A DNA stretch of 32,000 nt from Candidatus Thalassarchaeaceae archaeon (GTDB taxonomy: Archaea; Thermoplasmatota; Poseidoniia; Poseidoniales; Thalassarchaeaceae), in NCBI GenBank assembly GCA_045568075.1, contig JBJLBP010000001.1, positions 780,001-812,000 on the forward strand, read 5' to 3'. The notes beneath the pieces are model-generated. The model was not told where the DNA came from, did no database searches, and worked only from the letters and a program-made list of their open reading frames with translations. The position numbers and the translations under genes were made by a program. How positions within the stretch are numbered: the first letter of the stretch is position 1; every line of letters begins with the position of its first letter. Shown here in pieces: positions 1 through 32,000 of this stretch.

Positions 1-1
1 C

Positions 2-268
2 TGGGTAGAAGTTTCGGCTGGATTCCGTAACGGCCCGTTGGCACAATGGGATGGGCCGTTACCTGAGTACGCTGCGGACCTCACAGGAGTCACTCGCGGA
101 GACTCTACTTTCGTGGCTTTCACTCTCAAACACAGAGGAGGGACGCTGCATGATCCATTTTCTGAGAAGTTGGTTGAGAAGCAGGCCTTCGCCGAGTTAT
201 TTTCATCCCCTCCGCTGGTCATCGCGGGCGAGGCTTGGCCCGAGAGATTCATCGCTCCAGCCGAGTAG
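2..268 (+). CDS. 3' end of an unidentified protein-coding gene that runs off the left edge (hypothetical, partial)
   Basis: Frame 2 is open from nt 2 (WVEVSAGFRNGPLAQWDG...) to TAG at 266-268. The listed ORF 38..268 is only its Met-initiated tail. Codon usage looks coding, and I recognise no family motif. Confidence 0.4.
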   Translation, partial: WVEVSAGFRNGPLAQWDGPLPEYAADLTGVTRGDSTFVAFTLKHRGGTLHDPFSEKLVEKQAFAELFSSPPLVIAGEAWPERFIAPAE

Positions 269-331
269 TGACTCATTTACGGGAGTCGGGCCATTCGGCA
301 GGCATTTGAACCGACCGTGGCCCGCTGTGGC

Positions 332-805
332 ATGGACATTTGTGTTGTTCTGGGCTCCAAGTCCGACATGCCAATCGCCGAGAAGTGCCGAAGCGTGCTC
401 GACAAGTTCGATGTGAACTACGAGATACGCGTAGCTTCGGCGCACCGCGCGCCTAAGTATCTCGAGGGAATCATCGAGGCGGCTCAGGCTGATGGCTGCC
501 AGGTTTTCATCGGAATGGCTGGTGTGGCAGCCGCCCTACCCGGCGTCATCGCCTCGATGACAACAAAGCCGGTAATCGGCGTTCCAGTCGGTGGCAAAGT
601 TCCTCTAGACTCACTTCTGTCAATAGTTCAGATGCCACCTGGAATGCCGGTCGCCACCGTAGGTGTCGACCGCGGAGATAATGCTGGGGCTCTCGCTGTG
701 CAAATCCTAGCTACTTCCAACGACGCGCTCGCTGCAGCCTACTCGGATTACAGATCAGCGATGACCGCGAAGGTAATCTCAGACGACGAGTCAATCCAAG
801 GGTGA
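332..805 (+). CDS. purE: N5-carboxyaminoimidazole ribonucleotide mutase (PurE, class I-like)
   Basis: [14 protein letters not shown]..., the ASAHRAP motif, [23 protein letters not shown] and [17 protein letters not shown] are textbook PurE motifs. The ORF opens at GTG 317, and ATG 332 ([12 protein letters not shown]) gives the usual N-terminus. Confidence 0.9.
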
Positions 806-810
806 ATTCA

Positions 811-1758
811 ATGATGAACACCCAGATGCTGGTCGACGAGGCCATTGAGGCTCTCGAATCACAAATCAATGATACAGCCATCATTGCTTGTTCAGGAGGG
901 ATCGATAGCTCGGTGGCTGCAGTACTAGCTCACCGTGCTGTCGGAAGTCTGCTTCACTGCGTCTACGTCGATACCGGTTTCATGCGTAAGGGAGAGACTG
1001 AAGAAGTTCGTGAGATGTTCGCGGAGATGGACATTGAGCTCAAGGTTGTGGATGCATCGGAACGGTTTTTTCACCATCTTGAGGGAGTCACCGATCCAGA
1101 GCATAAGCGCAAGGTAATCGGTGAGCAATTCATTCGCGTCTTTGAGGAGGAACAGGCCAACTGCGGTGCTAAATTCCTAGTTCAAGGGACCATAGCGCCC
1201 GACTGGATTGAATCTGGTGGCGGTGAGCGGGATGTCATCAAGAGTCACCACAATGTTGGCGGTCTACCTGAGGATGTCGACTTAATCATCGTCGAACCTC
1301 TCCGCGAATTCTACAAGGACGAGGTTCGCCTAATCGCTCGCGAATTGAAGATTAAATCCAGCGAGCGGCAACCATTCCCAGGACCTGGCCTCGCCGTACG
1401 AGTCCTTGGTGATTTGACTCGTCCGCGCGTCGAGGCTTGCCGCGAAGCCTGTCACATCGTCGAAGTCCGGCTTCGCGAGGCAGCGGCTGAAGGTAAGTGC
1501 GAAATTCCGTGGCAATATTTCGCTGCCTTACTACCTGTGCGTTCCGTAGGGGTGCACGGAGATGCTCGCGTTCATGGCGAGACCATCGTCGTGCGCGCGG
1601 TGACAAGCCTCGATGGTATGTCCGCACGATACTCTGAGATTCCTCATGATGTCCTTGCTGGAATCAGCACCGAAATTACGAACAAGCTCAAGGGGCAAGT
1701 GAATCGAGTCGTTTACGACATCACTCACAAGCCACCAGGAACAATCGAGTGGGAGTGA
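811..1758 (+). CDS. guaA: GMP synthase subunit B (ATP pyrophosphatase subunit, archaeal split type)
   Basis: PP-loop SGGIDSSVAA, KRKVIGEQFIRVFEEE, VQGTIAPDWIES, SHHNVGGLPE, EPLREFYKDEVR, and the C-terminal dimerisation motif YDITHKPPGTIEWE. At about 315 aa it has no glutaminase domain. Either GTG 802 (GTGA overlap with the purE stop) or ATG 811 preceded by GGGTGA could be the start. Confidence 0.9.
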   Translation: MMNTQMLVDEAIEALESQINDTAIIACSGGIDSSVAAVLAHRAVGSLLHCVYVDTGFMRKGETEEVREMFAEMDIELKVVDASERFFHHLEGVTDPEHKRKVIGEQFIRVFEEEQANCGAKFLVQGTIAPDWIESGGGERDVIKSHHNVGGLPEDVDLIIVEPLREFYKDEVRLIARELKIKSSERQPFPGPGLAVRVLGDLTRPRVEACREACHIVEVRLREAAAEGKCEIPWQYFAALLPVRSVGVHGDARVHGETIVVRAVTSLDGMSARYSEIPHDVLAGISTEITNKLKGQVNRVVYDITHKPPGTIEWE

Positions 1759-1783
1759 GCCACGGCTCACTCCTTCAAGCACA

Positions 1784-1815
1784 GATTATTTCTTTTGAAG
1801 TGGCAAAGTTTGCCA
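1784..1815 (+). terminator. Possible guaA 3' end signal: T-rich tract followed by a 15-nt perfect palindrome
   Basis: GATTATTTCTTTTGAAG (T3CT4) lies 26 nt after the guaA stop. TGGCAAAGTTTGCCA (1801-1815) follows and is a perfect inverted repeat, readable as a 6-bp stem with an AGT loop. Archaeal termination normally uses oligo-T. Confidence 0.3.
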
Positions 1816-1886
1816 ACGGTTCAGGACTCCGAAGTGACTACTACTACCCGATTCTTTCATGAAGGGGAGAACCGGCGCAGGGCTGG

Positions 1887-1962
1887 GCCGACATAGCTTA
1901 GTTGGTGGAGCGGTGGACTGTTAATCCACAGGTCGCAGGTTCGAGTCCTGCTGTCGGCGCCA
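1887..1962 (+). tRNA. tRNA-Asn (anticodon GTT), CCA encoded
   Basis: Hand-folded cloverleaf. Acceptor GCCGACA/TGTCGGC. D stem GCTT/GAGC. Anticodon stem GTGGA/TCCAC with loop CTGTTAA. 5-nt variable loop. T stem GCAGG/CCTGC with loop TTCGAGT. Discriminator G, followed by CCA. Confidence 0.92.
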
Positions 1963-1963
1963 C

Positions 1964-4603
1964 TCAATCTCTACGTGCGAGAGCAGCTAGGCTCAGCATA
2001 GAAATCGCTGCTAGGGCGCCAAATCCGGGTAAAATGCCACCATCTGCTTCCTCATTCAGATCACATATACCATCACCATCTGAATCCGCAGGAACACTGT
2101 TTGAGTCGGTTGAAATTGTCAGACATTGAGATTCGGCGTAATCCGACCAGCCATCATTATCGTCATCGAAGTCTGAATTATCGCCTTCGCCGTCTCCGTC
2201 ACTATCTCTATGCTCGAGAGGGTCGAATGGGAAATCATCGAAGACATCGGCGACACCATCGTTATCGTCGTCATCGTCCAATTCGTCACACTGCGAGTCT
2301 CCATCGGCGTTTGTTGGAATTGAATCTAAATCCAATGGATCCGATAAGCAACGCTCTTCGTCACGGTCCTCAAATCCATCACCGTCATCATCACGGTCGG
2401 TATTGTCAGTCTCACCATCACCGTCTGTGTCGATTGGCGCCGAGCCTGCATCGAGAGGGTCGTAGCCGGTAGCGATTTCGTATTCATCGTCCCAACCATC
2501 GCCATCATCGTCTTCATCTGCGCTATTTCCAACGCCATCACCATCGGTATCGTAGACTTCCTCTGCATCGTCCGGGAATGCGTCCTCGTCGTTATCGACA
2601 CCGTCACCGTCGCGATCGCTGTCAGAATTATCACCAATCCCATCTCCATCCATGTCTGCCCATTCTGTGCTATTTAGCGGGAAGATATCAGCAACATCTG
2701 CCACTCCGTCATTATCGTCGTCGGAATCTTGCAAGTTGCAAACCAAATCAGCGTCTGTGTCGAGTGGGACGGACATCAAATCCTTGGAATCTGTTGAGCA
2801 GTTGCCCTCGTCAGAATCGGACCAGCCATCGCCATCATCGTCAGAATCGGAATTATCTCCTACGCCATCAACATCGGTATCCAACCATTCGCTTGCATCC
2901 ATCGGGAATGCATCGTCGAGGTCTGCATAACCATCATCATCATCGTCCGAATCGACGATATCGCAGACCATATCTGAATCGTAATCGGCTGGCACGGACA
3001 TTGCATCACGGGGTTCCGTGCCGCAATTCGCCTCATCTGCATCCGACCATGAATCTCCATCATCATCCAAGTCAGCATTGTCGCCGATGCCGTCGTCATC
3101 CAAATCACCAGTCTCACTAGCATCATTAGGGAATGCGTCATCGACGTCGAGGACGCCATCACCATCATCGTCATCATCGAGAATGCTGCAGATTCTATCT
3201 CCATCGGGGTCATCAGGTATATCCGATTGATTCAGAGGATCCGTCCCACAATCGATTTCATCAACATCGCTCCAGGAATCGTCATCATCGTCGGTGTCTC
3301 CATTATCTCCACGACCGTCTCCATCGGTATCCTTCCATTCGCTTGAATCGAAGGGGAAGTCATCCTCCGTGTCGTTGTAACCGTCATTGTCATCGTCATC
3401 GTCGGTCTCATCGCACACACCATCAGAATCGAAATCGGCCGGTACGCTGCTCGAATCGGTTGTGTTTGAACCACAGATCAACTCTTCTGCATCGGTCCAG
3501 CCATCGTTATCGTCATCCTCATCGACGCCGTCGCAGGTGCCGTCCGAGTCCGTATCGACTGGCATAGAGAATCGATCGGTCGAGTTAGTGCCACAGGCAG
3601 CTTCATCACTATCACTCCAACCATCATCGTCGTCATCCATGTCGAGGAAATTACACATTCCATCGCCATCTGAGTCCGAGGGCGTCGAATCGGAATCAGT
3701 CGAATTCGTGCCGCAAGCCGCCTCTTCTGTATCAGTCCAGCCATCTCCATCATCATCTGAATCTAAAGAATCGCAGGTTCCGTCAGAATCGGTATCCAGC
3801 GGTGTTGATTGGGAATCGGTCGAGTTAGTGCCACAATTCGTTTCATCTCCATCCGACCAACCATCTCCATCATCATCTGTATCGATGGAGTTGCATATTC
3901 CATCTGAGTCAGTATCAGTCGGGATCGAGGAATCATCGTCCGGGTCGGTCCCGCACATCTGCTCCGCAGTATCAGTCCATCCATCACCATCATCATCTGT
4001 ATCGATGAAGTCACAAATGCCGTCTCCGTCCCCATCGCTCGGGATGCTTGAATTGTCATTAGAATCGGTACCACAAGCATCCTCGTCATCATCGTTCCAA
4101 CCATCATTGTCGGAATCGAGTGAAGCCTGAGAGAGGATCCAGGAATCAGTTCCCCAGCCATCTCCATTGGTATTCCCATTCCCATTGACGAAATTCACTG
4201 CTAGGTCGAATGTCACGTTGCCCGAGCCATTAGCCGGAGCTGTCCAATCAACTGTCCATGAGCGCGCATTATCGTTGGAATGAGTCACTTCTCCGCTTGA
4301 GATCTGAGCGTTCGAACCCGGGTTCGAGAAGGAGCCATCATCCGCATCCAGATTGAATCCACCGTTAGAGCCTGAAGGGCCACCGCTACCACCAATAGTC
4401 AGATTGTAGGTGCTATCTGGGGCGTATCCATCGGCTGGCAATCCGCTTAGACTCGGCGTCACCTGATTTGCTCCACCGCCGTGGCAGCTACACCCTGAGG
4501 TCGACGAACCCGTCTTTCCTCCGGACCACCCGAATGCATCCTGCGGTACGGCCAAAACGAGTAGAAGAACGAGTACCATCGATACCTTTCGCTGGGAGGT
4601 CAT
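1964..4603 (-). CDS. Secreted hyper-acidic surface protein: signal peptide, Reeler-like N-domain, about 20 thrombospondin type-3-like Ca-binding repeats, PGF-CTERM anchor
   Basis: N-terminal signal MVLVLLLVLAVPQDAFG. Globular domain carrying GCSCHG...THSN...WTVDWTAP. Iterated DxDxDGxCD / DDDGDGWxD / CGTD units. C-terminal LPGFGALAAISMLSLAALARRD. Confidence 0.85.
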   Translation of the reverse strand: MTSQRKVSMVLVLLLVLAVPQDAFGWSGGKTGSSTSGCSCHGGGANQVTPSLSGLPADGYAPDSTYNLTIGGSGGPSGSNGGFNLDADDGSFSNPGSNAQISSGEVTHSNDNARSWTVDWTAPANGSGNVTFDLAVNFVNGNGNTNGDGWGTDSWILSQASLDSDNDGWNDDDEDACGTDSNDNSSIPSDGDGDGICDFIDTDDDGDGWTDTAEQMCGTDPDDDSSIPTDTDSDGICNSIDTDDDGDGWSDGDETNCGTNSTDSQSTPLDTDSDGTCDSLDSDDDGDGWTDTEEAACGTNSTDSDSTPSDSDGDGMCNFLDMDDDDDGWSDSDEAACGTNSTDRFSMPVDTDSDGTCDGVDEDDDNDGWTDAEELICGSNTTDSSSVPADFDSDGVCDETDDDDDNDGYNDTEDDFPFDSSEWKDTDGDGRGDNGDTDDDDDSWSDVDEIDCGTDPLNQSDIPDDPDGDRICSILDDDDDGDGVLDVDDAFPNDASETGDLDDDGIGDNADLDDDGDSWSDADEANCGTEPRDAMSVPADYDSDMVCDIVDSDDDDDGYADLDDAFPMDASEWLDTDVDGVGDNSDSDDDGDGWSDSDEGNCSTDSKDLMSVPLDTDADLVCNLQDSDDDNDGVADVADIFPLNSTEWADMDGDGIGDNSDSDRDGDGVDNDEDAFPDDAEEVYDTDGDGVGNSADEDDDGDGWDDEYEIATGYDPLDAGSAPIDTDGDGETDNTDRDDDGDGFEDRDEERCLSDPLDLDSIPTNADGDSQCDELDDDDDNDGVADVFDDFPFDPLEHRDSDGDGEGDNSDFDDDNDGWSDYAESQCLTISTDSNSVPADSDGDGICDLNEEADGGILPGFGALAAISMLSLAALARRD
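1967..2029 (-). other. PGF-CTERM archaeosortase (ArtA-type) sorting signal
   Basis: PGF (ccc gga ttt on the minus strand at 2029-2021), then a 15-residue hydrophobic stretch and RRD at the extreme C-terminus. Confidence 0.75.
2039..4108 (-). repeat. Coding tandem-repeat array (TSP type-3-like units of about 37 aa, alternating Cys-pair and FP/EW modules)
   Basis: Plus strand shows NTC trinucleotide periodicity (atc/gtc/gcc/acc), which is antisense of GAT/GAC/GGC/GGT codons. At protein level the unit DxDDDGDGWxDxxExxCGTDxxDxxSxPxDxDxDGxCDxxD repeats throughout. Confidence 0.85.
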
Positions 4604-4635
4604 TGCCTCTCGGCGGCTTCAACCCCTTTTGGCCT

Positions 4636-6897
4636 TCACTCTCGCCTGTGCCGTATCGAAATCGTTGCGCCAAGCATAGCTAGTGCAGCCAGAAGGGCGG
4701 GAAACCCAGGAAGTGAATCATCTTCAGGCTCTTCAGGCTCCTCTGGTTCTCCAGTCTGAACATTGTCGTCGATTGAGTCGCAAATTCCGTCTTCATCGAC
4801 ATCGACAGGCATCGACTGGGCATCCATGGGATCGGTGCCACAGGTATTCTCATCTGAGTCGAGCCATCCGTCTCCATCATCATCCCAGTCGGCATTATCG
4901 CCGACTCCGTCATTGTCGTAATCCCCCCACTCTGTCGCATCGTTAGGGAATGCATCTTGTTCGTCCGCTATACCATCACCATCATCGTCGGGGTCTTGCA
5001 CATCGCACATTCCGTCTCCATCACGGTCACGAGGAACAGAGATGCTGTCCAATGGTTCTGATTCGCATACTTCCTCGATTTGGTCAGGCCAGCCGTCTCC
5101 ATCATCATCGGTGTCGGCATTGTCTCCTTGACCATCACCATCGCTGTCGAGCCATTCCTTCTCGTCGTTCGGGAAGACGTCGTCCTCATCAGAGAATCCA
5201 TCCCCGTCGTCATCGTAATCACTGACATCGCAAATTCCGTCGCCATCGAGGTCGGTGGGAGTCGATTGGTAATCCATGTGGTCGCTACCACAGGTTATCT
5301 CTATCGTGTCATGCCAGCCATCATTATCATCATCGTCATCTTCAACCAATGTTGTTTGACAGTCTTCTTCGATCTTATTCGGCATTCCATCGCCATCTGT
5401 GTCTGTGAATGCACATGGGTCATCTGGGAATGAATCGTCACCGTCGTTGACTCCATCGTTATCTCCGTCGAGGTCGAGATAATCGCATACTCCATCACCA
5501 TCGGAATCCATTGGATAGCTGTCCTCGTCCATCGGGTCAGTAGCGCAATCTAATTCCTCACTATCACTGAATCCATCATTATCATCATCGGTGTCGGCAT
5601 TGTCTCCAATACCGTCACCGTCGCTATCGACACTCTCGGTTCCATCGTTCGGGAATTCATCATCCCCATCGTCGATTCCATCGCCGTCATCGTCCGAGTC
5701 CAAATCGTCGCACAGATCGTCACCGTCGCTATCGACCGGGGTCGAGCCAGCATCGTTTGGGTCTGAGCCACAATCTGCTTCAGTCGTGTCTGAGTATCCA
5801 TCGTTATCGTCATCGGAGTCGGCGTTATCGCCTACTCCGTCACCATCAGCGTCAGCTGATTCACTAGAGTCCAGTGGGAAGGCATCGTCCTCATCGTCTA
5901 CGCCATCGTTATCGTCGTCGGGATCGCTGTCGTTAGGAATCCCATCGCCGTCGAAGTCATCGCCCTCAAGGGCATCACAGATGCCATTTGCGTCGGAGTC
6001 AGCGGGCACGTCGTTGCCGTCCAGCGAGTCGGTCCCGCAATCTGCCTCATCGACGTCGGACCATCCGTCGTTATCGTCGTCAAGATCTTCGGTCAAAGTT
6101 GAGGTACCGGTGAAGACGATATTGTCTAGGTATAGCGCCTCTAACGCACTGTTTGAAGAAAATTCAACTTCCAGTATACCGCTCGCGCCGCCAAGCGCGA
6201 GCGTTGCGGTTGTCCAAGTGTCTAGGTAAGCAGAGAAGTCGGAATCAATATCGTAGCCAGAGGTGTTGATGATGTCTGAAGAGGTTGTCGAAGTAACCCA
6301 ACGGATAATCAGATAATCCACCGGGCTCGAGGTCTCGTATCCTGTGTCCTGTAGGAATAAGTCAAGGCTCAATGAATCAGCAGTCACTTGTTCTAGCGCG
6401 AGCGTAGTTATCCCGTCCACATCGGACATCTGGTAACCTTGATCTCCCTCAGAGAAATTACCAACTGTACCTGTGTAATTGACCGTACCGAAATAATCTC
6501 CATCGGTCAATCCAACTCCTCCATTAGACTCGTAATACAGGGTGAATCCCATCTCATTCCCAGTTGTTTGATTATGCGCGACATGAGGTTCATTGGCATT
6601 ATTCCAAAGGTATCGGTCAGAATTTTCGTCACCAGTATCTGTGTATTTCACACTGTCAACTGTGAATGGGTCTTCGAAGGAGGTGTATGCAACGACCACA
6701 TTTGAGGTGCAGCCGGAGACGACAGAATCGGGCAATCCGTCTCCGTCGGTGTCTGTATCAGCGCAGGCATTGTTCGGAAAATCATCGATTGAATCGTCGA
6801 CACCGTCACCATCGCTATCGTCCGCAAGCACGGTCGGAGAGGTCATGAGAAGGAGGAGGGCGATGAGGAGAGTCAGAGGCTTCGCGGTGCGGGTCAT
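4636..6897 (-). CDS. Secreted hyper-acidic surface protein: signal peptide, jelly-roll/CBM-like N-domain, TSP type-3-like repeats, PGF-CTERM anchor (paralogue of the downstream gene)
   Basis: ATG 6897 gives MTRTAKPLTLLIALLLLMTSPTVLADD, a signal peptide. The ORF extension to 6948 starts at TTG and adds a non-signal leader. The repeats match those of the neighbour. The C-terminus is LPGFPALLAALAMLGATISIRHRRE. Only 32 nt separate it from the next gene. Confidence 0.85.
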   Translation of the reverse strand: MTRTAKPLTLLIALLLLMTSPTVLADDSDGDGVDDSIDDFPNNACADTDTDGDGLPDSVVSGCTSNVVVAYTSFEDPFTVDSVKYTDTGDENSDRYLWNNANEPHVAHNQTTGNEMGFTLYYESNGGVGLTDGDYFGTVNYTGTVGNFSEGDQGYQMSDVDGITTLALEQVTADSLSLDLFLQDTGYETSSPVDYLIIRWVTSTTSSDIINTSGYDIDSDFSAYLDTWTTATLALGGASGILEVEFSSNSALEALYLDNIVFTGTSTLTEDLDDDNDGWSDVDEADCGTDSLDGNDVPADSDANGICDALEGDDFDGDGIPNDSDPDDDNDGVDDEDDAFPLDSSESADADGDGVGDNADSDDDNDGYSDTTEADCGSDPNDAGSTPVDSDGDDLCDDLDSDDDGDGIDDGDDEFPNDGTESVDSDGDGIGDNADTDDDNDGFSDSEELDCATDPMDEDSYPMDSDGDGVCDYLDLDGDNDGVNDGDDSFPDDPCAFTDTDGDGMPNKIEEDCQTTLVEDDDDDNDGWHDTIEITCGSDHMDYQSTPTDLDGDGICDVSDYDDDGDGFSDEDDVFPNDEKEWLDSDGDGQGDNADTDDDGDGWPDQIEEVCESEPLDSISVPRDRDGDGMCDVQDPDDDGDGIADEQDAFPNDATEWGDYDNDGVGDNADWDDDGDGWLDSDENTCGTDPMDAQSMPVDVDEDGICDSIDDNVQTGEPEEPEEPEDDSLPGFPALLAALAMLGATISIRHRRE
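4639..4710 (-). other. PGF-CTERM archaeosortase sorting signal
   Basis: PGF (cct ggg ttt on the minus strand at 4710-4702), then a hydrophobic helix and RHRRE at the C-terminus, preceded by an EPEEPEEPED linker. Confidence 0.75.
4714..6093 (-). repeat. Coding tandem-repeat array (TSP type-3-like, supermodule of about 80 aa)
   Basis: Repeated DAFPxDxxEWxDxDGDGxGDNADxDDDGDGWxDxxExxCGxDPxDxxSxPxDxDGDGxCD. An exact 27-mer occurs at 5101-5127 and again at 5581-5607. Confidence 0.85.
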
Positions 6898-7006
6898 GGT
6901 TTGCCAAGAGCGGAGCGATTGAAATAACTCTCGTAGGCGAGGTTGCAAGAAACACGCGAGGGTGAGTGACCGTCAGACTCTTTGACCGAGAGCGGAAGCA
7001 TGACTC

Positions 7007-8287
7007 ATGGACCCACGGAAACAGGTCGAAGCAGTTCAGGTTGCGAGTGCGGCCTCGGGCAGACATTACCGAGATTCCATACCAATGATTGCAAGCGAAA
7101 ACATCCTTTCTCCGTTAGTTGCCAAAGCCATTCAAGGGGACCTTCACGGTCGATACGCGGAAGGTCTTCCAGGGAAGAGATACTATCAGGGATGTGACGA
7201 TTTTGATACGATTGAAAGTATCGGCATCGAATCGGCCCGACGTGTTTTTGGTTGCCGATTCGCCAACATTCAATCGATTTCAGGAACCGTTTCGAATATG
7301 GGTGCGCTGAAGGCGTTGGCTAAGCCCGGTGATACGATTACAGCAGTTTCTACGGCTGATGGCGGACACATTTCACACCATCCGATGGGTGCTGTTGGGA
7401 TGCGTGGACTCAACCTCGTGACCTATCCTTGGGATGAGGCTCGCATGGAACCGGATGTCGATGCTGCGTGCGCTTTGATTCGTGAGGAGGAGCCCGAGTT
7501 GGCTTTGTTCGGCCAATCCGTTATTCTGTTCCCTATTCCTCTGCAGGAGATGGCCGATGCCGCCCACGAGGTCGGTGCGAAGGTGATGTATGATGGTGCG
7601 CACGTGCTTGGATTAATCGCTGGAGGCCAGTTTCAGGATCCTTTGCAAGAGGGCGCGGATGTAATGACCGGGTCGAGTCACAAAACATTCCCCGGCCCTC
7701 AAGGAGGCTTCGTGCTGAGTGATTCTGAGGACGAAGCCCTTCAGAAGAAATTGAACAATGCCATCTTCCCTGGCGTTTGTTCATCTTACCATCTTCATCA
7801 CGTCGCCGGGAAGGTTGTCGCTCTGGCAGAATTCGAGGCCTTCGGAGCTGACTACGCTCGTGACATCGTTGCCAATGCCAAGGCGCTTGGTGCAGCATTG
7901 GCGGCGGAAGGATTCGATGTACTCGCCGAGGAGCGAGGCTACACATCGAGCCACCAAGTTTTGACTCGGCATGGTGGAGCCGATTCAGGTGCTGGAAAGC
8001 GAGCAGCCCGCACGCTCGAAGATTGTGGAATAATCACCAACATGAACATGCTTCCTGGTGATACCAAGGCAATGTCTGGCCCGAGCGGGCTACGCCTCGG
8101 TACGCCTGAGCTCACGCGTGTTGGAATGGGTATGGACGAGATGCAAGATGTCGCCCGTTTCTTCAGCCGCGCGCTTATCGAAGAAGACGATACTGCTAGC
8201 GTGCGAGCCGACGTGGCTGAGTTCAAATCTCGCTTCCAAACAGTGCATTACGCACTCGAACAAGGTCCTGCTTATCCCGGACTCTAA
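7007..8287 (+). CDS. glyA: Serine hydroxymethyltransferase (archaeal type)
   Basis: IPMIASENILSP, RYAEGLPGKRYYQGC, TGSSHKTFPGPQGG (PLP-lysine motif), LRLGTPELTRVGM. Length is 426 aa. Confidence 0.92.
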   Translation: MDPRKQVEAVQVASAASGRHYRDSIPMIASENILSPLVAKAIQGDLHGRYAEGLPGKRYYQGCDDFDTIESIGIESARRVFGCRFANIQSISGTVSNMGALKALAKPGDTITAVSTADGGHISHHPMGAVGMRGLNLVTYPWDEARMEPDVDAACALIREEEPELALFGQSVILFPIPLQEMADAAHEVGAKVMYDGAHVLGLIAGGQFQDPLQEGADVMTGSSHKTFPGPQGGFVLSDSEDEALQKKLNNAIFPGVCSSYHLHHVAGKVVALAEFEAFGADYARDIVANAKALGAALAAEGFDVLAEERGYTSSHQVLTRHGGADSGAGKRAARTLEDCGIITNMNMLPGDTKAMSGPSGLRLGTPELTRVGMGMDEMQDVARFFSRALIEEDDTASVRADVAEFKSRFQTVHYALEQGPAYPGL

Positions 8288-8306
8288 TCCGGAACAGGAT
8301 TATTGC

Positions 8307-8325
8307 CGACCACCAAAGGTGGTCG
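8307..8325 (+). promoter_or_regulatory. Perfect 8-bp stem / 3-nt loop hairpin between glyA and the M60-like gene
   Basis: CGACCACC-AAA-GGTGGTCG, every pair checked by hand. It starts 20 nt after the glyA stop and ends 3 nt before ATG 8329. Confidence 0.45.
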
Positions 8326-8328
8326 TAC

Positions 8329-11300
8329 ATGCCGACGCGGGCGCAGGTCGCAATTCTTCTCACCGCGTTGATGTGCAGCTCGGGTTGTATGGGACTCTTC
8401 GAACCTTCAGAAGAACTCCCTGACATTCTCGATTGCGCCGAGCAGCCGAATCATCCAGATTGTATAGTCGATCCAGTGACTGAGGAAGATTGTCGGCAAG
8501 ACGAGGTTTTCACTGGAGATGAATGTAGGTGGATGGAGAGGCCAGAACAATTGTCCTATGGTATCTCGAGTATATCGCTTAACGTCGGCGAGGAAATGCA
8601 GGCTCTAACTCCATCATTTGTCGGGGATGGCCCCGATACTTGGGTGATTAATCCTCCATTCCCTCAAGGAATATCCTTTGATCGAGAGAGTGGTGTCATC
8701 TCCGGTTCTCCTAGCGAAGCCACAATAGAGATCCGACACACCATCGTGGCTTCGAACGCTGTCGGTTCGACTAGCACTTGGATAGACCTAGAAGTGACAA
8801 TTGAGGGTCCGAAGTCAATTACCTATGCCGAGTCAATTCTGGATTGTGAATTGGGCCATCAATGCCAACTCGCCGCTCCATCAATATCCGGAGGAGAGCC
8901 TGATTATTGGTCGGTTGACCCTCGTCTTCCCGATGGTATTTCTTTGCTAGCAGATGGTTCAATCGATGGTTCACCGACTCAATTGGGCGACTCTAACCAC
9001 ACGATTACCATATCCAATGAGGGTGGTTCGGTCGAAACCGCAATTCGAATCATCGTGCTACACGAAGCGCCGATGGGTTTGGGGTATGGGGGTAACCGAT
9101 TTATTCTGAGCATCGGCGATGACGTTCAGGTTGTTCCGATCACAACTGGTGGACGAATCGTCTCGTGGTCGGTAGAACCTCCATTGCCTGACGGCCTCCA
9201 ACTTTTGCAAGCCGACGGCTCAATCCGTGGCTCTCCAACGACCGTCCAATCCCTGACTCCTCATCGTGTCACAGCGACAAATACGGGCGGGTCGATTTCA
9301 GTCGACGTTCTCATCAGCGTAGTCGATATTCCAGTCTCAAACCTAATCTACACTCCGGACGAATACGATTTGACTATCGGCGACGAGATTACAGTCACGC
9401 CGACGCACTCTGGAGGTATTCCAGATTCTTGGCAGGTTGAGCCGGAGTTGCCGCCCGGATTCACATTCGATTCTACGAATGGCACTATCAGCGGCACCGC
9501 TACAGACCTTCAGGTAGATTGGTCAAGCTTCACAATCTGGGCCAATAATACGGGAGGCTCGGCCTCGACATCATTCAGAATCCGCATCACGAGTCTCGCC
9601 CCCGACCTAATTTCTTGGGCGCAGACCGAATACGCCCTCGCTTCAAACGAGAGCGCTTTCATCGCTGTGACGAATAATGGTCCAGCAATCGATTCGTGGG
9701 AGATTGAACCTGCACTTCCTGACGGACTTGTGATAATTGCGAACGGTAGCATAGAAGGAACTCCCACCCACAATATAGATTGGACCGAGTTCACAATCTG
9801 GGCCAACAATACTGGCGGCTCAGTCGGACTCAACATCTGGATTGTAGTCCACGATTTACGCGCAGATCAGAGTGAGTTGCTAAGTGGCCTGGACGACGCG
9901 GATTGGGGTGGATGGTCATCACTAATTCTTCCCATAGGAAAATGGTCGTTCCCTCTAGGTCGGGACACGACAGACTCTACCGTCGTAGCTGCTAGCCACG
10001 TCGGCCGAGGAAAGATGATTGGTCTCGGACATGAGAGTTGGGTCACACAGAATCACGAATTCAATTTCAGAGCAGTAGAGTGGGTCTGCGGAGAGGCAGC
10101 AAATGTTGGTCTAGCCTATGGCGCTGGATTTGATCACTGGGAGGACGAACTTCAGGCGGAGGGGCATTCTGTTCATCTTTCAGTAACTCCCGATGACCTC
10201 TCTCAGGTGGATTGCCTGCTAGATGAGTTCTGGAACGGACACGATGACGATGACAACTTGGCCATAGAGCAGTTCCTACTTGGCGGAGGTGGAGTGATAA
10301 TGGGTGGTCACGCATGGTACTGGTCATACTCAAACAGTGACGTTCCACATAATTACCCAGGAAACAAGATTTCCAAGATAACCGGTTTGATGGTATCTTC
10401 AGATTGGGGATACAACGACATCGACTTTGAGATTCCGGACTTGATGTATACTCCACATAATGCGATTAGGGGAATTTTTGCAGACAGAGTCGACGGAATT
10501 GAGTTGACGGAAGAGGAGGCTGCAATTGCTTACTCCTCAATTTCCGATTGCACTGTAATCGTTCCTCTGGACTTCTTGGAATTCTGGACTCCTCTCAGGA
10601 AGTTGGTCAACTCCACTGGATGGACTGTTATCCCATACAGCACCTTGTGGAGTTCGACTGGTCATGAACTAGGTGCTGACCCAGTGGCCGATGTGATTCT
10701 GAGGCTGGAGGAAGCTCTCACTCAGAACCTTCCAGCCGACGAGTTACCCGTCCATCCAAGTCATACTGAGTTTCCAGGAGAGGTTCCTTCCAATGCAACT
10801 AGGATATCTCGAACAGTATCAATTAACGGCACCCAACCTGGACTTCCTTCGAATTTTGGTTATTCGGGTGCACGTAGTAGCCTTCGAATGTCCACCGGTC
10901 TCTATGCCCCTCCTGGCGAGGTCATCACAGTGTCAGTGAGCCAAGATGTGTCTGAGTTGGGATTCTGGATATTGATTGGTGCGCATACAGATGGGCTTTG
11001 GGGCAAAGACGTCATCAAGAGGCATTCGAAGATTTACAGGTATTGGTGGATTGAGAACACCACCACTGAGATAGGAAACGCATTTGGTGGACCGATATAT
11101 GCTGCTATACCTGCTGGTTCAGAATTCGGCGAATTCGACATGACGATTTCCGGGGCGGTAAGGGCGCCTATGTTTGTGCTCGGCGAAACATCCGACTTTG
11201 AGTGGATATACTCCGAGAGAGATAATCCAGCTCCGTGGACCGAGTTGGTCTCTAATAATTTCATTATGACTGTGCCAACTTCCGAAATTCGAAACCTGAA

Positions 11301-12300
11301 TAATCCGACTGAATTGATGGATTGGTGGGATCAAGCACTCGAGATGGAGCACGAGCTCTACGGCTACCTGCCGTGGCCTCGAGTCGAGAGGGCGGTCTTC
11401 GATGCCCAGATTTCTGCTGGGTGGATGCATTCTGGATATCCTTTCATGGCGCATGACCTGAGCGTTGCTGGTGTGGTAAATTCATCCTACATGTCAGAGA
11501 ACGGCGATTGGGGTATGTTCCACGAATTGGGTCATAATCACCAGTGGATGCCTTCTACTCTTCCAGGAACCACTGAGACTGGATGCAACTTCGCGAGCGT
11601 CTATTTGATGGAGGAGTTGGTTGGGGTAGAGGGTCACGGGGCGGTGGACCCAGCACAGCGAGAGTCGCGTATGCGCGATTACTTCGACGACGGCTCAAAC
11701 ATCGCCAACTGGTCTGTGTGGATAGCCCTCGACACATATCTGATCATCAAGGAGGAATGGGATTGGGACCCGATTACAGAGGCCCTCAGTGTCTACTACA
11801 CCTTGCCCTCCGCCGAAGTTCCTGTAGGCGATACGGAGGAGTTCAACGCATGGGTAATGCACCTCTCTAACGCTACTGGATACAACTTAGCGCCGTATCA
11901 CGCTGCTTGGGGATTCCCACTTACTCAGGACACCTTTGACTCTCTTTCTCATCTTCCAATTTGGGTCGATGACCCACTGCGAGGAGAATATTTCGTTTAC
12001 GATGCCATGCTGCGAAATATCGGTGCCAATAGCACTACTTCGAGCACCGCCGACTTTGCTTGGGAGACCTACGATAACGGCACCAACACCACCCTTACGC
12101 TCTACTGGGGAACCACCGATATGGGCAACCAATCTTGGGTCTGGGGAAATAACGCAAATCTCGGAGATTCCGAAGTCGGTTGGGGTGAGTATGAGGTCAC
12201 CGGTTTATCGAGCGGAACTACCTATTACGCACGGGTGAAGGCTTCGAATGAGGAGCGAGACACCTGGTTCGGGCCAGTGAGTTGGACTACGTCGACTTGA
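8329..12300 (+). CDS. Secreted lipoprotein: five He_PIG-like Ig repeats, an alpha/beta region, an M60-like (enhancin/TCAF-type) zinc metallopeptidase and an FN3-like C-terminal domain
   Basis: Signal plus lipobox-like LLTALMCSSGC. Five roughly 87-aa repeats carry LPDG(I/L)x..(A/T)DGSIxGxPT. An M60-like N-domain pattern is present (STGLYAPPGEVITVSV...ILIGAHTD). The zincin motif is MFHELGHNHQW with a downstream E. The tail TLYWGT...GTTYYARVKASN is FN3-like. Confidence 0.85.
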   Translation: MPTRAQVAILLTALMCSSGCMGLFEPSEELPDILDCAEQPNHPDCIVDPVTEEDCRQDEVFTGDECRWMERPEQLSYGISSISLNVGEEMQALTPSFVGDGPDTWVINPPFPQGISFDRESGVISGSPSEATIEIRHTIVASNAVGSTSTWIDLEVTIEGPKSITYAESILDCELGHQCQLAAPSISGGEPDYWSVDPRLPDGISLLADGSIDGSPTQLGDSNHTITISNEGGSVETAIRIIVLHEAPMGLGYGGNRFILSIGDDVQVVPITTGGRIVSWSVEPPLPDGLQLLQADGSIRGSPTTVQSLTPHRVTATNTGGSISVDVLISVVDIPVSNLIYTPDEYDLTIGDEITVTPTHSGGIPDSWQVEPELPPGFTFDSTNGTISGTATDLQVDWSSFTIWANNTGGSASTSFRIRITSLAPDLISWAQTEYALASNESAFIAVTNNGPAIDSWEIEPALPDGLVIIANGSIEGTPTHNIDWTEFTIWANNTGGSVGLNIWIVVHDLRADQSELLSGLDDADWGGWSSLILPIGKWSFPLGRDTTDSTVVAASHVGRGKMIGLGHESWVTQNHEFNFRAVEWVCGEAANVGLAYGAGFDHWEDELQAEGHSVHLSVTPDDLSQVDCLLDEFWNGHDDDDNLAIEQFLLGGGGVIMGGHAWYWSYSNSDVPHNYPGNKISKITGLMVSSDWGYNDIDFEIPDLMYTPHNAIRGIFADRVDGIELTEEEAAIAYSSISDCTVIVPLDFLEFWTPLRKLVNSTGWTVIPYSTLWSSTGHELGADPVADVILRLEEALTQNLPADELPVHPSHTEFPGEVPSNATRISRTVSINGTQPGLPSNFGYSGARSSLRMSTGLYAPPGEVITVSVSQDVSELGFWILIGAHTDGLWGKDVIKRHSKIYRYWWIENTTTEIGNAFGGPIYAAIPAGSEFGEFDMTISGAVRAPMFVLGETSDFEWIYSERDNPAPWTELVSNNFIMTVPTSEIRNLNNPTELMDWWDQALEMEHELYGYLPWPRVERAVFDAQISAGWMHSGYPFMAHDLSVAGVVNSSYMSENGDWGMFHELGHNHQWMPSTLPGTTETGCNFASVYLMEELVGVEGHGAVDPAQRESRMRDYFDDGSNIANWSVWIALDTYLIIKEEWDWDPITEALSVYYTLPSAEVPVGDTEEFNAWVMHLSNATGYNLAPYHAAWGFPLTQDTFDSLSHLPIWVDDPLRGEYFVYDAMLRNIGANSTTSSTADFAWETYDNGTNTTLTLYWGTTDMGNQSWVWGNNANLGDSEVGWGEYEVTGLSSGTTYYARVKASNEERDTWFGPVSWTTST
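8551..9855 (+). repeat. Five tandem coding repeats of about 261 bp (putative-Ig / He_PIG-like domains)
   Basis: Repeat units begin at LSYG, ITYA, LGYG, LIYT and ISWA. Units 4 and 5 share the exact 17-mer TTCACAATCTGGGCCAA at 9529 and 9790, an offset of 261 nt. Confidence 0.8.
11521..11535 (+). other. HEXXH catalytic zinc-binding motif of the M60-like domain
   Basis: cac gaa ttg ggt cat encodes HELGH (residues 1065-1069). A Glu lies 14 residues after the second His (PGTTE), which fits HEXXH(8-28)E. Confidence 0.8.
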
Positions 12301-12325
12301 CACTGGTCTCTTCTCTAACGATGGT

Positions 12326-13381
12326 TCAATTGCTTAGACGGCGAAGCAGGGCTTCGAGGCTGAAGTTTGGACAGTGTTTCTGATGCAGGTTTGCTAATGG
12401 TATCCAAGCCAGTGTATGGGCGAAAGTGATTGTGAAAGCTGGGATGACGGCTAGTCTTGGTTGCCCCATCATGTAGGATGCGGCGAGGCCGAGGACTGCG
12501 AAGTGAAGGACGTAAATTGTCAATGTCAGACGTCCTGATGCCTCGATGAATGAGAGATTGATGAATCCGCGTTGGGCATTTAGCAGCAGCACTTCGTGTG
12601 CAATAAAAACGAACATTGTTGTGATGAAGACGAAGAATACTGATGCGGGGAAGAAGGTCAGAACCGCGTCTCCCTCAGTCAGTGCCCAAGCTGTTCCATT
12701 TCTGACCGAGAGAATGATACTGGCAAGGAGGACGAATCCTCCCATCTGAATAATTCCCAACCTGAGTCTTTGATTTTCTTCGCTTTCAGCGAGTATTGCC
12801 CCCAGTGTCGATAATGCAAACCATGGCAAGACGGGGTAAGTGCCGTTGACTAACAAACGCTGGAACCACTCACTTGCTCCGGCCGCATCGACGCGCTCAA
12901 ACCAACTCAGATCAGATCCGTTCAAATCGCCAACGAGCAATGGCGTAATGGCGAAAATTGCGAATAATCCAATCAAGTTCTCAACACGTAAGCGCGCGAT
13001 GAGTGGTGCAACAATCGCCGCCAATGCTAGTAGTGTCAAGACCCCAGGAGTGTGCCACTCGAAGCGTCCGCCACGCTCAGCGGCGAGTAAGATATTGACG
13101 AGGATTTGACAGGCAGTGAGTACCAGAACGCGCGGTAGAACCCAATCGACCCACGCGCGTGAAGCCAATCCATCGGCAAAGCGCTTCTTTGCCCCTCGAT
13201 GCATTCCCCAGCCTGAGACAGTAACAAAGAGGGGTGCGGCCATTCCTCCGAAAGCTGCGGCGACAAAGGCAGCGGGATGACCAACACCGATGCCTTCAGG
13301 TGGCAAGATTGCCGCCGTATGGACTTCAACCATGAATAGGATTGCAATCGCCTTCATCTGGTCGATATGACCTAGCCGCAC
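12326..13381 (-). CDS. Polytopic membrane protein, DUF1624 (HGSNAT-like) / acyltransferase-3 superfamily
   Basis: N-terminus R-L-G-H-I-D-Q-M-K-A-I-A-I-L-F-M-V-E-V-H matches the R..(I/L)D..(R/K)(G/A).A....M...H signature. About 10 hydrophobic helices follow. The ORF opens at GTG 13435, which would overlap deoA by 50 nt. GTG 13381 lies 4 nt after the deoA stop, and ATG 13357 is also possible. Confidence 0.65.
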   Translation of the reverse strand: MRLGHIDQMKAIAILFMVEVHTAAILPPEGIGVGHPAAFVAAAFGGMAAPLFVTVSGWGMHRGAKKRFADGLASRAWVDWVLPRVLVLTACQILVNILLAAERGGRFEWHTPGVLTLLALAAIVAPLIARLRVENLIGLFAIFAITPLLVGDLNGSDLSWFERVDAAGASEWFQRLLVNGTYPVLPWFALSTLGAILAESEENQRLRLGIIQMGGFVLLASIILSVRNGTAWALTEGDAVLTFFPASVFFVFITTMFVFIAHEVLLLNAQRGFINLSFIEASGRLTLTIYVLHFAVLGLAASYMMGQPRLAVIPAFTITFAHTLAWIPLANLHQKHCPNFSLEALLRRLSN

Positions 13382-13385
13382 AACA

Positions 13386-14663
13386 TCACCTGATAATGTC
13401 CGTGATTCGTGATTGCAATTCAATCTCCCCCTCACTCAAAATGAATGCTGATGCCAATGATTCGGATAGGCCAGCAGGCAATTCGCCCCTATGGTAAATG
13501 ACGAGCAGTGGGTCACCTTCTTCGACAGATTCGCCTACTTGAACCTCGAGGATTAGGCCGACGCAGTGGTCGATTTCGTCGCCAAGAGCGCGTCGGCCGG
13601 AACCGAGTTCGAGGCATGCCCGAGCCACAGTCATCGCCTCGATATCAGCGACCATTCCAGTGGCTTCTGCGAAGACCTCGGTCGAGAGTAGTGTTTCATC
13701 GAGCAGACCGAGTCCGCTCAGGAGTGCGTAATCGGACTCGAGGATCGAAGTGTCTCCACCTTGAGCCTCGACCATCGCACGGAAGCACGCAAGCGCGCTG
13801 CCATCATTCAGAGAATCGTGGATTTTCAGCGCGCCCTCCTCCATATCTGCGGCCAAGCCAGCAGCGGCTAGTAGCAACCCTCCTTGGACGCAAACCAGTT
13901 CCTCCAAATCGTGCGGACCACGACCGCAAAGAGTCTCGACACTCTCGACAATTTCCAGAGCGTTTCCTACAGCGCAGCCCAGGGGCTGGTCCATCGTAGT
14001 CAATACAACTGAGGTAGCAACGCCCATTCCGTTGGCAGCCCCGGCCATCGAGTGTGCAAGTTCCTCTGCCTGTTCGCGCTCGACCATGAAAGCCGCCCGA
14101 CCATATTTGACATCTAGAACCAGAGCGGACAATCCTTCAGCAGTCTTTTTGGAAACGATTGAAGAAGTGATTAGCGGAATCGAAGCCACAGTCTCTGTCA
14201 AGTCTCGCAAAGCGTACATTCGACGGTCGGCCGGGACAAGTGAATCGGTCTGTCCGACCATCACACAACCGATCTTTGCTACTTGCGCACGAACCTCATC
14301 AGTTTCTAGGTCGACTCGAAATCCAGGGATACTCTCCAATTTATCGAGCGTCCCACCAGTATGCCCCAGCCCGCGTCCAGAAATCATAGGCACCTTCGCC
14401 CCGCAAGCAGCAAGAGCGGGGGCCAGAGGAATCGAGACCTTGTCACCGACACCACCCGTCGAATGTTTGTCGACTACGAGGTGCGCCCATTCAGCCGGCC
14501 ATTCGAGTACCTCGCCCGAGTCGCGCATGGCTTCAGTAAGCCGAATAGTCGACTCGCTATCGAGTCCATTCTCGAACACATTTCGTAACCATTCAATGAG
14601 TTCGTCATCGGCTAGAGTTCCGTCCACGACCGCTTTGACCAAACGCCCAATCGGGTCGCTCAT
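13386..14663 (-). CDS. deoA: Thymidine / pyrimidine-nucleoside phosphorylase
   Basis: VVDKHSTGGVGDKVS and ISGRGLGHTGGTLDKLESIPGF are nearly identical to bacterial and human TP motifs. At 425 aa it lacks the N-terminal extension of archaeal AMP phosphorylase. Confidence 0.88.
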   Translation of the reverse strand: MSDPIGRLVKAVVDGTLADDELIEWLRNVFENGLDSESTIRLTEAMRDSGEVLEWPAEWAHLVVDKHSTGGVGDKVSIPLAPALAACGAKVPMISGRGLGHTGGTLDKLESIPGFRVDLETDEVRAQVAKIGCVMVGQTDSLVPADRRMYALRDLTETVASIPLITSSIVSKKTAEGLSALVLDVKYGRAAFMVEREQAEELAHSMAGAANGMGVATSVVLTTMDQPLGCAVGNALEIVESVETLCGRGPHDLEELVCVQGGLLLAAAGLAADMEEGALKIHDSLNDGSALACFRAMVEAQGGDTSILESDYALLSGLGLLDETLLSTEVFAEATGMVADIEAMTVARACLELGSGRRALGDEIDHCVGLILEVQVGESVEEGDPLLVIYHRGELPAGLSESLASAFILSEGEIELQSRITDIIR

Positions 14664-17600
14664 GCCTCGTCCTCGCCGTGTTCATCGCGGAGTTCTTCGA
14701 TGCTCATTCCTTTGTCAAGCATCCATTGGACTTGGTCGCGGTCAAGTTCCTCAAACCCGAAACCATCCAACACAATGGCACCATGAACGCCATCGTCGCG
14801 ACCTTCGGTCCACTCGCGAGTATCGACCGAATCTTCATCGAAGCGTGTACCCTTGAGTATCGCCCGCTCGGCATCGGCATCATCGAATCGGTAACCAGAA
14901 TCATCGATTAGCCGTTCTTCGGTCCTTATCCGTGGCCGTTTGACTAAAGTCAGTCCAGCGCCCGCAAGAGCAATCGCAGCGATAAGTGTCAGTCCCAGAA
15001 GAAACTTAGCTCCTGGAGCAGATAGGGGATTCTCACGGACATTGATGATGCCACCTGTATCGTCGTCATCACCATTGTTCGAATCGCCATCGCCAGTATC
15101 AGAACCACCATCACCATCTCCGGGATCGGTGGTTCCCGTGCCATCATCGCAGCCGAATTGGACACCATCTGCTACGCCGTTATCGTCGACATCATTCGAA
15201 TTCATCGAAGCTGATGGCGCACGCATCACTGATTGAGCGAAGGCTGGCTCATCACCATCGAGAATACAATCATCATCGGTATCACTATCATTGGGGTTTC
15301 CTCCTAGTAAGTACTCATCTAAATTATTCAAACCATCTTCATCCAAATCAAGTGATTGTTCACTCAATGCGGTTCCAAGTATTGCCGCCGAGTGGCGATT
15401 TAATCCATGTTCTATTTCCCAAAAATCGGGTAATAAGTCCCCATCTGAATCTGTTAAACTGTCCAATCGATTCCAATCTTCTTCGAATGATTGTAGGTAT
15501 TCAGAAGTCAATTCCTGATTGTGAATTAAAACTCCCATTTCTCTATTCCTCAAGGCTGCGTTTGAGCCCCAATTCATACTCCCAACGAGAACACTCTCTC
15601 CATCGATTATTGCCCCTTTATTGTGTAGTTTCACAATCGTATCAGATGAGGCCATAATTCTAGCAGTTGTGTCTAGCCCTTGAGTAGCATTCCAATCGGT
15701 GTTGAACATTTGTACAGCATCTCTGATTTCATCATCTTGGTCAACATAAAACCCGTTCAACAATAGACGGACCTTAACTCCTCGAAGCGCTGCTGAATGT
15801 ATTGCTTCAATAATTGGATTTTCGCCGAATCCCCAATACCAATCTAGATCTAGATATTGAACAGAAAGTTCGATCGATGTATCCGCAGAATCAATCATTT
15901 CGATTATCCCATCAACGCAATCATCCGGACAGGTAATCAATCGTAAATCGAATGGCCCTGAATGGTAAACTGGCGGTGTAATTTCCCCATCAAAGCTAGG
16001 CTCTTCCATCACCCAATCAAAAGTTGGAGCATGGTTGTTTGAATGAGCTGAAATGTGTAGATGCATCTGATTCTCATCCCATGCCATTCGCGATAATACC
16101 AATTCTGCGAATGATTGAGAGTTGACGATTACGGACCATTCCCTATTTCCGATTCCATCAGGTGGTAAGCTAGAATCCTTCCAATTGCCAGAGGAAATCC
16201 ATACACTTTCTGAATCTCTAACCGATACCTTGCTGTGAATATACGTGTAAGGTGAACTGATGACGCTTGGATCATCCATCCAGAGAACAGTTGCTCCAGC
16301 ATCGTGAAGAGTTTGTGCGTGTCCACGTTGGTTGTTTTTCGTACTGCTACCATCTAGGATTCCTTCTTCAAGAAGAATGCTTACTGAAACGCCCCTAGAA
16401 ATCGCTTCCAATAGGGCATTGGTCAGGTCTGGGCTCATGGACTGATAGACATGTAAATGGATTGATGAATCCGCTTGATTTATCCAGTGTAATAGATCAT
16501 TGAATCCAGTTTCTGGACTGATAGAAGCGGTTGCTGAGGAGTCCATCTCGGTGGACAAAAATCCACCATCACAAAAAGTCGAGGCACCGATTCTAATCCA
16601 TCTATATTCCCAATCTGATCCAGCATCTGTGTCTGGGTAGTCTCCACAACCGGTCCCTCGCATCAAAATTAGACCGGGAGTGCCATCTCCTGGAACTGAA
16701 ATTGCGGCTCCATTCCAACCATCGATTTCTGCAATCCCGCCTCCGAAGGCTATTGCATCTACAACAGTTCCATCGGGTGCTTTCAATTGCAATGAGCTTC
16801 CTGAATCAACCAGCCATGGCATATTGTTCATGACGACATTTCCATCCAAAGCGGCAATCCCTCCGTCGGAGAGAAGATTTGCTGGGTTCTCAGTTAGGAC
16901 AACCGATTCTCCTGCAGGTATTACCAACTCATTGAAATTCGAAATCCATGGGGTCGTTGAACGGATTCTTTCAACTGTCCAGCCGTTCAGGCTAACTTCT
17001 TCATCTCCAGTATTTGTAATCTCAAACCAATCGTTATCTCTATTTGGGACCTCACTGGGCATAATTCTAGTGAATTTCACATCAAATTCGTTGTCCCAGT
17101 CAGAAGGGGGTGATGGGGGCTGCCAGTGCCACAACATGTTGTTGCTATGCTTACCACTATCTTCTGCAATCAGCAGGCTACCATCATTGAGCACTGCGAG
17201 ATTATCTGGCCCTGCGATATTGTTGACATCACATTGACCGGATGAATAGGTTCCTCCAGAAACCACGGGATCGATTCTATTTACATCCCAATTGTCTACT
17301 ATTTCTAGGCTGTAAATCAATCCGCACCTATTCTCTGATAGTCTAATGTCACCTGAAGAATCGGTCATATCATACCTGATATCTGACATTGCTAGGTATA
17401 GGTAGTCAGGTGCGTTTTCGTTGAATACTACACCTTCCATCTTGTTCCATTCAACAGTTGCACCCAAAGCTGCTGCTGCCTTCCGTGATTCCAAGAATGC
17501 TACACGATTGTCAGCAGCGAATCCAATGTTTCCATCTCCGTCAAGATCGTCGTTGAGCGTATGTTCAGCCCAATCGTTGATTTCTTCATCTGAAATATAC

Positions 17601-19255
17601 GAATTCTGACCTGAGGCATAATCCATTGTCCCAATTCCATCGTATTCATCGATCCATCCTTGGATTGAAGCAGAGTTTGAAGATGCTAATTCCACCCAAA
17701 TCACATCAAATCCAGTTGTAGATGGATTTGTCCCAGCGTCTTGATTGACTTTTGCGGCGTAAAGAGTACCTGCGTCTAAATTCCCTGGCGAATCTGCGAT
17801 GAACTTGAAGAGCCCAGTCCCGTATTCATCATCAGACAGGTAAACTGTCTTCCTGTCTGGCATGACTTGTGCATTCTCATGGGAAAATCTACCCATCGCA
17901 AAATGCTTCTCCAAGGTTGGAGCATTCGTATCAGCATCATCCATCTCGATTATCCAGCCATAATCGTATGGATTCGGATACTCCCCTAGATAATCAGCCA
18001 ACTCTAGTTGGTCATCGTGGTAATTGTAATTTGGATTATTCCAATCAACAGTATTAGAGAAATACAATTCCTCAGACAATAAAGGGGTCCCCCATGGACT
18101 CAAAGAACCAAAGCATAGAACCCAACCTCCATTGATTCCACTGAGATCAAGCATTTTCCCTCCCAGAATATCCCAGCTTCCTTCGAAACTATTCCATTCA
18201 ATGTGAAGTTGACTAACTCCTGCGGGTCGACTTTCCCATGTTGAGTAGAGATAGCCTTCAGTTTCTCCCGAATTTGTTGCAACAAATGCGTTGAAATCAG
18301 GCTTTTCGCTAGTGAATAATAATTCTCCATCGTCTGCTGCATAAATCCCACCAGCAACCTCTCCATTCCCTAGATTGTCACCACTCTGCAACAAGGCCTG
18401 ATAGGTTCCAACAGATGTTCTGACGCCATGCCAGATTTCTGATTGGCTACTAGAAGAAGGGAGTTCTGGGATGTCATCGGGTAAGTCATTCCAGTCAAAT
18501 CCATTGATTACTCCAATCGTGGCTTTGTAAGGGTCGTCAGGATGCATAGAGCTGACAAATAAATTCCCTAGAGAATTCACGTGTAGACCAGTAACTTCTG
18601 CTCCGTCGGGTACCATCATAATTCTCGTCAAATCGGCAGGAGTACCTTGGTCATCCTCTCCACCACCATCTCCTCCAATATTCTCGCTACCCGGAGTTGG
18701 TTGTTCTGAATTAATCCATTCAGAAACTCCATCTGATGGTATCTTTGAAACGCCGTTTGAAGCCTCTCCGGTTGTTACTTCGTGAACCACATTACCTTGG
18801 CTATCTGTTAGGAATAGAGTCTCACCGCCATTATTGATACGAAGAGTTCCGATTTCATTCTCAGCGATTATTGCGTAATCTCCAGCTTCGATGAAATAAG
18901 GGGTTGTTAATTCCTCAAATCCAACCCAACTGCTGGAATTAATCGGATGAGTCCAGCCACCAACGTCAACAATTGTCCATCCTTCTAGACTAATTTCAGA
19001 GGGTCCAGTATTGAGCAACTCCACCCATTCGCCTTGAGGGAAAATACCTTGATCTGATCCATCTGCATTTGGCATGACTTCGTTGATGCAGATGTTGCAA
19101 GATTCTGTGGATTCGGACGACTCAAATCGTGCTGATTCTACTTCGCCATCTAGGAGTTGAGGAGTCATCAATCCCGTTAGCAGCAATGCCATCACGAGCA
19201 GTGCTGTACCCCTAGTTGACCCTCGGTGCATCGCCCGCATCGTTCCTTGCTTCAC
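14660..19255 (-). CDS. Giant membrane-anchored ecto-enzyme: signal, lamin-tail domain, PhoX/DUF839-like phosphatase propeller, second lamin-tail domain, PLD-family domain with two HKD motifs, bacterial-type TSP3 repeats, TM helix and a 93-aa cytoplasmic tail
   Basis: LTD1: CINEVMPNADG...GEWVELLNTGPSEISLEGWTI. PhoX-like: MGRFSHENAQVMPDRKTVYLSDDE...GPDNLAVLNDGSLLIAEDSG. LTD2: FTRIMPSEVPNRDNDWFEITNTGDEEVSLNGWTV. HKD motifs are listed as separate features. TSP3: DSDGDLLPDFWE..DEDGLNNLDEYLLGGNPNDSDTDDD. TM: FLLGLTLIAAIALAGAGLTLV followed by KRPRIR. The start could be GTG 19255, ATG 19240 or ATG 19231. Confidence 0.85.
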   Translation of the reverse strand: MKQGTMRAMHRGSTRGTALLVMALLLTGLMTPQLLDGEVESARFESSESTESCNICINEVMPNADGSDQGIFPQGEWVELLNTGPSEISLEGWTIVDVGGWTHPINSSSWVGFEELTTPYFIEAGDYAIIAENEIGTLRINNGGETLFLTDSQGNVVHEVTTGEASNGVSKIPSDGVSEWINSEQPTPGSENIGGDGGGEDDQGTPADLTRIMMVPDGAEVTGLHVNSLGNLFVSSMHPDDPYKATIGVINGFDWNDLPDDIPELPSSSSQSEIWHGVRTSVGTYQALLQSGDNLGNGEVAGGIYAADDGELLFTSEKPDFNAFVATNSGETEGYLYSTWESRPAGVSQLHIEWNSFEGSWDILGGKMLDLSGINGGWVLCFGSLSPWGTPLLSEELYFSNTVDWNNPNYNYHDDQLELADYLGEYPNPYDYGWIIEMDDADTNAPTLEKHFAMGRFSHENAQVMPDRKTVYLSDDEYGTGLFKFIADSPGNLDAGTLYAAKVNQDAGTNPSTTGFDVIWVELASSNSASIQGWIDEYDGIGTMDYASGQNSYISDEEINDWAEHTLNDDLDGDGNIGFAADNRVAFLESRKAAAALGATVEWNKMEGVVFNENAPDYLYLAMSDIRYDMTDSSGDIRLSENRCGLIYSLEIVDNWDVNRIDPVVSGGTYSSGQCDVNNIAGPDNLAVLNDGSLLIAEDSGKHSNNMLWHWQPPSPPSDWDNEFDVKFTRIMPSEVPNRDNDWFEITNTGDEEVSLNGWTVERIRSTTPWISNFNELVIPAGESVVLTENPANLLSDGGIAALDGNVVMNNMPWLVDSGSSLQLKAPDGTVVDAIAFGGGIAEIDGWNGAAISVPGDGTPGLILMRGTGCGDYPDTDAGSDWEYRWIRIGASTFCDGGFLSTEMDSSATASISPETGFNDLLHWINQADSSIHLHVYQSMSPDLTNALLEAISRGVSVSILLEEGILDGSSTKNNQRGHAQTLHDAGATVLWMDDPSVISSPYTYIHSKVSVRDSESVWISSGNWKDSSLPPDGIGNREWSVIVNSQSFAELVLSRMAWDENQMHLHISAHSNNHAPTFDWVMEEPSFDGEITPPVYHSGPFDLRLITCPDDCVDGIIEMIDSADTSIELSVQYLDLDWYWGFGENPIIEAIHSAALRGVKVRLLLNGFYVDQDDEIRDAVQMFNTDWNATQGLDTTARIMASSDTIVKLHNKGAIIDGESVLVGSMNWGSNAALRNREMGVLIHNQELTSEYLQSFEEDWNRLDSLTDSDGDLLPDFWEIEHGLNRHSAAILGTALSEQSLDLDEDGLNNLDEYLLGGNPNDSDTDDDCILDGDEPAFAQSVMRAPSASMNSNDVDDNGVADGVQFGCDDGTGTTDPGDGDGGSDTGDGDSNNGDDDDTGGIINVRENPLSAPGAKFLLGLTLIAAIALAGAGLTLVKRPRIRTEERLIDDSGYRFDDADAERAILKGTRFDEDSVDTREWTEGRDDGVHGAIVLDGFGFEELDRDQVQWMLDKGMSIEELRDEHGEDEA
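15572..15625 (-). other. Second HKD catalytic motif
   Basis: L-H-N-K-G-A-I-I-D-GESVLV-GSMN (residues 1211-1228), a perfect HxKxxxxDxxxxxxGSxN. Confidence 0.8.
16184..16237 (-). other. First HKD (phospholipase D superfamily) catalytic motif
   Basis: I-H-S-K-V-S-V-R-D-SESVWI-SSGN (residues 1007-1024). The HxKxxxxD part is exact and the GSxN part is degenerate. Confidence 0.7.
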
Positions 19256-19362
19256 GGTTGAACCCTTCGCGCATGCGCGTGCCCGGCCGGCATAGCCGGC
19301 CGTGCCTCAACAAAGCCGACTAGCCAAACCACCGCCGTCGCCGGCGTGTTTGGCGGGCAGGC
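19256..19362 (-). other. GC-rich (75/107 = 70%) highly structured intergenic spacer, possibly a terminator, processing element or miniature repeat element
   Basis: Contains CGGCCGGC-ATA-GCCGGCCG (19284-19302, perfect 8-bp stem). Contains the palindrome GCGCATGCGC (19269-19278). Contains an imperfect hairpin GCCAAAC..GCCG-GCGA-CGGC..GTTTGGC (minus-strand reading, GNRA-type loop) at about 19323-19354. Flanking genes are AT-rich. Confidence 0.5.
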
Positions 19363-22092
19363 TCAATCTTCATCTTCGGATCTCGCGCCGTTGAGGCCGA
19401 TTGCTCCGTAGACCAACAATGAGACGCCTGCGATGTAGAGCACAGCGGTCACTATGTCGATGACCATGGTTCCTTCAAGTTCGCAGTCACCTTCTCCACC
19501 GAAATCAGTCCAGTACATTGGGTCCATATTGTCTAGAACCTTACACTTGAAAGTCTCAGCATCTTCATCAGCAATTTCAGATGCTGTGTGGATTTCGAAT
19601 ACTGGCTTTGCATCTCCTGCCTCAAAGTCAGGGTTAGTCATTCCAGCACCTCTCAAGTCTAGATAGAATCGAGATACAGACTTACCATACATTGCAACAT
19701 TTGTTGTTGGTTCGACCTTGATGTCAACATGAGATCCGAAGTAAACTGGTAATGCACCAGGTAGGACATCTACGAAACTATTGGAAGCAATTAATTTCGC
19801 CTGTATTTGATTTTCAGCAGGGTCCAAATCTACGGTGTGTTCGCGCATCGGTATTCCCTTGAAATCAGTCATTTCACCAGGTACGCTCTCTGCAATAGAA
19901 TAGCCTACTAGATTAACTGAGAATGAGTCATCAGCGTCAGCTATTCCTCCAATTGTTCCAGCAACAACCGTGTTGCTGTTACCGATATTGTCAGTCAGAA
20001 GTCCGTATGTTGCTGCCTCTCTGTGAGGGGCGCGCCATGGTAGGTGTTCGGTCATACCATAGATTTCTCCTTCATCACAGGGATAACCACCATCTGAATC
20101 AGCATCTGCAACAGTGCCATCAGCATTCAACTTGAAGTCACACTGTCCATCTCCATCAGAATTTGTGTATCCTTGCATCAGTCTCTGTCCAAGAGTTTCA
20201 TCATTAACAATACTCATCACATAGACGTCGTAATCTCCAGTGCTCAGACCATCAGGTCTGTCCTCATTCTGAGATCCAAAGTAAGTCATGTTAGTCTCTA
20301 GTTTAACCCACGAACTTTCTTCATCGTAAAGTCCTGTAAGTACTGGATCACTCCACCCATACAACCAATTTTCAATTGGTTGAGTGGTATACGGGCTTGC
20401 TCCATACTGGAATCCGAGTAGAGAACCAATTACAGATTCAAACATGAAGTCCTTCACCCAACTGCGTACAGCCGCAGCATCATTCTCAGATATGTCGTAT
20501 AGTGAAGCAACGTATGCATCATCCCAATCGGCAACAACTCCTCCCATCGCTGGTCCTTCTGCAGTCATTGGTAGTGTTATTCCTGATAATTCATTATACA
20601 TGAAAACACGAGAAAAGCTTTCGTCAGTTAGAGCATAATCAGATGTGTAAAGGATTTCTTGTACCTTCTCAATCGATAAGTCGACAGTTCCTTCATATGA
20701 TCCTTGATTCAAGCCAATTGAGATATATCCTCCAGCAAGTGGTTCTTCTCCACCAAAGGAGTGCTGCCACCATAGGTCACAATCCATCATCCCCGACCCT
20801 CCAACGAGAATCATCGGGAAATTGGTTGGTTGGCCGACCAAGCCAATCCATCCACCTGCATAATCAGATAGAGCAAGTAATTGCGTCAGGCCGATGCCGT
20901 AGTCGAGCATTGTTGTGAAGGCATCAGCGTCGGCTCCTAGAAGGAAGAGAGCAACTCCGGCTAACGGAATTCCATTGTAATCCGACATTGAGAGAAGACC
21001 ATTTGCAATCTCAGCACCTTCAACTCCGAAAATTATATTGTTGAGCGCAACAGCATTTGAGATATCGACACCAGAAACCGCATTCAAGCGCTCGCGAAGG
21101 TCTGTTACTTGAGTCAAATCTGCACCTCCACCCTGTTCTAGCCATTTAGCGCCAGCCATTGCATAAACCGACCAGTCAGTCAGGCTATCCGATGCATCGT
21201 AGCCGTAGAGAGCGGCGCGAACCGGGGTGGTCGCAGCACTCGGCTCTCCAATTCCTGCTGCTAGCATTGGACCGATGTCACAAGTAAGCGCGATACAGAC
21301 TCCAGTTGAGGGGTCGGCTGCATCGTATAGGATGCTAGCGGCGGTCGAAGAGAAATCAGGATCCATTGGGCCCGCTCCGCCGGCCGATGCATTCCATGAA
21401 TCGTAGGCGCCATCCATCACCATGACTGGCGCCATAGCGGCGGCGGTAGCTGCATCGTATCCAGCGGCTTCGAGTTGCGCAGCAACACCATCGATACTGG
21501 CACTAATTTCATCAGCGGCCCACATCGACGGAGCCTTATTTTGCAAATCATTTGCCATCATCTCATTGGCAAAACCAGCCTTGGCGAAAATTTCGCCGTA
21601 AATGATTCCAGTTGCGATGCCAGCTAGTCTCTGGGTGTTGTATAGAATATTCATATTTGTGAATTCAGTTGAACCTGGAAGTGAAGCATGTTCGTTACCC
21701 TCATCATCAGTCCATGTGCAGTTTTCACACCATTCAAAGACGTCATATTCAGAGTAAGTAACGGTTCCAGCCTCTGTATCAAGGCCAAGAAGCGTTCTGT
21801 GGGTTGTAACTTCATAGACGAATGGTCCCATCTTTTCGAATTCGGCATTTACCGCAGAATTTTCTGTTAATTCATCGACATTAGTTATTGAATAACCGAA
21901 GTAAGATCTTTCGGAAGTAGATACGCTCCATTCATCATCATAATCCTCTTCTGAATCATAACCTGCTGCAATAGTATCGCCTACTCCAGCCTCTACCTGA
22001 CCTGCCACAAATGGGGCTAAGGCCATGAAGTTCATTCCGATTAATACAAGTCCTGCAAGTGCGATTGCGGTCGCCTTTTGTCTGTCATCCAT
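19363..22092 (-). CDS. CD36 / scavenger-receptor class B (LIMP-2) family-like membrane protein with N- and C-terminal TM helices and a large insertion
   Basis: The hairpin topology is an N-terminal TM (AIALAGLVLIGMNFMALAPFVAG) plus a C-terminal TM (VIDIVTAVLYIAGVSLLVYGAIGL). Ordered matches to CD36-family motifs are FEKMGPFVYEV, GTVTYSEYDVFEW, EFTNMNIL, ENWLYGWSDPVLTGL, KGIPMREHTV, LPVYFGSHVD, RFYLDLRGAGM and KPVFEIHTASEIADEDAETFK. ATG 22092 has GGAGGT 12 nt upstream. The ORF extension to 22212 overlaps the upstream gene and adds a non-membrane leader. Confidence 0.7.
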   Translation of the reverse strand: MDDRQKATAIALAGLVLIGMNFMALAPFVAGQVEAGVGDTIAAGYDSEEDYDDEWSVSTSERSYFGYSITNVDELTENSAVNAEFEKMGPFVYEVTTHRTLLGLDTEAGTVTYSEYDVFEWCENCTWTDDEGNEHASLPGSTEFTNMNILYNTQRLAGIATGIIYGEIFAKAGFANEMMANDLQNKAPSMWAADEISASIDGVAAQLEAAGYDAATAAAMAPVMVMDGAYDSWNASAGGAGPMDPDFSSTAASILYDAADPSTGVCIALTCDIGPMLAAGIGEPSAATTPVRAALYGYDASDSLTDWSVYAMAGAKWLEQGGGADLTQVTDLRERLNAVSGVDISNAVALNNIIFGVEGAEIANGLLSMSDYNGIPLAGVALFLLGADADAFTTMLDYGIGLTQLLALSDYAGGWIGLVGQPTNFPMILVGGSGMMDCDLWWQHSFGGEEPLAGGYISIGLNQGSYEGTVDLSIEKVQEILYTSDYALTDESFSRVFMYNELSGITLPMTAEGPAMGGVVADWDDAYVASLYDISENDAAAVRSWVKDFMFESVIGSLLGFQYGASPYTTQPIENWLYGWSDPVLTGLYDEESSWVKLETNMTYFGSQNEDRPDGLSTGDYDVYVMSIVNDETLGQRLMQGYTNSDGDGQCDFKLNADGTVADADSDGGYPCDEGEIYGMTEHLPWRAPHREAATYGLLTDNIGNSNTVVAGTIGGIADADDSFSVNLVGYSIAESVPGEMTDFKGIPMREHTVDLDPAENQIQAKLIASNSFVDVLPGALPVYFGSHVDIKVEPTTNVAMYGKSVSRFYLDLRGAGMTNPDFEAGDAKPVFEIHTASEIADEDAETFKCKVLDNMDPMYWTDFGGEGDCELEGTMVIDIVTAVLYIAGVSLLVYGAIGLNGARSEDED

Positions 22093-22189
22093 AGTGCTCA
22101 CTCTACCTCCCCACGTGTGCGTATATGGGATAAGCGATTCTATCCATACGAACTGACAATATCTTCGTTTGAGATTTTGATTCGACGCC

Positions 22190-23845
22190 TCAAGCGAAAC
22201 CGAATGCGTCAATTTCGCGGGCGAATGTATAGATCATAATAGGTACCAGAATCACACCCATTCCGTGCGATCTTCGGATGCCGATTCTCGGTGCCATGAG
22301 CCCGATCATCGTGCCAATCACTAGCGTCCCCACTCCAATCCAATCTGTTGAGATCCACACAAGTATTGTGATGAAAACACTGACTCCGATTACCAGGTTT
22401 CGGAGCGGCACCAATTCGTGCATCTTTAGCATCCCCTTTCCGACCTCAATCATCACCGGTACAGCGAACAGTCCAGACGCGACAGTTATGGCGAGCAGTC
22501 TAATGAAATCGGCCGGTGGTTCGACCGCGTTCCAGATGTCTATAGGATACATCATGTTGAGTGCAAGGGCAGCTCCTGAGCGCGGTCTTCCGACCATGTA
22601 GAGGAAGCCGAGAACCATCACCGTAACCGCTGTGTTAACCGATGAAAGAATCGCGATGATTTCGAGGTCACGCTGTTGGTTATTGTTGACAAGATCTAGG
22701 TCGGGAGTTGCTCCAGCGTCGGCCAGCGCTTCTTGGAACAACTCGCGGTCTTTGAGAGGGAGTTCCTCCATCCCTTCGAAGACCATGACTTGTGGCATCG
22801 ATTCGAAGCCCGGCTGGGTGCCATGTTCGAAGTCAGCCGGGATGTAATTAGGATCGGTCAGTTTACCCCAGAAATTTCGCGCGCTCATCACCACGACAGT
22901 CGCTTGAGCAGCAGTCATCCCAGGCAGAATCGCCATCACCGACGAGACAACGGCCGACAAGAACGTCGGAACCATCAGTGGTTTAGGATCCGGCATTTCC
23001 CAATTAGGCTCCTGAGGGGGAATTTCACTCGTCGTCACGTAGATGTCAATCAGGTTAGCGATTCCAAACAATCCTGCCAAACTTGGGAATAGCAAGGATG
23101 CTGAAGGAATCCCAACTGGCGAGCGCGCAGGCAATTCGAAAACTGCCCATCCGTAGAATCCGGTAAGCAGGAAATACGCCGTAGCTACCAGAATCCCTGC
23201 AGTCCGCGAGCTCTCACCCAAACGGAAGTCGATGGCGTCGTAGCGCCTTCGGATGCTGAAACGACCCATCGGGATGGTGAACTCGATTGGTTTCTTCAAT
23301 GCCCACTTGAGCCGATTCGTCACTTTCTGAGACCACATCGGCCAAGGAAGCCGTGTTGTTTCAGTCATAATCAGAAAAATCGAGATGAAGAGCAACAACC
23401 AAGGAAGTTGGTCGCGACTCGCTTCATACAATCCTAATCCCGGATCATCGCCAAAAAGTAATCTTGCTACAATAAGCAGTGGAATCGACATCAGCATGCC
23501 CATTTGTGAGCCGCGCGCTGAGTAAGCGACTCCTTGCGCGGCCTGACCGGAAATCAACATCCGATGCCCGGGCAGAAGGGCGAGCGCCATGTTATCATCA
23601 GGAGCACCTACCAAGGCGCTCGGAATATAATTCAGGAAAGTATGGACAGTCCCACAGGCCACAATAATCCCCGCTACAGCGTCCAGCGGGATGCCTATCC
23701 CTACAGCGACTGGGGAAAGTGAGAGAGCGATTAGGGCGACGTTATTGACGTGGAAGCCAGGAATCAAGCCCGTTAAGCAACCGAGAAATATTCCGAAAAC
23801 GAATGACCCGATTAGCCACGCATAATCAATCATCCACGGGTCCAC
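22190..23845 (-). CDS. TctA-family / DUF112 polytopic membrane permease-like protein
   Basis: At least 10 hydrophobic helices. GCLTGLIPGFHVNNVALIAL and a second ILPGMTAAQATVVV copy the TctA G..PG(l/i)g motif. HTFLNYIPSALVGAPDDNMALALLPGHRMLISGQAAQGVAYSARGS parallels the TctA IL.NIPGE....T.LDGY.M...GRAG.AL pattern. GTG 23845 lies 3 nt after a GAGGTGAT box. Confidence 0.65.
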   Translation of the reverse strand: MDPWMIDYAWLIGSFVFGIFLGCLTGLIPGFHVNNVALIALSLSPVAVGIGIPLDAVAGIIVACGTVHTFLNYIPSALVGAPDDNMALALLPGHRMLISGQAAQGVAYSARGSQMGMLMSIPLLIVARLLFGDDPGLGLYEASRDQLPWLLLFISIFLIMTETTRLPWPMWSQKVTNRLKWALKKPIEFTIPMGRFSIRRRYDAIDFRLGESSRTAGILVATAYFLLTGFYGWAVFELPARSPVGIPSASLLFPSLAGLFGIANLIDIYVTTSEIPPQEPNWEMPDPKPLMVPTFLSAVVSSVMAILPGMTAAQATVVVMSARNFWGKLTDPNYIPADFEHGTQPGFESMPQVMVFEGMEELPLKDRELFQEALADAGATPDLDLVNNNQQRDLEIIAILSSVNTAVTVMVLGFLYMVGRPRSGAALALNMMYPIDIWNAVEPPADFIRLLAITVASGLFAVPVMIEVGKGMLKMHELVPLRNLVIGVSVFITILVWISTDWIGVGTLVIGTMIGLMAPRIGIRRSHGMGVILVPIMIYTFAREIDAFGFA

Positions 23846-23848
23846 GGA

Positions 23849-23856
23849 ATCACCTC
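23849..23856 (-). promoter_or_regulatory. Shine-Dalgarno box (GAGGTGAT) overlapping the stop codon of the upstream gene
   Basis: The minus strand reads cgcTGAGGTGATtccGTG. The box is complementary to the canonical archaeal 16S 3' end AUCACCUC. The TGA of the 532-aa gene lies inside it, and GTG 23845 follows after 3 nt. Confidence 0.55.
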
Positions 23857-25453
23857 AGCGGATATCGATACAGAACTGCATTGTGTTACCAAATGAATCC
23901 TCGGCTGTTGAGAGTCGTCCAGTCCAATCGATTGGTGCTCCAATCGATTCTTGCTGACTTGCTTCGGTTCCGTCTCCGAGTAGACAAACTTGCTCATCGG
24001 AGCCGGATCTCTGAATCCATTGATTTCCATCCTCATCCATTGTGGCTTCTCCATTGAGGATGACTAACTTTCCAATATCCCATTTCCATGAATTGTAACC
24101 ATCTCCCCAATTCAGGGTCGTCGGTGAGGGTGCTTGGCCAAGTGTCCAAGCGCGCGCTTCGAGGATAACTCGCCCTTCACTCTCAGACCAAATCACGGTC
24201 GCGTTGAATCGAATCGCCTGCCCTGATTCGATATATTCGGCATGTTCTCCGATGAGATGCAGCCTCAATTTCGTCGTGCGCGAATAGTAATCGGGGCCAT
24301 CGCCCACGTAGCCCTTGTCGTAATCGGGCGATATCGGATCAGTCACCCAACCCTCGAATGTGTAATTCTGACCGATGAAAGCGAAGGGGTTCTCGGCGAC
24401 ATCGAGCATAGCTGTGACATCATCGCCGAACTGTCCCGTTGGATTATCCGCCGAGGAGTCGTAACCAAGACGCTCGAGACAAATCGTCGCCTCGTCGGTT
24501 GACCAGACTAGTCGGCCTGACCAGGTCTTTGTCGAATTTTCAATTCCTTCACTGAGATCGGCAGGTGAAGGAAGTAAACACAATCTGTCTGTCGGCGCAT
24601 CACCAGTAAGCCACCAACCATCAGAGGCCTCGGTCGCTGTACCGTCAATTCTGACCTTTTTCCCAACTTCGTAAGTCAGCGTATACGGTTCAAGCTCCCA
24701 AGAAAGATCCACAGTCGATCCATTATTCAGCACCTCGACCGCAGTCGCTTGCACTAGGAGTCGCCAGCGCAGTGAGCGCTGGTCATATTGCAGCCAGCCG
24801 GAAATTTCTACATGGCTGCCTGCCTCAACCCAATCCATCACACGGCCCTCAATTTGCATGTACAATAGATGGTCAGCGTTACCATAGGAAGGGTTGTCCA
24901 TCAAGCTCAGAGAGTGGTAAGTAACGTCAGGTTCAAGCGGTTCTGAGAGGTATCCATCAACCCTCACTGACATATTCGAGAATGCTTCGGGATTCATGGC
25001 GACTTCGACCAATTGCATTGCAGTGTAATCGATTCCATCACAATCTGTGTCCGCACATTGAATCGCACCGTATCCATTGGAAGAAAGCCAAATTCGACCA
25101 TTCCATTCAGTGACTTCACCCTCGACCGTGACAATTGTCCCAATTGGGGGGATATCGATGTCTCGGTCGACGAACCAACGAACTTCGAGAGCTGAGTGCC
25201 CGTCGACCTCACGGATTTGCAAATCAATTCGATCAGCCTGTTCTCCATAAGGGTCGACAACGAAGCTAGTTAGTACACCTTTGATTTTGACAGTCTCGCG
25301 CGGATATTCATGAATTTCGTCCATATCAATCATATCCGGTTCACGAATAACCGCATAGAAATTCATTGTCGATACAAGTAGCAAGGCAGTGAAGAACATC
25401 ACCCAGAGCTTCGCCATGTGTCTGCGATGTGCGAGCAATGCTTGAACATTCAC
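23855..25453 (-). CDS. Membrane-anchored extracytoplasmic protein built from about five OB-fold-like repeats (hypothetical)
   Basis: N-terminal anchor HRRHMAKLWVMFFTALLLVSTMNFYAVI. Repeats have the tRNA_anti/OB pattern V+I+G.L......(acidic)..L.I.D..g.l.V.........G..V.V.G.V..W.G.. (VKIKGVLTSF..., VRVDGYLSEP..., VRIDGTATEA..., YTFEGWVTDP..., LVILNGEATM...). Start is GTG 25453 or ATG 25417. Confidence 0.6.
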   Translation of the reverse strand: MNVQALLAHRRHMAKLWVMFFTALLLVSTMNFYAVIREPDMIDMDEIHEYPRETVKIKGVLTSFVVDPYGEQADRIDLQIREVDGHSALEVRWFVDRDIDIPPIGTIVTVEGEVTEWNGRIWLSSNGYGAIQCADTDCDGIDYTAMQLVEVAMNPEAFSNMSVRVDGYLSEPLEPDVTYHSLSLMDNPSYGNADHLLYMQIEGRVMDWVEAGSHVEISGWLQYDQRSLRWRLLVQATAVEVLNNGSTVDLSWELEPYTLTYEVGKKVRIDGTATEASDGWWLTGDAPTDRLCLLPSPADLSEGIENSTKTWSGRLVWSTDEATICLERLGYDSSADNPTGQFGDDVTAMLDVAENPFAFIGQNYTFEGWVTDPISPDYDKGYVGDGPDYYSRTTKLRLHLIGEHAEYIESGQAIRFNATVIWSESEGRVILEARAWTLGQAPSPTTLNWGDGYNSWKWDIGKLVILNGEATMDEDGNQWIQRSGSDEQVCLLGDGTEASQQESIGAPIDWTGRLSTAEDSFGNTMQFCIDIR

Positions 25454-25608
25454 CGTGAGGGAACAGGCAATTATTCTCGTTTGCTTTGATGAGATGCCAA
25501 CAAATGTCGTGCTCTGTTCGGTGTTGGTAGAGTATGGTCGGAGAGGGGTGTGTGGGCTTGGGGCTAGGGAACAAGGTTCATCTCGCTGATTGGTTCGAGC
25601 GTTATACA

Positions 25609-25685
25609 GGACCCGTAGCTCAGTTGGTTAGAGCGCTCGGCTCATAACCGAGTGGCCACCGGTTCAAATCCGGTCGGGTCCACCA
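25609..25685 (+). tRNA. tRNA with anticodon CAT (elongator Met or Ile2-type), CCA encoded
   Basis: Acceptor GGACCCG/CGGGTCC. D stem GCTC/GAGC. Anticodon stem CTCGG/CCGAG with loop CTCATAA. T stem ACCGG/CCGGT with loop TTCAAAT. Discriminator A, followed by CCA. It is not initiator-like because there are no three G-C pairs at the base of the anticodon stem. Confidence 0.9.
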
Positions 25686-25810
25686 AAATCGCCGATTACT
25701 GTCTTTTGCGCTCTATACAGTTAAAACTTGAAAATTGGCTATATTTCTGTGTATCAGCGCCTCACAGAGAGGTAGTGTTTCCTTCGCCGTACGAAGCCGG
25801 CTGTGCTAAC

Positions 25811-25820
25811 CCATAAATAC
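25811..25820 (+). promoter_or_regulatory. TATA-box-like element suggesting a leaderless or short-leader transcript for the 313-aa gene
   Basis: CCATAAATAC is centred about 27 nt upstream of ATG 25843, the spacing expected between an archaeal TATA box and the transcription start. There is no SD box in between. Confidence 0.3.
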
Positions 25821-25842
25821 GGCTTAATCCGGCCTTGAGTTG

Positions 25843-26781
25843 ATGAGCACTGCAAGTAAGGTCCGACCGGCCCTAATGATGCTGGCGGTATACTTCCTGA
25901 GTACTTGGGCCGGCGTGGCCGCTGTTCAGGCACAAGGTGCGGTCCCAGATATCGTGCTGACTTGTGACCAACCTCAGCCTATTGATGTCAATCCTGGAGC
26001 AACCAGATCAGGTATTATCAATTGTAGAATCGAGAATCCGACAGTCCACCAAGAGAAGGTAAGGATTCAGATTCAAGCAGGTGTTCTCGCCTTCTCAGGC
26101 CCCGCTACTCTATCGATAGGTGGCGGCTCTGAGGTTTCATTCCAAGTCATGGTCAGGGCCGAATTGAGAGCTCCTGAGGGTCAGCACCAAGTTACTGTTA
26201 GTGCAGAGGTGACTATGGCAAATGGAATCCCAGTTACTAGCGAGCCATCGGCTGCGAACTCGATGGTTATCATCCGCCAATTCAGCCGACTTCGAGTCGC
26301 TTCGGAAGTAGCCTTCCTTCAATTGCGGCCGAAGGTCGATTACAATCTGGTATTCGATGTCTACAATGATGGTAATGCCTTGGACAGATTCAATATCGCT
26401 ATCGAGAATTACGACGATCTCAACGATGAGGGATTCCAACTGAGCATACCTCTCGTGAGTGTAGAAATCGAATCGATGGCGCCACCTGAGAAGATTAGAG
26501 TTCAGATGCGCACCCCTAAGAATCAAGGTTGGACTGACAAATACTTCTCACTCCAATTCAAGGCGACTTCGGAATACTCGGTCCGAACAGAAGGAATTCC
26601 GAATTACCAAATTCAAACCATGACGATCTACATCCGTGGTGTCTATCTGCCTGGCTTCGAACTCATTGGCACTATGATGATGACAACACTCGCTGCTGCT
26701 GCTATTGCAGGTCGCAGGCCAATTGTTAGGTCTGAGGAAGCATCAGACGAATTGGAACCACTTGATGCGCGGCTTTTCTAA
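25843..26781 (+). CDS. Secreted envelope protein with two Ig/CARDB-like beta-sandwich modules and a PGF-like membrane anchor followed by an acidic tail (hypothetical)
   Basis: Signal ALMMLAVYFLSTWAGVAAVQAQG. The C-terminus is LPGFELIGTMMMTTLAAAAIAGRRP followed by 20 further residues (IVRSEEASDELEPLDARLF). TTG 25840 and ATG 25843 are adjacent candidate starts. Confidence 0.7.
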   Translation: MSTASKVRPALMMLAVYFLSTWAGVAAVQAQGAVPDIVLTCDQPQPIDVNPGATRSGIINCRIENPTVHQEKVRIQIQAGVLAFSGPATLSIGGGSEVSFQVMVRAELRAPEGQHQVTVSAEVTMANGIPVTSEPSAANSMVIIRQFSRLRVASEVAFLQLRPKVDYNLVFDVYNDGNALDRFNIAIENYDDLNDEGFQLSIPLVSVEIESMAPPEKIRVQMRTPKNQGWTDKYFSLQFKATSEYSVRTEGIPNYQIQTMTIYIRGVYLPGFELIGTMMMTTLAAAAIAGRRPIVRSEEASDELEPLDARLF

Positions 26782-26802
26782 CCCCGCCTCGCTCTAATTG
26801 AA

Positions 26803-26821
26803 TTGCCACCATAGGTGGCAA
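26803..26821 (+). terminator. Perfect 8-bp stem / 3-nt loop hairpin 22 nt after a stop codon
   Basis: TTGCCACC-ATA-GGTGGCAA, all pairs verified by hand, with no following T-tract. It lies between co-directional genes. Confidence 0.4.
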
Positions 26822-26872
26822 CGGGTTGATAACCGGCGGAGTTGACGCCTCAGCATCCGGAGAGGTTAGTGA

Positions 26873-28096
26873 ATGAGTGATGGTGGATTGCTTCAGAAGG
26901 CGATGGAACAGCAATCGAGCGACACAGAATTGGTCGCTGAGGCCGTGGTAGTACCTCCAAAAGGAGGCCCGATGTTCAGTAACAGCCTCAAGTTAGGTCT
27001 TGCACTCGCACTGGTCTCTGTAGTCTCGATGTGGATATTTTCCTCTCCTTCAATCCAGAGCGATTGGTCATTCGTGATTCTCCTCCCGATTATGATGGGG
27101 GGTGCATCGTTCTGGTTCATTTGGAATGGAATCGGGCGAAAGCACACAGAGGTCATTTCGGTTGTGCTGATTCTCCTTCTAGCCTCCCCATTCATGGCGA
27201 TGAGCGTCTCATCGAGCTCTCTTACAATTACAGATAGCACACTCTCGAGCGATGCTACGACAATCACTCTCACCATTCGTGAGTCCGGCGGGCTATTCGG
27301 TTCTGCCTCTGGTGACGCCGATGTCTCAGTATCTTACGGTGGAGAAGAGGTTTGGACCACTTCTATGCCATTCGCTGTTAATTTGAAAGATGGATACGGA
27401 GATTATGGCCAATTGGTTCTCCCAATCGTCTCTTTCTATTCAGATAATGCTGCTGATGATGCGAAGTACATTGTATCGATTGATGTCGATGGGGCTTCCG
27501 ATACATACATCTTGAATTCCGCTCACCTTGAGCGAACAGTTGAGCAAGTGAAGAACGAGGCATTGGCAGCTATAGGAGAAGGAAACGATTGCGATGGTGG
27601 CCACGATAATTGTGTCATCGGTGTCGGTCTTCGAACTTGGGTGGGTTTGCCTCGAATGTCGCAGGCAAATGACCCCGATCCACGCCCAGCCCCTCTCGTT
27701 CATGCTGATTTCGAAATGTCTGCAGTGCTCAGTAAGGATGGAGTGACTGCAATTGAATATCCAACTGTTACTGTGACTAATGGTGAAGCAATCTGGGATT
27801 CCGAAAGCGGGGTGTATGGGTCTGGAAGCGCTGAAGTTGGTGACTTCGGATCGGAATTAAGTCTACCAGGGTCAGTTGATGACTTCGTTATTGGTATGCC
27901 ATACATCCCAAGAGATGATTGGCAAGAGAATGATTACGGCTGCTACGAATTTACTGTCACCCTCACTCAGAGCCCACCTTGGGGAGATCGAACAGCCCAT
28001 ACGGCCTCCAAGTACTACGAACTCGTCGAAGAAGGCGGCGATGAAGATGGAAGTCCAGATACCCACGAGTCCTGGAACGAAGTCAGTAGTTGCTGA
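26873..28096 (+). CDS. Membrane protein with three N-terminal TM helices and a ~290-aa extracytoplasmic domain (hypothetical)
   Basis: GGAGAGGT box 6 nt upstream of the ATG. TM segments are LKLGLALALVSVVSMWIF, FVILLPIMMGGASFWFIW and VISVVLILLLASPFMAM. I recognise no family motif. Confidence 0.7.
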   Translation: MSDGGLLQKAMEQQSSDTELVAEAVVVPPKGGPMFSNSLKLGLALALVSVVSMWIFSSPSIQSDWSFVILLPIMMGGASFWFIWNGIGRKHTEVISVVLILLLASPFMAMSVSSSSLTITDSTLSSDATTITLTIRESGGLFGSASGDADVSVSYGGEEVWTTSMPFAVNLKDGYGDYGQLVLPIVSFYSDNAADDAKYIVSIDVDGASDTYILNSAHLERTVEQVKNEALAAIGEGNDCDGGHDNCVIGVGLRTWVGLPRMSQANDPDPRPAPLVHADFEMSAVLSKDGVTAIEYPTVTVTNGEAIWDSESGVYGSGSAEVGDFGSELSLPGSVDDFVIGMPYIPRDDWQENDYGCYEFTVTLTQSPPWGDRTAHTASKYYELVEEGGDEDGSPDTHESWNEVSSC

Positions 28097-29788
28097 TTAG
28101 AAGAGCATGTCTTCTTCTTCGTCCTGACTTTTCTTGCTAATCCTCAGAAGTAAGGCTGCCATTCCAGCGACTGCGAGGGAAATCGCAGCGACTATTGGGA
28201 TAATCGAGCCATCGTTATCTTCGGCGTCAAACCATGTGATTTGACTGCTCGAGGCCGTTCCGCCTCCAAAGGAATCATCTTCAACCAATTGAGTTGGAGT
28301 TAGAATCTCACAAGTTAGACTGGCTAAATCGATCTCGCTATTCTTCCATGAGAATTGGATCTCAATCTCTTCTCCTGCTTCGATTAAGCCACCAGGGAAA
28401 CTCGTCATCTGAGCTGATAAGCCAGTTTCACTGACATCACAATTGAAGTAGACGATTGCAGGAGCAGTACCTCGATTTGCAATCGTCGCAATCAATCCAA
28501 CTCCACCGCTGCTGCGGGACACGCTCTCAGTTGGCTGTTGGAACTCAACGGAGACAAAATCGATGAAGGGCGTGTAAGCGTCAATCACGATTACATCATC
28601 CCAAGTCAGAGGGGCGATACCGCCGCCATAAGACTCCATCGAGATATCCATGTTCCAACTAGTTCTGTAGTCGACGATTTCAATCTCGGCCGATTCAGTC
28701 CAAACGCTTCCGTCCGCCCAACCAATTTCGACAGTTCGAGTTTCACCTGAATCAATCAAGCCAATTCCACTATCATCACTGAAAAAGGTGGAAGAGGTAA
28801 TTTCCAGAGGGCCGAAATTGAGTATGCGGAAGAGAACACCTGCTGCATCGAAGTGAACCTGCTGAGCACCTATGATGCGCTCCCAACGGTCTGTATGGCC
28901 GCCACTGCCCTCGACTTCTTCGCCCCAGTGCAGATCCGCCCTCGCGTGCGCGCGTACATCATGGTCATCTCGACTCATTGCGAACGTCGTATCTCCGCTG
29001 AGAATTAGTTCGCTTTCAGAATTGACGAAAATCGGTCCAGTCCGTTCGATAGAGGTGGAATGGATGGTGAGAGTGCCATTGACCACAACATCGCAGCCAA
29101 GCATCGAGGAATCATCGATGTCAGCCACCCCGTGGATGAAGATCTGGCACGATTGCATATCCGTATCCAATGCCATCATGTTACGGTGCTCGAGATCTAT
29201 GGCATCGTGCGTCGCCTCGGATCCAACCACTGGAGTGAGAGTCACTGAGGCAAGCCGCACGGACTGATGTCCGTAGGCAACGAGACCAACCCAGACATCC
29301 TCGGTGGTGTCGTTGAATGAAAGAGTGAATTCACTGCCATTCAAATCAACAGGATCCCAACCATCAACAATCGCTTGACCACCATAGAATGAGTTTCCTT
29401 CACCTGCATAGAAAGTGGCATCGAAGGCAACACCATAATCCGAACCGGGAATCAATACTGCAGAACGGTTCGCCTCATCCCAATACCCATATCCTGCAAG
29501 GCCAGTAGGAGGGTTTTCTGCGTCAACAGCTGAGTTCAGGATGTTGAGCATCCCTCCTTCATCGACGATTATCTGAGAATCATCCGAGATGACCAAATTA
29601 AGAGCATTAATCGTTAAATCACCACCAGCAACAATACGAACATCTCCTTCCAAAGTTCGATCACCTACCCATTCAACTTGCGAATCAATGACAATATCTT
29701 CACCATCAGCTGCAACGCTCATTGACATAACCGAAAACAAGGAGGTCACCATCAGAACGCAGAGCAGAGTGGACTTTGTGCGGCTCAT
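28097..29788 (-). CDS. Type-I membrane-anchored surface protein with parallel beta-helix-like and CARDB-like regions (hypothetical)
   Basis: ATG 29788 gives the signal MSRTKSTLLCVLMVTSLFSVMSMSVAADG and is preceded by GAGGAT. The ORF extension to 29956 would overlap carS head-on. C-terminal TM IIPIVAAISLAVAGMAALLL is followed by RISKKSQDEEEDMLF. Beta-helix-like text: GDVRIVAGGDLTINALNLVISDDSQIIVDEGGMLNILNSAV. Confidence 0.7.
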   Translation of the reverse strand: MSRTKSTLLCVLMVTSLFSVMSMSVAADGEDIVIDSQVEWVGDRTLEGDVRIVAGGDLTINALNLVISDDSQIIVDEGGMLNILNSAVDAENPPTGLAGYGYWDEANRSAVLIPGSDYGVAFDATFYAGEGNSFYGGQAIVDGWDPVDLNGSEFTLSFNDTTEDVWVGLVAYGHQSVRLASVTLTPVVGSEATHDAIDLEHRNMMALDTDMQSCQIFIHGVADIDDSSMLGCDVVVNGTLTIHSTSIERTGPIFVNSESELILSGDTTFAMSRDDHDVRAHARADLHWGEEVEGSGGHTDRWERIIGAQQVHFDAAGVLFRILNFGPLEITSSTFFSDDSGIGLIDSGETRTVEIGWADGSVWTESAEIEIVDYRTSWNMDISMESYGGGIAPLTWDDVIVIDAYTPFIDFVSVEFQQPTESVSRSSGGVGLIATIANRGTAPAIVYFNCDVSETGLSAQMTSFPGGLIEAGEEIEIQFSWKNSEIDLASLTCEILTPTQLVEDDSFGGGTASSSQITWFDAEDNDGSIIPIVAAISLAVAGMAALLLRISKKSQDEEEDMLF

Positions 29789-29867
29789 ATCCTCGTCGTG
29801 TGTCGAGCCACCAATGAAGCAATCGGCGGCATGAGCGGTAAACCGAGAGTTCTTCTCGCATGAACTA

Positions 29868-30566
29868 ATGGCGACAACGATGACTGACGTGTCGGCAATA
29901 TCCTTCCCCTCTTCTGGGGGCGTCGAGTTCGCTCTGAACATCCTCACTGTACTCATTGTCTATGGCCCCGCTTACCTCGCAAACACTGGGGCTATGTTGT
30001 GTGGTAAGTGGGTGCCCGATAAGCTTGGGTTGGAGAATCATAAGATTGACGGAGGACGGGTGCACACTGACGGAAATCGTATGTTGGGCGATGGAAAATC
30101 TTGGGAGGGTCTTTTTGGTGGAGCATTTTTTTCTGGAATTTTAGTTGTAATCGCACATTGGCTGTGGGCAGGGAATACCGGCCCCTCAGATCGCCCTTTT
30201 ATCGATCCAATTTTGACTGCAGATTCAACTGATTGGTTCTGGATTGGTGGAGAATGGAGTGCCGCATTTATTCTTGGCTTCACTCTAGGATTTGCTTGCA
30301 TGTTAGGTGATATGGCCGGGTCATTTGTCAAGCGCAGACAGGGCTTGAAGCGAGAGGGAGAGGTAAGCTCGAAGGCACCTTTGCTGGATACACTGCCATT
30401 TGCAATTTTCATCTTCCTAGCTGCAGCTATTTTGTTCAACGACCAAGTCATAATGCACTCGCATCTAGCGCCTTCAATAATTACGATAATTATTCTAACT
30501 CCAATAATCCATCGCTCATTCAATATCCTGGGTTATCGCTTGGGGCTGAAATCAGTTCCATACTGA
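29868..30566 (+). CDS. carS: CDP-archaeol synthase (CDP-2,3-bis-O-geranylgeranyl-sn-glycerol synthase, DUF46 family)
   Basis: PAYLANTGAML, IDGGRVHTDGNRMLGDGKSWEGLFGG, GDMAGSFVKRRQGLKREGE..APLLDTLPF. These match the conserved cytoplasmic-loop motifs of archaeal CarS. The protein has five or more TM helices. Confidence 0.8.
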   Translation: MATTMTDVSAISFPSSGGVEFALNILTVLIVYGPAYLANTGAMLCGKWVPDKLGLENHKIDGGRVHTDGNRMLGDGKSWEGLFGGAFFSGILVVIAHWLWAGNTGPSDRPFIDPILTADSTDWFWIGGEWSAAFILGFTLGFACMLGDMAGSFVKRRQGLKREGEVSSKAPLLDTLPFAIFIFLAAAILFNDQVIMHSHLAPSIITIIILTPIIHRSFNILGYRLGLKSVPY

Positions 30567-30581
30567 GATTTGGTTCAGAAT

Positions 30582-30597
30582 TGACTTCTGTAAGTCA
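30582..30597 (+). terminator. 6-bp stem / 4-nt loop hairpin 16 nt after the carS stop
   Basis: TGACTT-CTGT-AAGTCA. It sits inside the TTG-initiated extension of the purD ORF, which argues for the downstream ATG start. Confidence 0.3.
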
Positions 30598-30646
30598 GAT
30601 ATCTCAGCGGAATGCATTATCTCCTTCGCGCACGGGCTGTAATGAT

Positions 30647-31915
30647 ATGGCCGGAATGACTGTGCTCATCGTTGGCGGCGGCGGCCGCGAGCACGCGTTG
30701 GCGATTGGGCTGGCTGAGAGTGAGTCAGTCGGCGCAGTCCATACTTGTCCAGGGAATGCTGGAACATCCCTTGTTGGGACCAACCACCCGGTTTCAGCGA
30801 CCGATGTTGAAGGCGTGGTTTCGCTCGCCGGCGAACTGGCCGCGGACCTTGTTGTGGTCGGACCTGAGGCGCCTCTCGTAGCCGGCCTGTCCGACTCTCT
30901 CCGTGCGGTTGGAATTGCCAGTTTCGGTCCTCATTCAGAGGGTGCGGAGTTAGAGGGTTCGAAATTGCACGCCAAGAAAGTCATGGAGGATTTGGGAATC
31001 CCAACAGGTGGCGTGCAAATTCTTGATTCTGATTCTGATATCTCTGCCGCAATGGCTCGCTATTCTCCACCATGGGTCATCAAACGCGATGTTCTTGCGG
31101 CTGGTAAAGGCGTCGTCGTCACCGAGGACGCCGATGAGGCCGCCGCATTCATCTCAGATTCAATCGCTAGCGATGGATTCGTCTTGTTGGAAGAATTCCT
31201 TGCTGGAGAGGAGGCTTCTATGCTAGTTCTGATGGACGAATCAGGTTACATCTGCCTCCCGGCGAGTCAAGATCACAAGCGGGTCGGCGAGGGAGATTCG
31301 GGTCCTAATACAGGAGGGATGGGCGCATATGCACCAGCTCCCGTCGTCACAGGAGCGGTTCGACAACGCGCCATCGATGAAATCATCGAACCGATGCACC
31401 ACTATCTTCGAAATCAATCAACACCCTATCGTGGTGTACTCTATGTCGGCTTGATGGTCGATGAGAATGGTGCGCCGAGCGTCGTGGAATACAATGTTCG
31501 CTTCGGCGATCCGGAAACTCAAGTAACGATCCCACTAATCGAAAACGACCTCGGTATGATGCTTCTGGCAGCCGCCGAAGGTAGGATCATCGGGATCGAA
31601 CCGAAGTTCGCTAACAAGTCCGCAGTCACCGTTGTAGTGGCATCTGAAGGATATCCTGGACCCTCTAATACGGGTAGGTCAATCAGCGGTGCTAACACTA
31701 GAATAGACGAGGGAGAAATCAGCGCATTTGTACATCTGGCAGGGGCTAATTTCGATCAGAACGGGAATCTTGTTTCAAGTGGAGGAAGAGTACTTTCAGC
31801 GACCGCTTTAGCCAATGATCTTTCGACATCTGTGGCGGCTGCCTACGCGGTCATAGATGAGATTCAACTCGAGGGTTCACACCATCGTCGTGACATCGCT
31901 TATCGGGCTCTCTGA
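30647..31915 (+). CDS. purD: Phosphoribosylamine--glycine ligase (GAR synthetase)
   Basis: VLIVGGGGREHALA, GPEAPLVAGL, the ATP-grasp region VIKRDVLAAGKGVVV, DHKRVGEGDSGPNTGGMGAY, EYNVRFGDPETQ, SGGRVL. The ORF opens at TTG 30581. ATG 30647 (MAGMTVLIVGGGGREH) gives the usual N-terminus. Confidence 0.9.
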   Translation: MAGMTVLIVGGGGREHALAIGLAESESVGAVHTCPGNAGTSLVGTNHPVSATDVEGVVSLAGELAADLVVVGPEAPLVAGLSDSLRAVGIASFGPHSEGAELEGSKLHAKKVMEDLGIPTGGVQILDSDSDISAAMARYSPPWVIKRDVLAAGKGVVVTEDADEAAAFISDSIASDGFVLLEEFLAGEEASMLVLMDESGYICLPASQDHKRVGEGDSGPNTGGMGAYAPAPVVTGAVRQRAIDEIIEPMHHYLRNQSTPYRGVLYVGLMVDENGAPSVVEYNVRFGDPETQVTIPLIENDLGMMLLAAAEGRIIGIEPKFANKSAVTVVVASEGYPGPSNTGRSISGANTRIDEGEISAFVHLAGANFDQNGNLVSSGGRVLSATALANDLSTSVAAAYAVIDEIQLEGSHHRRDIAYRAL

Positions 31916-32000
31916 CTCCTCTAATCTTGATACTAGTGCCGCTACTACGTAGCGTGGCTTCCGAGAACGGTTATAACAGAACTTTTGGTCGCCGCGACGC

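Follow-up and report, generated by a model that had tools for sequence, protein, structure and literature searches.

A conserved four-gene module of Poseidoniales that may scavenge extracellular nucleic acid, and its two separable neighbours

A 32,000-nucleotide stretch of DNA (the window) from a Marine Group IIb (MGIIb) archaeon (Candidatus Thalassarchaeaceae, Poseidoniales), which is uncultured and abundant in the ocean, contains six ORFs at positions 12326-25453, all co-directional on the minus strand. A first-pass annotation described them as one surface system for harvesting extracellular nucleic acid and/or phospholipid, which raises the question of whether all six genes belong together and what they act on. 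We found that they are two interleaved sets with a core of genes A, B, D, and E. Our leading explanation, held at about even confidence, is that this core is a conserved Poseidoniales module scavenging extracellular nucleic acid, and that genes C and F are independent neighbours. The six genes are as follows.

Gene A: 23855-25453, minus strand, 532-aa ORF; membrane-anchored extracellular protein with five beta-barrel domains
Gene B: 22190-23845, minus strand, 551 aa; TctA-family polytopic membrane protein
Gene C: 19363-22092, minus strand, 909 aa; CD36-like protein with a TM helix at each end
Gene D: 14660-19255, minus strand, 1531 aa; surface-anchored type I membrane protein with LTD, PhoX, and PLD domains
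Gene E: 13386-14663, minus strand, 425 aa; cytoplasmic thymidine/pyrimidine-nucleoside phosphorylase
Gene F: 12326-13381, minus strand, 351 aa; Acyl_transf_3/HGSNAT-like polytopic membrane protein

The ORFs and the sequence confirmed the co-directional arrangement with tight junctions, and Pfam results matched the domain content that had been claimed for the six genes. Gene A ends with TGA, and gene B starts with GTG after 9 nt (ggtgattcc); a Shine-Dalgarno (SD) box, GAGGTGAT, lies across the gene A stop codon ahead of gene B, as annotated, and the median A-B gap over 72 loci is 9 nt. The annotated 97-nt gap before the CD36-like gene holds when gene C starts at ATG 22092, which homologue N-termini (consensus MD..QKA) favoured over TTG 22212, and this upstream region carries its own TATA-like box and SD sequence. 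A 107-nt spacer then leads to GTG 19255 of gene D. The ATGA overlap of genes D and E was read at 14660-14663, the two genes overlap or abut in 75 of 89 loci, and the TGA of gene E is followed by 4 nt and GTG 13381 of gene F, again as first described. Gene B is translationally coupled to gene A, and gene E to gene D. The likely transcription units in the window are A-B, C, and D-E-F; gene F is probably co-transcribed with D-E, yet separable from them.

In near relatives (MGIIb clades, >90 loci), the six-gene order is kept throughout, and 80 of 80 metagenome loci anchored on gene D were consistent with A-B-C-D-E-F over the part of the region that each one covers. Across more than 160 related loci, genes A, B, D, and E remain together even at 30% identity. 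Six distant gene A homologues (29-48% identity) led to seven loci, all of which contain gene A, TctA, the LTD/PLD giant, and thymidine phosphorylase in the same order. Wherever the context was examined, gene B comes after gene A, also where gene A is 30-48% identical, and gene E lies 0-3 genes downstream of gene D in distant lineages. In the latter, an HD/dGTPase-like gene is divergently transcribed from gene A, and a 2OG-Fe(II) oxygenase gene adjoins the thymidine phosphorylase gene.

Because housekeeping genes (GARS, CarS, and SHMT) are also collinear with the cluster, gene order alone is weak evidence. If the locus held no functional unit and were a slowly rearranging Poseidoniales region whose tight junctions reflect a compact genome, the collinearity of GARS, CarS, SHMT, M60, and three surface-protein genes, seen even where gene A is ~30% identical, would be accounted for, as would the heterogeneous protein functions and the sharp split in GC3 between genes C and D (0.39; 0.388 for C) and genes A, B, E, and F (0.50-0.58). 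However, A-B and D-E are jointly missing from at least two clades of the CD36 neighbour-joining tree (a midpoint-rooted gene tree, not a species tree), with C and F still in place, and these clades are interleaved with clades having both pairs. This repeated joint absence is stronger evidence than gene order. The translational coupling through the SD box over the stop codon and the ATGA overlap also speaks against this view, as does a common domain theme (OB, LTD, nuclease-like PLD, PhoX, and nucleoside phosphorylase) into which the HD/dGTPase-like and 2OG oxygenase genes of other lineages fit, and we consider the absence of any unit rather unlikely. No locus with D-E and without A-B was found among the related loci; in clade L038-L063, A-B is present and D-E was not seen within 10 kb.

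The following features were located within and ahead of gene D.

Non-coding element upstream of gene D: 19257-19302, minus strand; recognized by sequence conservation and covariation
PhoX module of gene D (residues 210-712): 17120-18628, minus strand; match to PhoX 3zwu
Tandem HKD core of gene D (residues 911-1261): 15473-16525, minus strand; HKD motifs and PDB matches
Cytoplasmic tail of gene D (residues 1441-1531): 14663-14935, minus strand; aligned motif

The protein comprises, in order, a signal peptide, LTD1, PhoX, LTD2, a pair of HKD/PLD domains, an acidic region resembling TSP3, the TM anchor helix, and a conserved cytoplasmic tail (Pfam: LTD, 114 bits, twice; PhoX, 101 bits; PLDc_2, 137 bits, twice). 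Hydropathy placed TM helices at residues 17-36 (a signal-like N-terminus) and 1411-1440, followed by the 90-aa tail, at the end of which a conserved motif, ..VQ..LD.GW.[IM]E[EQ]L.., aligns in 10 of the 10 lineages compared. Unlike gene D, other surface proteins in the window have PGF-CTERM-like anchors at their ends. Down to 42% identity, neither HxK(x)4D...GSxN motif varies. By sequence, the PLD core matched the endonuclease Nuc (1byr, 5e-14), Zucchini/MitoPLD (8e-13), and NucT (1e-9) best in the PDB, with the PLD3/4 exonucleases also among the top matches, whereas matches to PLD1/2 and PS synthase were far weaker and lipid-acting PLDs reached 1e-3 or worse; NCBIfam and PADLOC likewise ranked DrmC and NucT over cardiolipin synthase. 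The PLD domains of gene D are closest to PLD-family nucleases rather than phospholipases, in line with the nucleic-acid side of the first-pass annotation; substrate specificity within the PLD fold cannot be read from sequence.

The PhoX module matched Pseudomonas fluorescens PhoX (3zwu) with an E value of 1e-10, and it is optional: among gene D orthologues in 89 loci also carrying C and E, it is present in 42 (long) and absent from 47 (43 short and 4 shorter). It is missing precisely from the short orthologues, and distant lineages have extra LTD repeats where it would sit. The module, to which the first-pass annotation gave the removal of phosphate, is dispensable, as about half of the orthologues lack it. 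This absence also bears on phosphorus scavenging, in which gene D would be a phospholipase D or general phosphodiesterase that acts with PhoX on lipids or other organic P to free head groups and phosphate, and thymidine phosphorylase would be an unrelated neighbour. The co-occurrence of PLDc_2 and PhoX in gene D, its weak similarity to PLD1 and cardiolipin synthase, and the CD36-like and acyltransferase genes close by would suit such a function. However, the gap between nuclease-type and lipid-acting matches is wide, the D-E overlap and the order-wide D-E linkage would be left unexplained, and the two genes that prove separable, C and F, are precisely those related to lipids; we regard phosphorus scavenging as decidedly unlikely, and found no specific support for the phospholipid alternative.

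Gene D probably starts at Met9 (19231), given a conserved TTCAA box upstream and homologue N-termini; the TTCAA core lies 26 nt upstream of ATG 19231, the expected promoter position. The C/D spacer had been described as structured. Its length was correct, and it contains one covarying hairpin, but the stability of the spacer as a whole was not significant against shuffled sequence (z = -1.7). The hairpin (8 bp, CGGCCGGC-NNN-GCCGGCCG) and an invariant box, CGAAGGGTT[C/G]AA, make up the upstream element, which is conserved while its flanks diverge. Pairing within the hairpin reaches 99.8% over 50 distinct sequences, and two of its base pairs change with full compensation (GC<->AU, 21 sequences; CG<->UA, 20 sequences). 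The element occurs once in the window, and an Rfam search with it gave no match.

Gene A gave a weak tRNA_anti-codon OB match in Pfam and has one N-terminal TM helix (residues 16-36, hydropathy). Its start is probably Met13 (25417) and not the ORF start, as judged from homologue N-termini and a conserved TTCAA box.

Promoter-position box upstream of gene A, GAATGTTCAAGC: 25440-25451, minus strand; conserved spacing to the Met13 ATG

The TTCAAGC of this box lies exactly 24 nt upstream of the Met13 ATG and is kept in the MGIIb loci as well as in L082, whose gene A is 44% identical. An AF2 model (pLDDT 77.5) showed five barrels, and the top Foldseek matches in the PDB were tandem-OB DNA binders (HIN200-dsDNA, RPA70, Teb1, CST, POT1, and SSB; E down to 7e-10), a ranking biased toward DNA binders because most multi-OB proteins in the PDB are of this kind. 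In a profile search against the PDB, the RPA32 OB domain was the sole match (E 0.046). The multi-OB fold suggested earlier is thus borne out by structure prediction, and the modelled fold matches DNA-binding OB arrays, so that a nucleic acid is the candidate ligand. Homologues form only 109 clusters, and the family is confined to Poseidoniales. All gene A domains are strongly acidic (pI 4.1-4.5), which counts against nucleic-acid binding, although the whole proteome shares this property.

Gene B is polytopic (hydropathy) and matches PF01970 (TctA, 133 bits). Characterised TctA transporters carry carboxylates, and the four-gene module includes no known nucleoside transporter, both of which count against nucleic-acid scavenging; the cargo of gene B need not be a carboxylate. 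The window and all related loci lack both TctB and TctC. ComEC follows an OB/channel/nuclease logic, to which an OB array, a polytopic protein, and a surface nuclease are akin. A ComEA/ComEC-like machine for DNA or oligonucleotide uptake could accordingly be imagined, in which gene D nicks or degrades one strand, gene A holds ssDNA, gene B is the channel, and thymidine phosphorylase handles the degraded strand. The ssDNA binders among the structural matches of gene A (RPA, POT1, CST, and SSB) would fit, as would NucT of Helicobacter pylori, a nuclease of the PLD family that has been implicated in transformation (PMC5714352). NucT has been implicated in purine salvage as well, which suits the scavenging of nucleic acid. 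Such a machine is nonetheless very unlikely, as neither Pfam nor NCBIfam linked any of the genes by sequence to ComEC, ComEA, or pilus components, gene B comes from a small-molecule transporter family, the module contains no ATPase or translocase, and the linkage to thymidine phosphorylase suggests catabolism.

The identity of gene E agreed with the annotation. It is soluble (hydropathy), has Glycos_transf_3 and PYNP_C domains (Pfam), and scored above the cutoffs of NCBIfam NF004490 (465 bits; cutoff 269) and TIGR02644 (449 bits; cutoff 409). By these equivalog-level matches, it is a genuine thymidine/pyrimidine-nucleoside phosphorylase. The AMP phosphorylase model scored far under its cutoff and was rejected.

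The relationship of gene C to CD36, a lipid-transfer family, was recovered repeatedly: PF01130 (CD36) scored above its cutoff for the window protein and for seven of eight members scored one by one, matched 18 of 18 diverse members at E<=0.01, and LIMP-2/SCARB2/CD36 were the sole PDB matches of the gene C profile. As in CD36, LIMP-2, and SR-B1, two terminal TM helices (hydropathy) flank a large ectodomain, and two signature motifs are collinear. However, only positions 40-134 of 463 (~20% of the profile) are covered, gene C is twice the usual size with a ~430-residue insertion between its two motifs, and its fold could not be modelled by AF2 (pLDDT 35). Gene C is separable from the A-B-D-E module. 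None of the seven loci reached from distant gene A homologues contains it, at least 15 loci have it but lack A, B, D, and E, and in Poseidoniaceae it stands alone amid MscS, PheRS, aminotransferase, and FolD genes; the proposed CD36-type import tunnel is thus unsupported. Gene F, with Acyl_transf_3/HGSNAT_cat domains (Pfam) and a polytopic hydropathy profile, is a chromosomal backbone gene with or without D-E: its position is after E in L164 and the window clade and directly after C in clades without D-E, and it is missing from L082 and L165. The synteny check proposed with the first-pass annotation therefore splits the six genes, setting the independently varying C and F apart from the conserved A-B-D-E. 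A single six-gene surface system including the CD36 tunnel and the acyltransferase, for nucleic acid and/or phospholipid, could draw on the tight junctions, the order in near relatives, the position of C between B and D, and that of F 4 nt past E (window and L164), but it has little probability, being largely refuted by these phyletic patterns, with gene C having its own upstream region, the hairpin-plus-box element lying between C and D, and the near-relative order taking in unrelated housekeeping genes too.

Nucleic-acid harvesting thus keeps its support from domains and co-retention for A, B, D, and E, and loses C and F. In the scavenging model that we favour, gene D would sit at the surface on its C-terminal TM anchor, with LTD repeats projecting the tandem Nuc-like HKD domains that cut extracellular nucleic acid; in about half of the lineages, the inserted PhoX propeller would strip terminal phosphate in place. 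Gene A, anchored N-terminally beside gene B, may hold polymer or oligonucleotide products on its five OB-like barrels, and gene B, a TctA-family permease without a TctB/TctC partner, would carry product over the membrane. Gene E would convert pyrimidine (deoxy)nucleosides to base and (deoxy)ribose-1-phosphate for carbon, energy, and salvage. Gene C, with its own promoter region, may have entered the B-D interval in the MGIIb lineage, or other lineages may have lost it from that position. Such scavenging is already known in bacteria, and its archaeal form would be new.

Several known systems resemble parts of this module. YhcR of Bacillus subtilis is a protein fixed to the wall by sortase whose one chain holds both SNase and 5'-nucleotidase domains; it likewise places tRNA_anti-codon-type OB folds beside nuclease and phosphoesterase domains at the cell surface, but neither its SNase nor its 5'-nucleotidase domain is present in the module. 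Gene B resembles the large membrane subunit of TctABC, but it is always paired with the OB-array gene A in place of TctB/TctC. ExeM of Shewanella oneidensis, an ExeM/NucH-type extracellular nuclease, combines LTD and OB folds and acts on extracellular DNA (PMC6085458). However, this bacterial protein consists of one polypeptide whose catalytic domain is of the EEP type, whereas the archaeal module uses tandem Nuc-like HKD/PLD domains and has its OB folds on the separate, permease-coupled gene A. Salmonella Nuc and NucT (PDB 6ehi) have the HKD fold in common with gene D but are small single-HKD homodimers (~155-180 aa), whereas the 1531-aa chain of gene D contains two HKDs and, besides these, LTDs, a PhoX module that is optional, the TM anchor, and its cytoplasmic tail. 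In Vibrio cholerae, PhoX helps the cell to draw phosphate from eDNA, alongside secreted nucleases, UshA, and CpdB (PMC4714964), and this nuclease-then-phosphatase logic is the same. The Vibrio genes are scattered and encode separate periplasmic or secreted proteins that serve phosphate acquisition, whereas the archaeal module is linked to nucleoside phosphorolysis, probably rather than to a Pho regulon, and has PhoX fused, as an option, into its nuclease protein.

A Marine Group IIb (MGIIb) archaeon (Ca. Thalassarchaeaceae, order Poseidoniales) is the source of the window, and the MAG contig JAQXEV010000067 (locus L001) shows 94-99% protein identity with it across the whole region. The first-pass annotation had described six co-directional minus-strand ORFs with tight junctions at 12326-25453 and read them as one surface system for harvesting nucleic acid and/or phospholipid. 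Reading of the sequence bore out the ORFs and junctions, and every domain call made for the six genes was matched by Pfam, as listed below together with topologies predicted from hydropathy.

Genes of the cluster and their junctions
23855-25453 (-), gene A, OB-array membrane protein; Pfam: weak tRNA_anti-codon OB match; single N-terminal anchor
A/B junction, gap of 9 nt, with GAGGTGAT across A's stop codon
22190-23845 (-), gene B, TctA-like permease; Pfam: TctA; polytopic
B/C junction, gap of 97 nt
19363-22092 (-), gene C, CD36-like protein; Pfam: CD36; TM helices at the N- and C-termini
C/D junction, gap of 107 nt
14660-19255 (-), gene D, giant protein with LTD, PhoX, LTD, and tandem HKD segments; Pfam: two LTD, PhoX, two PLDc_2; signal-like N-terminus, TM helix at residues 1411-1440, 90-aa tail
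D/E junction, ATGA overlap
13386-14663 (-), gene E, thymidine phosphorylase; Pfam: Glycos_transf_3 + PYNP_C; soluble
E/F junction, gap of 4 nt
12326-13381 (-), gene F, membrane protein; Pfam: Acyl_transf_3/HGSNAT_cat; polytopic

We searched for related loci with a scan anchored on the CD36-like gene, taking one genome per GTDB species, and mapped all window proteins onto the 79 loci obtained. Near relatives retained the entire order GARS-CarS-three surface genes-A-B-C-D-E-F-M60-SHMT, flanks included, so background collinearity is high and gene order is by itself not very informative. A second group of loci (for example, L022, L024-L028, L037, L048, L050, L057, and L060) had the arrangement u313-C-F-M60-SHMT, in which A-B and D-E were both missing and C was retained between their sites. 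In a third clade (L038-L063), A-B-C was followed by ArgRS and eRF1 with no D-E nearby, and in Poseidoniaceae C lay amid MscS, PheRS, aminotransferase, and FolD genes. With distant homologues of A (29-48% identity) as anchors, another scan found seven loci, and the CD36 gene was absent from all of them: L082 and L165 carried A-TctA-LTD/PLD giant-TP-SHMT, L164 carried A-B-D-E-F, and L080, L081, L083, and L166 carried A-B-D-Bax1-I-(SMR)-2OG-Fe(II) oxygenase-TP, with a divergent HD/dGTPase-like gene beside A. A D-anchored metagenome scan recovered only near relatives (at least 64% identity), all in the order of the window, and the matches listed for thymidine phosphorylase homologues were saturated by MGIIb at 71% identity or higher.

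In a neighbor-joining tree of C, loci devoid of both A-B and D-E fell into at least two clades, and clades having both lay interleaved with these. Because the distant lineages carry A-B-D-E at the same place in the chromosome, its presence is the more parsimonious ancestral state, which implies at least two independent double losses flanking a retained gene. No locus had D-E without A-B. D and E abutted or overlapped in 75 of the 89 loci carrying C, D, and E, and the median A-B gap was 9 nt (n = 72). The core of the cluster is thus A, B, D, and E, which are co-retained and co-lost; the conservation of gene order anticipated by the first-pass annotation holds for these four genes, whereas C and F are separable from them. 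Some weight stays with mere synteny, that is, neighbors without a functional unit, given the collinearity of the whole region and the one clade that has A-B with no D-E nearby, but the repeated joint loss of A-B and D-E and the translational coupling argue against it.

Gene D contains two intact HxK(x)4D...GSxN motifs (HSKVSVRD..GSGNW and HNKGAIID..GSMNW), both of which are invariant in seven lineages down to 42% identity. When a profile of the D core was compared with all PDB sequences, the best matches were PLD-family nucleases, namely Nuc (5e-14), Zucchini/MitoPLD (8e-13), and NucT (1e-9), together with the PLD3/4 exonucleases, whereas matches to lipid-acting PLDs were marginal (PLD1, 1e-3; PS synthase, 0.1; and PLD2). 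DrmC and NucT models of NCBIfam and PADLOC also outranked cardiolipin synthase, all with scores below curated cutoffs. By these profile comparisons, the HKD core of D belongs to the nuclease (Nuc-like) branch, nearer to PLD nucleases than to lipid-acting PLDs, and D is best read as a putative surface nuclease. An anti-phage DISARM role was considered and rejected: the DrmC models matched D in the PLD domain only, and no Drm partners lie near D, a predicted extracellular protein, whereas DrmC is a PLD protein of the cytoplasm that has DrmA, DrmB, and a methyltransferase as neighbors.

Two segments of D outside the HKD core are listed below.

Segments of D
17120-18628 (-), PhoX module, residues 210-712, a clean presence/absence polymorphism among D orthologues
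14663-14935 (-), tail, residues 1441-1531, with the end motif ..VQ..LD.GW.[IM]E[EQ]L.. kept in all lineages compared

The PhoX segment scored 101 bits against PF05787 (threshold 24), covering profile positions 157-454 of 515, and matched the solved PhoX structure 3zwu with an E-value of 1e-10. It was present in 42 D orthologues and absent from 43 shorter ones, while 4 were shorter still and began at LTD2. Forms with and without PhoX were interleaved among close relatives, and D proteins of distant lineages had four or five LTD repeats instead of PhoX. Constant in D are LTD and the tandem HKD core, followed by the TM helix and the tail on the cytoplasmic side with its conserved end motif. The window's other surface proteins, unlike D, terminate in PGF-CTERM-like anchors. 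It is possible that the tail has a cytoplasmic partner such as thymidine phosphorylase E, encoded by the overlapping gene.

The A family comprised 109 clusters, all within the order Poseidoniales. An AF2 model built from 27 sequences (pLDDT 77.5) had five beta-barrels, and the top 50 Foldseek matches in the PDB were all OB-fold proteins, the best being the tandem-OB DNA binders HIN200-dsDNA, RPA70, Teb1, CST, POT1, and SSB. The multi-OB fold proposed for A was thus confirmed at the level of the predicted structure. Sequence comparisons of A gave a weak match to PF01336 and, in a profile search of PDB sequences, only the RPA32 OB domain with a marginal E-value. The domains of A are acidic, as is the whole proteome. 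From its fold, A may bind nucleic acid. B was identified as a TctA large subunit (PF01970, 133 bits versus 28.9). TctA systems so far characterized transport carboxylates. B shares TctA with the tripartite tricarboxylate transporters but differs from them in its surroundings, as no Pfam match to TctB or TctC was found among the window ORFs or the called genes of seven related loci; its cargo need not be a carboxylate. E exceeded the curated NCBIfam cutoffs of the thymidine phosphorylase and pyrimidine-nucleoside phosphorylase models (NF004490, 465 versus 269; TIGR02644, 449 versus 409), in agreement with its annotation as thymidine phosphorylase, and an identity as AMP phosphorylase was rejected (TIGR03327, 199 versus a cutoff of 535).

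Around thymidine phosphorylase, the distant lineages contained additional genes. A DIOX_N/2OG-Fe(II) oxygenase gene ended 1-4 nt before it and was preceded by the Bax1-I gene, and an HD + HD_assoc (dGTPase-like) gene was divergent from A, or a few kb upstream, in L080, L081, L083, and L166 (also in L082 and L165). These genes may be further partners in nucleoside metabolism.

A, B, D, and E are best read as a nucleic-acid scavenging module, in which we infer what D cuts, what A binds, and what B transports. D would cut nucleic acid at the surface, sometimes with its own phosphatase (PhoX), the OB array of A would hold substrate or products beside the permease B, and cytoplasmic E would convert imported pyrimidine (deoxy)nucleosides to base and (deoxy)ribose-1-phosphate. 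The phospholipid alternative offered by the first-pass annotation is disfavored because the HKD core has a nuclease-like affinity, PhoX is optional, and D and E are coupled. The full six-gene system fails the phyletic test, since the presence of C and of F does not track that of A, B, D, and E, and the six genes are not co-inherited. A bolder form of the scavenging module, which we regard as rather improbable, is that A and B constitute a new type of uptake system, in which five OB folds, arrayed on a membrane anchor, take the place of the periplasmic binding protein that serves a TctA-family transporter and feed the TctA-like channel with nuclease-made fragments. The cargo would then be oligonucleotides, ssDNA, or nucleotides released by D, and the tail of D may dock E. 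If true, this would be the first function assigned to archaeal TctA homologues and an archaeal counterpart of ComEA/ComEC-type DNA import. A and B differ from ComEC/ComEA in domain content, as no Competence, DUF4131, Lactamase_B, or HhH domain was found in either by Pfam/NCBIfam.

The use of eDNA through extracellular nucleases is well known in bacteria. In ExeM, LTD and OB folds occur together with a nuclease domain (PMC6085458), the PLD-family nuclease NucT is implicated in purine salvage and transformation (PMC5714352), and in Vibrio cholerae PhoX, UshA, and CpdB act after secreted nucleases (PMC4714964). The ExeM/NucH and YhcR nucleases have an EEP or SNase catalytic domain, whereas Pfam/NCBIfam detected neither in A or D. 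Four features are new here: the host is an archaeon, an LTD stalk carries a tandem Nuc-like PLD, the OB array sits on a separate protein coupled to a TctA homologue, and thymidine phosphorylase is coupled to the module. We found no description of the A-B-D-E cluster in the searchable literature, where a Poseidoniales PLD appeared in a phylogeny only. Marine Group II (MGII) archaea are uncultured and among the most abundant heterotrophs of the surface ocean. Dissolved DNA, for its part, holds a large stock of organic P, N, and C. Through a conserved and clearly bounded module, MGII would have a concrete, testable route to the use of extracellular nucleic acid, and its clade-wise presence or absence, together with the PhoX variation, can supply markers for mapping in ocean metagenomes and metatranscriptomes. 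As side leads, the locus offers an archaeal TctA homologue with a fixed partner (A) and a CD36-related membrane protein family across an archaeal order.

Conserved signals were found upstream of A and D.

Upstream elements
25440-25451 (-), TTCAA-core box before the Met13 ATG of A (25417)
19257-19268 (-), TTCAA-core box before the Met9 ATG of D (19231)
19257-19302 (-), C-D element of about 46 nt, an 8-bp GC hairpin followed by an invariant CGAAGGGTT[C/G]AA box

Across MGIIb, the Met13 ATG of A is preceded at a distance of exactly 24 nt by a TTCAAGC box, which is kept even in L082, where A is only 44% identical; its counterpart in D is a TTCAA box 26 nt ahead of the Met9 ATG. A distance of 24-26 nt is the usual place of the archaeal TATA element on leaderless mRNAs. 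The conservation of the boxes at this TATA-like position suggests that A and D have leaderless transcripts and N-termini shorter than their longest ORFs. Since TTCAA/TTGAA-like boxes also precede other window genes, such as that of an 879-aa surface protein, we do not claim specific co-regulation of A and D. The junctions of B, E, and F are of the SD type or overlapping, as is typical of genes inside an operon, and C has an upstream region of its own with a TATA-like CATATAC and GGAGGT. The transcription units are likely to be [A-B], [C], and [D-E-F].

The C-D spacer had been described as structured. One hairpin, directly upstream of D's box, supports this: it has a variable 3-nt loop, is 99.8% paired in 50 distinct sequences with two pairs changing by full compensation, and occurs once in the window. 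The spacer as a whole has unremarkable stability (z = -1.7), and two further helices drawn in our analysis were rejected because they were 74% and 84% paired, without compensatory changes. The hairpin element had no match in Rfam. It could serve C as a terminator or stabilizer, or D as a regulator or promoter.

C itself scored 36.7 bits against PF01130, above the gathering threshold of 26.5, and is predicted to have a large ectodomain between TM helices at its two ends. All 18 diverse members matched PF01130 at E<=0.01 (best, 6e-18), and 7 of the 8 scored individually exceeded the cutoff, the exception being L036 at 26.0; the match was always limited to profile positions 40-134 of 463. The family profile hit only LIMP-2/SCARB2/CD36 in the PDB. 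Two CD36 signature motifs were collinear, with an insertion of about 430 residues between them, the second being a short 'LLWGY.D'-like motif. An AF2 model from a 14-sequence alignment was unusable (pLDDT 35). CD36-related proteins of about 900 aa with two TM helices, represented by 19363-22092 (-) and L001-L079, occur throughout Poseidoniales with identity down to 30%. NCBI labels one homologue 'CD36 family protein', and we found no description of a CD36 homologue in MGII in the searchable literature. Third-position GC is 0.39 in C and D (14660-22092) versus 0.47-0.58 in every neighbor, including B and also E, which overlaps D; codon bias, recombination, or a different history could account for this.

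Large surface proteins of very acidic composition abound in the flanks at 1964-12300 and 25840-29956.

Flanking features
1887-1962 (+), tRNA-Asn gene
1964-4603 and 4636-6948, two TSP3-repeat proteins with PGF-CTERM-like ends
8329-12300, M60/enhancin-like peptidase, 1323 aa, with He_PIG domains
25609-25685 (+), tRNA-Met (CAT) gene, between the choice-of-anchor T gene and A
25840-26781, choice-of-anchor T protein
26873-28096 and 28097-29956, two unannotated proteins

A tRNA-like T-arm sequence was present in L080, L083, and L166 at the relative position that the tRNA-Met gene has in the window. The gene for CDP-archaeol synthase (CarS) also lies in the flank, and its ORF at 29868-30566 (+) overlaps the ORF at 28097-29956 (-) by 89 nt (29868-29956) at their 5' ends, so that at least one of the two true starts is probably further downstream.

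Follow-up and report, generated by a model that had tools for sequence, protein, structure and literature searches.

A membrane-anchored protein of Marine Group IIb archaea combining lamin-tail, PhoX-like and PLD domains

We identified in a Thalassarchaeaceae archaeon (Marine Group II; Marine Group IIb) a 1531-residue, type-I membrane-anchored putative ecto-enzyme with the following order of elements: an N-terminal hydrophobic signal, a lamin-tail domain (LTD), a PhoX-like propeller, a second LTD, a two-HKD PLD module, an acidic stalk, a single transmembrane (TM) helix and a 93-residue tail (Table 1; coordinates refer to the window, i.e., the whole 32,000-nucleotide stretch of DNA that was analyzed). 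This LTD–PhoX–LTD–PLD architecture, with its catalytic motifs intact, can be regarded as firmly established, and organic-phosphorus scavenging is the probable role of the fusion protein. The PhoX-like propeller is, as judged from comparisons of orthologous loci, a facultative insert that has been gained, lost and swapped between species by recombination.

Table 1. Features of the fusion protein gene and the adjoining phosphorylase gene
Feature	Residues	Window coordinates	Strand	Evidence
LTD–PhoX–LTD–PLD surface-anchored protein	1531 aa	14660..19255	-	ORF, GTG start
N-terminal basic region and hydrophobic stretch	1-36	19148..19255	-	hydropathy peak aa 17-35; MKQGTMRAMHRGSTRGTALLVMALLLTGL
Lamin-tail domain 1	50-163	18767..19108	-	Pfam LTD 1.3e-18, isolated segment
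PhoX-like six-bladed propeller	205-722	17090..18643	-	Pfam PhoX 7.9e-30; Pfam match aa 374-706
Lamin-tail domain 2	725-837	16745..17083	-	Pfam LTD 9.8e-15, isolated segment
PLD half 1	921-1055	16091..16495	-	Pfam PLDc_2 2.2e-16
PLD half 2	1117-1261	15473..15907	-	Pfam PLDc_2 1.3e-24
Acidic Ca-loop-like repeats and Gly/Asp-rich stalk	1266-1410	15026..15460	-	38 D+E vs 3 K+R
Single transmembrane helix	1418-1438	14942..15004	-	FLLGLTLIAAIALAGAGLTLV, then KRPRIR
Cytoplasmic tail	93 aa	14663..14941	-	consensus conserved among orthologues
Thymidine/pyrimidine-nucleoside phosphorylase, downstream		13386..14663	-	NCBIfam NF004490, 465 bits vs cut-off 269

Domain architecture and membrane topology

Searches with the whole protein recovered PLDc_2 twice (4e-40), LTD twice (6e-33) and PhoX (PF05787; 1.4e-28), all well over their Pfam gathering scores and placed on separate segments, which bears out the domain calls and their order as given in the initial annotation of this DNA; as isolated segments, the LTD copies (PF00932) reach 67.8 and 55.3 bits (gathering score 34.3). 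The motifs that it had quoted, FSHENA, GPDNL and AEDSG, are present in the protein in invariant or near-invariant columns, and on alignment both HxKxxxxD motifs and the Cys, Glu and Asp motif residues of the PhoX-like module are intact. The true start may lie a few residues away, as ATG is also present at codons 6 and 9; the ORF itself is not a chance one, since full-length orthologues with 63-96% identity form about 24 clusters. The N-terminal segment is predicted to be a Sec-type signal or anchor, and no RR motif of the kind seen in twin-arginine (Tat) signals is present in the N-terminus (MKQGTMRAMHRGSTRGTALLV).

At the other end of the protein, the proposed topology was likewise recovered, with a TM helix and a tail of exactly 93 residues. 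The latter is 52-96% identical across loci, and it returned no Pfam match and resembles none of the other proteins encoded in the window. This configuration led us to reject a PGF-CTERM/archaeosortase substrate, since the TM helix is followed by the 93-residue tail and not by a short basic end; two other ORFs in the same window (1964..4603 and 4636..6948) do terminate in LPGF..TM..RR. The ectodomain is very acidic (265 D+E versus 74 K+R). It shares this degree of acidity with other surface proteins encoded in the window. The claim of bacterial-type TSP3 repeats found no profile support: neither TSP3 nor TSP3_bac (PF18884), nor any other Pfam family, was found in the C-terminal 270 residues (aa 1262-1531) at E<=10, and the D-x-D-x-D-G-like loops of the stalk can be discerned by eye only (DSDGDLLPDFWE, DLDEDGLNNLDE, DSDTDDDCILDGDE). 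TSP3_bac is matched by two other proteins of the window. In agreement with the earlier impression that the combined architecture is not that of a described enzyme, we found no characterized enzyme with it, and the public records for its relatives bear automatic names only.

Relationships of the PLD and PhoX-like modules

The PLD module displays two HxKxxxxD(x6)GSxN motifs on a single chain, the two-HKD criterion for the PLD superfamily, and PLDc_2 matches it over two stretches with 137 bits (gathering score 27). The motif of the first half is HSKVSVRD (aa 1007-1014, window 16214-16237; HSKVSVRDSESVWISSGN), with H, K and D invariant in 36 family members, and that of the second is HNKGAIID (aa 1211-1218, window 15602-15625; HNKGAIIDGESVLVGSMN), with conservation of 90% or more among the 36 sequences; the 54-nucleotide ranges originally given for them (16184-16237 and 15572-15625) correspond to the motif plus the downstream GSxN. 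In sequence-profile comparisons, the closest solved relatives of the family are Nuc (1byr; 8e-17), Zucchini/MitoPLD (4ggj; 1e-12) and NucT (6ehi; 5e-11), and the sole phospholipase recovered is 7e0m (1e-8). The best NCBIfam and PADLOC models are those of the DrmC, NucT, DpdK and Mokosh PLD nucleases, with every score against the curated nuclease equivalog models falling far under its cut-off, such that nucleases are favored by relative ranking only. By sequence, the module thus appears nearest to the Nuc/NucT/Zucchini/DrmC nuclease branch. Each of its halves resembles one subunit of the Nuc/NucT/Zucchini type; however, those enzymes are homodimers of ~155-200 residues with one HKD each, whereas here both halves lie in one chain.

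Specific identities within the superfamily were rejected. The NucT models yield 24-50 bits where 211-351 are required (50 versus 297 in one case), and the cardiolipin synthase models TIGR04265 and ClsB reach 41.9 versus 290 and 27 versus 281 bits, respectively. DrmC of the DISARM system is the top-scoring NCBIfam/PADLOC model for each PLD half but remains under its cut-off (82.5 versus 133 bits); moreover, it is a cytoplasmic, single-HKD component of a five-gene defense operon, and its partners, i.e., a DISARM gene neighborhood, are absent at this locus. The AF2 model of the PLD module (pLDDT 87.8) yields its best Foldseek matches, at 2e-19, to PLD3/PLD4 and the bacterial PLD 7e0m, with PLD3/4, 7e0m, PLD1/2 and vaccinia F13 all lying at 1e-17 to 1e-19, so that nuclease and lipid PLDs are not separated by fold. 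PLD3 and PLD4, lysosomal single-stranded nucleic-acid 5′ exonucleases (TM ~0.62-0.68 on target), share with our protein a compact two-HKD module that one TM helix tethers to the non-cytosolic face of a membrane; nevertheless, they are only 15-18% identical to it, have a type II (N-terminal) anchor, are eukaryotic, lack LTD and PhoX domains and match its fold no better than do the lipid PLDs.

PF05787 scores 100.8-104.9 bits on the PhoX-like module (gathering score 24), and the family profile matches PhoX in the PDB at 2.7e-25. The AF2 model (pLDDT 87.8, pTM 0.90) has its best Foldseek matches, at 1e-15, in 4a9v and 3zwu, the next match being at 7e-6; hence, for both modules the initial suggestion is corroborated by AlphaFold models (pLDDT 88) that match solved PhoX and PLD3/PLD4-type structures. 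3zwu and 4a9v are structures of the Fe3+/Ca2+ alkaline phosphatase PhoX of Pseudomonas fluorescens (PfPhoX), with which the module shares the six-bladed propeller and the conserved, alignable NCxxGxTPWGT, CEE, GRFxHEN and DDE motifs, although identity is only ~18-19%. The motif residues of the module are C381, E395/E396, E460, D476, D684/N685 and E698/D699; the first four of these positions are invariant in 33 sequences and align with C179, E193/194, E273 and D292 of PfPhoX, which we take to be the Cys and acidic metal-ligand motif positions, their metal-ligand roles reportedly having been described by Yong et al. 2014.

A further difference is in the order of the blades: the blade with the signature LTRIxxxPxGAEVTG..HP is N-terminal in the module, whereas PfPhoX and every unit of tandem PhoX proteins have it at the C-terminus, so that the module opens with what is the final blade of PfPhoX. 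This sequence evidence identifies the module as a circular permutant of classical PhoX. The permutation explains why the Pfam match spans only profile positions 157-454 of 515, the missing blade being at the N-terminus of the module, and this case is one of propeller permutation in which the tandem-duplicate intermediates persist among living sequences. Whereas classical PhoX is a free periplasmic enzyme exported by Tat (PMC12594817), the module is an internal domain without a Tat signal, which counts against the function proposed below.

The PhoX-like propeller as an optional cassette

The gene occurs in 327 species genomes. Of the 80 species loci that we kept, 26 carry the PhoX-like module, and 22 close orthologous loci are precisely PhoX-less. 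The insert sits between LTD1 and LTD2 with clean junctions, and some PhoX-less forms retain the scar TPTDL|QPSEW. Thus, the initial picture of two paired LTD–enzyme units gives way to that of a conserved LTD–LTD–PLD protein with a propeller inserted between its LTDs. As the insert is optional and exchanged between species, the PLD core should be able to function in its absence. In genomes that are 95-99% identical in the flanks, strong divergence is seen over the N-terminal two thirds of the gene, and the LTD copy number across the family ranges from 1 to 6. The loci L045 and L040 are mosaic alleles, the latter confirmed in independent assemblies; the recombination cases comprise one 2.6-kb mosaic and one PhoX+ allele found in three assemblies. 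Furthermore, another LTD surface protein carries a copy of the module (72% identity) joined to a guanine-deaminase-like amidohydrolase. The locus thereby offers a clean example of domain-level gene flow, in which a whole catalytic domain has been inserted, precisely deleted and replaced by recombination.

We tentatively offer a broader scenario, which as a whole is rather doubtful: the permuted PhoX would be a self-contained cassette moved by homologous recombination between species and between LTD surface enzymes (PLD and guanine-deaminase-like), with PhoX+ and PhoX- alleles in near-identical genomes tuning the stripping of phosphate from eDNA to the local phosphorus regime, and the coupling of diesterase and monoesterase allowing substrate channeling at the surface. 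The dimorphism provides a natural experiment, in which allele frequency can be compared with phosphate and iron in ocean metagenomes.

Genomic context and proposed function

The neighbors of the gene are TctA, a CD36-like gene, the thymidine phosphorylase and an acyltransferase. The ATG of the phosphorylase overlaps the stop codon of the fusion gene (ATGA), and an LTD–PLD surface protein lies beside a thymidine phosphorylase at all examined loci across Poseidoniales. This pair stays linked in orthologues down to ~38% identity, adjacent to HD-phosphohydrolase, GMP-synthase and PurE genes. About 20 kb surrounding the gene are syntenic among close relatives; hence, the linkage may in part reflect general synteny.

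As the most likely function we propose one in several steps, for which we see about an even chance: extracellular nucleic acids would be harvested at the surface for phosphate and nucleosides, the Nuc-type PLD acting first and PhoX second. The core, present at all examined Poseidoniales loci, comprises the LTDs, a compact two-HKD putative phosphodiesterase of the PLD superfamily, the long acidic stalk, the TM helix and the conserved tail; in the lineage of this protein, a propeller of the PhoX type, a putative (Fe/Ca) phosphomonoesterase, has been added between the first two LTDs. The stalk would keep the catalytic head off the membrane, the PLD would cleave extracellular nucleic acid or other phosphodiesters to phosphorylated mono- and oligonucleotides, and the adjoining PhoX would strip their terminal phosphate; upon uptake of phosphate and nucleosides, the cytoplasmic, putatively co-transcribed thymidine phosphorylase would split the (deoxy)nucleosides. 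Such a sequential phosphodiesterase-then-monoesterase machine, as the initial annotation had also envisaged, is plausible and draws support from its context: the phosphorylase is translationally coupled, the PLD has Nuc-type affinity and PhoX is elsewhere fused to a guanine-deaminase-like domain. With respect to the substrate, the chances for nucleic acid are evenly balanced: the extreme acidity of the ectodomain is unusual in a nucleic-acid binder and counts against it.

There are bacterial precedents for parts of this proposal. ExeM is one of the extracellular nucleases with which LTDs are known to be associated (PMC6085458; PMC8289736); it degrades eDNA and requires its LTD for full activity (PMC6085458). 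ExeM of Shewanella, Xds of Vibrio cholerae and NucH resemble our protein in being secreted or envelope-associated, with an N-terminal LTD, a phosphoesterase domain and a C-terminal hydrophobic anchor; they differ in being bacterial, in having an EEP (endonuclease/exonuclease/phosphatase) fold with OB folds instead of an HKD PLD, and in lacking a phosphomonoesterase module. The eDNA phosphorus pathways of Shewanella and of marine-sediment DNA degraders employ a separate extracellular nuclease and phosphatase or nucleotidase (PMC8289736). They share the proposed logic of phosphodiesterase, phosphomonoesterase and then nucleoside catabolism, but with the activities on distinct proteins, whereas here they lie on one anchored polypeptide with the phosphatase as a swappable cassette.

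Marine Group II archaea are uncultured and among the most abundant planktonic archaea, and in the literature searched we found no described role for them in the turnover of dissolved organic phosphorus or eDNA. An anchored phosphodiesterase and PhoX phosphatase coupled to nucleoside catabolism would give them a testable route for remineralizing nucleic-acid phosphorus.

A rather unlikely alternative is that the protein harvests phosphorus from lipids or small diesters: the PLD would be a phospholipase or glycerophosphodiesterase acting on phospholipids of lysed plankton or vesicles, PhoX would dephosphorylate phosphatidic acid or phospho-headgroups, and the CD36-like neighbor would import the lipid products. 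The gene directly upstream indeed matches the CD36 family of lipid scavengers (36.5 bits; gathering score 26.5), a signature that favors lipids over nucleic acid, and its product bears TM helices at either end; however, the match covers 65 residues only, the protein has no match among PDB sequences, and the gene is missing from more distant orthologous loci that retain the PLD and the thymidine phosphorylase. Similarly, a cardiolipin-synthase model spans both HKD halves (6e-11), JGI names relatives “cardiolipin synthase-like”, and the phospholipase 7e0m and PLD1/2 are among the best fold matches, yet sequence profiles place nucleases well above the phospholipase, and the other enzyme domain with which the PhoX module is combined resembles a nucleobase deaminase and is unrelated to lipids.

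It is improbable that the main role of the protein is a non-nutritional one, as a variable component of the surface that serves in envelope biogenesis or remodeling, particle adhesion or surface protection (e.g., degradation of foreign DNA), with catalysis being secondary and the dimorphism reflecting diversifying selection, for instance by receptor-using viruses. Its presence in 327 species genomes, the conserved tail, the variable LTD number and the diverged N-terminal two thirds between near-identical flanks would fit this, as would the origin of the closest PLD models (DrmC, DpdK and Mokosh) in defense systems. Nonetheless, no DISARM, Dpd or Mokosh partner genes were found nearby in the window, neither enzyme departs from strict conservation at its catalytic residues, the long stalk holds the PLD at a distance from the membrane of the cell itself, and the gene shares its operon with a nucleoside phosphorylase of catabolic function. 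We consider it very improbable that one or both catalytic modules merely bind ligands, which would make the fusion enzyme a nominal one. Some paralogues within PF05787 are indeed known not to be bona fide PhoX, and many are uncharacterized (PMC12594817), the profile match is partial, and the Tat signal for cofactor-loaded export is absent; but circular permutation accounts for the partial coverage, and, among sequences of 30-96% identity, no variation is seen in any alignable residue of the metal-ligand motifs or in either HKD triad.

Architecture and surface anchoring

The gene coding for the surface-anchored LTD–PhoX–LTD–PLD protein is a genuine ORF, and the domains that the initial annotation had read in its translation are borne out, each far above its Pfam gathering score: across the whole protein, Pfam recovers two PLDc_2 stretches (4e-40), two lamin-tail domains (LTDs; 6e-33) and a PhoX module (PF05787; 1.4e-28). 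Both HxKxxxxD motifs, and the GSxN found downstream of each, lie inside the ranges originally assigned to the HKD signatures. The proposed topology also holds, with a hydrophobic N-terminal stretch and a single TM helix followed by a tail of exactly 93 aa. By contrast, the TSP3 repeats once placed toward the C-terminus lack profile support: a Pfam search of the last 270 aa at E<=10 detected neither TSP3 nor any other family, and all that is visible there are acidic D-x-D-x-D-G-like loops. The protein is extremely acidic (265 D+E versus 74 K+R), a trait shared by the window's other surface proteins.

The cytoplasmic tail is kept across orthologues with the consensus ILxGT...LD..F..W....VQ..LDxGWTxEQL. 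Pfam assigns the tail to no family, and neither it nor the stalk was found to resemble other proteins of the window. This suggests that the tail binds a partner inside the cell or takes part in signalling.

Features of the LTD–PhoX–LTD–PLD gene and its neighbours (window coordinates; residue numbers refer to the fusion protein)
Feature	Residues (aa)	Window position (nt)	Strand	Basis or remark
LTD–PhoX–LTD–PLD gene		14660-19255	(-)	GTG start, 1531 aa
Hydrophobic stretch	17-35		(-)	
LTD1	50-163		(-)	segment-wise Pfam
PhoX module	205-722	17090-18643	(-)	segment-wise Pfam
LTD2	725-837		(-)	segment-wise Pfam
PLD halves	921-1055 and 1117-1261		(-)	segment-wise Pfam
HxKxxxxD, first	1007-1014	16214-16237	(-)	
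HxKxxxxD, second	1211-1218	15602-15625	(-)	
TM helix	1418-1438		(-)	
Cytoplasmic tail		14663-14941	(-)	93 aa
Hairpin		~19290-19310		G+C-rich
CD36-like gene		19363-22212	(-)	949 aa, upstream of fusion gene; CD36 scavenger-receptor match
Acidic protein		1964-4603	(-)	278 D+E, 17 K+R
Acidic protein		4636-6948	(-)	233 D+E, 15 K+R
M60/enhancin-like peptidase		8329-12300	(+)	1323 aa

The PhoX module as a facultative, permuted cassette

Our main new result is that the PhoX module is a facultative cassette within an otherwise constant gene block, which codes for TctA, the CD36-like protein (limited to the clade with 1000-1530-aa forms of the PLD gene), the fusion protein, a thymidine phosphorylase and an acyltransferase. 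The insert is present in 26 of the 80 species loci kept; in 22 close orthologues (62-80% identity in LTD2-PLD) LTD1 is joined straight to LTD2, and more distant orthologues (~50% identity, ~1600 aa) display 5-6 LTDs and no PhoX. The junctions are exact: the PhoX-less loci L018, L020 and L037 retain ‘TPTDL|QPSEW’, that is, the first and last module-flanking residues of their PhoX-bearing sisters, which indicates a precise deletion. The PhoX and PLD trees, both neighbour-joining trees without support values, disagree with each other. In the mosaic locus L045 (4238-8827), 2.6 kb from the gene start to ~300 nt into LTD2 are 97-100% identical at the nucleotide level to locus L026 of a distant species, to which the flanks are only 60-70% identical, as against ~90% to the PhoX-less L050. 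Likewise, comparison of L040, L091 and L092 with the PhoX-less L043 revealed that the flanks of L040 are 95-99% identical to those of L043, with its LTD1 and PhoX coming from another lineage. The L040 allele is not the product of a chimeric contig: an independent Logan assembly contains it over 11 kb (99.7-100% identity), and a second independent assembly encodes the identical protein, followed by the same genes.

More generally, the 5′ two thirds of the gene act as a recombination hot spot among genomes sharing 95-99% identity elsewhere. At a different locus, adjoining the gene for CysRS, the surface protein P0059 (L006, 2210-6541) combines an LTD, a guanine-deaminase-like amidohydrolase and a PhoX module 72% identical to that of the fusion protein, in that order; in the tree this PhoX nests within the PLD-linked clade.

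The module matches Pseudomonas fluorescens PhoX (PfPhoX; 3zwu/4amf) at 1.6e-10 when searched as a single sequence, and its family profile does so at 2.7e-25. In the alignment, C381 falls opposite C179 of PfPhoX (motif NCxxGxTPWGT), E395/396 opposite its CEE pair, E460 opposite E273 (GRFxHEN) and D476 opposite D292 (DDE); these residues of the module are invariant in a module alignment covering 30-96% identity. The AlphaFold model of the module is confident (pLDDT 87.8, pTM 0.90), and PhoX structures head its PDB matches (1e-15), the next match being nine orders of magnitude worse. Unlike classical PhoX, the module is devoid of a twin-arginine signal.

Judged by alignment, the blade order of the module is a circular permutation of that in classical PhoX, with the last blade now N-terminal: PfPhoX residues 501-551, which form that blade, align with the first element of the module (aa 205-262), typified by ‘LTRIxxxPxGAEVTG...HP’. 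Across the proteins compared (P0101-P0110, P0112, P0121 and the module itself), a blade HMM finds this element N-terminal in the module, in PhoX proteins of haloarchaea and in archaeal homologues that stand alone, and directly behind each PDN..ED motif in bacterial tandem double-PhoX proteins (P0101-P0110), which look like classic duplication-then-truncation intermediates. Pfam run on the N-terminal segment alone did not detect the blade, and it is because of the permutation that the Pfam PhoX match is limited to profile positions 157-454 of 515.

Nuclease affinities and a proposed harvesting model

The AlphaFold model of LTD2 plus the PLD module (pLDDT 87.8) leaves no doubt as to the predicted PLD fold. 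It matches PLD3/PLD4, the bacterial PLD 7e0m, PLD1/2 and vaccinia F13, and since these nuclease and lipid PLDs all score between 1e-17 and 1e-19, the fold search does not tell the substrate classes apart. By family profile, the nearest solved proteins are the nucleases Nuc (8e-17), Zucchini (1e-12) and NucT (5e-11), with the phospholipase 7e0m ranking behind them (1e-8). Among NCBIfam and PADLOC models, DrmC, NucT, DpdK and the Mokosh PLDs come out best, all well below their curated cut-offs, so the module is placed in none of these families; a DrmC-type defence-system role was rejected on this sub-threshold score and the lack of partner genes.

The downstream gene codes for a thymidine/pyrimidine-nucleoside phosphorylase (465 bits versus an equivalog cut-off of 269), and its start codon (ATG) overlaps the fusion gene's stop codon within the sequence ATGA. 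The pairing holds in orthologues down to ~38% identity, whose loci also bear HD-phosphohydrolase, GMP-synthase and PurE genes nearby. LTDs, for their part, are known to occur together with extracellular nucleases, for example ExeM (PMC6085458, PMC8289736). This gene context, the Nuc-type affinity of the PLD module, the nucleobase-deaminase-like partner of PhoX in P0059 and the association of LTDs with nucleases together best support a model in which extracellular nucleic acids are exploited at the cell surface as a source of phosphate and nucleosides. Beyond the presence of the domains and catalytic residues, we infer each of its steps: the PLD would cut extracellular nucleic acids, PhoX would then dephosphorylate the products, and the resulting nucleosides would be imported and phosphorolysed.

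The main rival, that the protein acts on a lipid or small-diester substrate, appears to us rather unlikely. It draws on the indifference of the fold search to PLD substrate class and on the CD36-family signature in the gene upstream, which extends over aa 102-167 only of the product (2.7e-9; 36.5 bits versus a gathering score of 26.5). The CD36 scavenger-receptor family is typical of eukaryotes and has a TM helix near either end, as is also seen in this protein, for which no sequence match was found in the PDB.

Between the CD36-like gene and the fusion gene, which lie 107 nt apart, is a G+C-rich hairpin (GGCCGGCTATGCCGGCC), perhaps a terminator; if so, the fusion gene would be transcribed together with the thymidine phosphorylase gene as a separate unit.

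Distribution and genomic surroundings

Full-length orthologues (63-96% identity, ~24 clusters) all belong to Candidatus Poseidoniales/Thalassarchaeaceae. Their public annotations go no further than ‘hypothetical’, ‘DUF839 domain-containing’ and ‘phospholipase D-like domain-containing’. In a scan covering one genome per species, 327 genomes encode a protein related to the LTD2-PLD part. When 1.8 billion representatives were searched exhaustively with HMMER, no second lineage joining PhoX to PLD came up; PhoX relatives that stand alone did, at identities of up to 61%. One stand-alone relative adjoins archaeal actin-like genes. LTD+PLD proteins without PhoX constitute a wider uncharacterised architecture, some members of which have two PLD units, CARDB or PKD. 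In six more distant LTD-PLD proteins the partners are only CARDB, PKD, Ig domains or a second PLD unit, and hence give no hint of the substrate. LTD copy number varies from 1 to 6 across the family (L056-L058, L067-L089, P0156, P0165, P0175, P0184), and four PLDc_2 halves, amounting to two complete PLD units, are seen in more distant LTD-PLD proteins.

In the literature searched on Poseidoniales/Marine Group II and on these domain families we found no description of the LTD–PhoX–LTD–PLD protein; a Poseidoniales PLD is merely used within a PLD survey (PMC12242099). The building blocks are all of known kinds (LTD-bearing ecto-phosphoesterases, PhoX and HKD enzymes), and the nuclease-plus-phosphatase logic is likewise known, but on separate enzymes; thus, the protein is not categorically new. 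Three things lend it interest: Marine Group II archaea are ecologically important, two steps are fused on a single anchored chain, and the cassette polymorphism of PhoX is well documented. Taken together, they allow a tie to phosphorus or iron limitation to be tested directly in ocean metagenomes.

Elsewhere in the window, two very acidic proteins display TSP3_bac repeats and end in LPGF(G/P)AL, a TM helix and RR(D/E). These C-termini resemble the PGF-CTERM archaeosortase signal, from which the anchor of the fusion protein differs in type. On the strand opposite the fusion gene lies a gene for a secreted M60/enhancin-like peptidase with He_PIG Ig domains, which is syntenic in all close relatives, marking the region as a cluster of large surface hydrolases.
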